Notes under the pieces: generated by a model
The model's input: the letters and a program-made list of their open reading frames with translations, nothing else
Told to the model about the DNA's origin: nothing
The model's database searches: none
Part shown: positions 1 to 55,206 of the stretch, piece by piece
Layout of the letters: every line of letters starts with the position of its first letter
Position numbering within the stretch: the first letter of the stretch is position 1
Program-made: the position numbers and the translations under genes
Source: a virus
Taxonomy: Duplodnaviria; Caudoviricetes
Virus record (IMG/VR): IMGVR_UViG_3300013131_001394
Coordinates: 1-55,206 of that record
Strand: one strand, 5' to 3'
Length of the DNA: 55,206 bases

Positions 1-1146
1 CGTTGGTATGCTGAACGTAAGGAAATGCAGGCTAAACTTAAAGATGCTATTAAGGCCGAAAACAAGATTGAGGAAGAATATTGGGATAAGCGCCAGTTGG
101 TTAAGAAGATTAATCTTAACTCCTTATACGGTGCTATTCTTAATGTTGGTTGTAGGTTTTTCGATGATCGTATCGGTCAATCTACCACACTTACAGGACG
201 CCAGATTGCCAAACATATGGCTAGTAAAATCAATGAAGTCGTCACTGGAGAATACGACCACGTTGGAAAAGCAATTATCTACGGAGATACAGATTCCGCC
301 TACTTCTCAGCCTATACAAGTCTCAAAAACGAAATACAAAAAGGCGAAATCCCCTGGGACAAAGAAACAGTTATCAAAATCTACGACAGTGTTGCAGAAG
401 AAGTAAATTCAACATTCTCTCAATTTATGTTGGATGCATTTCATTGTCCTAAGAGCAGAGGCGAGGTAATTAAAGCAGGTAGAGAAATCGTGGCAATCAA
501 AGGTCTGTTTATCACAAAGAAACGTTATGCTGTTCTATACTATGATAAAGAAGGTAAAAGATTAGACATAGAAGGAAGTCCAGGTAAAATCAAGGCCATG
601 GGGCTAGACCTCAAACGCAGCGATACTCCAGAATTCATGCAGAAATTCTTAGAAGAAATTCTAACCCGTGTACTAAATGGGGCAGAAGAAAAAGAAATTC
701 TTGAACGTATTCAAGAGTTCAGAACTGACTTTAAAGGTAGGCCAGGCTGGGAGAAAGGTAGTCCCCGGCGTGCTAACAACATTACAGAATACGGCGAAAA
801 AGAAAAGAAACTAGGTAAAGCCAATATGCCTGGGCACGTTCGTGCTAGTATTAACTGGAATACTCTACGTAGAATGCATGGAGACAAATACAGTATGCAG
901 ATTGTAGATGGCATGAAAGTTATTGTCTGTAAACTTAAACATAATCCTCTCGAATATGCTTCAGTGGCCTATCCCGTAGATGAACTACGACTACCTAAGT
1001 GGTTTCAAGACTTACCTTTCAATCACGAAGAAATGGAAAACGTTATTATTAATATGAAAATCGAAAACCTAATCGGAGTGTTGGAATGGGACCTAGAATC
1101 AACACAGGAAACAAATACGTTCCAGTCATTATTCAGTTTTGACTAA
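1..1146 (+). CDS. Family B DNA polymerase (T4 gp43-like), C-terminal part, truncated by the window edge
   Basis: Frame is open from base 1 (RWYAERKEMQ...). Motif B KKINLNSLYG, motif C YGDTDS, and KKRY are present. Confidence 0.95.
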   Translation, partial: RWYAERKEMQAKLKDAIKAENKIEEEYWDKRQLVKKINLNSLYGAILNVGCRFFDDRIGQSTTLTGRQIAKHMASKINEVVTGEYDHVGKAIIYGDTDSAYFSAYTSLKNEIQKGEIPWDKETVIKIYDSVAEEVNSTFSQFMLDAFHCPKSRGEVIKAGREIVAIKGLFITKKRYAVLYYDKEGKRLDIEGSPGKIKAMGLDLKRSDTPEFMQKFLEEILTRVLNGAEEKEILERIQEFRTDFKGRPGWEKGSPRRANNITEYGEKEKKLGKANMPGHVRASINWNTLRRMHGDKYSMQIVDGMKVIVCKLKHNPLEYASVAYPVDELRLPKWFQDLPFNHEEMENVIINMKIENLIGVLEWDLESTQETNTFQSLFSFD

Positions 1147-1154
1147 AAATAGTA

Positions 1155-1183
1155 TTGACATTATTACATTTTCTAAATAAACT
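1155..1183 (+). promoter_or_regulatory. Sigma70-like promoter with an overlapping late-type TAAATA
   Basis: TTGACA(1155-1160)-17 bp-TAAACT(1178-1183); TAAATA at 1174-1179; AAGGA RBS before ATG 1201. Confidence 0.7.
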
Positions 1184-1200
1184 TATATAAAGGACAAATC

Positions 1201-1938
1201 ATGAAAGATATTTTACAAGACATTGTAGCACACACAAATAAACTAGGGTTCTTAAACATAGTTAAAATCACAGGAACCGAAACAAAAACAACCATCGATT
1301 CAATGGCAGATGATCGTAGCGTTATTATGTTTTCAGAAACAAGCGACCCGTACCCGGATATGGTCGGAACATTCGGTATGCCGCAATTAGAAAAATTACG
1401 CTACCTGCTAGATGGTAAAGAATACCAAGAAGATGCTGTAATCGAAATTACAACTGCTGATCGAAACGGAGACGTAATTCCTGTAGGACTTCACTTTCAA
1501 AATAAAGACGGTGATTTTCAAAATGATTATCGTTTTATGAATCATGAATTAATTAATGAAAAACTTAAGACCGTTAAATTTCGCGGCGTAAAGTGGGATG
1601 TAGAGATTACTCCGTCTATCGCATCAGTACAAAGATTCCAATTTCAAGCAGGAGCAAACACAGAACATACAACCTTTCTGGCAAAAACAGATAATAATAA
1701 CAAACTAATTTTTACATTCGGCGATGCTAGCACACACGGTGGTGAATTTGTGTTTGCTACAGATGTTGTAGGTAAATTAAACAAAGGTTGGACCTGGCCT
1801 ATTACTCCTGTATTAAGCATTTTAAAAATTGCAGATGCTAACAATACTACAATGAGTTTTAGTAATGAAGGTGCTTTACAGATTACTTTAGACAGCGGAC
1901 TTGCAATCTACAAATACATCATTCCCGCAAAAACATGA
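1201..1938 (+). CDS. Probable sliding clamp (gp45-like)
   Basis: 245 aa, beta-rich pattern, directly after PolB; size and C-terminal YKYIIPA fit clamp-like proteins. Inference only. Confidence 0.55.
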   Translation: MKDILQDIVAHTNKLGFLNIVKITGTETKTTIDSMADDRSVIMFSETSDPYPDMVGTFGMPQLEKLRYLLDGKEYQEDAVIEITTADRNGDVIPVGLHFQNKDGDFQNDYRFMNHELINEKLKTVKFRGVKWDVEITPSIASVQRFQFQAGANTEHTTFLAKTDNNNKLIFTFGDASTHGGEFVFATDVVGKLNKGWTWPITPVLSILKIADANNTTMSFSNEGALQITLDSGLAIYKYIIPAKT

Positions 1939-2300
1939 TAGTAAGAAATATTATAGGAGGCTCACATACCAGCGTAACAGGTTCAACTGCCTCAGATATA
2001 TACATTAATCCTAACGGAGGACCCATGGCAGGGTCAGTTCGTTACGTTAATAGCAATTTCGAAGTATATGACGGTAGTATGTGGAGAACAATAGGTAGTA
2101 GTTATGTTTCCGTTAACCTAAACGAAAATGCTATTAAGGCTATAGACTGGGTATTCAAAAAGATGGAAGAGGAAAACAGTATTCAAGAAATTGCCAGAAC
2201 GCGACCTGCTGTTAGTGCAGCCTACGAAAATTACATACGTGCAAGTGACCAACTTAAAACCACAATTATATTGAGTAATGATGAGCAATCCGCCAGTTAA
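1935..2300 (+). CDS. Hypothetical protein
   Basis: ATGA-coupled to the upstream gene; 121 aa with a GSVRY..FEVYDGSMW motif. Confidence 0.7.
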   Translation: MIVRNIIGGSHTSVTGSTASDIYINPNGGPMAGSVRYVNSNFEVYDGSMWRTIGSSYVSVNLNENAIKAIDWVFKKMEEENSIQEIARTRPAVSAAYENYIRASDQLKTTIILSNDEQSAS

Positions 2301-3828
2301 CCTTTCACCCTTACAAAGAGATTACGCTGTATTTTTACCAGCCTTAAGCAGTTTTTACAGCACCTATGTCAGTAAACAACAGCATGAAGAATTTGTACCT
2401 AAAGACAGAATCCCACAAGGGTTTGATCGTGGTATAGAAGGAATGAATTTCCTTAATCCTGAGCAAGGATATTTTACATACAAGTACGGACTGTTCTCCG
2501 CAGGCCATGCTCAACTAGATCTTAATAAAAGTGCTACACAAGAATCAATGGTACAACGTCGAAATCGTGCTAATACAATGATACTAGGAGATTCGGGAGG
2601 ATACCAGATAGGTAAAGGTGTTCTAAAGTTTGACTGGTTAGATTTTGAAGGACCTAAAGCAAATAAAGTAAGACATAGTATATTAGAATGGCTAGAACAT
2701 ACAGCCGACTGGTCTATGATGTTAGACGTTCCTACCTGGGCATGTGATCATGTACACAGTCCTAAGACAGGTCTTAAAACTTTTCAAGATTGCTTAGATA
2801 AAACTAAATTTAATAACAAATATTTTTTAGATAACAGATTAGGAAAGACAAAATTCTTAAATGTATTACAAGGAAGTGACTGGGAAACTGCCGAAGAATG
2901 GTATAACGGTGTCAAAGAATTTAGCGACCTTTCAGGAGAATATGCAGGCAGAGAAGCAGAAGGATGGGCATTCGGAGGCGCTAATATGTGTAAGATGGAC
3001 GTTACACTAAAACGTCTAATTACTTTACGCGAAGACGGCCTGTTAAAAGGAAAAAACTGGATTCACTTCTTAGGTACTGCTCAATTAGACTGGGCTTGTT
3101 TTTTAACCAGTATTCAACGACAACTTAGAAAGCATATTAATGAAGAAATTACCTTATCTTTTGACTGCGCCTCACCGTTTATCGCAACAGCAAACGGACT
3201 TGTCTACACGAACGCTCAACACACCACAAAGCGTTGGGCTGTTATTATGGACAAAGCCCCAGATCTTAAAGCCCTCGCAGGAAAAGACTTTCCTTTCCCT
3301 TTCGAAAGCGAAATAGGTAGAAGACTTACTGTAGGTGACATATGCCATTATGCACCGGGCATGTTAAATAAAATTGGCAAAGAAGGCAAAACTTCATGGG
3401 ATAGTTTTAGTTATGCTCTAATGATGGGCCATAATGTATACTGCCATATTGTTGCTGTGCAACGTGCTAATCAATTAATGGACATAGAAATAACTAAGTC
3501 GCAACCTAACTGGAAATTCTGGAAAAAAGTTAAAGCGGACGATAAGAGCGATGAGTATAGTGACTGGGTTCCTAGAAATGTGTTATACTTCGATAGGTTT
3601 GTAAAAGAACTTTTTGAAACTAAAACAAAACAAGAAGCATTCGATATGATAGATCAAGCAAAAGCATTTTTACTCAGTATGGAAGGTGCTAGAGCAGGCG
3701 GGTGGGCTGCTGAAAACACCTTTAATAAAATCTTTACCGTGGAAAATATAACTAAGTCTACAGAAATAGACCTAGAAAATCCAGAAGATCCTGAATTACG
3801 TAAACTGGAAGATTCACTTAATGCATAA
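2278..3828 (+). CDS. dpdA: DpdA-like 7-deazaguanine DNA transglycosylase (TGT fold)
   Basis: TGT motifs in the correct order: DSGGYQ, MMLDVP, VLQG, GWAFGG, IHFLG, SFDCAS, GHN. Lacks the CxCxxC zinc site of tRNA TGT. QueE and a T-fold gene are nearby. Confidence 0.85.
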   Translation: MMSNPPVNLSPLQRDYAVFLPALSSFYSTYVSKQQHEEFVPKDRIPQGFDRGIEGMNFLNPEQGYFTYKYGLFSAGHAQLDLNKSATQESMVQRRNRANTMILGDSGGYQIGKGVLKFDWLDFEGPKANKVRHSILEWLEHTADWSMMLDVPTWACDHVHSPKTGLKTFQDCLDKTKFNNKYFLDNRLGKTKFLNVLQGSDWETAEEWYNGVKEFSDLSGEYAGREAEGWAFGGANMCKMDVTLKRLITLREDGLLKGKNWIHFLGTAQLDWACFLTSIQRQLRKHINEEITLSFDCASPFIATANGLVYTNAQHTTKRWAVIMDKAPDLKALAGKDFPFPFESEIGRRLTVGDICHYAPGMLNKIGKEGKTSWDSFSYALMMGHNVYCHIVAVQRANQLMDIEITKSQPNWKFWKKVKADDKSDEYSDWVPRNVLYFDRFVKELFETKTKQEAFDMIDQAKAFLLSMEGARAGGWAAENTFNKIFTVENITKSTEIDLENPEDPELRKLEDSLNA

Positions 3829-4660
3829 GGCACTTGTGGTAGGCCTAGGAATGGGTCTACAGTATAAACAATGGTTAGATAAACTTTCATTTGTTGTTAC
3901 AACTGTAGATCCTGACCTAAATAAAAAGGCAGACTTTGAAGACATAGAATCATGCCTTGCTGTACATAACAAATTCGATTTAATTTATATAGGTACTCCT
4001 AACTACACGCACGAACCTATTGCTAGGAAATTGGCCAATCATACCAGAATACTACTGATAGAAAAACCAGGATTTGAAACTCACACCCACTGGTTTAATT
4101 TTGTAAAAGAATTCAACCAGACTAGAATAATGATGGTAAAGAATAATCAATATAGACCAGAACAAGATATATGGCGTGACATGGCTGCTCGCAGTGATAA
4201 AGTATATGTGGTATGGCAACGAGAAAAGGGCATACCTTCGAGCCCGTGGTTTATAGATCCAGCAAAAAGTTACGGCGGAGTAAGTAGAGACCTGATGCCT
4301 CATATGCTAAGTTATTTTACTAACTTTACAAACTATTCAAATAGCATAACAACTAGACGACAAAAAAAAGATTTACTCGACATAGGCATTGACACATGGT
4401 GTATAATGGAATATACAGCAGCAAATGATAAAAAAACTGAATGGATATTATTTACTGACTGGCAAAACGAAAGTTATGACAGTGCTAGCATCGAATTCAT
4501 AATAAACGGGCATAGTCACATATATGACTTAGGTGCGCTATGTCCTAGTGAACCTTACTTAGATATGATTACCGACTGTTTGAAAAACGTAGATAATGAT
4601 AATTTTTGGAATGAACAACTAGCACAGGATGTTTGGATACACCAACAACTAGAACTATGA
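3821..4660 (+). CDS. Gfo/Idh/MocA-family NAD(P)-dependent oxidoreductase
   Basis: ALVVGLGMG Rossmann start, TPNYTH, LIEKP, GGVSRDLMPH. Confidence 0.85.
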   Translation: MHKALVVGLGMGLQYKQWLDKLSFVVTTVDPDLNKKADFEDIESCLAVHNKFDLIYIGTPNYTHEPIARKLANHTRILLIEKPGFETHTHWFNFVKEFNQTRIMMVKNNQYRPEQDIWRDMAARSDKVYVVWQREKGIPSSPWFIDPAKSYGGVSRDLMPHMLSYFTNFTNYSNSITTRRQKKDLLDIGIDTWCIMEYTAANDKKTEWILFTDWQNESYDSASIEFIINGHSHIYDLGALCPSEPYLDMITDCLKNVDNDNFWNEQLAQDVWIHQQLEL

Positions 4661-5577
4661 AAGTAAATTTACTAGCAACAAACGGACAAGGGCATTTTTA
4701 CGAAACTGAATACGAATGTCCAGAAACCGTTGATAATGGGATAATTGTAAAAAACATAATGACTGGCGTATGTACAAGCGATGTCGCGATGATGAAGGGC
4801 GAGTTCGGTCCTCTGCCACTGCATATGCAAGGACATGAAGGTCTGGGTCAGGTTGTAAGTGTAGGCAATAATGTTTACCAAAAAGTAAAAGTAGGAGAAT
4901 ACGTTGCTACTAGAGGAGAACCTGCCTATGCCGATTACTATCCAGTTAAAGATGGGCAGTTCGTTGTCGTCCCCGAAGCACATCCTAGGTATATTATCGA
5001 ACCTGTAGCATGTGGCATAAACATCGTTGAAGGCGAGTTAATGGAAATAAAAGGACGAAGCCTTACCTTACATAATCCTAAATTGTTAATTATCGGAAGT
5101 GGGTTTTTGTCTTATATTGCATATAAAACATTAAGGCTCAACAATATAGCATATGAAATTGATGTAATAGGTAAAAGCAATTTAGATATATGGCAAAAAG
5201 AAAATGTTATTTTGCAAGATAGTCCAGATAAAAATTATGAAGTAGTCATCGTGTTAAAAGAAGGTATAAAGTTTTTAGAAAATCCAGAACTGATTAATGA
5301 AAATGGCCTACTAGTTGATGCTGTAGGTCGTAATATATCTAAAAAAGAAAGCGAAAACATGCTTTGGAAGTCTGTTACAACTAGTAGACCAAGCCCTAGA
5401 AAACCTATGTTTGACTTATGTATGGAACAAGCAGTAAAATGGATAGAATCGGATCAATTAAATGTTGATAAATTCTGGACAAGAAGTTATAATAGAACAA
5501 CAGAATGGCAACAGGCCTTCAACGATGGTTTAAACAGACCAGTAGGTTACAGCAGAGGATATATAACATGGCCTTAA
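4657..5577 (+). CDS. Zn-dependent medium-chain (MDR) dehydrogenase
   Basis: GVCTSD and GHEGLG catalytic Zn ligands, EPVACG, IIGSG. No structural-Zn Cys lobe. Start placed at the ATGA overlap 4657-4660. Confidence 0.85.
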   Translation: MKVNLLATNGQGHFYETEYECPETVDNGIIVKNIMTGVCTSDVAMMKGEFGPLPLHMQGHEGLGQVVSVGNNVYQKVKVGEYVATRGEPAYADYYPVKDGQFVVVPEAHPRYIIEPVACGINIVEGELMEIKGRSLTLHNPKLLIIGSGFLSYIAYKTLRLNNIAYEIDVIGKSNLDIWQKENVILQDSPDKNYEVVIVLKEGIKFLENPELINENGLLVDAVGRNISKKESENMLWKSVTTSRPSPRKPMFDLCMEQAVKWIESDQLNVDKFWTRSYNRTTEWQQAFNDGLNRPVGYSRGYITWP

Positions 5578-6086
5578 ACACAGAAGAACGTCAGGAAGTA
5601 GTTTACTTTACAGGGTATGAAGTAGAGCATACTATATGTCATGGCATGTTTACATTATTTGTAGTTGGAACTCCGCCGTTAGAAGAAATTTTAGAACAAG
5701 CCAAAAGAGAAAATGTTAAACAGATTTACTTTGGCACCAGTCAAAGTTTTAATCCTAAGTCACAGAGTAGCGAAGAATATAAGCCTTGGGATACTGTAAT
5801 ATTAGGATGCTTGAATGCCGGGTACTGGGTAACTTTAGATTTTGACGTTAAGCATATTGAAGGAGTTCACGATTCTGGATATTGTGAACATAACCGCTTT
5901 GTTCCTATGATTAGTGTAAAATTACCTTATATAGAACTCTTGAACTATAACGCAACCTTAAAATTAGATGATTTGACATGGGGTAAAACTAATCCCGGTG
6001 TATGGACACATCATTTACAATCATTAATGACTAGGGACAAATATACTTATTGGGATCAGTATACCCAGGATACGCAGATTACTTAA
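5568..6086 (+). CDS. Hypothetical protein in the deazaguanine cluster
   Basis: Start MALNTEER at ATG 5568 after GAGGA, overlapping the MDR gene end; 172 aa. Confidence 0.75.
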   Translation: MALNTEERQEVVYFTGYEVEHTICHGMFTLFVVGTPPLEEILEQAKRENVKQIYFGTSQSFNPKSQSSEEYKPWDTVILGCLNAGYWVTLDFDVKHIEGVHDSGYCEHNRFVPMISVKLPYIELLNYNATLKLDDLTWGKTNPGVWTHHLQSLMTRDKYTYWDQYTQDTQIT

Positions 6087-6352
6087 TCTCTGCTACCAGG
6101 ATAATACTTATTAGGGCCGCCGAATTTTTGACTTTTAATGTAACGGCCTCTTTGAGTTTTTCCGCTACCTTTAACACCTTGTTTACCTGTTCCGTCTGTA
6201 TGGTCACTATCATGTTTCAGCCAGCCGCGTCCTACACATTGAGCATATCTAACATTACTCAATCTAGCACGCCCAACGGAACATTCGCTTCTTTTAGGGG
6301 CAGGTAAGGTCTTTTCAGATAAAATGTCGGAAAGTAGTTCAGAAATTTTCAT
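6083..6352 (-). CDS. Small basic late protein, possibly a virion internal protein
   Basis: 89 aa, K/R/G-rich, N-terminus MKISEL; TAAATA 7 nt upstream of the ATG. Confidence 0.65.
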   Translation of the reverse strand: MKISELLSDILSEKTLPAPKRSECSVGRARLSNVRYAQCVGRGWLKHDSDHTDGTGKQGVKGSGKTQRGRYIKSQKFGGPNKYYPGSRD

Positions 6353-6359
6353 AACAAGT

Positions 6360-6365
6360 TATTTA
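6360..6365 (-). promoter_or_regulatory. T4-like late promoter core TAAATA
   Basis: Minus strand reads GATAAATAacttgttATG. Confidence 0.6.
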
Positions 6366-6407
6366 TCAAACTTTTCACTCAAAAATAAAAATTTTACACC
6401 AGAGTGC

Positions 6408-6436
6408 TTGACAGCATAAATTATTTTAACTATACT
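6408..6436 (+). promoter_or_regulatory. Sigma70-like promoter
   Basis: TTGACA(6408-6413)-17 bp-TATACT(6431-6436); AAGGAG RBS before GTG 6462. Confidence 0.85.
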
Positions 6437-6461
6437 TACTATACAAAAAGGAGAATTACCA

Positions 6462-6650
6462 GTGATTACTACTAAGATTACTAAAAAAGATGCCGCAGTT
6501 TCAGGAAGCGCCGAAGAGCGTTTATTTAAATTGCTCGAAAGCATGGACTGGAAACTTTGGGAAATTTATCAAATTATGAAGGCTCAAACAGAAGATACTA
6601 AAAAACCTGCAATCAAAACTAAACTAACCAAAAAAACTGAAGAAGAATAA
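6462..6650 (+). CDS. Hypothetical protein
   Basis: GTG start with AGGAG RBS; 62 aa; TAATG overlap with the next gene. Confidence 0.7.
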   Translation: MITTKITKKDAAVSGSAEERLFKLLESMDWKLWEIYQIMKAQTEDTKKPAIKTKLTKKTEEE

Positions 6651-7030
6651 TGGAAAAATCTATGATTTGGGTTACCTTTAATAAGGAAGGTATCCATATG
6701 TATCCAGCAGCAGCATCTGATCCTAAACTTAAAACAGGTGATGAGTATGATGTTAGTTTTTTAGGAACACCACATCGTCATATCTTTCATTTCAAAGTAT
6801 ATATTGAAGTATTTCATGATGATCGTGATATCGAGTTCATTCAATTTAAACGGTGGTTGGAGAAGTTATACAGCGAAGGCACACTACAACTTAACTACAA
6901 ATCCTGCGAGATGATTAGTCGTGATCTTTACGCTACCATCACAGCAAGATATCCAGGTCGCGAGATTTGGATTTCAGTAAGTGAAGACAACGAAAATGGT
7001 TGCTTCATTAAATTTCCATCAACAAACTAA
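6650..7030 (+). CDS. dpdL: QueD-like T-fold protein, DpdL-type (putative CDG decarboxylase)
   Basis: LGTPHRHIF matches LxxxHRHxF in place of QueD CxxxHGH; also EGIH, SCEM, VSED; 126 aa. The DpdL motif is recalled from the literature. Confidence 0.7.
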   Translation: MEKSMIWVTFNKEGIHMYPAAASDPKLKTGDEYDVSFLGTPHRHIFHFKVYIEVFHDDRDIEFIQFKRWLEKLYSEGTLQLNYKSCEMISRDLYATITARYPGREIWISVSEDNENGCFIKFPSTN

Positions 7031-7045
7031 TACTTAAAAACTAAT

Positions 7046-7276
7046 ATGGCACTATCTGCTAGTATTCAAAAAACCCTTCGTTTCAAACCAGAAGTTCACA
7101 AAATCTTCGATGATCTAGAAGCATGGCACGATCATTGCAGGTTTGAACTGATGGACTTTAATCCTGCCCATCTTTACAAATCTAGAGAGTGGAAAGAGTT
7201 TAACAAAACTAGGGAGTATCTAGAGCGTAAAGCAAGACGCGAGTCTAAACAAAACAAAAAGAGCCATAATGGCTAA
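7046..7276 (+). CDS. Hypothetical protein
   Basis: 76 aa ORF within the operon, overlapping the GT start. Confidence 0.7.
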   Translation: MALSASIQKTLRFKPEVHKIFDDLEAWHDHCRFELMDFNPAHLYKSREWKEFNKTREYLERKARRESKQNKKSHNG

Positions 7277-8339
7277 AATCTTTCTAGTAGACTTAGAAAG
7301 TGTAGAGACCAGATATACAGGACAATGGAAAAGTCATGTTCCCGAAATTCTCAAGACTAAAGGACATGAGGTTCACGTTATCTCTGGTCCTACGGATATT
7401 CCTAGTGCCACTACTCCTGGCGCTTTTCTCAACTTTGGTGGCACTAACATATATAAGTCTAGTCAAGTTGAACAGATGGGCAGATTATTTTGCCAGGGAT
7501 CCGTTAAACCTGGCGACCATTTTATTTTTACTGATGCTTGGCATCCGGGGATCATAAACTTAAAATATATGAGTGAACTATTACAGACGCCTGTAAAAAT
7601 TCACGCATTATGGCATGCCGGATCATATGATCCTCAAGACTTTTTGGGTAGGCTTATTGGAGATGCTCCGTGGGTAAGACACGCTGAGAAAAGTTTCTTT
7701 CACGCTATAGATCATAACTACTTTGCCACTAACTTCCACATTAATATGTTCGGTAAGAACTTGTTAGGCAAAGGCGGATACGATCCATCAGCTAATATAA
7801 CTAACAAAGTTGTAAGATCTGGATGGCCAATGGAATATATGGAGTATACATTATCTCCATATAAGGGTATGAAGAAACGTGACCTAATTTTATTTCCACA
7901 TCGTATAGCACCAGAGAAGCAAGTTGAGATATTTAGAGATTTGGCATTACTACTTCCTCAATATGAGTTTGTAGTATGTCAAGATAACGCACTAACCAAA
8001 CATGAATACCATACCTTACTAGGACAATCTAAAATGGTGTTCTCAGCTAATCTACAGGAAACACTAGGTATTAGTTGTTATGAGGGTGCCCTAGTAAATG
8101 CTATTCCTTTTGTTCCAGACAGGCTAAGTTATACTGAGATGTATTACGAACAGTTCAAATATCCTAGCGAATGGACTCAACACTGGGATTTATATCTTGT
8201 CCATCGTTCAGATATTTGCTATACTATCATTACTATGATGAATAACTACGAGAAACACGTTCATTATATAAGTAAACAAGCACAAGATTTAACTGAACAT
8301 TTTTTTTCCGCTAACCAACTATTCGATAACCTAAACTAG
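7269..8339 (+). CDS. GT-B (GT4-like) glycosyltransferase
   Basis: FPHRIAPEK, QETLGISCYEG (E-x7-E), VPDRLSYTEM. Confidence 0.85.
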   Translation: MAKIFLVDLESVETRYTGQWKSHVPEILKTKGHEVHVISGPTDIPSATTPGAFLNFGGTNIYKSSQVEQMGRLFCQGSVKPGDHFIFTDAWHPGIINLKYMSELLQTPVKIHALWHAGSYDPQDFLGRLIGDAPWVRHAEKSFFHAIDHNYFATNFHINMFGKNLLGKGGYDPSANITNKVVRSGWPMEYMEYTLSPYKGMKKRDLILFPHRIAPEKQVEIFRDLALLLPQYEFVVCQDNALTKHEYHTLLGQSKMVFSANLQETLGISCYEGALVNAIPFVPDRLSYTEMYYEQFKYPSEWTQHWDLYLVHRSDICYTIITMMNNYEKHVHYISKQAQDLTEHFFSANQLFDNLN

Positions 8340-8348
8340 GAGTTCACT

Positions 8349-10385
8349 ATGAAACTCAAAACACTTGCAACTTGTATAGCATTGGCCTATGGTTCCCTTC
8401 ATGCACAAGTACAAACTGGAGCATGGCTAACTACTGAATATGATAGAGGTAGAACTTTAAGTTCTATTAATGCTGCAACGGCATATTCCAGAGGATTTAC
8501 CGGTAAAGGTAGCACTATTGCTATTATTGATTCAGGCATTGATTTAAAATCACCAGAATTTCAAAATAGAATTAAGGCTGTATTTGATTTTACCAGTTCC
8601 GGATCTGCTAACGATACATTAGGTCATGGCACCCATGTTGCTGGTATTGCTGCTGCTGCAAAAAATAATATAGGAACTCATGGCGTAGCCTTTAATGCAG
8701 ACTTGCTAATTGCAAAGGTTACCACAAGCGGATTAGTTACAATGGCTACAGCAAACAAAGCTGTCGCTTGGGCTAATAGTTATAATGCAGATGTAGCTAA
8801 TCTAAGTTTAGGCTTTAGCCTTAAGCAATCTACAATTGCAGCTCAGTTAGTAAGCCCAGGTGTTTACAAAACAAATGTAACTAACACAGGAAAATATCTA
8901 GGTGGACTAGACGTTAATAGTTGGAAAACTGCTACTAACGGTGAAATGGTATTAGTTGTTGCCGCAGGTAATGATTCTACACCATGGTCAAGTTCGTTGA
9001 GTCAACTTGCAACTGCTGTTGATGCGAATGGTAACCTAATGTTGGGTGGTAGAGTAATTGTTGCAGGAAACTGGAACAGTCAAGGTGTAAGAAAAACTAC
9101 TACGGTTAATGGTAGACCTGTTTTTACTACTGCATATCAAACAGGTCCTAATAATAATGGTGCTGCCCAACTATGTATGGTAATGGTAGGCACAGTGTGT
9201 CAAGACAAATTTAAGGTTAGTGATTTTTACCTACTCGCACCTGGAACTGGTATAACAAGCACTTATCCTACTACTATTAACAAAAACGGTATGTTGACGT
9301 TAACAGGCACTAGCCAGGCTGCTCCAGCTATATCAGGTGCTGCTGCTATCATTAGAGAAATGTGGCCACAAATGACTGGGTCTAATGTTGTTAAGTTATT
9401 ATTAGTTACAGCAAATAAAAACATAGAAGGTTATAATGTTGTGGCACATGGTCAAGGACTTTTAGATCTTGATAGAGCAACCAGACCGGTAGGTAGTCTA
9501 GGTATTCCTACAACTGGAAGATTGTCAGGGCCACGTAGTCAATCTGTCGATCCTATATTGGTTACAGGTGGTTCCGCTAGCACAGGTGGACTGGGTAGTA
9601 TCGTTGTTTTAGATGACTTTGATAGAGATTTTGGGGTTAAAGGTAAAACATTCACAGCGCACAAGATTAGTAAGGAATTCAACCCTAAACAAGCATTTAT
9701 GCCATATGAATCAAAAAACAACTACAGTCTTTTCAATAACTATAATCAAAGATTACATGCAGAAGCAGCGGATATTTCTTTGGCAGTTTACCAAGACACA
9801 AATTCTGCTTTACAGGTGCCTGGTATGATTGAGATGTCTTATAAGGTAAAAGACTTTAAGTTTACTACAGCACATTTTACTGAACAGGCAACATGGCTTA
9901 ATAACAGCCTGCTAGGTATGAATAGAGAAAGCAATACATTAGTATTCGGCCTAGCCTATGAAAAAGATGTAGGTTCAAATACAAAAACATTCATTAGTGC
10001 CATGCATGGAACCACTAGTATTAAATCGTATAGCGATAAAGTTTCAGGGTTGAATACTGCTTACAGTTATAGTTGGAACGCAGGGCTTGAGCACAGTTTA
10101 AATAAAACAAACTCAATAGGCTTTATGGCATATCAGCCAGTGACTGTTTATAACGCACAGGCCAATGTTAATATGCCTGTAGGACTAGATCAAAACTTTA
10201 ATGTTATTCAAGGTACTAGAGCGAATCTAGCGGCAGATGTTAAAGAAACAAGGCTAGGGCTTTATTATAAACTTAGCGAAAAGTACACACAAGCAAGTGC
10301 ATTTATTGAAACAAGGCAAAATTACAGAGGACAAGATGGCATTAGAGACCACGCAGCAGGACTACAATTTACCCGTCAATTTTGA
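8349..10385 (+). CDS. Secreted S8 subtilisin-like protease with a C-terminal beta-barrel-like domain
   Basis: Signal peptide MKLKTLATCIALAYGSLHA; triad IDSGID, GHGTHVAG, GTSQAAP; oxyanion AAGN; amphipathic strands ending in LQFTRQF. Confidence 0.9.
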   Translation: MKLKTLATCIALAYGSLHAQVQTGAWLTTEYDRGRTLSSINAATAYSRGFTGKGSTIAIIDSGIDLKSPEFQNRIKAVFDFTSSGSANDTLGHGTHVAGIAAAAKNNIGTHGVAFNADLLIAKVTTSGLVTMATANKAVAWANSYNADVANLSLGFSLKQSTIAAQLVSPGVYKTNVTNTGKYLGGLDVNSWKTATNGEMVLVVAAGNDSTPWSSSLSQLATAVDANGNLMLGGRVIVAGNWNSQGVRKTTTVNGRPVFTTAYQTGPNNNGAAQLCMVMVGTVCQDKFKVSDFYLLAPGTGITSTYPTTINKNGMLTLTGTSQAAPAISGAAAIIREMWPQMTGSNVVKLLLVTANKNIEGYNVVAHGQGLLDLDRATRPVGSLGIPTTGRLSGPRSQSVDPILVTGGSASTGGLGSIVVLDDFDRDFGVKGKTFTAHKISKEFNPKQAFMPYESKNNYSLFNNYNQRLHAEAADISLAVYQDTNSALQVPGMIEMSYKVKDFKFTTAHFTEQATWLNNSLLGMNRESNTLVFGLAYEKDVGSNTKTFISAMHGTTSIKSYSDKVSGLNTAYSYSWNAGLEHSLNKTNSIGFMAYQPVTVYNAQANVNMPVGLDQNFNVIQGTRANLAADVKETRLGLYYKLSEKYTQASAFIETRQNYRGQDGIRDHAAGLQFTRQF

Positions 10386-10614
10386 TTATGATACAGAATG
10401 GCCCATGTCAGATTATTATGATGACGGTCCTATTACCATCGATGATCCTATTGTAGAATATAAAACTTTTGAACAGGTAAGTTGGTGGAAACTTAAACAA
10501 ATGTTAGAACGGTGGCCTGCTATGCATAAAAGTTGGCAGGCATTTATTATTGACTATAATGTATGCTTGGCTACCTTAAGAGCCGAGGAACAACACGATG
10601 ACATCCCTTTCTAA
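10336..10614 (+). CDS. Hypothetical protein
   Basis: ATG 10336 after GAGGA (alternative start 10405); ends in acidic DDIPF. Confidence 0.55.
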   Translation: MALETTQQDYNLPVNFDYDTEWPMSDYYDDGPITIDDPIVEYKTFEQVSWWKLKQMLERWPAMHKSWQAFIIDYNVCLATLRAEEQHDDIPF

Positions 10615-11071
10615 ATTTTTTCTTAACACTCTAGAACGCATGGGTAGGAAACGTATTGTTCTAGATAGAGAAAGTTCAGAACCTTATCTAGAACGTTATT
10701 ATGTCTTTTTAAAAGATAGAGATACATTTCCTTTTAATATCTTCATTCATAAATTTTTAAAATCAGATCCAGATGATGTCCACGATCATCCCTGGTCTTA
10801 TGCTACACTTATTCTCAAAGGCGGATACTGGGAATTCGTTCCTGTATTCAACGAACAAGGAGAAAAAGTTGCAGAAACAAAACATTGGCGGGCACCTGGT
10901 CATTTTCGTATTAGTCCTGCTACTAGTTTTCATCGTATCGAACTAGAGCCTAACGTAGACTGCTGGACTATGTTTATGCCAGGACCTAAGCGTAAGGAGT
11001 GGGGCTTCCTTGTAAATAACGAGTGGATTCATAACGAACAATACTTAGAGGAGAGACGAAATGCCGCGTAA
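10598..11071 (+). CDS. Cupin-like protein
   Basis: HDHPW...ILKGGYWE...FHRIEL metal-binding cupin pattern. Confidence 0.7.
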   Translation: MTSLSKFFLNTLERMGRKRIVLDRESSEPYLERYYVFLKDRDTFPFNIFIHKFLKSDPDDVHDHPWSYATLILKGGYWEFVPVFNEQGEKVAETKHWRAPGHFRISPATSFHRIELEPNVDCWTMFMPGPKRKEWGFLVNNEWIHNEQYLEERRNAA

Positions 11072-11321
11072 GAAAAAAGAGGTTGTAGTAGAAACAGAGA
11101 AGAAATATTTCGTAGACGGACATAATGATGTTCAGGAATATTACGAGCCTGTTAAGCAATTTGAAATAAATTGGGAAAAGATTGCTGCTGATGTTAAAGA
11201 AGCAGCAAAAATGGTAGAAGCAAAGTATGAACAGGATGAAGGTCCGTTGACTGATAGTCAAATTGCTCAAATCAAATACTCAGCACCTAAACCTAAAAAG
11301 ACTAAAAAAACTAAAAAATGA
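11061..11321 (+). CDS. Hypothetical protein
   Basis: 86 aa; GAGGAG upstream of the ATG. Confidence 0.7.
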   Translation: MPRKKKEVVVETEKKYFVDGHNDVQEYYEPVKQFEINWEKIAADVKEAAKMVEAKYEQDEGPLTDSQIAQIKYSAPKPKKTKKTKK

Positions 11322-11330
11322 GAATTTAAG

Positions 11331-11732
11331 ATGCACATGTCAAGTAACAAAATTTTTGACGGCCCTGATGAGTTGGAAGATTCACATCCGCCGTGGACAG
11401 GAATATATCGTGAAGACTTTCATGTTATAGTTTATAGAGACAAATACCCTGTAACAGAAGGACATTTACTGTTTGTTCCTAAGTATAACTCAATCAGTAT
11501 TTTAAATCAAGCATTTGAAGATGCTGTCAGATACGGTAAAAAGCAAGTTAAAGACGGCAATTGGGATGGATTCAACATAGGACTAAACTACGGAGAAGTC
11601 GCTGGTCAAACTGTAAATTGGCCTCACATACACCTTATTCCAAGACGCAAAGGTGATGTAGACGATCCTATAGGTGGCGTACGTAATATTATCCCAGGTA
11701 AAGGTAATTATAAAAAAACTAATCAAACTTAG
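11331..11732 (+). CDS. HIT-family nucleotide hydrolase
   Basis: DKYPVTEGHLLFVPK, GFNIGLN, AGQTVNWPHIHLIPR. Confidence 0.9.
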   Translation: MHMSSNKIFDGPDELEDSHPPWTGIYREDFHVIVYRDKYPVTEGHLLFVPKYNSISILNQAFEDAVRYGKKQVKDGNWDGFNIGLNYGEVAGQTVNWPHIHLIPRRKGDVDDPIGGVRNIIPGKGNYKKTNQT

Positions 11733-12618
11733 TTATTGCCTGATCTCCTTCATTGCTACAGACTATCATACCGCATTTATGGGGAGTATTAGGCGGATGC
11801 CATCCATCATGCCATATATTTCCTAATGATCTATTGTTACAAGTAGCACCAGATACCCAACCTTGATGTCCTATGTACAAGGTTTCAATTCCCATATTGC
11901 ACATCTTACCTGTATAACTAGGATTGCTATTCAACATATCTTGATATCTACCATGCCATGTTGTTTCTTCAAAATATTCTTTTTCAGACACTAGAGTTTT
12001 TTCTCTAGGCGGAGGACTATTTTTTAACCAAGGCTTAGGTTCTTCCATTAAAGTTAATTGTTCATTGGTATATGAAACAAACAACCCAGCACTTGTATCA
12101 GCATTTATGTATAATGCCTGCTTATTAACCCATATACCGTGACGTTCTTCAAAATCGCTTATTCGTTTTATATCTTGATCAAACCTAGAAGGATGTACAG
12201 GTGCATTTAGGTATATAGGCTTGTCATTTTTAACAAATAACTGAACTATATAATCCATTAGAGATTCATTTTGCCAGTAATGATAGGTTAAATGTATGCT
12301 ATCAACATTAGGTTCGATAGCCCACCAGTCCATCCATAATTTACCACCGTTAGTATGCAAAGTTAATTTGTTTTTATCTGCCTTACATGATTTTAAGATG
12401 GTAACAATATCATTTAAATCTAAAGGTTCACCGCCATCAATTGTCCATTCTATAGTTCTACCTAGGTCTAAATAATTGTTTACTATCAAATCGGCTATTC
12501 TAATATATTCTTTAGTTTCAGGAGGTTCACCACCGCCTCTAAACTTTGTAGGACAATAATCACATTGATAGGAACAATAATCATTCAAGGCCCAGGTTAT
12601 TCTAGTTATATTGTTCAT
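11719..12618 (-). CDS. Radical SAM protein with a C-terminal Cys-rich (SPASM/twitch-like) region
   Basis: CSYQCDYC, GGEP, TNG; C-terminal CNMG...ATC...CGMIVC. Confidence 0.85.
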   Translation of the reverse strand: MNNITRITWALNDYCSYQCDYCPTKFRGGGEPPETKEYIRIADLIVNNYLDLGRTIEWTIDGGEPLDLNDIVTILKSCKADKNKLTLHTNGGKLWMDWWAIEPNVDSIHLTYHYWQNESLMDYIVQLFVKNDKPIYLNAPVHPSRFDQDIKRISDFEERHGIWVNKQALYINADTSAGLFVSYTNEQLTLMEEPKPWLKNSPPPREKTLVSEKEYFEETTWHGRYQDMLNSNPSYTGKMCNMGIETLYIGHQGWVSGATCNNRSLGNIWHDGWHPPNTPHKCGMIVCSNEGDQAITKFD

Positions 12619-12624
12619 ATTGTG

Positions 12625-12652
12625 TTGACAAACCTAAATAATAATGTATAAT
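12625..12652 (+). promoter_or_regulatory. Sigma70-like promoter for queE with an internal TAAATA
   Basis: TTGACA(12625-12630)-16 bp-TATAAT(12647-12652); TAAATA at 12635-12640; GAGGT RBS. Confidence 0.75.
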
Positions 12653-12672
12653 TACTTATCACGAGGTCATTT

Positions 12673-13521
12673 ATGAGTAAACTTAAAGTATCAGAATTGT
12701 TTTACAGTGTGCAGGGCGAAGGTCGCTATATGGGCGTTCCCAGCATCTTCCTTCGCGTGTTCGGTTGTAATTTTACCTGCGATGGTTTTGGAATGCCTAG
12801 AGGAGAAAAAACTAATGAACGAAACATTATTGCAGATCGTATTGGAGAGTTTAAGCAGTATAAAGATTTACCACTTGTTCATTCCGGTTGCGATTCTTAC
12901 GCTAGTTGGGATCCTAGGTTCAAAGACTTTTCACCAGTATTGGAAACAGACTCAATTGCGAAAACAATTAGTGAACTTCTTCCAAAGAAAGAGTGGGACA
13001 GGGAACACCTAGTTATTACAGGCGGTGAACCTTTGTTAGGTTGGCAACGCAGTTATCCAGATCTACTGGAACACGAAAAAATGAAGGGTTTGAAAGAAAT
13101 CACTTTCGAAACCAACGGCACTCAGAAATTGAGTAAAGAATTCAAACATTATTTAGGTGAGTGGACTGCTACTAATTGGGATAGAGAGATTACCTTTAGT
13201 GTTAGTGCTAAATTACCTAGTTCAGGTGAAGCATGGGAAGAGGCTATTCAACCCGACGTAGTATGCGAATATGAACAAGTCGGTTGGACATATCTTAAAC
13301 TAGTTGTAGCCACAGAGCAGGATATAGAAGATGCACTACGGGCTATAGAAGAATATAGATCAGCAGGCTTTAAAGGTGAAGTATACTTGATGCCGGTAGG
13401 TGGTGTAGAGAGTGTTTATAGTTTAAATAATAAGAATGTAGCATTAGCCTGTATGAAGCATGGGCTAAGATATAGTGATAGGCTTCAGGTGCCGCTCTTT
13501 AAGAACGCTTGGAATACATAA
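12673..13521 (+). CDS. queE: 7-carboxy-7-deazaguanine synthase QueE (radical SAM)
   Basis: ELFYSVQGEG, FLRVFGCNFTC...GCDS, VITGGEP, FETNGT, SAKL, YSDRLQ. Confidence 0.92.
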   Translation: MSKLKVSELFYSVQGEGRYMGVPSIFLRVFGCNFTCDGFGMPRGEKTNERNIIADRIGEFKQYKDLPLVHSGCDSYASWDPRFKDFSPVLETDSIAKTISELLPKKEWDREHLVITGGEPLLGWQRSYPDLLEHEKMKGLKEITFETNGTQKLSKEFKHYLGEWTATNWDREITFSVSAKLPSSGEAWEEAIQPDVVCEYEQVGWTYLKLVVATEQDIEDALRAIEEYRSAGFKGEVYLMPVGGVESVYSLNNKNVALACMKHGLRYSDRLQVPLFKNAWNT

Positions 13522-13528
13522 TAAAGTT

Positions 13529-13571
13529 CCCCATTTATTTTAAAAACCATAAATATTTGAAATGAATGGGG
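13529..13571 (+). promoter_or_regulatory. RBS-sequestering hairpin with a late TAAATA in its loop
   Basis: CCCCATTTATTTTAAA pairs with TTTGAAATGAATGGGG (16 bp, 2 G-U); loop AACCATAAATA. Confidence 0.75.
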
Positions 13572-13578
13572 CACTAAT

Positions 13579-14337
13579 ATGACAAATCCTATAAACAAAT
13601 ATTCCGAAGAAGTATTCAAAAATAAAGTAAAAGAAAAAATATCTTCTATTTTAGATATTACAGAATATAAAGGTGTTGACTACAAACTTAAAGTGCATTG
13701 TATCCACGGTATAAATGAAAGAAGAGGTTGGAGTGTTTTAAATGGTAAACATTGCTGTCGCAAGGGCTATTACGAAAGCGGCAATATGTGGAAATCAAAT
13801 ACAAATACCATTGAAGATGCTAAACAAAGAACTTTAAAACATCGTCCTAATACTGATGTATCAAATGTATATTTTAAATGGGACGGCAAATATAAAAGAT
13901 TATACGGTATTAAATGCACTATACATAATATTGAATATTCAAGTTTATTAGGAAGTAAAGTGGGCCAGTGCCCTGAATGCTTTAAAGAAGATAATAGAGC
14001 AAAACTCAGGACAGCGGCACCTAAAGCATGGGCAAGTCAATCAACAGGAAGTTTTGTAAGCAAAAAAGAAACTAAATGGTTAGATGAATTAAACATTAAG
14101 GATAGACAAGTGTGGCTTGAGGATGTAAAATACAAAGTAGATGGATACGACTCTGAAACCAACACTGTATATCTTTATCACGGAAAATTCTGGCACGGAT
14201 GTCCTAAAACATTTGATCCAGAAATGATACATCCGATTATAAAAATTCCTATGAAAGATTTATACGAAAAAACAATGTATTACGAAAATAAATTAAAACA
14301 TGCAGGTTATAACTTAGTAGTAAAGTGGGGCACCTAA
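13579..14337 (+). mobile_element. Free-standing putative homing endonuclease (Zn-finger repeats plus Vsr/PD-(D/E)XK-like nuclease)
   Basis: CIHG, CTIH, CPEC Zn-finger-like motifs; C-terminal YKVDGY...YHGKFWHGC...GYNLVVKW; very AT-rich. Confidence 0.75.
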
Positions 14338-14589
14338 ATGCGGCCTTTGCCGGCTCCTGAAACCTTAAACATATATCTGCTAGTAAATCAGAATGGTATG
14401 AAGTTTAGTCCAATTCAAGGTTCGACTAGCGGAAACCAGTATATAGGACTCGGATTTTATCTATCTAGGCAAGAAGCAGAGCATCAAAGAACATTAGAAT
14501 ATCTCAAATACAAAGATACAGGTGATTATAATAGGTTCCATATCTTTGAATTAGAAATTCCTAACCCGGCATATATAAATGAAAAGTAA
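14338..14589 (+). CDS. Hypothetical protein
   Basis: 83 aa ORF abutting the upstream stop codon. Confidence 0.65.
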   Translation: MRPLPAPETLNIYLLVNQNGMKFSPIQGSTSGNQYIGLGFYLSRQEAEHQRTLEYLKYKDTGDYNRFHIFELEIPNPAYINEK

Positions 14590-15196
14590 TTCTTCGGTAA
14601 TAGGATTATTTCCCATTCCTTTAGGCATATATAATATAAACAGATTATTTTATACTGAAGAGAATTCTTTTAAAGAACAGTGTTTTAAAACTAGAAGATT
14701 TATAGGAACGAATAGTATTAGTAATAATACATATATTCTAAATTCTAAAGAAATGATAGGAATAAAAACATTTATAGAAACTAGTATAAATCAATTTTTA
14801 GAAGAAAGCGATCCATTTCCTGACCACACATCGTTGTATATAACACAATCATGGTTTACATTTACCGAAAAAGACCAGCACCATCATATTCATAACCACC
14901 CCAATAGCTATATTAGCGGAGTTCTTTATTTTGATGTTGATTATCCAAAAGATAAAATATTTTTTAAAAATCCAAGAATACGCGATATGATGATAGAAAA
15001 AAATAATTACACACCGTTTAACAGTGAGGAATGGTCAATACCTATTCGTGCAGGGAGTTTACTATTGTTTCCGTCTTATATAGAACACTTTGTAAAAAAC
15101 TATCCCGGCGATAAACCACGGATAAGTTTAGCCTTTAACACATTTGTAAAAGGACAGTTAGGATCAGAACATACACTAACAAAAGTAAAATTATAA
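14579..15196 (+). CDS. 2OG-Fe(II) oxygenase (TIGR02466-like)
   Basis: HNHPNSYISGVLY, LLFPSYIEHFV, RISLAFN. Confidence 0.85.
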   Translation: MKSNSSVIGLFPIPLGIYNINRLFYTEENSFKEQCFKTRRFIGTNSISNNTYILNSKEMIGIKTFIETSINQFLEESDPFPDHTSLYITQSWFTFTEKDQHHHIHNHPNSYISGVLYFDVDYPKDKIFFKNPRIRDMMIEKNNYTPFNSEEWSIPIRAGSLLLFPSYIEHFVKNYPGDKPRISLAFNTFVKGQLGSEHTLTKVKL

Positions 15197-15204
15197 GGAT
15201 AACG

Positions 15205-15591
15205 ATGAAAAACATACTTAAAAGAATATTCGGCATTACAGAAATGGAAAATGCCATAGCGGAAACCAGAGCAGTTGCAGAAGCGGCTGCTGAACTAACG
15301 CCTAAAGAATTAGCCACTCAAAATAAAGAACCTTGGGTAGCAGTATTGAATACCCATGTAAATAAGGATAACATCAGGAACGGCTTTTTTGAACTTGACT
15401 GGAACGAGTATTTTGTGCTACAATTAAGAAGTGCTGGATATAAAGGTGAAAAGGATGAAGACATTGTTAATCAATGGTTTACTGAACTTTGCCGAAATGT
15501 CGCAGTCGAAGAAGGTATAGACATGAACCGTAGAGGAACTGGCTATATCAATGTCAACAACTTAGGAAATGGACGCTCTGAGGTCAGTTAA
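15205..15591 (+). CDS. Hypothetical protein
   Basis: 128 aa; AAGGA RBS; GFFELDWN motif. Confidence 0.75.
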   Translation: MKNILKRIFGITEMENAIAETRAVAEAAAELTPKELATQNKEPWVAVLNTHVNKDNIRNGFFELDWNEYFVLQLRSAGYKGEKDEDIVNQWFTELCRNVAVEEGIDMNRRGTGYINVNNLGNGRSEVS

Positions 15592-16583
15592 TGGCTAAAA
15601 CTTATATACTAGTAGATAGTGCAAATACATTCTTTCGAGCCAGACATGTGGCACGTGGTAATCTTAATGATAAAATCGGCCTAAGCATTCACACAGTGTT
15701 GAGCAGTGTGCGTAAGGCCTGGCGTGATTTTAAAGGTGATCACGTTATATTCTGCTTAGAAGGTCGCTCTTGGCGCAAGGACTATTACGAGCCTTATAAG
15801 CGTCAACGAACCGAGGCTCGTGCGGCTCTTAGTCCTAGAGAAGCAGAAGAAGATCGTGTATTCTGGGAAACATTTGATCAGTTCAAATCTTTCATAAAAG
15901 ATAAGACTAACTGTTCAGTGCTACATCATCCGCAACTAGAAGCAGATGACCTTATAGCAGGCTGGATACAATATCACCCCAATGATAATCATGTTATTAT
16001 TTCAACAGATGGAGACTTTGCTCAATTAATTTCTCCTAATGTAAGACAATACAATGGAGTTATGGATGTCACTACAACTCACGAAGGCTACTTTGACGAA
16101 AAAGGTAAACCGGTTATTGACAAGAAAACTAAAGAAGTTAAATCTGCTCCAGACCCCGAATGGTTATTATTTGAAAAGTGTATGAGAGGTGATACAAGTG
16201 ACAATGTATTCAGTGCATATCCAGGTGTAAGGGAGAAAGGCACTAAGAATAAAATCGGTCTACGTGAAGCATTTGCAGATAAGCAGTCAAAAGGTTTTGC
16301 ATGGAATAATATGATGCTGCAACGTTGGGTAGATCACGAAGGTAAAGAACATCGTGTACTGGATGACTATAATCGCAATGTGCAATTATGTGACTTAAAG
16401 GCACAACCTGACAACATCAAAAGTATAATTAAAGATACTATTAAATCAGAAATTGATGCTAATAAAAATATAGAACAAGTAGGCATTAGGTTGATGAAAT
16501 TCTGTAATAGTTTCGATTTACAAAAAATTACAGAACAGGTTCAAAGTTACGCCGAACCATTAAACTCAAGGTATACTGTATGA
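15591..16583 (+). CDS. rnh: 5'-3' exonuclease / T4 RNase H-like (FEN family)
   Basis: LVDSAN, SWRK..Y..YK, EADD, STDGDFAQL, GDTSDNV. Confidence 0.9.
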   Translation: MAKTYILVDSANTFFRARHVARGNLNDKIGLSIHTVLSSVRKAWRDFKGDHVIFCLEGRSWRKDYYEPYKRQRTEARAALSPREAEEDRVFWETFDQFKSFIKDKTNCSVLHHPQLEADDLIAGWIQYHPNDNHVIISTDGDFAQLISPNVRQYNGVMDVTTTHEGYFDEKGKPVIDKKTKEVKSAPDPEWLLFEKCMRGDTSDNVFSAYPGVREKGTKNKIGLREAFADKQSKGFAWNNMMLQRWVDHEGKEHRVLDDYNRNVQLCDLKAQPDNIKSIIKDTIKSEIDANKNIEQVGIRLMKFCNSFDLQKITEQVQSYAEPLNSRYTV

Positions 16584-17056
16584 CATCATCTGCAAAAGTG
16601 TTAGTTCCTAATAAAGAATGGATTATAAGACAAGACAATTCTAAAGTAGGCAGTGTGGCCAAAGCAAAGCGCGGTTATCTGTTTATTAAAAACGGTAAAT
16701 CATTATTTTTTAAGAATGTAGAAGAAATCAATAATAAGTTCGGTGTGGATATTAACGAAGCAAAAGTTGTAAAAATTACACCTTCCGATCCTCAAGATTA
16801 TAAAATATACGATTATCCGTGTAGTTCAAAACCTTTCGAACCTGTATACAATATTAAGAAACGACTTCCGCTGTTTGCCAAAAGTTCAAAAAGTAGAAGC
16901 CAGTATTGTGCAGGATACTACGTGATAAAATTTACAAAAGGCTGGGTTAAAAGTTTTTGTCCTAAACTTATTACACTAGAAAGATATCCGTTTCACGGTC
17001 CTTACAAAACAGAAGTCGAAATGAAGAAAATGTTAAATATTGTGAATAAAACATGA
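16580..17056 (+). CDS. Hypothetical protein
   Basis: ATGA-coupled; 158 aa. Confidence 0.75.
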   Translation: MTSSAKVLVPNKEWIIRQDNSKVGSVAKAKRGYLFIKNGKSLFFKNVEEINNKFGVDINEAKVVKITPSDPQDYKIYDYPCSSKPFEPVYNIKKRLPLFAKSSKSRSQYCAGYYVIKFTKGWVKSFCPKLITLERYPFHGPYKTEVEMKKMLNIVNKT

Positions 17057-17274
17057 AGCCTCTTAATACATTACCTATAGAAGATTTCTTAAATAGAGCA
17101 AGAGTAGCAATTAAAGGAAATCAAAAAGATCTCACTTTGTCTATTAAAGAAGTTACAGATCTTCAAAATAGCCTAAGCATTGTAATGACAAGACTAACAG
17201 GAGAATTAGATCAAATTGCAACACAGGCACCCCTAGACAAAATCCAAGTTAAAATGGACGGCGGTTCCTGGTAA
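17053..17274 (+). CDS. Hypothetical protein
   Basis: ATGA-coupled; 73 aa. Confidence 0.7.
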   Translation: MKPLNTLPIEDFLNRARVAIKGNQKDLTLSIKEVTDLQNSLSIVMTRLTGELDQIATQAPLDKIQVKMDGGSW

Positions 17275-17283
17275 GATTTCTAC

Positions 17284-17318
17284 TAAATATATACGCACTT
17301 ATCGGAGAGGCGTATATG
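17284..17318 (+). promoter_or_regulatory. Late TAAATA overlapping a hairpin that hides the RBS and start codon
   Basis: TAAATA at 17284-17289; ATATACGC(17289-17296) pairs with GCGTATAT(17310-17317), enclosing the GGAGAG RBS. Confidence 0.7.
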
Positions 17319-17615
17319 AGCAGACCCAAGCCAAAAGTATTACTAGAAGTTACAAATAAAAAGAATTATAAATCTGAGCAGGTCTTGGAGGCTGATGCTA
17401 TTTGGGCAGTATTTTATAAAGATAAGCCTATTAACCTAAAAACAAATAGTCTACTCGCTGATCAAATAGGTCCAAAATATAAAAAAGTAAGTTTTTCTAA
17501 TAGCGGACATGCTTTTAATCTAGCAGAAAAACTAAACAAATTATTTGGCACTTCGGACTTTAGCGTTTATAAATTAACCACCGGAGAAAAAATTAGAAAT
17601 GAAGATCAAGCATGA
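17316..17615 (+). CDS. Hypothetical protein
   Basis: 99 aa MSRPKP...; GGAGAGG RBS. Confidence 0.8.
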   Translation: MSRPKPKVLLEVTNKKNYKSEQVLEADAIWAVFYKDKPINLKTNSLLADQIGPKYKKVSFSNSGHAFNLAEKLNKLFGTSDFSVYKLTTGEKIRNEDQA

Positions 17616-17991
17616 TCTTACCAAAATTGTTTTAAACAGGCTAGGGTTGCCATCAGATTCTAAAAGTATCAAAAAATATATGGGATTATGGTGGTGGAGC
17701 CCAGTCGAAAAGAATAAAGGTGGCCTCAAACTTAGAGATGACGGTTTAGCAGCACTAGTTGATGCAGATATCAAATATCACAAAATATTAATAGAAAACC
17801 ACCCAGAACCTACCAACAAAAATATCATATATTTAGACAACTACATTGACTGTCCATGGTATATGAGCAATAGAAATTTTTTTGTTTTCGGTGAAAAAAT
17901 GGCTATACAACTAGTGTTGTATTCCGGAGATATACAAAAATTCTTGGATGCAAAAGCCTATAGAAACCGCTTGACAACTGACAAGATTTAG
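17599..17991 (+). CDS. Hypothetical protein
   Basis: 130 aa, overlapping the upstream gene end. Confidence 0.7.
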   Translation: MKIKHDLTKIVLNRLGLPSDSKSIKKYMGLWWWSPVEKNKGGLKLRDDGLAALVDADIKYHKILIENHPEPTNKNIIYLDNYIDCPWYMSNRNFFVFGEKMAIQLVLYSGDIQKFLDAKAYRNRLTTDKI

Positions 17992-17999
17992 CATATAAT
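17971..17999 (+). promoter_or_regulatory. Perfect consensus sigma70 promoter
   Basis: TTGACA(17971-17976)-17 bp-TATAAT(17994-17999). Confidence 0.9.
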
Positions 18000-18056
18000 T
18001 AACATATATTGAAATTGTTCAATATTCCAAATTAAATATTTTTTTAGAGAGCAATT

Positions 18057-19136
18057 ATGTCAGAAAAGATTTCAGGCAATCGTACAGTTACTCCCAACGA
18101 AGCCAAACGTAGCCTTCGTAAGTGTATCAAAATTCAACGCCCTGTGTTTATGTGGGGTCCTCCAGGTATCGGTAAGTCAGATATCGTTAAACAAATCGGC
18201 GACGAGTTTGACCGTTCTGTAATTGATGTTCGACTGTCACTTTGGGAGCCCACTGACATCAAAGGTATCCCCTATTACAACTCAACGGCTAATACAATGA
18301 GTTGGGCTCCACCAGCAGAGTTACCCACTGATCCTGATAGCACGGCTATTTTATTCCTAGATGAGCTCAATTCTGCGGCTCCTGCTACACAGGCAGCGGC
18401 TTATCAACTTATTCTTAACCGTCGTGTAGGAACTTACATCCTGCCCAAAGGTGTAAGTATTGTGGCTGCTGGTAACCGTGAAGCAGATAAGGGTGTTACT
18501 TATCGTATGCCTGCTCCGTTGGCTAACCGTTTCCTTCATATTGAACTTAAGAGTGATTATGAAGATTGGCTAAACTGGGCCACTACTAATCGTGTACACG
18601 AGCAGGTGGTAGGTTACATCGGATTTGCCAAACAGGATCTTTACGACTTTGATCCTCGCAGTTCAAGCCGTTCATTTGCTACTCCACGTTCATGGAGTTT
18701 TGTAAGTGACCTGTTACATGATGACGATCTGGACGAAGGTACCCTTACAGATTTGGTAGCAGGTGCTGTCGGTGAAGGCCTTGCTGTTAAGTTTATGGCA
18801 CACCGTAAGGTAGCAAAACAGATGCCTAAGCCGGAAGACATCCTTGTAGGCAAAGTCAAAAAATGCGATATTAAGGAAATCTCTGCAATGTATTCTTTGA
18901 CTGTTAGTATGTGCTATGAACTACAGTCTTCACACCAAAAGAAGGCCAAGAACTGGGATGAAATGGCTGACTACTTCTTCAGTTTTATGATGGATAATTT
19001 CCCAACTGAGTTAGTAGTTATGGGTGCGAAGGTGGCTTTAACAAATTATGCGTTACCATTTGATGCTAGTAAACTTAAGAACTTCGACAGATTCCATGAG
19101 AAGTATGGCAAGTTCATTATCCAGGCAATGGAGTAA
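18057..19136 (+). CDS. MoxR-like AAA+ ATPase
   Basis: Walker A GPPGIGKS, Walker B LFLDE, AAGN, PLANRF, TPRSW. Confidence 0.9.
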   Translation: MSEKISGNRTVTPNEAKRSLRKCIKIQRPVFMWGPPGIGKSDIVKQIGDEFDRSVIDVRLSLWEPTDIKGIPYYNSTANTMSWAPPAELPTDPDSTAILFLDELNSAAPATQAAAYQLILNRRVGTYILPKGVSIVAAGNREADKGVTYRMPAPLANRFLHIELKSDYEDWLNWATTNRVHEQVVGYIGFAKQDLYDFDPRSSSRSFATPRSWSFVSDLLHDDDLDEGTLTDLVAGAVGEGLAVKFMAHRKVAKQMPKPEDILVGKVKKCDIKEISAMYSLTVSMCYELQSSHQKKAKNWDEMADYFFSFMMDNFPTELVVMGAKVALTNYALPFDASKLKNFDRFHEKYGKFIIQAME

Positions 19137-19138
19137 TT

Positions 19139-19162
19139 AAGGGCCCGCAGGGGCCTTTTTTA
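19139..19162 (+). terminator. Rho-independent terminator
   Basis: AAGGGCCC-GCAG-GGGCCTT stem running into a T tract, right after the MoxR stop. Confidence 0.85.
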
Positions 19163-19191
19163 TTGACAATGGTATGCTTAGAGTGTATAAT
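19163..19191 (+). promoter_or_regulatory. Perfect consensus sigma70 promoter
   Basis: TTGACA(19163-19168)-17 bp-TATAAT(19186-19191); AAGGAG RBS. Confidence 0.9.
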
Positions 19192-19220
19192 AGATATATA
19201 ATGTTAACAAGGAGTGAATT

Positions 19221-20468
19221 ATGGCTGTTATGAAATCAGAAAAAACTAAAAAGGTAGAAGCACGTAATTTTACCGAAGCAGAAAAAAACAAAATTGTAGA
19301 GAAATTGATTACTGCTCGTGTTGGGTTGTTACTGCGTCATCCTTTCTTTGGAAACTTAGCAACTCGTCTTAAACTTGTAGATTCTACTCACTGGTGTCCT
19401 ACTCTGGCTACAGACGGACGCTGTTTCTACTACAATAACGATTTTGTAAACCGACTCACTCCAAAACAGGCAGAGTTCGGATTTGCACACGAAGTCCTAC
19501 ATAATGTTTTTGATCATATGGGGCGCCGTGATGGGCGTGATCCTATACTGAGTAATATTGCGGCAGACTATGCCGTTAACCAAATCCTAAAAGATGAGCG
19601 CATCGGTGAAGTGCCTGACTGGATCAAAATTTTCCAGGATAACAAGTATCGCGGAATGAGTTATGAAGAAATCTATGCAGACATTTATGAAAAATCCCAA
19701 AAAATCAACATTTGCGGGTTAGGCGAGTTGTTAGATGAGCATCTAGATGGAGACGGCGATGGAGACGGCGATGGAGACGGCGATGGCAATAACGGTAAAG
19801 GTCGTCCTAAACTTACTCCGGAAGAACGTAAGGCTATCCGTGATGAGATCAAAGAGGCTATGGTAGCCGCTGCCCAGAGTGCCGGTGCAGGCAAGGTTCC
19901 CGCAGGTGTAGCACGCCTTATTAAGGATTTCACAGAGCCTAAAATGGACTGGCGTCAACTACTGCGTATGAATATCCAAAGCATTATCAAAAGCAATTAT
20001 AGTTTCGCCCGCCCAAATCGTAAAAGCCAACACTGTGGCGCAGTCCTTCCAGGTATGTTAAATGAAGAAACCATTGACGTAGCCGTAGGTATTGACCTAA
20101 GTGGTAGTATTAGTGACGACATGGCCAAAGACTTCATTAGTGAAGTTAAAGGTATAATGGAAGAATACAAAGACTTCAAACTTGACTTATGGTGTTTTGA
20201 TACCGAAGTGTATAACTACGCCGCATTTTCAATGGATAATGCAGATGAAATCATGTCCTACCAAGTTAAAGGCGGAGGAGGTACTGACTTTGAGGCCAAT
20301 TGGACCTTTATGAAAGAGCAAGGAATTGAACCAAAACGCTTTATTATGTTTACAGATGGATATCCTTGTGGCAGTTGGGGGGACGAAGATTACTGCGAAA
20401 CCCTGTTTGTTATTCACGGCAATGAATCCATAATTGCTCCGTTCGGACAGACTGCCTACTATAAATAA
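19221..20468 (+). CDS. Metallopeptidase-like plus VWA domain protein (DUF2201-like), MoxR partner
   Basis: HEVLH, NIAADY; MIDAS motifs DLSGS, GGGTDF, FTDG. Confidence 0.88.
   Translation: MAVMKSEKTKKVEARNFTEAEKNKIVEKLITARVGLLLRHPFFGNLATRLKLVDSTHWCPTLATDGRCFYYNNDFVNRLTPKQAEFGFAHEVLHNVFDHMGRRDGRDPILSNIAADYAVNQILKDERIGEVPDWIKIFQDNKYRGMSYEEIYADIYEKSQKINICGLGELLDEHLDGDGDGDGDGDGDGNNGKGRPKLTPEERKAIRDEIKEAMVAAAQSAGAGKVPAGVARLIKDFTEPKMDWRQLLRMNIQSIIKSNYSFARPNRKSQHCGAVLPGMLNEETIDVAVGIDLSGSISDDMAKDFISEVKGIMEEYKDFKLDLWCFDTEVYNYAAFSMDNADEIMSYQVKGGGGTDFEANWTFMKEQGIEPKRFIMFTDGYPCGSWGDEDYCETLFVIHGNESIIAPFGQTAYYK
19746..19786 (+). repeat. 12-bp tandem repeat (GATGGAGACGGC, about 3.4 copies) encoding a (DG)n linker
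   Basis: Read directly from the sequence. Confidence 0.9.
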
Positions 20469-20480
20469 AGTAGGTAGATT

Positions 20481-20777
20481 ATGCCGTTAAGTCGAGGAAC
20501 AGTTAATCCATTAGGCGTTCTGGGACTAAGGAGATTATCCTTTATCCCAGAGCATTTTGCTACTTTAACTATTGAAAGTTACCGTGGATACAAAGAAATA
20601 GAAAATTGGATAAACTATAACCTTAATAGCAGATATGCAATAAAAAGGACATTAGCAGTAAACGATCAAAATAAACTTACAGAAATGTTAGAGATAGGTA
20701 TAGAAGATCCAGCAGAACTAACAATGCTAAGTTTAGGATGCCCACATTTACATAACAAAAGAGAGGATTTATTTTAA
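20481..20777 (+). CDS. Hypothetical protein
   Basis: 98 aa; ATAAATA at 20461-20467 and AGGT upstream. Confidence 0.7.
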   Translation: MPLSRGTVNPLGVLGLRRLSFIPEHFATLTIESYRGYKEIENWINYNLNSRYAIKRTLAVNDQNKLTEMLEIGIEDPAELTMLSLGCPHLHNKREDLF

Positions 20778-20977
20778 TGGAAGAACAACAAGCAGCCCAA
20801 CCAGAATTAAGTTTAACAGATCTACATAACCTACGTTCAATAGTAGATACAGCATCACGTCGCGGTGCGTTTCATGCTCAAGAAATGAGCGCAGTAGGTT
20901 CGGTGTTTGATAAACTAAACAACTTCTTAAATGCTGTAAAACCAGCACAACCACAAGAAGAAACTGCACAACAATAA
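20777..20977 (+). CDS. Small helical hypothetical protein
   Basis: 66 aa; GAGG RBS; DL..L..IVD.ASRRGAF.A.EM..VG..F.KL pattern. Confidence 0.75.
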   Translation: MEEQQAAQPELSLTDLHNLRSIVDTASRRGAFHAQEMSAVGSVFDKLNNFLNAVKPAQPQEETAQQ

Positions 20978-20986
20978 GGAATAATA

Positions 20987-21625
20987 ATGAAGCACGTAGG
21001 TAAGATGAAAAACAACGGAGCAAAGGTAGCAATTGTATATAGGACTCTACCTGGAGATCCGTATAGTGCTCTGGTAGTAGGCACAGGTAAGTTAGGTGCA
21101 AGTTACCACGATGCTCTAATGAGTATTATTCAAGATCCGGCTGGCCAAACTGCTAATGAGTTAGCAGACATTTTGTCTGTTCGTTCATTTCCAGACGGAT
21201 CTAATATGTTACAGTGGTTACACACTAGAGGACAACTCACTAAAGTTCCTACAAGCGGAGTATTGGTTACTCCTACTCCAAATGACAGCGTTCCTTTAGA
21301 CGAACTTAACGTATTAATTGCAGAGCAGAAAGGCCTTACAGTAGACGAACTTGCAGTTAGCGACGGTAATCGGACACCTAAAGGTTTAGATGATCCCACT
21401 AAGACAACCAGTTCTAGTGTATCAGGTGAAGTATACGAGCAGCCTCAAGAAATAGTTGCATCTATACCAGAACCTATCGTAATACCACAAAAAGAAGAAC
21501 CTGTTACCGCTGCGTCATTACGGTCAATGGCAGACAAATTGTTTAAAGAAGCACAGTTACTTCGTGCCAAGGCAGAAGAGATGGAACCAACTAAAAAGAA
21601 AGCAAAGGCACTTAAAGAAGCATGA
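20987..21625 (+). CDS. Hypothetical protein
   Basis: 212 aa MKHVGK...; AAGGA RBS. Confidence 0.8.
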   Translation: MKHVGKMKNNGAKVAIVYRTLPGDPYSALVVGTGKLGASYHDALMSIIQDPAGQTANELADILSVRSFPDGSNMLQWLHTRGQLTKVPTSGVLVTPTPNDSVPLDELNVLIAEQKGLTVDELAVSDGNRTPKGLDDPTKTTSSSVSGEVYEQPQEIVASIPEPIVIPQKEEPVTAASLRSMADKLFKEAQLLRAKAEEMEPTKKKAKALKEA

Positions 21626-21804
21626 ATTTCAAAGTCGGTGATAAAGTAATCAAGGTATCTGGTTATGCATGGCCTGGTATCGTTGTCAGTGTATTTGATA
21701 CACTAAAAGGCGAGCGCCGAGTCGTAGTGGAATGTACAGTACCTGAAGTAGCAGGTGCTTTACACATTTATAACGAATCTCAACTTAAGTTGCACAATGA
21801 CTGA
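21622..21804 (+). CDS. DfrB/R67-type (type II) dihydrofolate reductase homologue
   Basis: F.VGD.V.K.SG.AW.G.VV...VE....GALHIY aligns by eye with R67 [20 protein letters not shown]...VES...GSVQIY; overlaps the thyA start. Confidence 0.75.
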   Translation: MNFKVGDKVIKVSGYAWPGIVVSVFDTLKGERRVVVECTVPEVAGALHIYNESQLKLHND

Positions 21805-22678
21805 ACGAGTCTATCTAAATACTCTAAAAGACATTTTAGAGACTGGTGAGGGAAGACCCGATCGTACAGGTGTAGGCACAATCGGTAAGTTCGGTCTTCA
21901 AATGAAGTTTGATCTTACACTAGGATTTCCTGCTATTACAACTAAAAAACTAGCATGGAAGTCTGTTGTAAGCGAACTACTATGGTTTATCGAAGGTAGC
22001 GGTGACGAGTATAGACTTAAAGAAATTCTATACGGTTATCGTTATGATCCACGTAATACTATATGGTCTGACAATGCTAGTGCTCCTTACTGGACCAGCA
22101 AGAAAGTAGCAAGACATGCCGGGGATTTAGGTCGTATATATGGTGTTCAATGGCGTAGATGGCGAAAACCTTTGATCAGAGTAAACAAGGTTATTCTTGC
22201 TAACCACGATCAGTTATTAGAACTTGTAGACGGGTTAAAAAAAGATCCTTACAGTAGACGTCATATTATATCTGCATGGAATCCAGGTGAACTAGAACTA
22301 ATGGCATTACCCCCATGCCATATGATGGCGCAATTTTATGTAAGTAAAGCCAGAAAACTAAGTTGTCAGATGTATCAACGTAGTGCAGATATGTTTTTAG
22401 GAGTGCCTTTCAACATTGCCTCATATGCTTTATTCACCCATATGCTGGCGCAATGCTGTGACTTAGAAGTGGGAGAACTAACTATTACGCTAGGTGACGC
22501 TCACATTTATATAAATCACGCAGAACAAGTAAAAGAGCAGTTATCAAGAACTACTCTACAGTTGCCTACATTAAAATTAAATTCGGCAGTAAAAGATATT
22601 ACAAAGTTTACAATGAACGATATATCTTTAGTTGATTATACGCACCACTCTGCGTTAAAAGCGGAGATGGCAGTTTAA
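21797..22678 (+). CDS. thyA: Thymidylate synthase ThyA
   Basis: DRTGVGT, SELLWF, SRRHIISAWNP, MALPPCH, YQRSADMFLGVPFN, GDAHIY; start at ATG 21797 (ATGACTGA overlap). Confidence 0.96.
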   Translation: MTERVYLNTLKDILETGEGRPDRTGVGTIGKFGLQMKFDLTLGFPAITTKKLAWKSVVSELLWFIEGSGDEYRLKEILYGYRYDPRNTIWSDNASAPYWTSKKVARHAGDLGRIYGVQWRRWRKPLIRVNKVILANHDQLLELVDGLKKDPYSRRHIISAWNPGELELMALPPCHMMAQFYVSKARKLSCQMYQRSADMFLGVPFNIASYALFTHMLAQCCDLEVGELTITLGDAHIYINHAEQVKEQLSRTTLQLPTLKLNSAVKDITKFTMNDISLVDYTHHSALKAEMAV

Positions 22679-23446
22679 TTACCAAACATGAGCACTTAGG
22701 TCAATGCGTCTCCAACTGTTTGTGGCGGTACAGATATACAAATAGTCATTACCCCATACCATTTGGCCCTGTCGGCCTACGCTATTACTAGCAGTAGGTA
22801 TTGTAGTATCTGTTCCGAACTGTATGCCGCCGCTAACTTGAAAATCTCCTAGTATGTTTAAACCTGCAACTGTTTGAGTAGTTAGATTAGTAATATAGTC
22901 GTAGGCTGAATCTTCGCTAACATCAAAAGATTCATGACATACGTATCCTATGACATTATCATAATTTACAAGTAGAGTAACTTCTCTAGGGTCATCGTCG
23001 ATGTCATTTACAACAGTGCTAGGCAGTACCCAACCGTTATCACCTACGTCAGCGGGATAAGCCGGTCCTACAAGGTAAACTGTTCCATCATAATAAGTTT
23101 TTAATTGTTCATCTGTGGTATCCCACCATATATCACCTGAACTTAAATTGTCAGGCTCTGTATCTGCTGTAATTGCACCTGCCACCGGTTTAAAAGATCC
23201 GTCATAAACCTTTAGACGCTGTGCTGTAGTATCATACCATAATTGACCTATTAATGGATTTTGCGGAGGACTGTTAGTAGAAGATGCATTATTGGCAAGT
23301 AACCTTATAAGATTATTATTCCAAATCTCTCCGTACCCTGAGTAATTTTTTCCTACGAGTGTTAAACTTGTAGATAAATTATCCATAGTTTTGTCCGCCA
23401 GTGTTACTAGAATTGTTCCATCAGTGTTCAATATGGTATAAGCCAT
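22679..23446 (-). CDS. Tail fibre / baseplate-associated protein
   Basis: SLTLVGKNYSGYGE...P.NP..GQLWYDT domain shared with the neighbouring gene; C-terminal YLYICTATNSWRR module. Confidence 0.7.
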   Translation of the reverse strand: MAYTILNTDGTILVTLADKTMDNLSTSLTLVGKNYSGYGEIWNNNLIRLLANNASSTNSPPQNPLIGQLWYDTTAQRLKVYDGSFKPVAGAITADTEPDNLSSGDIWWDTTDEQLKTYYDGTVYLVGPAYPADVGDNGWVLPSTVVNDIDDDPREVTLLVNYDNVIGYVCHESFDVSEDSAYDYITNLTTQTVAGLNILGDFQVSGGIQFGTDTTIPTASNSVGRQGQMVWGNDYLYICTATNSWRRIDLSAHVW

Positions 23447-23447
23447 T

Positions 23448-24914
23448 TTACTCGACCTTAATTATATAATATGTTTTTATACCGCCTATGTCTATGTATA
23501 AGTCAGGTATATTATAAAACGGATGCGTACCTCCGTAATCTCTATGTATGACATCATATAGATCTAAGAAAGTAGATGAACTCAAACTGGTTCCTGTACA
23601 AAACATCCATCCATCAGGCGGAACATTTGTTAATGTAGATCCGGCAAACAGTCTTAATGTACCTGTACTAGAATAATAATTGTGAGCATATACATTAACT
23701 GCATGAATGTCCCCGAACGGAGCAGACTTTGTACCTATAGAATTCGTCGAAGTTGTTGATCTAATATTGTTAACAAATAAAGTATTTGTGGAAGTCGTAA
23801 TCCCGCTAAAATTAATATTACCAGAAATGGTAACATTGCCTGCTAGAGATGTAACTCCGCTGACCATTAAGGAAGAAACTGTAGCAGTATTTGTAACTGT
23901 AAAGTTACCTGTTACTCGTGTATTTTTCTTTAGCCCTATTAAACTAAGATCTACATCCAAAATAGGATTTGCATCACCTAGCAATTTAACTAAAAACTTG
24001 CCGCCCGATTTATTGTTATAAACAACAGCGTCATTAGATTCTTTATAAAACTGAACATATTCAGTAGTAGGTGTACCATCTATACGTATTACAACTCCGT
24101 CTCTCCCTTTCGCACTAGTTTGATCTGAATTTGTAACATAAACAAAACTGCCTGTCACTAACTGCCCGTTAGTAACTGTATCATTCTTACGTAGATAACT
24201 GCTAGCAGCATAGTCTCCTAACTTATCTGCGCTAGTTGCAGTTCCTTGAAACTTTAACGGCGTACCTGATACATCGAATGTAGACGTAGATAAATTAATA
24301 CCCGGTTTAATATTGTCAAAGCCGTCATATAACGGAGTATAGGAATTAATAGAGGCAGTTGAAATTATAGAAACTACATTTCCCTGCGCCCATGCAAACA
24401 CACAATCATGTTTTATAGACGTATCACTTGCATCAGTTAGCCGTTCTACTGTTATACCTGATTGCTCTGATCCTCCTGCTGAAGGTCCTACCGTTATCCA
24501 GTCATTATCACTGAATAGTTTTATCTGATTAAAAGCAGTATCAACCCATAAATCACCATTTTTTAGAGCGGCTGCTCCGTATATTCTAGGGTCAGTACCT
24601 TGCTGATATATACCTGTAGCAGACGGCCATCTAGTTAGTGTAGACGATCCGTCCATAATACGCAAAGTTTTACGGTTCGGATCGCTAGTATCATACCACA
24701 ACTGACCTTGTATAGGATTTTCAGGTGGTATTGGTCCTGAAAAGTTTTCTAATAAACTTAAAAAGTTTTGTGCGTATTTCTCACCATAGTTAGGATATCC
24801 TCTACCTACAAGACTTAAACTGGTATCAACAGTATTAATGCCAGGAGGCATAGGTGGTACTAGCACTGTGGCAGTGTTTGTAGGATCTGAAAATCTAAGA
24901 GTATATCCTGACAT
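23448..24914 (-). CDS. Short tail fibre-like protein with a tail-collar domain
   Basis: Same N-terminal domain as 22679-23446; C-terminal PPDGWMFC...LYDVI...YGG...NIPDL collar motif. Confidence 0.75.
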   Translation of the reverse strand: MSGYTLRFSDPTNTATVLVPPMPPGINTVDTSLSLVGRGYPNYGEKYAQNFLSLLENFSGPIPPENPIQGQLWYDTSDPNRKTLRIMDGSSTLTRWPSATGIYQQGTDPRIYGAAALKNGDLWVDTAFNQIKLFSDNDWITVGPSAGGSEQSGITVERLTDASDTSIKHDCVFAWAQGNVVSIISTASINSYTPLYDGFDNIKPGINLSTSTFDVSGTPLKFQGTATSADKLGDYAASSYLRKNDTVTNGQLVTGSFVYVTNSDQTSAKGRDGVVIRIDGTPTTEYVQFYKESNDAVVYNNKSGGKFLVKLLGDANPILDVDLSLIGLKKNTRVTGNFTVTNTATVSSLMVSGVTSLAGNVTISGNINFSGITTSTNTLFVNNIRSTTSTNSIGTKSAPFGDIHAVNVYAHNYYSSTGTLRLFAGSTLTNVPPDGWMFCTGTSLSSSTFLDLYDVIHRDYGGTHPFYNIPDLYIDIGGIKTYYIIKVE

Positions 24915-24916
24915 AA

Positions 24917-25582
24917 TTACATCCCGTCAGTTAGACTTTGTATTCTAACCGTATAATCAATTTGAATCATTCTGTTTAGTGATTTTTGTACCGGATGAAA
25001 TATAACATGGGTAAGCAAATCACCTTGTCCTTCTCCATCTGGACTATATGAACGAAGTCCTAGTTCATCGAATACGTATGTTCCTTCACTGTTTGTAGCA
25101 TTGTCAAATGCCGCTTGCCCGCGGGGCTCACCGAAATCAAGTAGGCAACTTACAAGAATATCACTATAAGTTGTTCCTAATACATGTCTTACTTCCATAA
25201 AGTTTCTAGCAGGATCGATGCTGCTAGGCTGTTTAGCATCAACAACTTTGTAATATGTTTCATTGTATAATGCACTGTTTAGACCTATTGTATTAGGTGT
25301 TAAGTAAGTTATAATCCCTGTTTCATCTACCCTAGTGCCACCGTTTCCGAATACCATTTCACTTATTGTGCCGAATCCTTGATTACTAATACTTCTTGCT
25401 AATGCTAGGCTAAAGTTTTCATAGTGTATAGCATTACGCTTATCAATAAACACTTCCTTGGTATTAGAATCAAATATCTTAATATGGCCTTGAATCCTTA
25501 CAGAACCTTGTTCATTAGGCTTCTTTTCAGGCTGTTTTTCAGTCATATTAACTTGATTTTTGTTATCTTGATTGTTCATCAT
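24917..25582 (-). CDS. Baseplate/tail structural protein
   Basis: QGHIKI, NAIH, FGNGG, FDELGL, THVIFHPVQKS; lies in the structural block behind a TAAATA. Confidence 0.65.
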   Translation of the reverse strand: MMNNQDNKNQVNMTEKQPEKKPNEQGSVRIQGHIKIFDSNTKEVFIDKRNAIHYENFSLALARSISNQGFGTISEMVFGNGGTRVDETGIITYLTPNTIGLNSALYNETYYKVVDAKQPSSIDPARNFMEVRHVLGTTYSDILVSCLLDFGEPRGQAAFDNATNSEGTYVFDELGLRSYSPDGEGQGDLLTHVIFHPVQKSLNRMIQIDYTVRIQSLTDGM

Positions 25583-25584
25583 AA

Positions 25585-25590
25585 TATTTA
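25585..25590 (-). promoter_or_regulatory. Late promoter core TAAATA
   Basis: Minus strand reads AATAAATAttATGATG. Confidence 0.6.
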
Positions 25591-25603
25591 TTCCGCTATA
25601 TTT

Positions 25604-26485
25604 TTACCAGGAATTGTCTATGGTAGATCTAACCCATAAATTAGGTCCTACACAAACATATAACCAATTCGAATCATAGGCTATTTCGCCTAAAGACCCA
25701 GAACTACTATTTGTAAGAGGAACAGTAACCACAGACATAGTAGATGGTCCTGTCGCTCCTGTTGCTCCTGCCCCCGAAGGCCCGATAGGTCCAGTCGATC
25801 CTGTTGCACCTTGTGGTCCCTCGGGGCCAGTAGCACCTTGTGGTCCCTGTGGACCTGTAGCGCCTTGCGGTCCGCTAGGGCCTTGCGGTCCTGTACTTCC
25901 CGTAGCACCTCTTAATCCAGTAGCACCTGTTGGTCCTTGTGGTCCTGTAGGTCCTCGTAATCCAGAAAGCCCTTGTATACCTTGTGGTCCGCTTGGTCCG
26001 CTCGGACCATCTGGTCCTTGTGGACCTGTAACACCTTGAGGTCCTTGTGGACCTGTTGCACCACCCGGACTTCCTTGTGACCCACTAGGTCCGCTAGGCC
26101 CTTGTGGTCCTGTCGATCCAGCAATACCCTGTGGTCCAGATGGTCCTTGAGGTCCAGTTATGCTTACACCGCTAGGACCTTGAGGACCTTGAGGACCAGT
26201 AGATCCTGTAGAACCTGGGGCACCATAACCTATAGGCCCTTGTGGACCGCTTGGTCCTGTTGGTCCCGGAACCGTACTATCTGCGCCAGTAGCACCTGTC
26301 ACTCCAGTAGCACCTATATCACCTGTTATACCAGCAGGTCCAGTTGCACCTAAGAAATCATTTCCTTGTATCTGATTAATTAAGGTTTGAAATCTAATTC
26401 TTTTTGCTAGTCCATAATCGGAGACAACAAAAAATGTTTCATCAGTGGCTGTGCTTAATAATTGTATTTGCGATATTTTAGGCAT
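25604..26485 (-). CDS. Collagen-like fibre protein
   Basis: About 200 aa of G-X-Y triplets (GPQ/GPS/GAT); C-terminal [13 protein letters not shown] module. Confidence 0.9.
25746..26350 (-). repeat. Degenerate 9-bp-periodic collagen coding repeat
   Basis: Recurrent CCTTGTGGTCC / CCTTGAGGACC units; locally GC-rich. Confidence 0.85.
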
Positions 26486-26486
26486 T

Positions 26487-29400
26487 TTATAGTTCCTCTA
26501 GCGGCTCATCGTCTTGATCTGTTAGGGCAAATCCTCCCTCATTAGTTAGGGCAACATCACCTCCATAGTAATACTTATCTGGTAATTCTGCAGGTCTTGC
26601 CTGTAAGAATCTAGCAGGTACAGTGGTACTGGTCATTAATGAATAGGTAGATGTCGAGTTAACTGTATCATTCCATACATCTATAGCATCAAATTCTCTT
26701 TTTACAATTACTAATTTAATGCTTTGTTGTACACCTTCTTGTAAATTTAAATTGAGATACTGGTTCTGTATAGTAAATTCTGGTGGTACATAATTAATAC
26801 CACTATACTCATACCCGTTAAATGCATCATACTTGTCTGAATTAGTATAAATCCAGACTTGATTAGTTGATGTAATTACATAGGCTGTGCCTAACACTGT
26901 GGTAGTAGGAAGATATGATACTTCGGCTAACCATCTATTATTCCTTGCTTCTTGTGAATTTTTAATATTATTAAGGATTTCGGTATCTGTATCAATTAGG
27001 TTATTATAGTTACCTACCCAATAATCTAACCCTCCTTGATCGGGATATCTATTTAAATATCTCAGATAATAATTTGTAACTGTATTTGCATATGATGCAG
27101 GATCTGGTACTGTGGGTGATAACGGTGCACCATAATCGGGCGCATTGGGTATAGGCAAGAAATAAGGTGTGTCGTAGGTGAATTCTATATCCTGTTTGAA
27201 AGTGGCATTTTTATTTAAAATACGTCCACCATAAACTACTGTAACTTGATCCTCTAACTTTATAGGATTAGGTATAGAAGTCGTTGTACTAATTTCGTTT
27301 AGTGTAATACCATCATTAGTTACAGTGCTATATGATACAGGATTACCTAAATAATCAGTCGCTAGCGTAGATGTAGTAAATGACAATGTACTAATATAAT
27401 AAGTTGTGCTATTAGCCAGTGTATAGTGTGTCTGTTTTAATATTCTTTCAGAATACGGTACTGTTTGTTGCGATCCTTGATCAATAACTTTGGTATTCTC
27501 ATGCGAATAAAAACTAGGAGCAGTTCCTAAAGTTGCTCTCCTTAACTGACTTAACACATTAGATCCTACTTTGAAAAACTCAATACGTTCACCGTCTACA
27601 AGAATTACGCCAGGAAGATTCTTTTCAATATCCGGACTGGTCAACACATCTGCATTGTCAACATGTATTTCTGTATCATATACACTTAGTGGTCTGGTTA
27701 GATATGTAGAATTTTCCTTACTTAATCTCTTAAAATGTGTTCTATGGAAAATATCATGGAATATTCTATAACCTAATATAGTTGATGCTAATTTTTCGCT
27801 ACTAAATGTTATAATTGTAATCTCATTAGTTTCATTATGATAGAATTCATCTGAAATTTCTACTGTTACAGAATCATCTAATATCTCATAATCATAATGA
27901 TTTACTAAAGGTATACCGTCAACTATTACCCATACATAATTGCTATCAAGGGCAGGTCTACTTATCACATATCTTCTAGACGGATTACCACGGAATCGCT
28001 CTGTACGCATCAGCATATCGTCGTGATTATTGTAGGTTATAACTTTCAATTCATAAGGGTATGTAAACGATCCTGGATTTATGATTGTCAATTGACTACC
28101 AACAATATCATAATCGTATGTATATGAACCTTCCTGCGCTACAGCAGCAATTGCTATCACATCATCCTTAACTAATGGAACTAAAATATTATATGTATTA
28201 GCACCTGCTGCACTGTAATCAAAACCTCTCCTTAATTCTTTTCCATTTAGGTACACTCTAACCTGACTTAATGATCCGTAATTTACACCAGTTGTATTAA
28301 GTGTGTAAGCGGTAACTAAAGAATTTATAACTTTAAAATAACTTATATCAGGAGGTCTTAGGTATCTACGGGTACCGTTTTGGTTAACTTCAACAATTGT
28401 CTGTGCTACAACAGGTTCTATTATTCCCGGAGGATTCGCCAATGTCCAAGATGTTTCCGAAACATTTGTAACTTCTATAATTTCTTCATTTATTTCATTA
28501 AAATATCTTTGTGCTGTACCGAAAAACCATGCTGTAACGGTAGAAGTAGTAGTATCTACCAAATTATATACATTAACAGCAGCCCTGTTACTATTTTGAT
28601 TGGCCACAGTAAGCATGTATCCGTAATCAGTTGTAGTGGTAACTTCACTTATCGCAATGCCATTAACAGTAACATATGCACTCTTAACTGTACCAAATTG
28701 CGCAAGACTTACTAATTGAACTGTGCTTGTGCTACCTGTAAAACTTGTGGTATCTATAACACCTGCTTCTTTAAAGTCTCTACCGCCTCCTACACTAACA
28801 ATACTCACTCCTAATATACCTTTTATGGTTTGAGGAGGAACAATTATTTCATTCAATGTCCAATTAATGTTAAACTCGGTACTGGTTGTAAAATTAGTTG
28901 TAGAGTTATAGGTCATTAACCTGTTTTCAAAAGTTACCACTAGGCTGGAACTATTAGGAGGAGTAATACTTAATTGTCTGGTACTAGTTGATCCGGGGTA
29001 GATAACATAATAACTATTAACTACCACAGGCGCACCTTCAGGATGCTTGGTATAAACATTGATACCTACGCTTTGATTAATTTCACCTGGAACTAATTCT
29101 TCTGGAGCATAAGTGTGATTGGCACTGATAAATGACTCTCCATCTATAGTAATATCTTCAGGATTTATTCCTAGGGCTGCTACTCTTGTTCCAGTCGTCC
29201 AGCCGCCACCTTCTATAGCACTGTCTAAAATAGTAGTCTGTGTATCATATGACCAAAACTCTATACTAGCGATGCTAGTAGTATTTGTATATGTTCCTTC
29301 TACGAAAATAGTAGATATTGTAGCAGTTAACGGTAATAGGGTAGCAGTTGTAAATGTCACAGTACGAGCACTAGTGTTAACAGATTGAACTCGCGGATTA

Positions 29401-32400
29401 ATATTAAAAAATTGATTATCTAATTGCTGTCTGCTGGCACTAACTATGTTAACAAGTTGCCCAGGTTTTATACCCGTAGTGGTAGTTAATGTAAGCGTCG
29501 TGGTTCCTGAACTAGCAGTATTTGCGACTTCAATGTTTGTGTAAAATGCTATATCGTCGGCCCAGTAACTAATACCATAAGCACTAGTAGTTTCATTTCC
29601 TATGCGCTGGTCTGTTAGCCAGTTAATACCCCACTTAGTTGTGTAATTAAAAGGAAGACCTTCTACCACAGTCTTAGGAAACTCTATGCCATCCATTAAT
29701 TGTGACAATTCGTTTCCTGGCATACCGTCTGTAGGGCTATAGTATTCTAAAATACGATCAACGGCATTTAATAACGCAACATTCTTTTTATAATTTACCG
29801 TTAAAACTTGATTAGTCTTAGGCACATAGTTAATGAATATTATTTTATTATATGTCTTTTGATAATCAGTATTCGCACCTATATAATCTTTATAATAAGA
29901 AACAGTGTAGTCTGAACTTAGTACCAGTTGCCCGTCTAAAGTGATTTGAATTTGTGACTTATCAGGAACTGCAATCCATGATAATATGAATTCAGTATCT
30001 GCACCGTTACATAAAAATCTATCCTCAGTATCAATATCAAGAACTTCAGGTGCTCTAGAAGTTCTATCAAATTTCATACCTAAGGTAATTTCTCTTACGG
30101 TATCATTCGTCAATACTGCATAGCCTGTGGCTACCTTTGTAGGAGAACCTCCTCCTGATATTACAACTAACGGAGGCGTTGTATATCCAGATCCGTAGTT
30201 TGTAACTTCAAATCCTACTACAGATCCTGATCTAATAAATGCCTTAGCGGTAGCACCAGATCCTAAATCACCAGTCTGTGTAACTAGCGTTACTGTAGGT
30301 GTTTCTGTGTATCCTGTCCCCGGATCGGCTACTCTAATTTCTCCTACATAATATGTATAATTGTCAAGCCAAGATTTCCATGGGTACGTCAACATCCATG
30401 TATTAGTAGCAGTGAACTCAGAGGCAGACTGACTAGCCGGTATTGTTAAAGTATTAAATCCGTTTTTAGCATCATCATAATAAGGTGGAAAATCAAAATC
30501 TGTAATATAAGTGGCACTAGGTTCTACTTGATTATACCTTGTTGTAAAGTTTCTTATTTGAGTATGATACGGTTTAACTTCCTTGATATATGATTCATAA
30601 TATTCACTGTTTTGCAATTTATAGGTAGATCTTTGATCTAACGATCCTGCATTATTTGTTACATTAATAAAAGATGTTTTAAACGCCCAGTCCAGACGTT
30701 TTTGCTCTGTAAGAGCATATTTAACTGCCTGGAAAAATAATAAATTGTAATGTACTTTTAGATCATTAACAAAAAGATCTTCTTTTACTGCTTGTAGAAT
30801 ATTGTATGTTTCTTGATAAATTTCCGCAGACTCATCATTCCAGACTGTATCTTTAATTTTTATTGTACCGTTTTCACTATATACAATATTGTATCCTAGA
30901 CTAAATGTTCCTAAAATATTATCACTTATTTTTTCAAGAATTACATAGTTACCTTGCCCGTTATCATTTATCTTGACATACTGTCCTTGAGATATATCCT
31001 CTATCGTTTTTAACTGATATATTTCATCAAGAGTATATGCATAATCCACAAACTTGTTGTATGTCGAATCCAACCAATCAATATAATCCCAGTAAAGAGT
31101 TGTGTTATAAGATTGAGTTTCAGACAGTTCCCAGCCTAGAGTATACCCCTTATACTCGTACCTTGACCATTTACCATCTTGCGTACTATCTACTTCTACA
31201 ACTGCTGCAAAAGGTCTTACCGATAAACTAGGAGCACTAGCAAACCCAGACCCTGCATTTAAAATAATCACATCAATAACTTTTCCGTTAGCATCAATAA
31301 CAGTTTTTAATTCTGCACCGTTGTTATTATTCACTGTGATTAAGGGCGCATTAATATACCCATCTCCTGGTTCAATTATTGTTACACCAGTAATTTTACC
31401 GTTAGAAACAGAACAACTAATCTGTGCCTGTACTTTAGAATTAATATCAATAAAGTCTAACCCTTCTAGATCTTCTAGAATTATATCATATAATCCATCA
31501 GAGACATGAGGTATAGGCTCTTTAGATAGTAAATTTCGTAGACTATATTGTTCTGTTATACGCTGTGAGGATAAGACAGAGTTGATATATTCAACAACGT
31601 TGCGTAGGGCAATAAACCTATCTGCAAACAATGTTTGTCTAGGTCTAATACTAATACCATAACGTTCTCTAGCAGTAAGTGCAGGATCAGGAACCGGATT
31701 GCCTAAACTATCCCTTCCAAGCAAACTATCAAACAACTTTTTCTCTAACATCGCATTAGGCATCTGATTGGCAGATCCTTCTTGCATAAGTAACCACTCA
31801 GTATGTCGAGGTATGGGGTTGTTAATTATATCAGTTGCTATATTTAGGCTTATTCTATCATCTATTAACAGTGTACCTACGTTGGCAAGCGACAATGCAT
31901 TTTGATCCATTATTTGTCCGAACCTTAGTCCGTAAGCCGCAGGGTTTTCTATTATACTTGCCAATTGAACTGCTGTAGTTCTTCTGTTCTTTTTATTAGG
32001 TAGTATTATTCGATTCTTTACCCAGAAATAATAGACATTTGTAAATCCGCCTGTGGTAGGATTATAAACCTGCTTAACACTAAGCACATCATTCAAAGGA
32101 TGTTTAGGCTGTCCGCTTATCCCGTCCGCAAGTCCTTGAGACGTATCTGCTATAACTGCCCACTCACTAGGTAATAATTCGCTACCTACCCATTCGTAAA
32201 TGTCAATTGTGGAACCGGGAAATAATCTACCCCAATTATTTTTCCTATAACTTAGTTCGCCTTGCTCATACCATACGTATTTTGCATTGCTAGTATCCCA
32301 CCATATTTCACCGACATGATCATCTAACCAATTTGTTTCAGCATCAGTAACGGTTAATTCATTGCCTATAGAATAAACAGCAGGGTCTATATTAGACTTA

Positions 32401-35400
32401 TATTTTATATCTTCTTCGGCAACACCGGGTATTTTACCTTTTAAAGGGTCTATAATATCAAGATGTTCTAAAACTTCATCATTAAATGTATCATACAATG
32501 TTAATTTTTGTATGGTATTAATATCAACTAGTTGATCTTTACTACGTAAAATGTTCCAACTTTTATCTGCTACATTTTTCTTTCTGTATTGATAAAATGC
32601 ACTGTCTGGTAAGATACCGTCTATTACAGTTTTATATGCAGGTGCACCTACATATATAGAATCATCATTTACTGCTAGGCTAAATCCGTAATTAGTTCCT
32701 GTATTAGGATCTAATAAACTCATTTCATCTGCTAACTTAAACGTGTTCAAATACCTATTATAGACGTATGCACTTCCACTAAACTTAACAGTATCAAAAA
32801 ATGTTGTCGAGCCTGAATCAAATGTTGTACTATCGGTTAAATCACTATTAACATCTTTTACATATTTTGTTCCGTATATACTTAATGAATTTAACAAAAG
32901 TGATTCATATCTATCAAAAGTTAATTGTAAGTTTCTATTTGTACCTTGTGCTGTGACAACAAGTTCAGTATTATCTGAATTAATTCCTATTGCCTTACCG
33001 AATTTCATACCGGGACTACCGACAGGGTTTTGTATTATCGAATCTAATTCAAAATGTACAGCATCAGTTAATGTATTTTTATAAACTGCTACCTTACCGA
33101 ATGATTGATCATAGTTTCTAGAATCGGGTGCTCCTACAAAAATATACTGCCCATCTTTACTAACTGCAACTGACTCTCCAAACTTAGCATTACGTTCAAA
33201 CGGACTAGTTAAAGTTTGCAGATATGTGATATCGGTAGTGGTATACACACTAACAAAACCTGTACCTGTGTAATATCCAGGAGCCGCAACAGCAGTAACT
33301 TCGGCCAGATTAGATCCTTGTATAACTTGACCCCATCGTGATCCTACATTTACATCAAAGGGCGCTGTGATCTGTTTAACATAAGTCACATTTATCTGAG
33401 TAGAGGCTGTGGTAAAATTATAAACATAAACAGATCCTGTACCTAGTGTAGATGTAAAGGGAGCGCCTATCATTAAAACCTGTGTAGATCCGGTAGACAA
33501 ATTACTTGTATAAATGCTAGAACCAAATCTTTCATAACTTGCAGGTGTAGGACTTATTAGAGCACCTTGACTAACTTCTGTACCTGTGCCTTCAAACGTA
33601 CTAATTTTTACCAAACCTTCTTCTAACCTTGCGCTGTAAGAACCTGTATTCCCGGCAAAACGTAAACCACCGGATGAATATGACTCTCTAGTAAAACTTA
33701 CTAAAGGAGCACCTGCAAAAACGGTGCCGAATGAAGAAGTACCAAGTTGATTTGTGTGATAGGCTAACCCTTGTCCGAAATTAGTGTATCCTCCGGGCTG
33801 ATAATATGTTGTAACAAGATTATTAACCGTCCAACTGGAAATTAATTCAATGTCTGTATCCGATTCATGAAATAAAAATACAGTTCCGGTATTTGTTCCT
33901 GTACCGGAAGCACTTACAACAAAATTTCCTAAATTATCTTTACCGGTTATTTTATAGCCTAATTGTGTAGTAGTGTTAACGCTAACAGTGTTTAGACCTT
34001 GACTATTATAGTTTTTGATCTTTGCTACAACTTGCCAGTTATCTGCTCCGTCATCTATCAACCAATTCTTAGCACCGTATGGTAATTTTAATAAGAAATT
34101 ATCCCTAGGTAACTTATCAAAATTATCAAACTTAGCACTTTGAAACTTGAAAACAAGTCCCTGAGTTTCAGCAGTAAGACCTGAAAAGAAGAATGTAGAA
34201 GTGGTGCTTATTACAAAAGTGTTAATTGTAGGTACCTCTACAACTTGATAAACTCCGTTAACTGTATCACTAAATTGACTAATACTAACAATATCGAACT
34301 TAGAAATGTTATGTGCTTTTGTCGTTTTAAAGATATATCTGTCTGTAGAACCTTCCTGTAAAGTTATGCTACTTAACTTGGAACTACCTAATACATACCT
34401 AAAAACATCCCAGTCATTATTATTTTTATTAGCAATCCAGACATAGTCATCGATTAACAAACTTCTGTTATTGCTAATATCGGTGATAGAATTTGTATTG
34501 TAAGCAGTGTAATCTACATCGTCAAATCTTACGAAACCTGCCGTTTCTAATTTTAATATGTCTGGGTCATTAGTTGTGATAAAAGTGCTCGACGATATAT
34601 AGCCATCATAACTTATTAATAAATCAGTCTGTGTTGTATAATAAATTAGACTTTTATTATCGATTTCAATTTCTTCATTAAATGTTACAATTTGCGGATT
34701 ATCAACAAATTCGCCTTCTTTTAACTTAACCTCGAGTTCTTTATATGTCTCAAACGAACCGAAGTGTCCTATTCTAAATGCCCATTCTTCATTGTAACTA
34801 ATTTCACCTTGTAGATTATGAATAGCAGCCTTGGCTAATTTTTCAATAGCATTACGTGTACCTTTTTCTCTAATAAACCCTTGATAGAATTTGTATTGAG
34901 CAATAGGATTGGTAAAGATATTATTAAGATATGGACGAGGAGTATAACCTACCAGATGCTGAGCCATTCTTTGTTGGGCAGAATCAAAATTGTCAATGTC
35001 TAAACTATAGAAATCTTCAAACTGATTAATCTTATAGTCAAAATTAGGTAATAATTGTGCCACAGGCTTTTCGCCTAACAATACCCATTCAGTAAATGTA
35101 AACTTATCCGAACCTATAATATTATTTTTAGCAGTGTAATATTTTCCGTTAAATCTAACAACATCACTGGCATTGTAATTTGTGAACTTTTGCCAGTCAT
35201 TAATATATGCGGTGTCATAGACGAATCCAGGGCTAAAATAATCACCGTCCCAATCTCTAGTTCTAAATCCTGTCAATCTTACCCTACGCTGTCTATATCC
35301 TGTAGCAGTATCATATATTGTATCATTGAAGATTGTTGTATTATTAAGTACTATAGCATGTTCTTTTTGAATACTGTTTAAGGTAGCAAAGTAAAGACCA

Positions 35401-38400
35401 TCTGCTAGATTCACAGTAGACACTGTGCATAGTCCATCTTCTCTATTAACATTAATGTTATTTTTAGGAATAGGAATCCCATTTGCCTGTAGTAAACTAT
35501 AGTCGTAAAAACTATTGAATATATTATCAACAACTGTATTAGGTAATTTAAACTTAAGTTTATCTGCAAAAGGACTGAGTGTTATTACATTATTGTTCGC
35601 CCAGTTCTGACTTACCCAGTACAAGAATTCTTCGCCTGTAAATGTCCAGTCAATTACACGCAGAAGGTCTGCATTATAATCATCAAATACAAATCCTCTT
35701 GTAGTTAACCATTGGCCGTACCCTATTATTATATCGTAGACCTCTTGAATTTTGTCAAACGTAGATCCATAAGGAATGATTTCTTCTTGCTTATTAAATC
35801 CGTTCCATTTTTGAACAGTAACTCCGCCCTTAATAGGTAAAGAAGGCATGCGTTGATAATAAGCATCTTCAAATTTGTTACCGCTTCTATGACGAGTCTT
35901 AACTCTATAAAAATTATTATCGTACTTTACTATTTGTCCTACTTCATAAAATATTCCGCCTGTAGAGACTGCGGCTGTGGTAATATCTCCTACTGCCGAA
36001 CTACTTGTAGGAGCATTTGAACTGGGTTTCCAGTCGACATACGGTTCACTTATACCTCCAACATTTATAGTAGGTGTATTAATATTTCTTCGAGGCCTAA
36101 ATATTGTAAAATAAGGATCTTTCTTATCATAACCTTTTAGAACAAATAAACCATTTTGTTTTTGTACAATAATACCGCTAATACTGTTAGTGCTTACAGG
36201 ATTACTTACATTTAGGATTAATTCAAAATCCTCAGGAGGAAGTATACTACCGGGACTTGTGCTTGTAGGATCTATCGCATCAATTACTACCTGAACCTTA
36301 TCCTTGCTAATAAAACCGCCAACTTTGTAAAATAAATTAAAATCAGCATAATCTAAATCTGACCTTAATTCTTTTATATAATTACTTGTTCGAGTTAAAC
36401 CTGCTTCTACAACATATACGCCGTATCCGCTCAATAAATTACTAGTTTCAGTGTGAACAAAAATATTTTTCAAACTTAAAAAGTCTAGTGTATCACCGTA
36501 TATTAATTGTCCTGCTAAATTTAAATTAATTCTATAAGGGTCATACATGTAAGAGCAATAGTGAACAGGGCTGCATAATGCCATAACCTTTTGAACTACA
36601 AAAGGCCAGTAACTACTTCTACGCCATGCTGCTTCAGCAGGTCCGATATCACCTACTTGCCAATCTTTACTTTTTTGCCCTAATTTAATATTTTCCAAAA
36701 TAATGTCAGGCTCAATTAAATTACCTTGACTATCAGACGGAACTACATTAAGCAACCCATCTCGTTTATATATTGTATCTACACCCTGTCGAGATCCTTG
36801 TCTAATTCTCCCATCAGCAAGATCTTCCCATAAAGGCAGATTTCCCGAAGTGTAGGGGGCAACTCCGTATTGACCTTCCCACCATGAGGGTTTTTCACTA
36901 AAACCTAACATCTCCCACGGATGACTGTGTGGCCTATCTGTTCCGTAAAGATATCTATATACAGCACGCCATGATCCTGTCAAATGTGTATCAATGCTAC
37001 TGATATAAGAACCAGTGTAGTTCCATGTAAAAGGATTGGCTTCATCGAAAGCACCATTAGTTTCACTGTCTATACCATAAAATCCTGCCCACCTTACAAA
37101 ATCCTTTGTAATAATCCTGTTAATGTCTACTGTATTAAAACTATTTGTTTTAAACGCACCTGGAATAAGTTCATTATAGTCTAAAAGATCCTGTCTGTAG
37201 GTAACTTTAATATTATTGTATACACGTTTTTCAAACTCTAAGATTATGTCATCTCTATAATCATCATAACTTCTTATGATGCTGCCATCATGACATTGTA
37301 TTACATAGACAGGATCTACATAAGTGTCATCAAGGTATAGTTCGGGATTATATTTAGGATATAATCCTAACTTAGTAGGAGTAGGTGGAACATATGATCC
37401 TACAGTAGACGTATATTCAACTGTCTTAAGAATATCACCTATGTTTAATGAAGTTAAAATTTGTATAGATGCATCATTAGTAACAAATTCATAATCTTTG
37501 CCAACAATTAACTGTGTATCATTAAGGTAAACTAATACACTTTTATCGGTAAGTGTATCCAATGTAAATTCATTATTGATAGGAAATTCAATATTAGCAG
37601 GGTTGGTTACAGTCCACTCACGCTCTTTCTTGTCCGGACCATATCCTACCATGTCTGAATAATAATATGAACTTAATAAATCTTTATCTGCATTTAATTC
37701 TTTAAGTATTTGATCAACTGCTTGTGCGGGCGTTAAATCATCAGCCATATCACCCGCTTTACGTAGGAAGGCTAACTTAAATTGATTATATTGATCAGCA
37801 GCCTTATCTAGTGCTGTAATAAGACTATGTTCTTTTTTACCTAAAAACATTAAACTGAAAGCGATAGGATTAAGATTTGATATTAATCTTTTTCCATGTG
37901 TTTCAATACTATCTATATCCCTTAAATTACTTTGTCCGGGAAAACTGCCTACAAATGCAGGACTACTTTCAGTCATGCTCTTTACATGATCACTTAGTTC
38001 AGTAAAGGTAAGTGTGCCGAACTTCTGATTTAAAGGATTGTTTGTCAATGCTAAAGGAGATTCCCAATGTCCCGCTGAACCTAATGAATTATAAGTGTGT
38101 ATTTTAACAAGTACATTAGATCCTGCTGAAATATCATTGTTAAATTGAACAATAACATTTCCGTTGGATTCAGATACACTATAAGTATCAGCCAAAATTT
38201 TAGCATTATTAACAAAAACTTCTATCACATAATCTGATAAAACAGGCTTAAATGATTCAAGTTTAATTATAGCAGTATCAACTTCTAGTGTTTTAAATTC
38301 AAGTATAGGTATGCTATATTCGTTAGCGACCTGCCATGCATTTTTATAAACATCACCATCTTCGTGTGCGTATTTTACAAATGCATTGCTTGTTTTTACA

Positions 38401-40205
38401 GTAGAACCTGTGTTAAGAGTAATTACTTCATTGTTTAAATAATCTTCAAAAGTAAACCCACCTATACCTTGATTAGCATAATTTACAAAAATATTTAGAA
38501 TAGGATCAAGATATGTGCCTACTTCATATCCCAAAATCTTATTACCAGCAAAACTAGTAGATTCAAAACTATTACCGTCATTATCAAATAAATCAAATAA
38601 CGGTGCTTCATTTAGTGAGTTATGATTCTGGCCCTGCGTCCATTCCGATCCGTTAAACCACCAGTTAGTTGATTTATATTTTACACCTTGATTAACAGAA
38701 CAACAGATACCTGCCTGTGCTTCATATACTTCATTTAATTCTAAACGTTTTTTACCGTTTATATAGATAAAGTTAACTTCGTATATCTTATTTCTAACCT
38801 GCTCACCTGTATCAGCAACAAATATAACACGTTGACCTTGTTCTAACCTTACTTGATCTGCAATGTGTCCTATACTTCCTTCTACTAGACTAAATGCATC
38901 TGTTATGTAGTCATCAATCAAATCAACGTTAGGAATACCTTGCGTTCCGAAATTAAACAATGTCAGATCTGCTTTAAATTCAATAATAGGTCTTTTAGCA
39001 CGCTTATCATTAGGATAAACAGGAACTAAGTTATTAGCCTCAGCACTCTTTGTTATTACATCTCTGTGAACCCATCTATTGTATCGTGTCCAAGGATTTA
39101 AATCCCTGCTACCTCTGTTTATTGTAATATATTCTGGATTGACGGGCAGAGCGCTGTAATTGTCGAAAGGGTATACATCAAAAGGACTAGCATCAAAGTT
39201 TTCGTCGTATATTTCACTTAGGTTATCGGTTGTCACAAGACTAGCAACATCTATTAACCGAATTGCATGTCCAACACCTTCAACAAAAAATTCTTTATCT
39301 ATATAGGAAGCAGGTGTTACTGTACCTCCGAACCTAATTTTCATACCGTTCGTAAGTTCTACACCTGTACCAGATGTATATGATTGCTTTCCTACTATTT
39401 CATCATCAACATTAATAATACTATCTTCTGCGATATTTCTTACAGCGATAAGTCCTTTGGCAAGACTAGATGCATCTGCTGCATAATACAATGTGTCAGG
39501 TGTATCATCGTCTATCATCATTGTAACTACACCGCTGCTGATGCCATTATTGTTGATGTTAACATTATACGCATCGCTGCTACCCAGACTAGGTTGTGTT
39601 TTAATAAAAAACTTGTAAACAGAACTTACGTTAAAATTGTATGTATTACCCCTATATAGTATTAGTAGAGGATCTTCTGTTACACCATTAGGTGTGAATA
39701 CAAAACTAGTTTCACTATCATTGTCAGATACTGTAAATGTGCTAGTCGAATTTAGTTGTGTTCCGGTAATTGTTACTGTGTCGGCTCCATTGACTAACCA
39801 GTAATATTCTTGATAATTTACAAACTTGTCAAGATCAATATGCGGATTATATGAAGCAAAATGTGACCTGTATAACTTGTCAAAGTTACTGATATTTCCA
39901 TTATTAAAACTTATTGTATTCGATAAATCATCTATACCGATTACATCATTTACAGCATCTGAATTATTCTTAATAACTAGAGCAGGTTCGAGTTGATAAT
40001 CACGACGTAACTGGCTAGTCTCTGTCAAATAATTGTCAGTATTTTTATAGTTAGGGACTAGTTTTGATCCTATATAACCGTCAATACGCTCTAGGCTAGG
40101 TGGCTGTATGAGTTGATCAATTGTACTTGATAAAAACTTACTGTTTTTTTCCGATCTAATAAATTCAGGTAAAAGATTAACAGATTTAATACTTTTTTCA
40201 GCCAT
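26487..40205 (-). CDS. Giant (4572 aa) baseplate wedge / virion structural protein
   Basis: Uninterrupted ORF next to the gp6-like gene; [11 protein letters not shown] and EVKPYH wedge-type motifs; G.GY...P repeats; FG-GAP-like propeller. Confidence 0.8.
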
Positions 40206-40206
40206 A

Positions 40207-43200
40207 TTATGTTCCGCTTGTATTGACTATACTTGTTGTGTTCAATTGATTAGCCGTAATGGCATCGATAATATCAATGTCATCTGCACTAATATCATTA
40301 ATAAAAATCTCATTACTTAGACAACTTACTTCATATAAACTACCGAAATTACTTGCACGTGGTACAATTATAAAATTAGTAATGTCCGGAGTTAATAAAT
40401 TCATAACATAAGCAGACAATTCACTAAAATAAAATGGTTGTCCGAAGTCCCAATTATCTAAATTGAAAAAATCTGTAATGGCCAAAAGTATTCTACTTTT
40501 AATTTCGTTATCGCTACTTGTTCTTGCAGGATTTTTTACTGCCTTAAAAGTTGCCTGTAGGCTAATAGGGGCTTTTTTACCGAATAATACTTTATATTTG
40601 ACAGGTTGAAATACAATCTCGTCACTTATAGTTTTGATAGGTTCAAGTATACCAGTATAACTTTGCTCTAAACTAGTGCTCGTAGGGGGTAAAGGCTCAC
40701 TACCTAGACCAGTTTGTAACCATGTTCTATACTCCGTATCATAAGAACGTGTTAGCAGATATATGTCAATTAGATTACTCTTACCTGGGTCTATTCTACG
40801 GTCTTCGCTGCTATTATGCTCATACTGAAACTTAATATCAGATCTACCTGGATATGCAAAATAATCCGGTTCATATACCCAGTCAGTACCATCATAACTA
40901 TTAACTACATCGAAACTATCATCATAAAAATAGTAAAGTTGATTTGTCAATGTACCAGTAGGAACATTATCCGGTGTTGAATAAGCAAGTATCTGATCTC
41001 TATCAATTAAATTATACCTAATACCATCTTCAGATTTTTGAAAATAAACAAACTTATCTAATTGCCAGTTGCTATCTGCTCCTACAACTGTGCCAGTAGA
41101 TTCAGGTTTAACAATGTTGATAAAAGCATCAGGATCATCTAATTCGCCTAGATTATTTTTTTCATATAAACTTACAACAACTTTTTTAGGATCTACATAA
41201 CCATCTTCCTCTACAATATTATCATCAACTTGCCATATATAATCTTTTTCTAATGAACCAGTTGTGATAGGATCTTCATTTACGCTGAGCACAGTGATCC
41301 TATCCTTTACCACAGTATTAGAAACGAAATCATAATTAACACTGTTTCTGTCTATAAAGAACGCAGTTTCTTGTTCACTTTCAAAAACTACATCAAGATA
41401 TCTACTTCGTACTCTATAGTTTTTACCTGTCCAGGTAAATGCTATTAACCAACTTGCATCAGAATTACTATCATCAAGACTGCCTTGATTAACCAGACTA
41501 AACGGATTGACTAGGTCTAGATTACTGTCAAGAATAATTTGCCATTCTCTATTAACCTGACTAAATGTAATACCGAAGTTTCTCTGTGCTAAACATAGAT
41601 TCACTAACTCATTTTCAAATTGCAGAGACAATACATTAATAAACTTAGGAATAATTTCATAAGGAATAGCACCAGTAGATACATATGTACTCAATGTAAT
41701 AGGTCCTGTACCATCGTCTAACACACCTGCTCCGGTATTACTACCATCGCCTACTACCTGTACAACCTTTGCCCATATATAATTTTTAGTAGTATTACTT
41801 TTATTAAGAACTATTTTTCCTGTTGCAGAAAAATACTTGTTAGTAGGCGGTATGAACTTTATTAATGCACCAGGTAGAAAATATTTTAAATTATTGCTTG
41901 TAAATGTGCCTACACTGTAAGCAACATTATCTACATCTTCTAAATACCCTTTAGCCTGATTAAGGACAGGAGCGTTCCAAGTTAGTGAAAGTGTTTCTAG
42001 GTTAGGTCTAGAATATTTGTCTAAGTAAAAAGATCTTAGTGTGGGAGAACTAACAACAGGTTCTACAAGTGTTTTAATAAATCCTAATATACCATTTCTA
42101 TTATTAGATTGAAATTCAAATGTCTGTTCAGATGTCTTTTTATATAACATGCCATCTGATGCAAATATGTTTGTCTTACTGTATTTGCCGCTAACATCAC
42201 TTAATTCAAAATACTTACTAACACCGCTGCTTACTCTGTTTACACTTTTAACTTTGATAATATCACTACCTAAAGTTAATGGAGCAATATTATAATCCTC
42301 GGCAGTTACCATTCTATTTTGTACATAGAATGATTGAGGTGCTTTGTTCTGTATGCTAACATTACTTTCTGTACTAGAACTATTGTTAATTGTATATTGT
42401 AGAGCAAATGTTAATGTTAGTATGTGATTTTGTCCAGCCTTACTTACATAAGGAACTTCAACAACAATACCATTCATCTGCTCAGGCTTAATTGTGTAGG
42501 TAAAACCATTGCTTTGTCTATAGAATAATCTAAATGATCCTTTAGGTAAGTTACCAAAATTGCCATCAGCAAAGTTTAAATCAATTTGATCTTGATCTCT
42601 TGTGCTTACTGAGAATATATCACGTTCATTATTTTTCAAACTATTATAGATAACATTGTTTCCTACAACATCAGGAACCTTAGTCCATAATGTTTCATAC
42701 TCTCCATCCGCACTTAATTTCCATAACCATACATCAGTTTGATTAATGTTATTAGCATTAATACCGATTATCTCATTTGCAACAGGATTATCAATGTTAA
42801 AATTGCTAGAAGTTAATTCACCTTGTCTAAAATGAACAAAAAATCCTGTGTTTACACTTCCCGATCCTTGATTATCATTCTTATAAATGAGGCTAAATGT
42901 AGAACCGGGTTTAGGTGTTTCTTCGTATACAAATGCCTTGCCTGAAAATGTACAGGGCACTATTTCAAAAGTCATTGCTGTGCCATTAATGTTCTTTAAA
43001 AAACTGTACACAGGTACATCTGTGTTTGCACTGTTAATTCTGTACTGTTCAGTCAATATACCATCAATAGTTTCTCTATTATAAGGCTTACCGAAACTGA
43101 AACTGCCGCCCATTGCACTGTTTAGAATAGAAATAAACTGTCCGTACCAGTTAGAATTTGTACTGTCGTTCCAACCTACAGTTACATTAGCAAGATTTAA

Positions 43201-43599
43201 ACCATTAGAATCTACCACACTATCAGTTGTACTAACACTGGTTAACTTCAAAAACCCGTTACCAGGTACATTTCTTGATGGTACATAACTGATTAATTGT
43301 GCTAATCTTAATATACTGTCCCTACGCTGTGCAGTTTCTATAAAGTTTTCACGAGCATTGAGGTCAATACGAAAACTTAAATTTTGTCCTAAAAAAGCAA
43401 TAAGGTCAATTAGAGCAATATACTCACTTGATTCAATAAAGTCATTAAAATCTTCAGGATAATTTTCCTGAAGATACTGTATCATTGTGCGTCTTAAGGT
43501 TTCAAAATCGTAACTTTGAAAGTCTGCATTGCGAAAAGACTGGTATATTTTCTTCCAATCTTCTGTTACTAATAGTTTTGTTGAACTGGTAGGTATCAT
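40207..43599 (-). CDS. Baseplate wedge subunit (T4 gp6-like)
   Basis: DFETLR, LIDLIAF, ENFIETAQRRDSILRLAQLISY, QNRMVTAEDY, WDFG. Confidence 0.85.
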   Translation of the reverse strand: MIPTSSTKLLVTEDWKKIYQSFRNADFQSYDFETLRRTMIQYLQENYPEDFNDFIESSEYIALIDLIAFLGQNLSFRIDLNARENFIETAQRRDSILRLAQLISYVPSRNVPGNGFLKLTSVSTTDSVVDSNGLNLANVTVGWNDSTNSNWYGQFISILNSAMGGSFSFGKPYNRETIDGILTEQYRINSANTDVPVYSFLKNINGTAMTFEIVPCTFSGKAFVYEETPKPGSTFSLIYKNDNQGSGSVNTGFFVHFRQGELTSSNFNIDNPVANEIIGINANNINQTDVWLWKLSADGEYETLWTKVPDVVGNNVIYNSLKNNERDIFSVSTRDQDQIDLNFADGNFGNLPKGSFRLFYRQSNGFTYTIKPEQMNGIVVEVPYVSKAGQNHILTLTFALQYTINNSSSTESNVSIQNKAPQSFYVQNRMVTAEDYNIAPLTLGSDIIKVKSVNRVSSGVSKYFELSDVSGKYSKTNIFASDGMLYKKTSEQTFEFQSNNRNGILGFIKTLVEPVVSSPTLRSFYLDKYSRPNLETLSLTWNAPVLNQAKGYLEDVDNVAYSVGTFTSNNLKYFLPGALIKFIPPTNKYFSATGKIVLNKSNTTKNYIWAKVVQVVGDGSNTGAGVLDDGTGPITLSTYVSTGAIPYEIIPKFINVLSLQFENELVNLCLAQRNFGITFSQVNREWQIILDSNLDLVNPFSLVNQGSLDDSNSDASWLIAFTWTGKNYRVRSRYLDVVFESEQETAFFIDRNSVNYDFVSNTVVKDRITVLSVNEDPITTGSLEKDYIWQVDDNIVEEDGYVDPKKVVVSLYEKNNLGELDDPDAFINIVKPESTGTVVGADSNWQLDKFVYFQKSEDGIRYNLIDRDQILAYSTPDNVPTGTLTNQLYYFYDDSFDVVNSYDGTDWVYEPDYFAYPGRSDIKFQYEHNSSEDRRIDPGKSNLIDIYLLTRSYDTEYRTWLQTGLGSEPLPPTSTSLEQSYTGILEPIKTISDEIVFQPVKYKVLFGKKAPISLQATFKAVKNPARTSSDNEIKSRILLAITDFFNLDNWDFGQPFYFSELSAYVMNLLTPDITNFIIVPRASNFGSLYEVSCLSNEIFINDISADDIDIIDAITANQLNTTSIVNTSGT

Positions 43600-43619
43600 G
43601 GTGGTATTATTTGATACCG

Positions 43620-43640
43620 TATTTATTATGGATATAAACT
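43620..43640 (-). promoter_or_regulatory. Late promoter AGTTTA-N9-TAAATA
   Basis: TAAATA ends 20 nt upstream of the gp6-like ATG. Confidence 0.6.
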
Positions 43641-43647
43641 GCTAATA

Positions 43648-44085
43648 TTATTGAACAACAAGACCTATCTGCTGATCAAATTGCAGTTTCATATTAGTGC
43701 TTTGATCAGTTCCGTTAAGTTGTAGCGTTATTTCTAATACATAACCCTGATCATATTCAGTTAGATCTAACTGTGTAGGGGTTACCCTAGGGTCACTTGT
43801 ACAGATATTTGTTATATCTTCTTGCAGTAATGTCCTAGTTTCTTCTGTTAGAGGTTCCATGATAAGGTCCCATATCACACTTCCGAACGTAGGATTCATT
43901 ACTCTTTCACCTTTTCGTGTACGAAAATGATTGAGAATATCCTGTTTGATTAGGTCGAAATCATATAACCGTACACTTTGATCAGCATTGGCAATAGTGC
44001 TAAAGCCCTTGTAAAAATGGCTTCGTTTAACGGGTTGATTTACTATTACCCTACTATTGTTAATAACTTGTGATTTATACGGCAT
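43648..44085 (-). CDS. Baseplate wedge subunit gp25-like
   Basis: LIKQDILNHFRTRKGERVMNPTFGS, DPRV. Confidence 0.9.
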   Translation of the reverse strand: MPYKSQVINNSRVIVNQPVKRSHFYKGFSTIANADQSVRLYDFDLIKQDILNHFRTRKGERVMNPTFGSVIWDLIMEPLTEETRTLLQEDITNICTSDPRVTPTQLDLTEYDQGYVLEITLQLNGTDQSTNMKLQFDQQIGLVVQ

Positions 44086-44090
44086 AAGAA

Positions 44091-44096
44091 TATTTA
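44091..44096 (-). promoter_or_regulatory. Late promoter core TAAATA
   Basis: Minus strand reads ATAAATAttcttATG, overlapping the upstream stop codon. Confidence 0.55.
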
Positions 44097-45608
44097 TGAA
44101 TTAGCACTGCCTGTTAAAATGTCAGTATTGGTAGAACTAAACTTTTCTTTGTCATAATTTTCATGTTGAGGCCATGGCTCATGTGTAGGTGCCCTCTGCA
44201 TAATACTTAACAAATCATCAGTTACATAAAACTTACCGTTACTCCACCCCACTGTTTTATCTCGGTTAGGTAATTTGTAAATTTTAAGTTTAATAGGATC
44301 TTCAGGAGTAGTTGCAGCAGTTGCCTGTGCGGCAGTGGGTCCGTTCATATGTATTTGATTAGCAGTTTCTAAATGACTGCCTACAGAAACAATGTTTGTA
44401 TTTGCGTTAGCACTAAAATTATTATTTTTTCCTGCTATTATGTTGTTAGAGTTTGTAGTGGTATGATAGAAAGAGTCATTTACTCTAACGTGCATATCAG
44501 ATTCTGCCTTAAGTTTTAGGTCTGTTTTTGCAATAATACCTAAATTGTTAAAACTCAGTTTTCCTTCTTTATTCACTATTAGAGTAAAATCTGTTTCAAC
44601 ATTTACATTTACACTGTTACCTACACTAACATTTAAGTTGCGTAGTGCTTCTAAATTTATATCTCTATCTGCTCTAAAATTAAAGTCTGCCTCAGTTCTT
44701 ATGCTTACACTATCTTTAGCATAGATATCAATCTTACCGTCACTGGTCATTTCAATCCATGCTGTGCCTCTACTGTTAGCAATATAGATCAAGTCCTGGC
44801 TGTTATGTAATAAAATTTGATGACCTGTTCTAGTTCGTATTCTAACTAGTTCATTTTCACCATCTTGATCTCCATCGTCCATAACAAAGGTAGTGCCACC
44901 TAATCTACTTACAGGAAACTGTCTGTTACCCGTATATCCTAACTTACCTTTTTTGCCATCAGGGTCTACTGGTCCAGGTGTGCTAATGCCGAATACCATA
45001 CTAGGTATTTCCCTACGACTACTACTAGATGTAATACCTCTCGCAGTATCTAATAGTAAACCCTGTGCTAGTAACCTGTCTGCAAATGGATGCACTGCTT
45101 TAGGTATGCGGCTAGGATCTTTCAATACATTTAATGTTTGACTACCTCTATGTATCTCAGCCACAGGCACATTTGTAGTACCGTATTTCCTAATCTGCTC
45201 CTGTGTCATATTAGATGCTAGGCTGGCTGCTATCCCAGGAACCATGTTATTCTGAAACTCGTCAGACACACAACCTATCCAGTATCCTTGATTAGGGTCA
45301 CCTTCAATAAAAATTACTAAAACAGTAGTTCCTATGTCAGGAGGAACCATCCACATACCATAACTTTTTTGTACATCATTAAAGTCACTGCTATTGTTAC
45401 CTTCAAACTTGATACTAGTGACTCCATAAAAAGGACTAAGATATCTAACAGGATGTGTTAAACTTTGTAAATCATCCGGAATGGCCTGACTTTTTCTAAG
45501 CACAACTTCAAGCAATCCCATTCTAGTAGGATCTAAGTTGTTAGCGATTTCAGCAAGATAGGGACCTGATGAATTAAACCTGCTGCCTGTTCTTTGTTCT
45601 ACTTTCAT
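44094..45608 (-). CDS. Baseplate hub / spike protein (gp5/VgrG-like)
   Basis: DPTRMG.L.V, GMWMVPPDIGTTVLVIF..GD (OB fold), RTRTGH, beta-helix repeats, IHMNG. Confidence 0.85.
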   Translation of the reverse strand: MKVEQRTGSRFNSSGPYLAEIANNLDPTRMGLLEVVLRKSQAIPDDLQSLTHPVRYLSPFYGVTSIKFEGNNSSDFNDVQKSYGMWMVPPDIGTTVLVIFIEGDPNQGYWIGCVSDEFQNNMVPGIAASLASNMTQEQIRKYGTTNVPVAEIHRGSQTLNVLKDPSRIPKAVHPFADRLLAQGLLLDTARGITSSSSRREIPSMVFGISTPGPVDPDGKKGKLGYTGNRQFPVSRLGGTTFVMDDGDQDGENELVRIRTRTGHQILLHNSQDLIYIANSRGTAWIEMTSDGKIDIYAKDSVSIRTEADFNFRADRDINLEALRNLNVSVGNSVNVNVETDFTLIVNKEGKLSFNNLGIIAKTDLKLKAESDMHVRVNDSFYHTTTNSNNIIAGKNNNFSANANTNIVSVGSHLETANQIHMNGPTAAQATAATTPEDPIKLKIYKLPNRDKTVGWSNGKFYVTDDLLSIMQRAPTHEPWPQHENYDKEKFSSTNTDILTGSANS

Positions 45609-45609
45609 A

Positions 45610-48567
45610 TTAAGAATTAATTAATTTTGTCAATGGACTTTGTGCCTTACTGCCGAAATTTACACTGAGAGATGTGCTTAGATCTGCGCTATTAACTGCG
45701 CCCGAATTTCTCAACTTTGTTTCCTTACTGCTTGTGTCATTTGTTAAAATACTTAATGCTTGATCACTGCTTATTACAGAATCAACTGTACTCTTAGCAG
45801 AATTTTGACTGGTTAACGGATTAACAAACCGACTAGATTGCTGTAATAAATTTATTGTGTTAGATCTATCAACACCTGTTAAACTTGTAGGCGTTACCAC
45901 ACCATAGGCGTTTGCTAAACTTGCACCGCCACCTAACTGCATAATATCTGCCAGATCAACTGTGTTAATTTCAGCAGCAGGTGCTCTTTGTGCAGGAGCA
46001 TATGGAGGAATGTTTACAAGGTTAGCAACAGGAATATTGTTTACTGCCAGACCTTTTTCTGCTGCTGCTTTAGGATCTACTCCATCAGGAAATACCTTAG
46101 CCAATGCACCTAACTGTAACAATGCTAGAGGACTACCGGATTGTAATTGTTCAGGACTAATACATAGTTTATTAGCCAGTTCGCTGATACCCATGCCTAC
46201 AGCACTGGTAGCATTTGTTATAGCAGCATTAATTTCTTGTGCAGTTTTAGCAATAGGGCTAGTTAATTGATTTACACCTTGCTGTATCTGCCCTGCCACA
46301 GCATTTATTCCCTGTGCCAAAGGTGCTGTAATACTGTTTACAACCTGAGCACCTAACTGATTCAGCCTGCTTAATTCTGATATAGCAGACTGTATCTGTC
46401 CGAAAATATTAATACCTATGCAAGGATCTCTCGGTCTAGCAACGGCCTTAGTAATATCTCTTACAGGAATAGTTTTAGGATCAGGTTCAACAAGAAAACT
46501 ATCTTCAGGCCTAGTTTCTTCAATTGTAGAATCAGGCAGTATTTGTCCTGGAAGTCTTGTAATTTGTATACGTTGTTTAAACATACCATCAACAAACATG
46601 TGAGTGACTTCTCTAATCCAGAATATTCCGCCGAACTGTGCTTTGTTACTATCAAATATATAAGCACCGTTAGGACCTATATCAACAGGGTTCCTAAAAT
46701 TAATCTTAATGAATACCTGTTCAGTGAGATAATTCATCTCACCTTCAGTGGTAAATCTATTATCTTTTTTGTAAACTTCATTAAATGAATTGCCGTGACC
46801 GCTGGTTCCTAGATATAGCGGATCTCCTATAATTTCTATTTCACCGTTAATACCGTTTACTACAGAATTAATAATACTTTCATGAAGTTGTTTAGCCATA
46901 ACATCAAATGCACTAAGACCAGGAGGACCAGCATTCGGTGTATTGCCAACATGTGTCTGTAACGAAGGCTGTACTAGACGTTGACTAGTTCCTGCTCTAT
47001 CTTTTTTAGCATTTTCTACATCTGTTCCTCGCTCTTTTACACGATTTTTAGCATCCTGAGCAAGACTGTTTTTATTCTCATCAAAATTAGACTGTCCTTT
47101 AAACACACTAATATTTTCAAATACTAGATGTTTATAATCTAATTTCATACTAATTAGATCTGAATTATTTCCTGTGTAAACATAATTGTATTCTCTTAAA
47201 ATACGATCTTCTAGATCTTCTGCGGGCCACTTTTGTGCTGAAAAGCCAGGAATCTTTGTATAATGAACTGCATAAGGAACTACAATGTACGTATATTCTG
47301 TATAATTCTTATTAGAGACAGGGTCAATTTTAGGTTTGAGTTTAGTTCTAGGATGAATCATAAACCAATCAACCATACCGTTTTGAGGAATTTCTCCTTG
47401 ATGCATCTTTTCTAGTAAACGTCTACCGTATTCACTGTCACGAATTACTGCTTCAATAACAGAAGTAACATTAGTATTTTCATTGAATACACTAACACTA
47501 GATTGATTCTCCCCTTCTTTGACTCTACCGGTATCATCTACTCTGTTAGGATCGCCTGCATCAATACCTCTAGGTAACACATAATCTTTGCCTGGGGTTT
47601 TTAATTTAGATTTTGAAAAATAATTGTCTTTTACTGTAAGATCTATATCACCTTTACTATCCACATCAGCAAACAGTATTTCGTAACTGTCAGATTCTGC
47701 TGCTGCTTCTTTATCTTTACTGGTGTTATTATTTTTCTTTACCTGTTCATTAAGATTTTTAGTTAGATTACCGAGTACTTCACCTACCGTGTTACCCTGA
47801 ACACTAACCGGTATTTTTAATTTGTTAGGATTACCGAAGGCGCTCTCATGAAACGGAAATCCTTTACAGGCATATTTTGTACCACGTTCTGTAAATTCTT
47901 GTTGAATGTCGTTAAATCTAACTACAAAGTATCTATCAGAAAAATCAATAGTTTCCGGTTCTGTAATATCTAAGCCATCAGGATATCCCTTAAATTCTAT
48001 TTTAAATAAGAAAGGAGTTCCTATAGGACTTATATAACCTGCGCCTACACTGGCAACATGTAATGCTTCGATAAATCCGTTTATACTATAAGGTTCAAAT
48101 ACATCAAAACTTATTGTTTGCCCCAGTGTAGCACCTAGAGCATATGTTGAAATAGTTTTTATCTCAATATTATTGATATACATATCGAAACGACCGGGAC
48201 TTTTTAAATTAAAGTCTCTGACAATATCCCCTGCTTCTTTCGCAGATATTATTGTTGTAGTCGACTGCCCTAATTCGTTTTCATTAATAGTTTGTCTTGT
48301 TACATCTACAGATGCACTAGCCCGTAGTTCATTAATATCTTTGCCTGCTGAACTGAGTACTATTAAATCAAGTTGGTCAGTACTTACTTTCCAACTGTCA
48401 ACATTATCTAGTTTTTCTTGACTGAGTGCTGCTAGAGTAATGTTATAGGTATAAGATCGATATTTGTCTAATACATTGCCCTTAATAAAATCAGGAATAG
48501 GATCACTAGGCAATCTGGTGCTAGTTACTGTAACAGCCTCAGTTTTTCTTTCAACTTCTTCAGCCAT
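45610..48567 (-). CDS. Baseplate hub / tail protein (gp27-like)
   Basis: NVLDKYRSYTY, EPYS, IIGDP, GIFWIREVTHMF..G.F.Q; lies between gp53-like and gp5-like genes. Confidence 0.65.
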   Translation of the reverse strand: MAEEVERKTEAVTVTSTRLPSDPIPDFIKGNVLDKYRSYTYNITLAALSQEKLDNVDSWKVSTDQLDLIVLSSAGKDINELRASASVDVTRQTINENELGQSTTTIISAKEAGDIVRDFNLKSPGRFDMYINNIEIKTISTYALGATLGQTISFDVFEPYSINGFIEALHVASVGAGYISPIGTPFLFKIEFKGYPDGLDITEPETIDFSDRYFVVRFNDIQQEFTERGTKYACKGFPFHESAFGNPNKLKIPVSVQGNTVGEVLGNLTKNLNEQVKKNNNTSKDKEAAAESDSYEILFADVDSKGDIDLTVKDNYFSKSKLKTPGKDYVLPRGIDAGDPNRVDDTGRVKEGENQSSVSVFNENTNVTSVIEAVIRDSEYGRRLLEKMHQGEIPQNGMVDWFMIHPRTKLKPKIDPVSNKNYTEYTYIVVPYAVHYTKIPGFSAQKWPAEDLEDRILREYNYVYTGNNSDLISMKLDYKHLVFENISVFKGQSNFDENKNSLAQDAKNRVKERGTDVENAKKDRAGTSQRLVQPSLQTHVGNTPNAGPPGLSAFDVMAKQLHESIINSVVNGINGEIEIIGDPLYLGTSGHGNSFNEVYKKDNRFTTEGEMNYLTEQVFIKINFRNPVDIGPNGAYIFDSNKAQFGGIFWIREVTHMFVDGMFKQRIQITRLPGQILPDSTIEETRPEDSFLVEPDPKTIPVRDITKAVARPRDPCIGINIFGQIQSAISELSRLNQLGAQVVNSITAPLAQGINAVAGQIQQGVNQLTSPIAKTAQEINAAITNATSAVGMGISELANKLCISPEQLQSGSPLALLQLGALAKVFPDGVDPKAAAEKGLAVNNIPVANLVNIPPYAPAQRAPAAEINTVDLADIMQLGGGASLANAYGVVTPTSLTGVDRSNTINLLQQSSRFVNPLTSQNSAKSTVDSVISSDQALSILTNDTSSKETKLRNSGAVNSADLSTSLSVNFGSKAQSPLTKLINS

Positions 48568-48568
48568 G

Positions 48569-48868
48569 TTATATACCGATATCCCTACGCAGAGTAGATA
48601 ACTTAGGCAAGTATATTCTTAACCCTGCCTTAAAATCAAACACCGGATCTTTAATTACATTTTTATTGCGTTGAGCAAATACCCACCATAAATTAACATC
48701 GCTATATAAGTCAAAGGCCAACAAATCAGGCCTATATTCATATTCTTTTGTTACACTATAGTACACATCATCAGTTTGAAACTCAAAATCACGATGCGTC
48801 ATTACATCTAAGTAATTAGGCGTGGCTGATGTAGCATAATAAGGACTAGTTTTAGAATATACAGCCAT
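48569..48868 (-). CDS. Baseplate wedge gp53-like (LysM-like) protein
   Basis: YRPDLLAFDLY...LWWVFAQRN...G..IYLP. Confidence 0.8.
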   Translation of the reverse strand: MAVYSKTSPYYATSATPNYLDVMTHRDFEFQTDDVYYSVTKEYEYRPDLLAFDLYSDVNLWWVFAQRNKNVIKDPVFDFKAGLRIYLPKLSTLRRDIGI

Positions 48869-49641
48869 TATAGATACCCTTTCTTCCTATGATCTTCTGT
48901 ATTGTTTAACCATTTATCAACACTGTGATTCTTAATTTCATTTCTGCTATACATAATAATAGCACCTAATGTAATTGTACTAAGAGTAGGCACAGCATTT
49001 AACCCATAACCATTAATTAATTTATTAGTGAAATAATCAACTCCTTCAGGCAGATCTATTCTAAAATTTGTTATAGCAATAGGCACATTTTCTAACATAA
49101 ATTGTCCATAAGCAAACAATCGACAAACTGGCGGCGGACTGCCTGCATTAAGATCCTTGCCCACACGCATTTTAGTCAATGCTTTCAGCAGATGAACAGT
49201 TGCTAGATAATTCTGTGCTTCTTCTGTATTCTGCACAGTAAACTTACCTGATATATTAAGCGGACCTACACTAGATCTTGCGTAAAATGCCTGCTGATAA
49301 TTGCTGTGTACAGTTTGTATAGGACTGTAGTCTGCCTTATTTTCGTAGTTAATTTGTGGTGTGTAGGGAAAAACTATTCCACCGAAATGACTTAGTCTAG
49401 TATCAACTGTGGTATATCCTGTTAGATAACTAGAAGGTACCTTGATACGCACACGCATGTCAGGCTGTCTGGCGCTGATCTGAGGACTGGTTATGTTTAC
49501 CTGTGCAACATTTACCTGCGGACGTTCTGCTCCCGGGGCTACGAAATTGAAAATATTTTTTACAGACTGAAAACCGCTAGAGAAAGCAGAGCCTACTCTG
49601 TCAACTATTCCGCTAGGTCCTAAAACATCCGAATCAGCCAT
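48868..49641 (-). CDS. Tail tube initiator / baseplate protein (gp48/gp54-like)
   Basis: FPYTP, HSNY, GSPPPVCRL.AYG; structural context. Confidence 0.6.
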   Translation of the reverse strand: MADSDVLGPSGIVDRVGSAFSSGFQSVKNIFNFVAPGAERPQVNVAQVNITSPQISARQPDMRVRIKVPSSYLTGYTTVDTRLSHFGGIVFPYTPQINYENKADYSPIQTVHSNYQQAFYARSSVGPLNISGKFTVQNTEEAQNYLATVHLLKALTKMRVGKDLNAGSPPPVCRLFAYGQFMLENVPIAITNFRIDLPEGVDYFTNKLINGYGLNAVPTLSTITLGAIIMYSRNEIKNHSVDKWLNNTEDHRKKGYL

Positions 49642-49661
49642 AAATATATTTCCCTTTACCT

Positions 49662-49682
49662 TATTTAATATTTAAATAAACT
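49662..49682 (-). promoter_or_regulatory. Late promoter AGTTTA-N9-TAAATA heading the structural operon
   Basis: TAAATA ends 20 nt upstream of ATG 49641; the leader contains AAAGGG. Confidence 0.65.
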
Positions 49683-49699
49683 ACGCACTTAACAGACGG

Positions 49700-49727
49700 T
49701 TGACATTTGATTTTTTCATGTTATACT
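49700..49727 (+). promoter_or_regulatory. Sigma70-like promoter with extended -10 for the late sigma gene
   Basis: TTGACA(49700-49705)-16 bp-TATACT(49722-49727), with TG at 49719-49720. Confidence 0.75.
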
Positions 49728-49751
49728 GTAACAAAGGATATAAAAAACATA

Positions 49752-50675
49752 ATGACAACAGGATTAATAACAACAAGAAAAGTAAAATACCTAAATAACA
49801 GAGATCTATTAGCAGAGATACACAAGAGTAAGTGCAGTTTTTCCAGTTTTGTCAAACCCGATTATCAACAATACGACATCATATTAACCAGTTTAACCAA
49901 GGTTAACATCAGAACAATAGCGGAAGCCAAGCGTAATCGTGCCAAACGATTAGGCATACAGGCGTTTATTGCCGCAAGAAATAACGGGGATAAAAAAATA
50001 AAACTGGCAGAATGCACTCCGGATTATAAATCAATAGCAAAAACAGATGTTATTATTCGTATAATGACATTTGATCATGTTCCTCTTGCACCGGGCAGAA
50101 AGAAAACTACCAAAACCACAGCCGATAGTCATGAAAAAGTAAACTTTCCTCCCTTTCAACATTGGAAGTTCAATGATAATGAAGAACTTGTCTGTGTGGG
50201 TAAGAGCCACTGGCGTGGAGGCATGAAGACTGGCAAGTTTAATAAGGAACATGGACGTATCACCGAAGGTCTAGGACGTATGTTCATTAAACTTTCAGAA
50301 CGTTATGCACAACGATCTAACTGGAGAGGCTATACCTATATTGACGAAATGAAGGGACAGGCTATTCTGCAACTTAGCCAAATTGGTCTACAGTTTGATG
50401 AAAGTAAATCAGAAAATCCATTTGCCTATTATACAGCCGCAGTAACAAACTCATTTACACGTATACTAAACATTGAAAAGAAAAATCAAAATATTCGCGA
50501 TGACATGTTGGAAGAAGCAGGATTAACACCCAGTTCAACTCGTCAAAACGCACATGAATACGCAGAGGAAACTGCAAGACAGGCAGAACTTTATAAACAA
50601 ATACGTATGCCTAAGAGCGAAGATGGTGAAGTTTCGGAAGAAGAATCGGACATTGAGGAACAAACAGAGACTTGA
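49752..50675 (+). CDS. Late-transcription sigma factor (T4 gp55-like)
   Basis: YLNNRDLL, NWRGYTYIDEM, FDESKSENPFAYYT, RILNIEKK; upstream of gp47/gp46 as in T4. ATG 49752 preferred because TTG 49707 lies inside the promoter. Confidence 0.88.
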   Translation: MTTGLITTRKVKYLNNRDLLAEIHKSKCSFSSFVKPDYQQYDIILTSLTKVNIRTIAEAKRNRAKRLGIQAFIAARNNGDKKIKLAECTPDYKSIAKTDVIIRIMTFDHVPLAPGRKKTTKTTADSHEKVNFPPFQHWKFNDNEELVCVGKSHWRGGMKTGKFNKEHGRITEGLGRMFIKLSERYAQRSNWRGYTYIDEMKGQAILQLSQIGLQFDESKSENPFAYYTAAVTNSFTRILNIEKKNQNIRDDMLEEAGLTPSSTRQNAHEYAEETARQAELYKQIRMPKSEDGEVSEEESDIEEQTET

Positions 50676-50700
50676 CTTATTGTTCTAGAACATATACAAT
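50672..50700 (+). promoter_or_regulatory. Sigma70-like promoter
   Basis: TTGACT(50672-50677)-17 bp-TACAAT(50695-50700); GAGGAG RBS. Confidence 0.75.
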
Positions 50701-50719
50701 TTAAAGAGGAGAACTTTAT

Positions 50720-51733
50720 ATGAACCTTTTTAAAAAGGTAGCGTGTTTTACGGATATTCACTTCGGCCTAAAGTCAAACAGTTCTACACATCTTAAAGAT
50801 TGTGAAGACTTTGTAGATTGGTTTATAGACACTGCTCAGGCTAATGGTTGTGAAACCGGAATCTTTCTAGGAGACTGGAGTCATAACCGTAATAGTCTTA
50901 ACCTAATCACACTAGATACTAGCCTAAGATGCTTAGAAAAACTGGGAGCAGCATTTGAACAGTTTATATGGTTTCCAGGAAATCACGATCTGTTCTACAA
51001 AGACAAACGTAATATCCATAGTAGTGCGTTCGGACGCCATATTCCTGGCGTTACTGTCGTAGACTCTGTCACCACTCTAGGCGATGTTACACTTGTTCCT
51101 TGGCTAGTAGGTGATGAGTGGAAGTCTATGAAATCTGTCAAGAGCAAATACATATTCGGACACTTTGAACTGCCTCAGTTTATGATGAATGCCATGGTGC
51201 AAATGCCTGATCATGGTGAATTACAATCACAAGACCTTAAAGGTCCGGATTATGTGTTCAGCGGACATTTTCATAAACGTCAAAACAAAAACAATATATG
51301 GTATATAGGCAATGCCTTTCCTCATAACTTCGCAGATAATTGGGATGATGAGCGAGGCATGATGATTTTAGAATGGGGTGGCGAGCCTGAGTTTGTAGAC
51401 TGGGCAGATTGCCCTAAGTATAGAGTAGTTAAACTTAGTGATTTGATTGATGATCCGGATCGTATTATCAAATCTAAAATGCACTTAAAGGTAATATTAG
51501 ACGTGGATATCAGTTTCGAAGAAGCAAACTTCATCAAAGAAAACTTTGTAGCACAGTATAATATCCGTGAAATCAGTTTGGTGCAGGATAAAAACAATTT
51601 AGACAACGGGTTCGATGATAATATAGATACAAAGTTTGAAAGTGTGGATCAAATTGTAATAGAACAGTTAATCAATATTGATTCAGCACAGATAAACAAA
51701 AATACATTACTAGAAATATATAAAAATCTATGA
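50720..51733 (+). CDS. Recombination nuclease gp47 (Mre11/SbcD-like)
   Basis: TDIHFG, LGD, GNHD, GHFE, SGHFH. Confidence 0.93.
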   Translation: MNLFKKVACFTDIHFGLKSNSSTHLKDCEDFVDWFIDTAQANGCETGIFLGDWSHNRNSLNLITLDTSLRCLEKLGAAFEQFIWFPGNHDLFYKDKRNIHSSAFGRHIPGVTVVDSVTTLGDVTLVPWLVGDEWKSMKSVKSKYIFGHFELPQFMMNAMVQMPDHGELQSQDLKGPDYVFSGHFHKRQNKNNIWYIGNAFPHNFADNWDDERGMMILEWGGEPEFVDWADCPKYRVVKLSDLIDDPDRIIKSKMHLKVILDVDISFEEANFIKENFVAQYNIREISLVQDKNNLDNGFDDNIDTKFESVDQIVIEQLINIDSAQINKNTLLEIYKNL

Positions 51734-52551
51734 TCATTGATAGTTTTATTTTCTTCAACGAGTACGAAATATTAGAAGGCAGGCTAGAATATCTCTATCC
51801 TCATGTAGATTATTTTGTAATTGTTGAATCAAATATGACTTTTAGCGGTAAGCCTAAACCTATGTATTACATGCAGAACATGCCTAGGTTTAAACCTTAT
51901 CTTGACAAAATATTATATTTCCCATATATTACAAGAGCAGAACGATACGACTATAGCAGGTTGCCTACACATGATAGGGACTACGAAACAGGTCCTTGGG
52001 CTGCTGAACATGCACAGCGTAGACACATGGCGGCTTGTATAGACCTGTTCAAGGATGAAGACATTATAATGTTTAGTGATGTAGATGAAATACCTCATAA
52101 GGATTGTATTCCAATCATACAACATAGTCTTAACAATGGTATTCATGCACTGACAATAGAACAGGATCACTTTTCTTATAACTTTAGACAGAAACAGGTT
52201 ATACCTATTAGAGGAACCACAGTTAGTAAAATAAGTTTTGCTAAACAGCGTGATCCTCAAGAACAGCGTAATGAAAAATACGGATATCAATTCATTGCTA
52301 GGGGAGGATGGCATCTAAGTTATTGGGGAGATACTGAAAAAATCAAGTATAAAATAGAATCATTCAGTCATATGGAACTGGATAGAGATGAATTTAAAAA
52401 TCCTGTACATATAAAGGAACGTATTAGATTGGGCAAGGATTTATTCAATAGAGAGAACCCTTATGTATCAGTAGATCCTTCAGAGATACCAGAGGATGTA
52501 ATGAGAATTTTTGGCAAATATAACGACTACTTAATCAAGGCAAATGTTTAA
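51730..52551 (+). CDS. Glycosyltransferase family 17-like (GnT-III/MGAT3-like)
   Basis: DSFIFFNE..IL..RL, VDYFVIVES..TFSG..K, E..QR, SDVDEIP, GGWHLSY, KIESFSH. Confidence 0.85.
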   Translation: MIIDSFIFFNEYEILEGRLEYLYPHVDYFVIVESNMTFSGKPKPMYYMQNMPRFKPYLDKILYFPYITRAERYDYSRLPTHDRDYETGPWAAEHAQRRHMAACIDLFKDEDIIMFSDVDEIPHKDCIPIIQHSLNNGIHALTIEQDHFSYNFRQKQVIPIRGTTVSKISFAKQRDPQEQRNEKYGYQFIARGGWHLSYWGDTEKIKYKIESFSHMELDRDEFKNPVHIKERIRLGKDLFNRENPYVSVDPSEIPEDVMRIFGKYNDYLIKANV

Positions 52552-54325
52552 AATAAAAACACTGACAGTAAAGAACTTCATGAGCGTGGGCAATCAAACC
52601 CAGGCTGTAGATTTTAGCAAACAAAATCTTACCCTTGTGCTAGGATCTAACCTAGACCTAGGCGGTGATGACACAGGATCACGTAATGGCACAGGTAAAA
52701 CTACGATTATTAATGCTCTAAGTTATGGCCTATACGGACAGGCACTGACTAACATACGAAAAGAAAATCTTATCAATAAGACAAACGGTAAGAACATGCT
52801 GGTCACTGTGGAGTTCGAGAAAGGTAAGAATAGTTATCGCATTGAAAGAGGACGAAAACCCAATGTTTTAAAAATGTTTGTTAATAATAACGAACTAAAA
52901 ACAGAAGACAGCGATGACGAAAGCCAAGGTGATAGTAGAGAAACACAAAAAAGTATAGAAGACATGCTAGAGATTAGCCATACCATGTTCAAACATCTCG
53001 TGGCCTTGAACACTTATACAGAACCTTTTCTATCAATGAAGGCTGCGGATCAGCGTGAAGTGATTGAACAACTGTTAGGTATTACTCTGCTAAGTGAAAA
53101 AGCAGAAACATTAAAAAACCTAATCAAAGATACTAAAGATCAAATACAACAAGAGAGCACAAGAATAGATGCTGTAAAGAACGCTAATGAAAATGTGCAG
53201 AAAAGCATAGACAGTCTGAAGATTAAATCAGCAGCCTGGGATACAAAACATCAACAAGAACTAGAAAACCTCGGTAAGGCCATTGTCAACCTAGAATCTG
53301 TAGACATCGAAGCAGAATTACAGGCACACTCATCACTTAAAATATGGTTGGATAATAGCGCAAAGTTATCTGGACTAAGAAAACAGCAGGCTACACTAGA
53401 GACTGCTATGGGTCAAGCAGAAAAGACTGTTAAAAAATACACAGCAGAAGTAGAAAAGTTGCTAGATCATAAGTGTCATGCCTGTGGACATGAACTTCAT
53501 GACAGTCTACACGAGGCCATGCTAGCCGAAGCACTACAGTATAAAGTAGAAGCCGAAACATATGCTCTAAAAGTAGTAGAGGATTACGGACTTGTAGTAA
53601 ATGAGATTGAAAAAATAGGCAAGCAGGGTCCAAGACCAGATACATTCTACGATACTGAAGCAGAAGCATTGGCACATAGAAGCAACCTTGCTAACTTAGA
53701 AAAGTCTTTACTAGATAAAGCAGATACACGCAACCCATATGAAGAACAGGTCGCAGAATTGACTACAACTGCTATACAAGAAATAGACTGGACTGCGGTA
53801 AACGAACTTACTAAGTTAAAAGACCATCAAGAATTCTTGTTGAAATTGTTAACAAATAAAGATAGTTTCGTACGAAAGCGTATTATTGATCAAAACCTAA
53901 GTTATCTTAACAAGCGTCTTGGCTACTATATTGATAGACTAGGTTTACCGCATAAGGTTCTTTTTCAAAACGACCTATCAGTAGAGATTACACAGTTAGG
54001 ACAGGAACTAGACTTTGATAACCTAAGTAGAGGCGAACGAAACAGGCTAATATTAAGTATGAGTTTTGCCTTCAGAGATGTATGGGAAGGCTTATATCAA
54101 AGTATAAATCTGCTGTTCATCGATGAACTTATCGATTCGGGCATGGATTCAGCAGGTGTAGAATCAGCACTAGCTATGTTAAAAAAGATTGGAAGAGAGC
54201 GCAGTAAGAACATTTACCTAATCAGTCATAAAGATGAACTGATAGGCAGAGTAAACAACGTATTGAGAGTTATAAAAGAAAATGGATTCACCAGTTATTC
54301 CAACGACGTCGACTACGTTGAGTGA
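52544..54325 (+). CDS. Recombination ATPase gp46 (Rad50/SbcC-like)
   Basis: KNFMSVG, NGTGKTT, zinc hook CHAC, signature LSRGE, LLFIDE, ISH. Confidence 0.95.
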   Translation: MFKIKTLTVKNFMSVGNQTQAVDFSKQNLTLVLGSNLDLGGDDTGSRNGTGKTTIINALSYGLYGQALTNIRKENLINKTNGKNMLVTVEFEKGKNSYRIERGRKPNVLKMFVNNNELKTEDSDDESQGDSRETQKSIEDMLEISHTMFKHLVALNTYTEPFLSMKAADQREVIEQLLGITLLSEKAETLKNLIKDTKDQIQQESTRIDAVKNANENVQKSIDSLKIKSAAWDTKHQQELENLGKAIVNLESVDIEAELQAHSSLKIWLDNSAKLSGLRKQQATLETAMGQAEKTVKKYTAEVEKLLDHKCHACGHELHDSLHEAMLAEALQYKVEAETYALKVVEDYGLVVNEIEKIGKQGPRPDTFYDTEAEALAHRSNLANLEKSLLDKADTRNPYEEQVAELTTTAIQEIDWTAVNELTKLKDHQEFLLKLLTNKDSFVRKRIIDQNLSYLNKRLGYYIDRLGLPHKVLFQNDLSVEITQLGQELDFDNLSRGERNRLILSMSFAFRDVWEGLYQSINLLFIDELIDSGMDSAGVESALAMLKKIGRERSKNIYLISHKDELIGRVNNVLRVIKENGFTSYSNDVDYVE

Positions 54326-54596
54326 AAACTTAAAAATATATAATGAATTGTATTCAGAATATATTAGTCTAGCCGTAGATTTGCATAATTATCATAGAAC
54401 TTTTCAAACTCATTACGGTTATAGAACCTGCCAGGGAGTTAAAAAAAGCGGAAGGCGTATTAATGTGGTCTTAAAAAAACTACAGAAAATTGCTAGAGTG
54501 ATATATCTACAACATAAAAAAGCCAACCCGTTAAAGAGGGGGCCTAAAGGGAAAAAGAATGGAAACAACAACAGCACAACTAAAAAAACTATTTGA
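54318..54596 (+). CDS. Basic hypothetical protein
   Basis: Fills the gap between gp46 and the Hc1-like gene; TTG start overlaps the gp46 stop; start uncertain. Confidence 0.5.
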   Translation: MSENLKIYNELYSEYISLAVDLHNYHRTFQTHYGYRTCQGVKKSGRRINVVLKKLQKIARVIYLQHKKANPLKRGPKGKKNGNNNSTTKKTI

Positions 54597-54756
54597 AGAA
54601 TTTACAAAAGAAGATGAAAAATTTACCAGCGGTAATGCTGCTGCAGGAACTCGTGCTCGCAAGGCTTTGGCAGAAATGTCTAAGGTTATTAAGAGCAGAC
54701 GCAATGAAATTACAGCAGAAAAGGCTGCTCGTAAGGAAGCCAAAACTGCAAAATGA
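54559..54756 (+). CDS. Hc1-like (histone H1-like) basic DNA-binding protein
   Basis: EKFTSGNAAAGTRARKAL.E..K....RR matches the GNKAAG.RARK motif of the Hc1 family. Confidence 0.75.
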   Translation: METTTAQLKKLFEEFTKEDEKFTSGNAAAGTRARKALAEMSKVIKSRRNEITAEKAARKEAKTAK

Positions 54757-54759
54757 TCA

Positions 54760-55194
54760 ATGACATGGTCATATGAAGGTAGAATTATAGAAGAATTACC
54801 CGAGGACTGTATTGGTTTTGTGTACCTTATCACTAATACAGTCACAGGCAAAAAATATATAGGCAAAAAACTTAGCAAGTTTTCAAAAACAACATACAAA
54901 GTAATAAAATTAAAAAACGGCAACAAGAAAAAGAAACGCATCAAATCAAAAATAGACTCAGACTGGCAGACATATTACGGCTCAAACGATCAACTTAATC
55001 AAGATGTAGCAGCATTAGGCCTAGATAAATTTATAAGAGAAATACTATACTTTTGTAAAAGTAAAGCAGAATGCAGTTATGTCGAGGCACGCGAACAATT
55101 CACAAGAAAAGTATTAGAATCAGACGAATATTATAACGGACAGATATCTGTTCGTGTACATGGCTCACATATCAAAGGCAAATTACTCGGTTAA
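54760..55194 (+). CDS. GIY-YIG endonuclease (T4 EndoII/Seg-like)
   Basis: GFVYLITN..TGKKYIGKK, YYGS, F.REIL, YYNG. Confidence 0.85.
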   Translation: MTWSYEGRIIEELPEDCIGFVYLITNTVTGKKYIGKKLSKFSKTTYKVIKLKNGNKKKKRIKSKIDSDWQTYYGSNDQLNQDVAALGLDKFIREILYFCKSKAECSYVEAREQFTRKVLESDEYYNGQISVRVHGSHIKGKLLG

Positions 55195-55206
55195 CGGCTA
55201 GCGCAG

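Follow-up and report, generated by a model that had tools for sequence, protein, structure and literature searches.

A DpdL-type 7-deazaguanine DNA-replacement module with a conserved glycosyltransferase gene in a PA5oct-like freshwater jumbo phage

The deazaguanine core and its relatives

The window, as we call the whole 55,206-nucleotide stretch of DNA analyzed here, belongs to a PA5oct-like lake/freshwater jumbo phage and holds a DpdL-type 7-deazaguanine DNA-replacement module. Every gene named in an initial annotation of this DNA was found at or near the position given for it, as an open reading frame with its translation. The upstream border of the module is the C-terminal part of a split family-B DNA polymerase (25 to 1146, plus strand; phrog_262, E = 1.4e-75; PF00136, E = 9.9e-19), syntenic with the split polymerase gp173/gp171 of the Pseudomonas phage PA5oct (Wroclawvirus), and these matches confirmed that the block lies after PolB. 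Next comes a conserved 245-aa protein (1201 to 1938, plus strand; phrog_12062, unknown function) that is possibly a sliding clamp, the role first proposed for it. A Phosso gene product with 34% identity to this protein was called "sliding clamp" by its depositors, but the PA5oct orthologue, gp170 (37% identity), is annotated "structural protein."

The core consists of three genes, all on the plus strand. The DpdA3-type DNA guanine transglycosylase (2278 to 3828; 516 aa, TGT fold) is 41% identical to PA5oct gp168, which is DpdA3 in the list of Cui et al. (2023, PMC10516641). DpdL (6650 to 7030), a QueD-like T-fold protein and proposed decarboxylase of 7-carboxy-7-deazaguanine (CDG), is 57% identical to PA5oct gp166 (QCG76199.1), listed as DpdL by the same authors (PMC10516641), and its LGTPHRHIF agrees with the published motif LxxxHRHxF. 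The QueE-like radical-SAM enzyme (CDG synthase; 12673 to 13521) matched phrog_2076 (E = 5.4e-52) and is 32% identical to PA5oct gp162, while the NCBIfam QueE models scored it at 44 to 57 bits, under their cut-offs. TGT-fold DpdA was universally present, and DpdL and the QueE-like protein were found in 32/32 complete modules, defined as loci spanning DpdA3 to the exonuclease; the loci counted throughout are not independent, several being near-identical. This fragment, which is 15% complete, lacks FolE and QueD; FolE occurred in three and PTPS/QueD in two of five larger related records. QueC, QueF, and QueA were not seen in the module.

The identification of the region as a 7-deazaguanine DNA-modification module therefore stands, on the TGT-fold DpdA3, the DpdL with its motif, and the QueE-like protein. 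The pathway had also been called a candidate undescribed one. Since a predicted dDG set made up of DpdA3, DpdL, and QueE has been published, PA5oct included, this is not true of the pathway as a whole; it does apply to the glycosyltransferase (GT) and the dehydrogenase pair, which lie outside every described deazaguanine pathway. The novelty is in these neighbors, not in the core itself.

Two phages invite close comparison. With the Cellulophaga phage phiST (Cui, Hutinet et al., NAR 2023, PMC10516641) the module shares FolE, QueD, QueE, DpdL, and a TGT-fold DpdA3 (FolE and QueD here coming from relatives), the DpdL motif, a location beside polymerase genes, and a MazG-like gene, carried by the phiST module and by 23 of the 32 related complete modules; no full-length QueC was seen in either. 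In contrast, the phiST DpdA3 has 259 aa rather than 516 and is weakly related to that of the window by profile (hhalign 76.6%), and phiST has no GT (at E = 0.01), Gfo, or MDR match and no homologue of the protein X described below. Its DNA holds measured plain dDG, the only DpdL phage so measured, whereas the base of the window's module is predicted. PA5oct, listed with DpdA3, FolE, QueD, QueE, and DpdL in DS1 of the 2023 paper (PMC10516641), has syntenic split PolB, gp170, DpdA3 (gp168), GT (gp167), DpdL (gp166), QueE (gp162), and exonuclease genes, together with a Gfo-MDR-X trio (gp123 to gp121). It differs in that protein identities are 25 to 57%, its DpdL has F for the R of the motif, and its dpdA3 and trio are 26 kb apart, whereas in the window they are fused. 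PA5oct DNA resists cleavage at G-containing restriction sites; we found no identification of its base in the literature searched.

The Gfo-MDR-X cassette

The first cassette gene encodes an accessory Gfo/Idh/MocA-family NAD(P) oxidoreductase (3821 to 4660, plus strand). Its match to PF01408 scored 29.1 bits (cut-off, 24), it is 25% identical to PA5oct gp123, and its translation shows the motifs EKP and GGx3Dx3H. The second, likewise accessory, is a Zn-type medium-chain dehydrogenase/reductase (MDR; 4657 to 5577, plus strand) with matches to PF08240 (38.6 bits against 23.5, E = 1.3e-9) and to Zn-ADH structures in the PDB (1e-6); GHEGLG and EPVACG are present in its translation, and it is 32% identical to gp122. 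The third, X (5568 to 6086, plus strand), is a conserved 172-aa protein of unknown family, for which we found no family and no Pfam or PDB match. Residues E18, E20, D91, D134, D135, N142, and W146 are invariant in its alignment. X is 42% identical to PA5oct gp121 and 31% identical to ACP17 gp122, the gene for which sits directly upstream of the ACP17 DpdA2 gene.

The overlaps described initially for these genes were confirmed on the sequence: dpdA3 and Gfo share 8 nt (ATGCATAA), Gfo and MDR share 4 nt (ATGA) if MDR starts at the ATG at 4657, which overlaps the Gfo stop codon, and MDR and X share 10 nt. The dpdA/Gfo junction (3583 to 4193) was matched without any difference by contigs from two other lake samples, as was the Gfo/MDR junction (4605 to 5121), which rules out an assembly artifact at either.

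X was present in 32/32 complete modules; the universally conserved partner is this protein rather than the dehydrogenase pair. The Gfo-MDR pair occurred in 3 of the 58 close relatives with enough flank, was missing in the other 55, and was not seen in the examined parts of four larger related genomes (44 to 65% complete). Identity of X to the window copy was 68 to 80% where the pair was present and had a median of 42% elsewhere. Gfo-MDR-X stands directly after dpdA3 in five metagenomic loci (L002, L005, L077, L091, and L092) with DpdA3 proteins that are 40 to 85% identical, Gfo and MDR being separated by a SulP-family permease in L091, and forms three consecutive genes, gp123 to gp121, in 11/11 PA5oct-like records. 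The pair proposed as part of the pathway is thus accessory among close relatives, yet recurs as a fixed cassette in distant lineages. Full-length tblastn matches in cultured phages (11 to Gfo and 11 to MDR) were all PA5oct-like carriers of the deazaguanine set; the MDR query gave one further, partial match (22% of the query, E = 6e-3) to an uncultured fecal phage.

The glycosyltransferase and the remaining genes

A retaining, GT4-like GT-B glycosyltransferase, assigned by fold, is encoded at 7269 to 8339 (plus strand); its invariant residues are R212, K217, E264, and E272. It was present in 32/32 complete modules and in 49/49 loci having at least 4.5 kb downstream, so the co-occurrence with dpdA in related genomes that had been expected of both the GT and the dehydrogenases held strongly for the GT; the pair was rare among close relatives. 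Among cultured phages, 18 of the 28 DpdL-bearing records had a GT homologue less than 3 kb from dpdL: 11 PA5oct-likes, ACP17 (two records), X1, BUDD, BCSR5, Phosso, and BUCT-ZZ01. This proximity spans six phage groups, among which both DpdA2 and DpdA3 are represented. Five GT-like matches came from the remaining 50,669 of the 50,697 records in the collection, and six DpdL-bearing phage groups gave no GT match. Because phiST has measured dDG and no GT match, the GT is not needed for dDG and looks like an added step. In the supplement of the 2023 paper (PMC10516641), neither the PA5oct nor the ACP17 GT gene is named anywhere.

The closest structural neighbors of the GT act on small molecules (fructose-6-P, inositol-P, malate, and glucose-6-P), and no DNA glycosyltransferase was among its best 50 fold matches. 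It is 9 to 14% identical to the GT4 enzymes MshA, BshA, sucrose-phosphate synthase, and tetrahydrobiopterin glucosyltransferase, which have small-molecule acceptors; their context is thiol, sugar, or pterin metabolism, whereas that of the window's GT is DNA modification. Between dpdL and the GT lies a conserved 76-aa protein of unknown function (7046 to 7276, plus strand), present in 32/32 complete modules and with no family match.

A second promoter had been proposed for the dpdL and GT genes. Promoter-like sites, by consensus match only, do precede dpdL (6408 to 6436, plus strand; TTGACA-17-TATACT, 11/12 matches), within a 560-nt gap, and queE (12625 to 12652, plus strand; TTGACA-16-TATAAT, 12/12), but the 34 such sites counted in all do not exceed the number in shuffles (40.5 ± 7.2), so the point is only suggestive.

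Four further genes, not mentioned initially, lie in the stretch. A subtilase S8 with a signal-peptide-like N terminus (8349 to 10385, plus strand; PF00082, E = 2.3e-36) is an accessory insert found in only 2/81 loci and is probably unrelated to DNA chemistry. The cupin-type protein (10598 to 11071, plus strand; phrog_4786, "cysteine dioxygenase," E = 1.8e-39) was in 31/32 complete modules. Homologues were matched in 104 phage records, most of them from mycobacteriophages, and neither ACP17 nor any PA5oct-like phage was among the 40 listed; being so widespread in unrelated phages, the cupin is not specific to deazaguanine sets. Two genes are accessory: a HIT-family nucleotide hydrolase/transferase (11331 to 11732, plus strand; PF01230, E = 1.6e-8; 6/32 complete modules) and a second radical-SAM protein (11719 to 12618, minus strand; PF04055, 29.8 bits; 16/32), weakly viperin-, MoaA-, and QueE-like, with every NCBIfam match far under cut-off. 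No homologues of these four were found in the two PA5oct loci compared.

Related modules carry other sugar and nucleotide genes. In 19 loci, of which 8 belong to the 32 complete modules, the gene immediately after the GT is of the UDP-glucose/GDP-mannose-dehydrogenase family, and other loci have a PfkB kinase and a cytidylyltransferase-like gene or a second GT1. Phosphoribosyltransferase (PRT) genes occur in at least 11 related loci and in BUCT-ZZ01; the window itself is without PRT or MazG. The module is also prone to the insertion of unrelated genes (subtilase, Bax1-I, endonuclease VII, and SulP permease).

Possible products of the module

From these gene contents we predict, with somewhat less than even confidence, that the base ultimately present in the DNA is a deazaguanine carrying a sugar specific to the lineage. 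Following the published pathway, FolE and QueD, both present in relatives, would convert GTP to CPH4, QueE would form CDG, DpdL would turn CDG into a 7-deazaguanine-type base, and the TGT-fold DpdA3 would swap that base for guanine in phage DNA. The GT, a fixed member of the module, would glycosylate the deazaguanine from an NDP-sugar donor, either within DNA or immediately before the base is inserted, and the final base would keep the sugar. The translationally coupled Gfo/Idh/MocA protein and Zn-MDR may, with X, tailor the sugar or its donor by oxidation or reduction at a sugar carbon. Sister lineages may use the UDP-sugar dehydrogenase or other sugar-activating genes instead, and the sugar would therefore differ between lineages.

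Several points count against such a base. Plain 7-deazaguanine lacks a hydroxyl group that could receive a sugar, and no set-specific hydroxylase was identified in the module; the initial proposal that the dehydrogenases make a hydroxyl handle is purely conjectural. The PRT, MazG-like, and HIT genes of related modules hint at nucleotide-level chemistry. We also counted against it the small-molecule neighbors of the GT, the rarity of the Gfo-MDR pair, and the DpdL groups with no GT. A glycosylated deazaguanine in DNA was not found in the literature searched.

It is rather unlikely, in our judgment, that the DNA holds plain dDG, as in phiST, with the GT, X, Gfo, and MDR of the same early-gene cluster acting on some other target, for example host envelope glycans, virion proteins, or host metabolites. 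The DpdA3/DpdL/QueE set alone does explain dDG in phiST, the structural neighbors of the GT take small-molecule or glycan acceptors, the module collects unrelated inserts, and most relatives dispense with Gfo and MDR. However, the adjacency of GT and dpdL is kept in six phage groups with differing gene orders and DpdA subfamilies, GT-like matches are almost confined to DpdL-bearing records (18/23), X adjoins the DpdA gene of ACP17, and ACP17 dpdA and dpdL together were not sufficient in E. coli (Cui et al. 2023, PMC10516641). We also think it unlikely that Gfo, MDR, and X are an independent metabolic cassette, for polyol, cyclitol, or sugar conversion in the infected cell, that landed by dpdA3 in a few lineages. 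The 26-kb separation in PA5oct, the permease within the L091 cassette, and the scarcity of the pair would fit, but X alone is fixed and adjoins DpdA2 in ACP17, five loci have the trio in one and the same position, where it is translationally coupled to dpdA3, and all full-length cultured-phage matches to Gfo and MDR accompany the deazaguanine set.

The GT and X might instead act on a free-base, pterin, or nucleotide intermediate, leaving the final base sugarless. In that case, the sugar could serve as a temporary handle, or the GT could contribute to making a nucleoside or nucleotide form, and some of the replacement could be prereplicative, via a 7-deaza-dGTP pool. The tightest linkage is that of GT with dpdL, and since DpdL is modelled as acting on the free base (PMC10516641), a small-molecule acceptor fits at least as well as DNA. 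Tetrahydrobiopterin glucosyltransferases (5zes and 9v0l) rank 33 to 35 among the GT fold matches, the PRT, MazG-like, and HIT genes agree, and 100% of G is replaced in DpdA3 phages, which is unusual for postreplicative exchange. Yet phiST makes dDG with no detected GT or X homologue, the window has neither PRT nor MazG, and TGT-fold DpdA is always present, and we consider this reading doubtful.

The glycosylated base would have partial precedents. The α- and β-glucosyltransferases of T4 have the GT-B fold. They are reported to act on 5-hydroxymethylcytosine DNA (PMC13216743), and the window's enzyme would similarly add an NDP-sugar-derived sugar to a modified base as an anti-restriction mark; here, however, the base is an analogue of a purine, no hydroxyl handle is known on it, DNA is a putative acceptor, and T4 glucosyltransferases were not among the best 50 fold matches. 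The vertebrate enzymes QTMAN and QTGAL are reported to add mannose or galactose to queuosine, a 7-deazaguanine derivative, in tRNA after TGT insertion. Their substrate is RNA rather than DNA, and the sugar sits on the cyclopentenediol side chain, which the window's module cannot make because QueC, QueF, and QueA were not seen.

A GT and two sugar-type dehydrogenases inside a deazaguanine set thus predict a sugar-bearing purine in DNA, and a sugar that differs between lineages is what one would expect of an anti-restriction mark evolving in an arms race.

DpdA3 and the precursor genes of the module

The gene at 2278-3828 on the plus strand encodes a 516-aa protein that we assign to the DpdA3 subfamily from its predicted TGT fold and its orthology to PA5oct gp168, with guanine exchange in DNA as the predicted activity. 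Searches of Pfam, PHROGs and NCBIfam, and of the PDB with both sequence and profile, returned no match for this protein, nor was PF01702 found by hmmscan at E 0.01; the TGT (beta/alpha)8-barrel was recognized by structure prediction alone. The protein is 41% identical to gp168 over 98% of its length. PA5oct is listed in the supplementary table DS1 of Cui, Hutinet et al. 2023 (PMC10516641) with DpdA3 (QCG76197.1), FolE, QueD, QueE (QCG76203.1) and DpdL (QCG76199.1). The sequence printed in the alignment of that paper matches QCG76199.1 to gp166, and consecutive numbering therefore places the DpdA3 entry at gp168. In the same paper, which defined the subfamily, the relation of the prototype DpdA3 to TGT was found only with HHpred. 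When we compared that prototype, CGPG_00065 of phage phiST, with our DpdA3 alignment, hhalign gave a probability of 76.6% (E 2e-5, 84 columns), a moderate profile relation. Across 61 relatives, D105 (inside LGDSGGYQ) and D296 are invariant, and these residues may correspond to the TGT catalytic Asp pair. The metagenomic DpdA3 family is very large: 6,601 of the 8,000 scored candidates had E <= 0.001, they lay on contigs of up to 393 kb, and clustering of the family at 50% left 921 representatives.

The dpdL gene (6650-7030, plus strand) carries the motif LGTPHRHIF. This fits LxxxHRHxF, the DpdL signature that stands in place of the QueD motif CxxxHGH (PMC10516641, section 16) and that was present in all T-fold homologue motif strings printed for related loci. 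The window protein is 57% identical to PA5oct DpdL (QCG76199.1), 56% to ACP17 gp125 and 32.5% to phiST CGPG_00067. At the dpdL position, T-fold proteins of two kinds occur, with only about 35% identity between them and the signature kept in each (for example LENEHRHMF and LGTPHRHIF); the loci concerned are L005, L012, L023, L024, L038, L039, L041, L045, L054, L066, L068 and L077, and the kind found does not follow the presence of the dehydrogenase pair described below.

The queE-like gene (12673-13521, plus strand) matches phrog_2076, 'QueE-like', with E 5.4e-52, and all five NCBIfam QueE models match at 44 to 57 bits, under their cutoffs of 200 to 300. FolE had no match in the window, which represents 15% of the genome; among larger related records, FolE was found in three of five and PTPS/QueD in two of five. 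Full-length QueC was found in none of four larger relatives, one of which had two matches confined to the last 60 model positions. Just past queE lies a 2OG-Fe(II) oxygenase gene (14579-15196, plus strand; PF13759, E 3.3e-22; phrog_81), present in only 5 of the 81 loci of the comparison set, and further downstream is a thymidylate synthase gene (21755-22678, plus strand; phrog_160, E 1.1e-108).

Genomic setting and related modules

The window takes in its entire IMG/VR record (55,206 bases), which is estimated to amount to 15% of a genome, and comes from lake-water metagenomes. Its genes include those for a split family-B polymerase, for the baseplate and tail, for a late sigma factor and SbcCD and for a 4,572-aa protein, the last a single ORF (26487-40205, minus strand) among the baseplate and tail genes. 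Over its left 17 kb, gene order follows that of the Pseudomonas jumbo phage PA5oct, the common order being split PolB, gp170, gp168, gp167, gp166, gp162 (QueE), exonuclease. The PA5oct family-B polymerase gene (8009-9691 of that locus, L001) is interrupted by a homing-endonuclease gene; the window (1-1146) begins within the C-terminal part. A megablast search with the module region found no match in cultured phages. Window sequence occurred in 17 public runs, all stored as contigs, and none of those listed was an RNA run.

To the window we compared the best 80 of 209 viral contigs, in which DpdA3 is 67 to 85% identical to that of the window, and mapped the window proteins onto them; because the search was made with a single DpdA3 protein, these 80 loci are limited to close relatives. 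Modules were treated as complete where a locus ran from DpdA3 through to the exonuclease, which was so for 32. All 32 encode DpdL, the glycosyltransferase (GT), QueE, a 76-aa protein (7046-7276 in the window) and protein X, a 172-aa protein of no known family (5568-6086). The accessory genes were a cupin gene (10598-11071) in 31 complete modules, a second radical-SAM gene in 16, a HIT gene (11331-11732) in 6, the Gfo and MDR dehydrogenase genes in 2 and a subtilase gene in 1, counts that are not independent because several loci are near-identical. The module of the window, at 11.8 kb, is the longest (the others span 5.3 to 9.7 kb) and thus has the most inserts.

Three of these accessory genes deserve separate description. 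The subtilase gene (8349-10385, plus strand; PF00082, E 2.3e-36) lies between the GT and cupin genes and encodes a 678-aa protein whose N terminus resembles a signal peptide and which is weakly similar to proteases of the autotransporter and mycosin types; only 2 of the 81 related loci have this gene, and a DNA-modification module is an odd place for it. The second radical-SAM gene (11719-12618, minus strand) adjoins queE, and its product resembles viperin, MoaA and QueE only weakly, at scores well under the cutoffs. We considered the cupin as a hydroxylase and set this reading aside, since its homologues are widespread outside deazaguanine gene sets and common in unrelated phages.

We then clustered 213 non-core module ORFs and scanned the representatives against Pfam. 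A gene of the UDP-glucose/GDP-mannose dehydrogenase family lies directly 3' of the GT gene in 19 loci, including 8 of the 32 complete modules, a PfkB kinase gene and a cytidylyltransferase-like gene are present in loci of the L022 type, and L005 has a second GT1 gene. Within the module, 24 loci encode FolE, 23 a MazG-like protein, at least 11 phosphoribosyltransferases and 3 SAM synthetase. None of these genes was found in the window. Examples of the UDP-sugar dehydrogenase, phosphoribosyltransferase and MazG-like set between the GT gene and queE are L023 11771-12592, L019 11692-12378 and L054 13575-13919. The phosphoribosyltransferase and MazG-like genes hint at nucleotide-pool chemistry beside the DpdA route.

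The glycosyltransferase and the Gfo-MDR-X cassette

The gene at 7269-8339 (plus strand) encodes a predicted GT-B retaining glycosyltransferase resembling GT4. Its two-Rossmann GT-B fold was recognized by structure prediction alone; Pfam (PF00534 included, E 0.01), PHROGs, NCBIfam and sequence and profile searches of the PDB gave no match. PF00534 is carried by 29% of one neighboring Atlas cluster, and the ACP17 homologue is named a family 1 domain protein in UniProt. Four residues are invariant in 35 GT sequences, presumably as a donor-binding R/K pair (R212 and K217) and an EX7E motif (E264 and E272).

The strong signal among these genes comes from the GT. The initial annotation predicted that the GT would co-occur with dpdA in related genomes, as it does in every complete module, and its link to dpdL extends to cultured phages. 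By tblastn, GT homologues were found in 23 and DpdL homologues in 28 of 50,697 phage records; 18 records, from six phage groups, have both, and in all 18 the two genes lie less than 3 kb apart. They adjoin each other in the PA5oct-like phages, ACP17, Phosso and BUCT-ZZ01 and are separated by 1.5 to 2.8 kb in X1, BUDD and BCSR5. DS1 assigns DpdA2 to ACP17, BUDD and BCSR5 and DpdA3 to PA5oct (PMC10516641). No GT match was found by tblastn in 10 DpdL records from six groups (RHph_I1_18, Bakedbeans, Ahp1, D479, MA9V-3 and five Cellulophaga records). PhiST, which gave no GT match, is the only DpdL phage with measured DNA; this DNA contained 302,000 2'-deoxy-7-deazaguanine (dDG) per million nucleotides and no dG (PMC10516641, Table 1). 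The GT is therefore dispensable for dDG, and from these gene distributions it looks like a step added beyond dDG synthesis. GT genes are not mentioned in PMC10516641, which also reports that dpdA and dpdL from phiST or ACP17 yielded no dDG in E. coli and that reconstitution of DpdA3 there was unsuccessful.

Directly 3' of dpdA3 are genes for a Gfo/Idh/MocA oxidoreductase (3821-4660, plus strand; PF01408, 29.1 bits against a cutoff of 24) and a Zn-dependent MDR dehydrogenase (4657-5577, plus strand; PF08240, GroES-like ADH_N, 38.6 bits against 23.5). The Gfo homologue of L091 also has the C-terminal domain PF22725 (33.6 bits against 27), and the MDR protein matched 155 Zn-ADH-type PDB sequences at E <1, in the N-domain only. 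By eye, EKP and GGx3Dx3H can be seen in Gfo and GHE and EPxxC in MDR, which we take to be the catalytic motifs of these families. The gene set and overlaps initially annotated were borne out: dpdA and Gfo overlap by 8 nt, Gfo and MDR by 4 nt and MDR and X by 10 nt, the last two overlaps are kept in homologues, and contigs from two other lake samples span the dpdA/Gfo and Gfo/MDR junctions with no difference.

The expectation that the dehydrogenases, too, would accompany dpdA held only in part. Gfo and MDR were present in just 3 of the 58 close relatives whose downstream flank reached 2.5 kb or more and were absent from the available sequence of four larger relatives (44 to 65% complete). Where they did occur, their arrangement was fixed: Gfo-MDR-X lies directly 3' of dpdA3 in L002, L005 and L077 and in the more distant L091 and L092, which were recruited via MDR and whose DpdA3 proteins are 49% and 40% identical to that of the window. 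Among cultured phages, full-length homologues of both were found only in 11 PA5oct-like genomes, where the trio gp123-gp122-gp121 (Gfo, MDR and X) keeps this order at a distance of 26 kb from dpdA3; one further match to MDR, from an uncultured fecal phage, was partial and covered 22% of the query (E 6e-3). The pair is thus rare yet nonrandom in its placement. In L091, a SulP-family permease gene (6799-8004; PF00916, E 4.2e-49) lies between Gfo and MDR, which might indicate an imported substrate.

Protein X is 68 to 80% identical to the window copy where Gfo and MDR are present and has a median identity of 42% elsewhere; the X of pair-bearing loci forms a separate sequence subtype. In ACP17, X occurs without Gfo or MDR, directly upstream of DpdA2. 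Pfam, PHROGs, NCBIfam and sequence and profile searches of the PDB gave no match for X, and a Pfam scan of 37 members gave only chance-level matches. In the Atlas, X was linked to a cluster named 'glycosyl hydrolase catalytic domain' at 0.75, below the trust level, and a search for longer fused forms, weak as evidence, found none. Kinship of X to phiST CGPG_00066, the gene between those for DpdL and DpdA3, to the Phosso 177-aa 'glycosylase' or to the BUCT-ZZ01 174-aa neighbor was rejected (hhalign probabilities of 0.14 to 0.23%), and CGPG_00066 is thus not X.

A putative sugar branch of the deazaguanine pathway

In the published route, FolE, QueD and QueE would convert GTP to 7-carboxy-7-deazaguanine (CDG), DpdL would convert CDG to a base of the 7-deazaguanine (DG) type, and DpdA3 would insert this base into DNA. 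PA5oct DNA is reported to resist enzymes with G in their recognition sites (PMC12191111). We suggest that the GT may put a sugar on the deazaguanine and that Gfo, MDR and X may tailor the sugar or its donor, with the UDP-sugar dehydrogenase doing so instead in other lineages; we would give this scheme a little less than an even chance. Several points weigh against a glycosylated base: in DG no group stands out as an acceptor, the cupin also occurs outside deazaguanine sets, and the structural neighbors of the GT are enzymes with small-molecule acceptors.

The DNA may instead contain plain dDG, as in phiST, with the glyco-genes unrelated to it, which we regard as somewhat improbable. The GT could also act at the level of an intermediate, and the tight pairing of its gene with dpdL, together with the phosphoribosyltransferase, MazG and HIT genes, would suit a role on a free base or nucleotide, though we consider this the least probable reading. 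Overlapping with these alternatives, Gfo-MDR-X could be an independent metabolic cassette. Its 26-kb distance from dpdA3 in PA5oct can be set beside its position directly 3' of dpdA3 in five loci, and we think such independence unlikely.

The gene observation is thus confirmed and its first interpretation partly supported. The annotation had proposed an undescribed hypermodification pathway; the DpdA3/DpdL/QueE core is of the published kind (DS1), whereas the extension by GT, X and sugar enzymes has no description in the literature searched. Returning to glycosylation, we tentatively propose, with rather less than even confidence, that PA5oct-like and ACP17-like phages and many uncultured jumbo phages have glycosylated 7-deazaguanine DNA made via a dpdL-linked GT4, the sugar being varied by swappable cassettes (Gfo-MDR-X, UDP-sugar dehydrogenase, or kinase and nucleotidyltransferase). 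Among known systems, the glucosylation of hmC in T4 DNA and the glycosylated queuosines of vertebrate tRNA come closest. The sugar-decorated DNA bases in the literature searched were all pyrimidines (T-even glucosyl-hmC and the thymidine derivatives of SP-15 and Pbunavirus), and glycosylated deazaguanine in DNA was not reported there, preprint supplements and subscription journals lying outside the coverage.

The prediction can be tested in cultured PA5oct and 10 relatives, ACP17, X1/BUDD, BCSR5, Phosso and BUCT-ZZ01. If the proposal is correct, these phages would be the first organisms with a sugar on a purine analogue of the genome, and DNA would gain a new chemical class. This would bear on the failure of DpdA and DpdL alone in E. 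coli, on the attack of PA5oct by nucleases that sense hypermodified DNA and on thousands of DpdA3 and GT relatives in metagenomic jumbo phages, and it would be relevant to phage therapy candidates such as PA5oct, to efforts to sequence or clone such DNA and to the supply of enzymes for labeling G positions.

Follow-up and report, generated by a model that had tools for sequence, protein, structure and literature searches.

We have identified a family of GT-B glycosyltransferases (GTs) that accompanies a divergent TGT-like gene in phages and bacteria and that, judged from sequence and gene context, most likely adds a sugar to a base of the 7-deazaguanine type in DNA. The member studied here, P0001, lies in a window (the whole stretch of giant-phage DNA analysed) of 55,206 nucleotides. 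It is a predicted active, retaining-type GT-B enzyme and would be a fixed part of a mobile module for 7-deazaguanine modification of nucleic acid, composed of a divergent TGT/DpdA-fold transglycosylase, the GT and a base supplier. In phages the base would be supplied by DpdL fed by FolE, QueD and QueE, and in bacterial islands by DpdL and/or a Vut_1/YhhQ-like importer. We propose that the TGT-like enzyme replaces guanines of DNA with a 7-deazaguanine-type base, onto which the GT would then move a sugar from an NDP-sugar, as QTMAN does on tRNA queuosine. The resulting sugar-bearing purine in DNA could serve as a shield against host nucleases. It is probable that the GT is active and that the module makes a sugar-bearing deazaguanine, with DNA as its presumed target.

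The results set out below directly support the predicted fold, the conservation of catalytic-type residues, a specific relationship between the C-terminal domain and QTMAN-type enzymes, and the obligate gene neighborhood of the GT. The positions of the relevant features are listed in Table 1.

Table 1. Features of the GT locus and its surroundings, with positions given for the whole window
Feature	Position	Strand	Basis or remark
Family B DNA polymerase, C-terminal part, ending ...NTFQSLFSFD	25..1146	+	Pfam DNA_pol_B, E 9.9e-19; phrog_262
Divergent TGT/DpdA-fold transglycosylase P0271, 516 aa (predicted fold)	2278..3828	+	Foldseek of AF2 model
ENTFNKIFTVE in tail of TGT-like protein, resembling polymerase C-terminal peptide	3712..3744	+	Sequence
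Two oxidoreductases (GFO_IDH_MocA; ADH_N-type)	3821..5577	+	Pfam E 1.8e-6 and 1.3e-9
193-aa protein accompanying the module in phages	5505..6086	+	No family match (Pfam, PHROG, NCBIfam)
DpdL, QueD-like T-fold protein, 126 aa	6650..7030	+	LGTPHRHIF fits signature LxxxHRHxF
76-aa ORF, function unassigned	7046..7276	+	Overlaps GT start by 8 bases
Glycosyltransferase P0001, 356 aa; predicted GT-B fold, GT4-type, QTMAN-like C-terminal domain	7269..8339	+	Open frame, AF2, Foldseek/VIA
LFPHRIAPEK, residues 208-217 of P0001	7890..7919	+	R212 and K217, likely diphosphate-binding pair by analogy with GT4 enzymes generally
EX7E (E264-E272), then PFVPDRLSYTE (residues 280-290)	8058..8138	+	Family-specific stretch, common to QTMAN-like proteins
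QueE-like radical SAM enzyme, 282 aa	12673..13521	+	phrog_2076, E 5.4e-52

The GT gene is genuine, with a reading frame that is uninterrupted from an ATG start and an opposite strand that is rich in stops. At least 8000 relatives were found at E<=1e-3 (8000 candidates scored), and the family comprises 1132 clusters at 50% identity among 1.84 billion proteins. It is very abundant in metagenomes, so the base, if real, would be common in nature. As a single sequence, P0001 had no usable match in Pfam (TnpV only, E 0.18), PHROGs, NCBIfam or PDB sequences, and did not match Pfam Glycos_transf_1 (PF00534) at E<=10; the latter domain was matched by 45 of 57 relatives at E<=1, with a best value of 3.5e-8. 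A search of the ESM Atlas retrieved only P0001's own viral clusters (9/30 matches with PF00534 on 29% of members). The family profile gave only weak GT matches among PDB sequences, namely 8xsg, a "putative glycosyltransferase" (E 6e-5), and WlaC.

The AF2 model of P0001 (pLDDT 94.8, pTM 0.92) has two Rossmann-like domains in GT-B topology. Foldseek matched the model to 293 PDB chains at E<=0.001, led by BshA, BA1558, glycogen synthase and MshA, and the best 50 matches listed by VIA had Z values of 20.8-25.8 over residues 1-356 (sucrose-phosphate synthase, 25.8; BshA, 24.4; MshA, 24.1). The predicted fold is that of a GT-B/GT4 retaining-type glycosyltransferase. GT-B enzymes bind the sugar donor with the C-terminal domain and the acceptor with the N-terminal domain, and an EX7E motif with an Arg/Lys pair represents the usual GT4 residues. 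Both are present in the C-terminal domain of P0001 (the pair being R212 and K217) and conserved in 57 sequences. The initial annotation had placed the enzyme close to queuosine mannosyltransferases of the QTMAN/GTDC1 family and had named generic structural matches as the outcome that would speak against this. The best solved structures are indeed generic (BshA, MshA, sucrose-phosphate synthase), but they are uninformative on QTMAN because no QTMAN-described entry is among the matches listed; among the best 50 listed by Foldseek and by VIA there was no entry for QTMAN/GTDC1 or a T4 glucosyltransferase.

The C-terminal pattern on which that proposal had been based was recovered letter for letter in P0001 (LFPHRIAPEK, EYHTLL, VFSA, ETLG, E272 and PFVPDRLSYTE), and it is conserved beyond chance. 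When P0001 was aligned with 56 diverse relatives, E272, P283 and E290 proved invariant, and F209, R212, K217, E264, G267, I268, L286, S287 and Y288 reached at least 90% conservation. The C-terminal F-F-S-A..L motif of the GT sits in a confidently modelled helix.

Kinship with QTMAN was assessed with bacterial members of PF12038 alone: 12 QTMAN_N proteins were set against 30 generic GT4 proteins encoded by the same five genomes. The GT family HMM scored all 12 QTMAN_N proteins at 40-75 bits and none of the 30 controls above 7.4 bits, and the reverse profile search gave 21-53 bits for 57/57 GT family members and at most 7.5 for controls. Single-sequence hhalign scores were 79-109 for QTMAN_N proteins versus at most 39 for generic GT4 proteins. 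The GT family and QTMAN profiles aligned at 99.25% (E 5.6e-20), and their C-terminal domains alone at 99.5% (E 7.2e-23). The top-scoring aligned stretch runs from the EX7E motif to PFVPDRLSYTE, and the LFPHRIAPEK stretch pairs with WNHRWEYDK of QTMAN-like proteins; bacterial QTMAN_N proteins carry WNHRWEYDKGPE and ...P.AP.RLAYPE in the matching stretches. A quick tree, the phylogenetic check that had been proposed, bore out the grouping by joining the GT family and QTMAN proteins on a branch apart from GT4 (SH-aLRT 91). The N-terminal domain gave a different result: its hhalign match to QTMAN_N had a probability of 0.5% (score 16.1), the same as for generic GT4 N-halves (8-20), P0001 had no Pfam match to PF12038, and this domain was missing from the 25 families listed for 57 members. 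The resemblance to QTMAN/GTDC1 therefore stood for the C-terminal domain, by profiles in both directions, hhalign and the tree, and failed for the N-terminal domain. By Pfam's defining domain, the predicted protein is not a QTMAN family member. QTMAN_N signal is absent from the N-terminal, acceptor-side half, and homology is therefore silent on a queuosine-like acceptor; because the likeness to QTMAN lies on the donor-binding side, the donor might be GDP-mannose-like. Relatives of one bacterial QTMAN_N protein, as far as named, were all bacterial among the best 120 listed.

Upstream of the GT, the TGT-like protein P0271 had no match in Pfam, PHROG or NCBIfam. Its AF2 model (pLDDT 82.3) returned only tRNA-guanine transglycosylases among the best 50 Foldseek matches listed (best E 4.7e-8), and the family profile found one non-significant archaeosine TGT match among PDB sequences (E 0.62). 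DSGG.Q, D150, H263.LG and D296 are invariant in the family, and P0271 is 41% identical to PA5oct EST35_0316. The model thus predicts a TGT fold, and the protein would presumably act on DNA. The 516-aa protein had no tblastn match to phiST and ACP17 proteins at E<=0.01, and we therefore regard it as a candidate further subfamily.

DpdL, identified by the signature LxxxHRHxF, is a proposed 7-carboxy-7-deazaguanine decarboxylase according to Cui et al. 2023 (PMC10516641). The window copy shares 56% identity with its counterpart in ACP17 and 32.5% with the phiST protein, which tblastn recovered at E 2e-6. The QueE-like gene was present in 34/38 viral loci with enough flank and scored well under the cut-offs of NCBIfam QueE models (e.g. 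57 vs 260 bits). It is the only such gene in the 55-kb fragment, about 15% of the genome, in which FolE, QueD and QueC were not found. The 80 viral loci compared are closest relatives (69-78% identity) and thus not independent observations; 68 of these 80 carry the 193-aa protein, which also occurs in ACP17 (29% identity) but is missing from all non-phage bacterial islands, and 16 of these 80 carry the optional oxidoreductases, which possibly tailor the sugar donor. Weak relatives of the 76-aa ORF occupy the same position in loci L008, L011 and L013. A second glycosyltransferase, of family GT17, is encoded elsewhere in the window.

A TGT-like gene was found near the GT in all 38 viral loci with at least 4 kb of flank on both sides, and in all 28 bacterial or MAG loci with the same flanks, at a median gap of 370 bp. 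Phage polymerase (polB) was missing from 25/28 of the bacterial or MAG loci, and gene order and strand differ among loci. In a set of 27 bacterial loci, every one had a TGT-like gene and 26 had DpdL and/or a Vut-like ORF. The Vut_1/YhhQ-like ORF of these islands was recognized by Pfam, and its family is known for queuosine-precursor import. The bacterial loci lie amid integrases, GmrSD, HEPN and ABC-3C genes. PADLOC matched none of 15 proteins submitted (the GT, the TGT-like protein and 13 island neighbors), and the reading of the islands as a recognizable Dpd or other known defence system was dropped. Among cultured phages of distant lineages, the GT stands beside FolE, QueD, QueE and TGT genes in the Sinorhizobium phage Phosso, in PA5oct, ACP17, X1 and BCSR5, and in the Synechococcus phage BUCT-ZZ01. 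Ten of 28 phage records have DpdL but lack the GT, phiST among them, and the GT is therefore an add-on step outside base synthesis.

The tails of the replication-block proteins offer a further clue to the target. The motif [STN]F..[LIM]F occurs in 56/58 polymerase tails and 25/67 TGT-like tails, and in none of eight other families; in the TGT-like protein it falls in a tail (residues 471-497) modelled at pLDDT below 50. The sharing of a polymerase peptide motif by the TGT-like tail points to DNA at the replisome and not to tRNA. The GT itself is ruled out as a bearer of such a docking peptide in this lineage (0/85 tails). That lack, together with an acidic character (median pI 5.7) unlike that expected of a DNA-binding enzyme, counts against a DNA base as the GT's acceptor. 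Isoelectric points as such were uninformative.

The suggestion that the GT is a DNA- or nucleotide-acting counterpart of QTMAN is strongly favored by gene context, and we infer that DNA is the target, that the base is the acceptor and that glycosylation follows insertion. The order could be reversed, with the GT glycosylating the free 7-deazapurine base or its nucleotide and the TGT-like enzyme, which exceeds tRNA TGTs by about 150 aa, inserting the product. Such a sequence of events is suggested by the pairing of the GT with a base importer in bacterial islands, by the acidic GT's lack of the polymerase-like tail found in its TGT-like partner, and by HuiG, a GT4-type enzyme described as glycosylating a free preQ0-derived base (preprint 10.64898/2026.04.15.718813). 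It appears unlikely, given that QTMAN, the nearest family, acts on a base within a polynucleotide (preprint 10.64898/2026.06.28.735034) and that phiST-type systems insert their base without any GT. Action of both enzymes on tRNA, leaving a sugar-bearing deazaguanine in the wobble position by analogy with TGT and QTMAN, would accord with the fact that these nearest characterized families are both tRNA enzymes, and with the queuosine-precursor import role of the Vut_1/YhhQ-like family represented in the islands. We nevertheless consider this very improbable. Canonical TGT was already present in the five host genomes searched, in phages the module has DpdL, QueE and polB as neighbors within the replication block, the TGT-like tail mimics the polymerase C-terminal peptide, and the eight bacterial QTMAN_N genes inspected lack a TGT-like neighbor. 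Related DpdL/DpdA3 phages are moreover described as having the base within their DNA (Cui et al. 2023, PMC10516641), and the restriction resistance reported for PA5oct concerns its DNA (PMC12191111).

It is likewise improbable that the deazaguanine link reflects only a co-inherited gene block and that the GT acts elsewhere, on envelope or virion glycans or, T4-style, on a hydroxymethyl-pyrimidine. The structural neighbors serve in small-molecule and glycan synthesis, the window holds the GT17 gene, and distant GT relatives (24.5% identity, 65% coverage) in PhiXhv-type phages adjoin GlmS-like and BshB-like genes, a sugar-metabolism context with no annotated deazaguanine gene within 7 kb. Pairing with the TGT-like gene nonetheless persists in 25 non-phage bacterial loci despite rearranged order and strand and at the same short median gap. 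The sole ThyA homologue of the window scores above the thymidylate synthase equivalog cut-off of NCBIfam (342.8 vs 327 bits), so that no hydroxymethylase of a hydroxymethyl-pyrimidine pathway is evident within the 55-kb fragment, and T4 glucosyltransferases were missing from the best 50 matches listed in either structure search.

A point against the proposed mechanism is that plain 7-deazaguanine, if DpdL makes it as proposed by Cui et al., has no hydroxyl; the sugar would then need to attach to N2, O6 or a ring carbon, or to a substituent added by a further enzyme. Should DpdL indeed remove the carboxyl, the sugar may be attached at N2 or possibly, as a C-glycoside, at the electron-rich ring carbon. 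It is possible, although we rate this at somewhat less than an even chance, that sugar-bearing 7-deazaguanine occurs in the DNA of many large aquatic phages, in PA5oct, ACP17, Phosso and X1, and in alphaproteobacterial islands, such as those of Pelagibacterium or Devosia strains. If so, it would be without precedent in DNA as a glycosylated purine analogue and would form a chemical class of its own among DNA bases, and the modified G of PA5oct, a therapeutic-candidate phage, would be identified. A single enzyme lineage would then have given rise both to queuosine glycosylation in animal tRNA and to deazaguanine glycosylation in DNA, with the GT family as a prokaryotic and viral sister family to QTMAN, which so far is an animal tRNA enzyme with uncharacterized bacterial relatives. 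The prediction is directly testable in phages already cultured.

In the literature searched, we found no account of a GT within clusters for deazaguanine modification of DNA. All known DNA glycosylation is, to our knowledge, on pyrimidines. The alpha- and beta-glucosyltransferases of T4 are GT-B enzymes of large lytic phages that place sugar onto a modified base, 5-hydroxymethylcytosine, of DNA after replication; the base here would instead be a purine analogue. The bacterial Dpd restriction-modification system (DpdA/B/C and others) is described as a genomic island in which a TGT-fold enzyme places 7-deazaguanine in DNA (PMC10164549), whereas the partners here are the GT, DpdL and/or a Vut-like ORF, and unassigned proteins of 500-850 aa. 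HuiG of huimycin biosynthesis, compared by its description only, is likewise a glycosyltransferase decorating a preQ0-derived 7-deazapurine; it differs in adding GlcNAc, in its free-base substrate, in its role in secondary metabolism and in belonging to clusters selected for the absence of dpdA (preprint 10.64898/2026.04.15.718813).

Closest in gene content is the phiST-type DpdL/DpdA3 system, which yields 2'-deoxy-7-deazaguanosine (dDG) in DNA according to Cui et al. 2023 (PMC10516641). It shares the QueC-free set of a DpdL with LxxxHRHxF, a distant TGT-like transglycosylase and a QueE-like protein beside a polymerase; phiST differs in having no GT of this family (tblastn, E<=1e-3). The same paper counts eight 7-deazaguanine derivatives in phage DNA, none sugar-bearing, and does not contain the word "glycosyl". 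It names ACP17 as a carrier of dpdL and dpdA and reports that these two genes expressed alone gave no product (PMC10516641); ACP17 also encodes a GT of this family, and if our reading is correct, the GT in the module would help to explain that empty outcome. For PA5oct, a pattern of restriction-enzyme resistance is reported to suggest modified G in the DNA (preprint PMC12191111).

QTMAN itself acts on queuosine-34 of tRNA-Asp with GDP-mannose as donor, as described in a preprint (10.64898/2026.06.28.735034). Unlike this GT, which has no detectable QTMAN_N domain and always adjoins a TGT-like gene, bacterial QTMAN_N genes stand alone in housekeeping contexts (8/8 inspected). Both are GT-B, GT4-type proteins, QTMAN pairing the QTMAN_N domain with a GT4 C-terminal domain, and both have HR...[DE]K..PE past the first strand followed by S.al.[ED]..G....Ea...gc.P..P.RL.Y.E. 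They are also alike in their tie to a 7-deazaguanine base put into nucleic acid by a TGT-fold enzyme.

The ORF encoding P0001, the putative glycosyltransferase (GT) of the window, is open, with the opposite strand closed. P0001 alone had no match among Pfam, PHROG or NCBIfam families or PDB sequences. Its relatives number at least 8000 at E ≤ 1e-3 (every one of the 8000 candidates scored in the word search), and clustering at 50% identity resolves the family into 1132 clusters, of which 254 reach E ≤ 1e-30. In A1, an alignment of P0001 with 56 diverse full-length relatives, 45 of the 57 sequences matched Pfam Glycos_transf_1 at E ≤ 1 (best 3.5e-8), and an EX7E motif (E264-E272), R212 and K217 were conserved. 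The AlphaFold model (pLDDT 94.8, pTM 0.92) matched 293 PDB chains at E ≤ 0.001 in Foldseek, led by BshA, the GT4 enzyme BA1558, glycogen synthase, MshA, PglA and cyanobacterial tetrahydrobiopterin glucosyltransferase. VIA-align matches to sucrose-phosphate synthase (Z 25.8; rmsd 3.2, 316 aligned), BshA (24.4) and MshA (24.1) all covered residues 1-356. Taken together, the Pfam matches, the model, its structural matches and the conserved residues identify P0001 as a predicted GT-B, GT4-type glycosyltransferase that is probably retaining and active.

The initial annotation had likened P0001 to QTMAN/GTDC1 by a C-terminal pattern, which was found exactly in the protein. PF12038, now named QTMAN_N in Pfam, was searched in 401 Pseudomonadota genomes, yielding above-cut-off matches in 28 (control genomes, 0/14). 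Twelve PF12038 proteins of 360-435 aa from matching genomes served as the QTMAN-like set, and 30 loci returned for PF00534-positive proteins in five of the same genomes served as generic GT4 controls. Using hmmsearch, the A1 profile (Z=1000) scored 12/12 QTMAN-like proteins at 40.3-74.8 bits and 30/30 controls at no more than 7.4 bits; the QTMAN-like profile scored 57/57 A1 members at 20.9-52.8 bits (P0001, 26.5) and controls at no more than 7.5 bits. With hhalign, A1 scored 79-109 (97.0-98.5%) against the 12 single QTMAN-like sequences and at most 39.2 (≤57%) against the 30 controls, while profile-profile comparison with 21 QTMAN_N proteins gave 99.25% (E 5.6e-20, 277 columns). A quick, unrooted maximum-likelihood tree was built from C-terminal halves of 19 A1 sequences (every third of the 57), all 12 QTMAN-like proteins and those controls that did not exceed 460 aa (23 of 30). 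The A1 and QTMAN-like families each formed one group (SH-aLRT 97 and 99), and a single branch parted both from 23/23 controls (SH-aLRT 91).

The match occupies profile positions 212-327, running from an HR...EK motif through the EX7E region to P.VPdRLSY.E, the same region that the initial annotation had singled out. Aligned separately, the C-domains gave 99.5% (E 7.2e-23) and the A1 N-domain against the QTMAN_N half gave 0.5% (score 16.1; 23 generic GT4 N-halves score 8-20). In GT-B enzymes the nucleotide-sugar is mainly bound by the C-domain and the acceptor by the N-domain. Since the likeness lies only in the C-domain, common descent is argued for the donor-binding half alone; to judge by the profiles and tree, this kinship with QTMAN is real and is perhaps a clue to a GDP-mannose-like donor. 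The proposed resemblance thus holds for the C-terminal half and fails for the N-domain, and, as a sequence likeness, does not demonstrate that the acceptor site is of queuosine type. Membership of P0001 in the QTMAN family was rejected by Pfam's defining domain, the N-domain carrying no QTMAN_N signal. UniRef/NCBI annotate bacterial QTMAN_N proteins as 'tRNA-queuosine alpha-mannosyltransferase (domain-containing)', a function given by name only. Unlike the P0001 family, the eight bacterial QTMAN_N genes examined are solitary genes in housekeeping surroundings and lack a TGT-like neighbour. Two of these eight genomes (loci L172 and L174) have the gene adjoining an endonuclease III-type (HhH-GPD) base-excision gene; at a further locus, L175, it adjoins a class I tRNA synthetase gene and a Pfam TsaD (PF00814) match.

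The window, estimated as ~15% of its genome, comes from a T4-like giant phage; among its genes are those for a family B polymerase and a SegE-type endonuclease, together with gp46/47-like genes and baseplate genes resembling gp25 and gp5. Around the GT lie deazaguanine genes (see table). The TGT-like family keeps DSGG.Q, H.LG and three invariant Asp; its model (pLDDT 82.3) found only tRNA-guanine transglycosylases among the best 50 Foldseek matches listed (best E 4.7e-8). The DpdL signature, LxxxHRHxF, belongs to a proposed 7-carboxy-7-deazaguanine decarboxylase, according to passages of Cui et al. 2023 (PMC10516641). The 193-aa ORF accompanies the module in 68/80 viral loci and is absent from bacterial islands. 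Two oxidoreductases, present in only 16/80 viral loci, may tailor the sugar donor. The subtilase looks like an insertion peculiar to the window, because it has no counterpart in 80 viral and 40 genome loci. Downstream of the GT, the cupin recurs in 55/80 and the HIT-family protein in 33/80 viral loci, neither occurring in any non-phage bacterial island; the second radical SAM gene recurs in only 7/80 related viral loci.

Features of the window, with positions in nucleotides
Feature	Position	Strand	Remarks
Polymerase C-terminus	1114-1143		...NTFQSLFSFD
TGT-like protein, 516 aa	2278-3828	+	no family match; model-based fold
TGT-like disordered tail	3712-3744		ENTFNKIFTVE
Two oxidoreductases	3821-5577
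193-aa ORF	5505-6086
DpdL	6650-7030	+	LGTPHRHIF fits the signature
GT (P0001), 356 aa	7269-8339	+
Subtilase, 678 aa	8349-10385		Peptidase_S8, E 2.3e-36; directly downstream of GT
Cupin	10598-11071		phrog 'cysteine dioxygenase'
HIT-family protein	11331-11732
Second radical SAM gene	11719-12618	-	weak viperin-like/MoaA-like matches (E 4.7e-7)
QueE-like radical SAM gene	12673-13521	+	PHROG match; NCBIfam QueE models matched below cut-off
4572-aa ORF	26487-40205	-	within baseplate/tail-fibre block; adjoins 1130-aa and 985-aa ORFs
GT17-family glycosyltransferase	51730-52551		E 4.5e-31; between gp47-like and gp46-like recombination nuclease genes

Scanning prokaryotes at one genome per species returned 40 loci with GT relatives at 36-71% identity, many of them on large contigs from alphaproteobacterial isolates (Pelagibacterium, Devosia, Ochrobactrum, Methylobacterium, Magnetospirillum, Shimia, Sulfitobacter). 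Of the 28 loci in which 4 kb or more flanked the GT on each side, all 28 had a TGT-like homologue, at a median gap of 370 bp (largest 3.1 kb); DpdL occurred in 16 of these and polB in only 3. The five loci that lacked a TGT-like match were short or ended near the GT. Gene order and strand within the module differ from locus to locus, and the GT-TGT pairing is more than inherited phage synteny. Among the best 80 of 590 viral relatives, the 38 with enough flank all carried TGT-like and DpdL genes, although these represent one lineage and are not independent observations. Of 27 bacterial loci, 12 had a small-ORF cluster without DpdL, 8 DpdL only, 6 both and 1 neither; three of four cluster members scanned matched Pfam Vut_1 at 24.7-31.9 bits (cut-off 27.2) and one had no match. 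Vut_1 is the YhhQ-type transporter family. Because bacterial loci pair the TGT-like gene and GT with DpdL and/or the Vut-like ORF, the minimal module comprises the GT, a TGT-like gene and a supplier of the base. Island neighbours include integrases, a resolvase, and GmrSD, HEPN, ABC-3C and AAA_15 proteins; a MASE1 histidine kinase and LuxR-type regulator occur in 13-15/27 loci, and unassigned proteins of 260-895 aa (13 loci) and 568-599 aa (7 loci) had no Pfam or PADLOC match. Unassigned neighbours in the 500-850 aa range likewise gave no PADLOC match. The alphaproteobacterial islands (L017-L046) might represent a hitherto undescribed island for DNA modification or defence.

Bearing on DNA or tRNA as target, the tail motif [STN]F..[LIM]F was found in the last 60 residues of 56/58 polymerases and 25/67 TGT-like proteins from relatives of the window (L048-L127), and in 0/85 GTs and none of seven to nine other families of the locus. 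In T4/RB69 the polymerase docks through its C-terminal peptide onto the sliding clamp. The motif may be a clamp-docking peptide, and its sharing with the polymerase suggests that base exchange takes place at the replisome. By isoelectric point the GT family is acidic. The restriction-resistance pattern of PA5oct DNA suggests modified G, according to passages of PMC12191111. On balance we favor, with some reserve, the reading that P0001 glycosylates a 7-deazaguanine-type base of DNA. If DpdL yields plain 7-deazaguanine, which has no hydroxyl to glycosylate, the sugar would have to go onto the 2-amino group, O6, a ring carbon or an added substituent. The 193-aa ORF is a candidate maker of that substituent, and the GT step could come before or after base insertion.

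In cultured phages of distant lineages the GT is kept within deazaguanine gene sets: Phosso (49% identity; FolE and QueE-like nearby), the PA5oct group (46%; TGT-like, QueE), ACP17 (35%; QueD, FolE, QueE), Xanthomonas X1 (25%; adjoining an annotated queuine tRNA-ribosyltransferase), BCSR5 (23%; QueE, FolE) and cyanophage BUCT-ZZ01 (25%; QueE, QueD, FolE). In the latter, a Synechococcus phage (L006), an annotated xanthine-guanine phosphoribosyltransferase gene (2093-2554) lies between QueE and QueD of the deazaguanine cluster. In five PhiXhv-type records the sole GT match is distant and partial (65% coverage). In Xanthomonas phage PhiXhv-15 (L007, 4669-7903) this relative (24.5% identity, 65% coverage) follows a GlmS-like aminotransferase and a BshB-like deacetylase, a sugar-metabolism context with no annotated deazaguanine gene within 7 kb.

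Literature searches turned up no paper that describes glycosylated deazaguanine in DNA or places a glycosyltransferase within deazaguanine clusters for DNA modification, and the word 'glycosyl' is absent from Cui et al. 2023 (PMC10516641). The glycosylation proposal is directly testable in cultured phages. GT and DpdL occur together in 18 records of the phage collection, and DpdL without the GT in 10, including three phiST records, phi13:1 and phi19:2. Because such phages exist, and phiST DNA carries plain dDG (passages of PMC10516641), the GT is an extra step on a system that works without it: phiST has DpdL and lacks the GT, whereas the window has both.

Follow-up and report, generated by a model that had tools for sequence, protein, structure and literature searches.

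Every catalytic cycle of ThyA converts methylene-tetrahydrofolate into dihydrofolate by oxidation, and the T4-type gene order pairs the genes frd and td. In T4-type frd-td pairs, as in phage dfrA-thyA pairs, the reductase gene of a lytic phage lies immediately 5' of the thymidylate synthase gene, which is also the arrangement at the locus described here. The closest described systems come from a study (Lemay-St-Denis et al., Mol Biol Evol 2025; PMC12486381) that covers 386 DfrB homologues, including 20 from viruses. According to that study, all four viral cluster II DfrBs belong to genomes that lack FolA and are encoded near thyA, one of them at a distance of 5 bp; three of the four were validated as active, and a role in dTMP synthesis was proposed for them. 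An LHIY DfrB fused to thymidylate synthase (DfrB-TS) was reported to be tetrameric and active, with a kcat of 2.3 per s; activity was found for 114 of 123 proteins predicted to be tetramers, and an LHIF homologue, A0A6J5PTB3, was a poor catalyst. The same authors put forward the general hypothesis that R67-type tetramers were selected to bind or buffer NADPH or nucleotides, dihydrofolate reductase (DHFR) activity being incidental. The available text of the paper gives thyA proximity for four viruses and describes neither a slot-for-slot exchange with folA nor ThyX relatives without both reductases, and its supplementary table S1 may hold closer matches or synteny. A separate survey lists 8 dfrB genes among 1961 phage dfr candidates (PMC12466917); because all eight are 50-72% identical to known DfrBs, the survey, as its available text presents it, would miss the clade described here. 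Among the papers listed by literature searches, none has a title or abstract opening that tells of folA and dfrB exchanging in one slot.

The window analysed here is a virus record of 55,206 bases, estimated to be about 15% complete. It carries DNA polymerase B, baseplate and tail genes and is a piece of a jumbo myophage genome, a fragment of a tailed phage of roughly 350-400 kb. As the first-pass annotation had noted, a 60-aa reading frame overlaps thyA (Table 1): the TGA of the DfrB gene occupies 21802-21804 and the ATG of thyA 21797-21799, the shared letters being ATGACTGA. A start/stop overlap is likewise present in all five relatives aligned, and the layout of the letters makes translational coupling of the two genes likely. 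The ATG that opens the DfrB gene in turn shares letters with the stop codon of the 212-aa gene before it (ATGA). Scanned from residue 2, ThyA gives a match to Pfam Thymidylat_synt with E 1.6e-101; a GTG-started, 307-aa reading of thyA from 21755 was dropped because the thyA starts of relatives align with the ATG at 21797. FolA (PF00186) has no match in the window, as previously noted, and this absence says little by itself because the record holds only that small share of the genome.

Table 1. Coordinates of the DfrB-thyA locus in the window
Feature	Position	Strand	Details
212-aa gene, conserved, without Pfam family; borders the slot on its upstream side throughout the phage family	20987..21625	+	
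DfrB/R67-type (LHIY) dihydrofolate reductase homologue, SH3-like barrel, predicted	21622..21804	+	60 aa; sequence profile and fold
Start/stop overlap ATGACTGA	21797..21804	+	DfrB gene stop over thyA start
thyA, thymidylate synthase	21797..22678	+	293 aa from ATG at 21797; Pfam PF00303

Around this locus, a MoxR-like AAA ATPase gene followed by a gene for a DUF2201 metallopeptidase/VWA protein (18057-20468, + strand) is conserved on the 5' side in relatives. Downstream, thyA and an opposite-strand 255-aa gene abut end to end at 22678/22679 with a spacer of zero, and the G+C skew flips sign near this junction, along with the coding strand. Within the virion-gene block, the minus strand holds a 4572-aa ORF (26487-40205) with only weak matches to FG-GAP and DUF4214.

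Comparison with the Pfam DHFR_2 profile (PF06442), which the first-pass annotation had proposed as a check, gave a single-sequence match at E 0.0016 that nonetheless fell below the gathering threshold (18.7 bits versus a cut-off of 25). Likewise as a single sequence, the protein matched PDB entry 2p4t, the Q67H mutant of R67, at E 0.0094 by phmmer. A 109-member profile, composed of the window protein and relatives hand-picked from 269 listed, matched 2p4t at E 3.7e-6 and wild-type R67 at E 1.2e-4, and the next unrelated match stood at E 0.32. Individually, 53 of the 109 family members matched DHFR_2 at E<0.01, the best at E 1.1e-6, and any other family was matched by at most two. By these profile comparisons, the 60-aa protein is a genuine R67/DfrB homologue, 32-34% identical to R67, and it falls outside the FolA/DfrA family (DHFR_1; ~160-aa alpha/beta monomer, PF00186). 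Its relatives number 457 at the 90%-identity cluster level (proteins of 33-105 residues) and 706 clusters at the 50% level; annotated phage genomes hold distant relatives only, in six records and at 40-50% identity. Judging by pN/pS values of 0.12-0.24 against eight relatives, uncorrected, the DfrB gene evolves under purifying selection.

We mapped residues through the phmmer alignment to R67, in structure numbering, with residues 1..59 of the model corresponding to chain residues 22..78. Both this alignment and the structural one bear out the correspondence that had been drawn by eye: K11, G14 and W17 are the equivalents of R67 K32, G35 and W38, and L47-H48-I49-Y50 replaces V66-Q67-I68-Y69. 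The Lys or Arg at position 32 that marks the catalytic DfrBs of clusters I-II is present as K11, and LHIY follows the nonpolar/polar/nonpolar/aromatic pattern of the B4 strand. A Lys equivalent to K32 is found in 108 of 109 aligned relatives, of which 73 have LHIY and 27 have LHIF as the active-site motif. With R67/DfrB1 (1vie, 2rk1; Q67H, 2p4t) the window protein thus shares the SH3-like barrel together with K32, G35, W38, G64, I68 and Y69; it differs in the change from VQIY to LHIY, the loss of K33 and H62, a two-residue loop insertion, the missing N-terminal 20-residue extension of R67, and the lack of an integron or plasmid context. Its net charge is zero (7 K/R and 7 D/E).

The AlphaFold2 monomer of the protein has a pLDDT of 94.9, and as modelled it is the SH3-like beta-barrel monomer of the DfrB/R67 family. 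Foldseek places R67 entries at all of ranks 1-7 (TM 0.75-0.79), and VIA-align puts 1vie at the top, with Z 9.4, rmsd 2.1, 57 residues aligned and 33% identity. Because Tudor (Z 8.8) and KOW (Z 8.6) folds come within 1 Z of R67, fold alone cannot discriminate among them; identity, by contrast, is 33% to R67 and 15-24% to the other folds in the top 12. An unrelated SH3, KOW or Tudor identity is ruled out on these sequence grounds, not by Z-score. The homology asserted in the first-pass annotation therefore stands: R67 came first in both fold searches as well as in the profile search, and no unrelated SH3 or KOW protein gave a better match.

In its LHIY/LHIF strand, its K32 equivalent, its occurrence in a DNA phage, its position next to thyA and the lack of FolA, the window protein resembles viral cluster II as that group is described in PMC12486381; compared with the DfrB-TS fusion of the same paper, it is encoded as a separate gene. 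By motif and context it fits a cluster-II-like assignment. The clinical genes dfrB1-10 are cluster I integron cassettes with VQIY, a mobile context and deviant G+C, and the window gene has none of these features. Its G+C is 0.40, versus 0.42 and 0.39 in its neighbours, and integrase and transposase families were absent among the 50 window ORFs scanned. The LHIY motif and the low identity to R67 rule out a direct link to clinical dfrB, and only distant homology joins the window gene to the clinical VQIY cassettes.

We then compared the interval between the 212-aa marker gene and thyA, here called the slot, across the 80 closest of 529 viral thyA loci. FolA fills the slot at 34 of these loci, DfrB at 5 and a methyltransferase-like gene at 1, and the remaining 40 have no gene there, which answers the earlier question whether relatives carry folA at this position. 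FolA calls were made by tblastn with one slot protein, and Pfam confirmed FolA in all 10 slot proteins tested (E 4e-33 or better). A FolA-type reductase thus precedes thyA in sister phages, whereas the window reductase has the unrelated DfrB fold. A 213-aa methyltransferase-like gene was also seen in the slot, alone or before folA (L078, 2339-2980; L089, 1878-2519, + strand).

Whole-record searches of 24 FolA-slot records, two of which are near-complete genomes (322 and 353 kb), found FolA in 24 and DfrB in none, with a DfrB profile that detected three of three known carriers as a positive control. Conversely, FolA was found in none of 50 DfrB-carrying records (chosen, mostly by length, from the 67 found, and mostly fragments). 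FolA and DfrB never occur together in the records searched. The presence of FolA in the same slot and this lack of co-occurrence support the non-orthologous replacement put forward in the first-pass annotation. A quick ThyA tree built from 95 sequences needs at least two changes to account for DfrB in the slot, and on it a FolA phage (L084) stands, with good support, next to two phages with DfrB (L038 and L042). The 24 empty-slot records searched contain neither FolA nor DfrB; because the completeness of these records is 11-46% and all of them stop short of the two further DfrB sites described below, a relocated DfrB and reliance on host FolA look the same in them. Neither a DfrB-filled nor an empty slot turned up on a complete genome in the viral scans, the best records being G011 (69% complete), G022 (37%) and G005 (35%).

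Three near-complete, more distant relatives of 356-400 kb (G101, G102 and G106) encode ThyX just 3' of the 212-aa marker gene, and ThyA, FolA and DfrB are all absent from them. Because ThyX yields no dihydrofolate (PMC12486381), the absence of DfrB from these genomes is what a DHFR role leads one to expect. Twelve other distant relatives (L456-L467) have a ~100-aa ORF along with the marker gene, with no thyA or thyX in the downstream DNA available; four records of this type, 18-27% complete, gave no thymidylate synthase on whole-record search.

DfrB is also found away from thyA. The window arrangement occurs in 7 of 67 DfrB loci and thyA lies nearby in 1 more, and the remaining 59 have no thyA within 4 kb. 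Most of these others are fragments of the same jumbo family, in which DfrB follows an ATP-dependent DNA ligase gene or precedes an NTP pyrophosphohydrolase gene near GTP cyclohydrolase I. The window's own DfrB clade was observed at both of these further sites (L003-L044). In G011, ThyA is present and DfrB lies 135 kb away beside DNA ligase, with neither FolA nor ThyX in the record. Around the site-B marker gene, DfrB was found within 4 kb in only 4 of 80 loci, some of them truncated. In an unrelated phage (L062, 1593-4186, + strand), genes follow one another for an NTP pyrophosphohydrolase fusion, a ThyA of divergent sequence, dCMP deaminase and, last, DfrB. Further, six records that are at least 90% complete (phages or prophages of 35-61 kb) carry DfrB relatives and no ThyA, ThyX or FolA, so the wider DfrB family is not tied to phage thyA. 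In provirus G042, an LHIY DfrB-like domain lies inside a 309-aa protein (L067, 3524-4453, + strand), near what appear by eye to be a 371-aa sliding-clamp-like gene and a 401-aa integrase-like gene, a setting that recalls the dnaN/xerC contexts reported in PMC12486381; the G042 record holds no thymidylate synthase or FolA.

In our judgement, the 60-aa protein is most probably a DHFR that recycles the dihydrofolate of ThyA in place of FolA. DfrB would be made together with ThyA from the overlapping reading frames, and four copies would assemble into a homotetramer of the R67 type, with NADPH and dihydrofolate held in a central pore that the LHIY strands line and K11 (R67 K32) gates. The enzyme would regenerate the tetrahydrofolate that phage ThyA oxidises at every dUMP-to-dTMP turnover, performing FolA's job at the locus where sister phages have FolA. 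Tetramer formation, catalysis and trimethoprim insensitivity are expected by analogy with characterised homologues, and a benefit in infection may be presumed. An auxiliary role, in which the supply of dTMP would be boosted, is more likely than an essential one; strict essentiality is improbable because half of the slots are empty and six near-complete carriers have no thymidylate synthase. Counting against the DHFR reading are also the 59 DfrB loci with thyA not in reach, the sub-threshold Pfam score, the closeness of the Tudor and KOW folds, the lost K33 and H62, the zero net charge and the poor catalysis of the LHIF homologue.

That the R67-type tetramer was selected to bind or buffer NADPH or nucleotides, its DHFR activity being incidental, is an unlikely explanation. 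It would accommodate the relatives found in those small phages and prophages that lack a thymidylate synthase, the DfrB genes that adjoin DNA ligase or NTP pyrophosphohydrolase in the same jumbo family, and the His at the Q67 position, as in the R67 Q67H mutant. That mutant binds its cofactor more tightly and turns over slowly. The published general hypothesis and the weak LHIF homologue A0A6J5PTB3 point in the same direction, but the LHIY DfrB-TS has normal kinetics (PMC12486381), and the exact slot exchange with FolA, the lack of FolA co-occurrence and the absence of DfrB from three near-complete ThyX relatives all argue against this explanation.

We consider it very unlikely that DfrB is an active DHFR carried as a mobile accessory gene for the host folate pool, lying before thyA without specific coupling to dTMP synthesis. 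Although DfrB is seen at three or more sites within the genomes of a single phage family and in the slot at two or more places on the ThyA tree, and although 40 of 80 slots are empty, the fact that it came to the folA slot repeatedly, its start and stop overlapping with neighbouring genes, speaks against such a gene, as do the independent thyA-dCMP deaminase-DfrB cluster of L062 and the absence of DfrB from ThyX genomes. Scarcely plausible is a protein of SH3, KOW or Tudor type that has no catalytic activity, or a DfrB homologue that, like clusters III-V of PMC12486381, forms no tetramer: the profile is significant for R67 alone, identity to R67 exceeds that to the other top folds, the slot is equivalent to that of FolA, and the motif, as listed in the available text of that paper, belongs to active cluster II and not to clusters III-V. 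These points outweigh a DHFR_2 score under the Pfam cut-off and the closeness of the Tudor and KOW Z-scores, which would otherwise suit such a protein. Returning to a DHFR that serves ThyA in place of FolA, a broader proposal is possible but tentative, namely that thymidylate synthesis in this jumbo family is an exchangeable module at one locus, occurring as ThyA with FolA, as ThyA with DfrB (adjacent or relocated) or as ThyX alone, with FolA and DfrB swapped more than once.

The natural folate-recycling role that the first-pass annotation had offered as new was already proposed for viral cluster II, whose members were assayed for activity, and the window gene is a further example of the DfrB type described in that 2025 study (PMC12486381). 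The additions made here are genomic and modest: the slot exchange, the mutual exclusion with FolA, and the absence of DfrB in ThyX relatives. This comparison of sister genomes backs the published hypothesis that phages use a four-subunit DfrB in place of FolA to supply thymidylate synthase, and L084 with L038 and L042 offers a natural pair for asking why an enzyme roughly 100-fold slower is kept. The DfrB clade is annotated as 'hypothetical' and scores below the Pfam cut-off. If the exchangeable-module proposal is true, large phages would be a main setting in which DfrB catalysis is the selected function rather than a side activity, and they may hold a large pool of putatively trimethoprim-insensitive reductases (the 457 clusters at 90% identity) that standard annotation misses.
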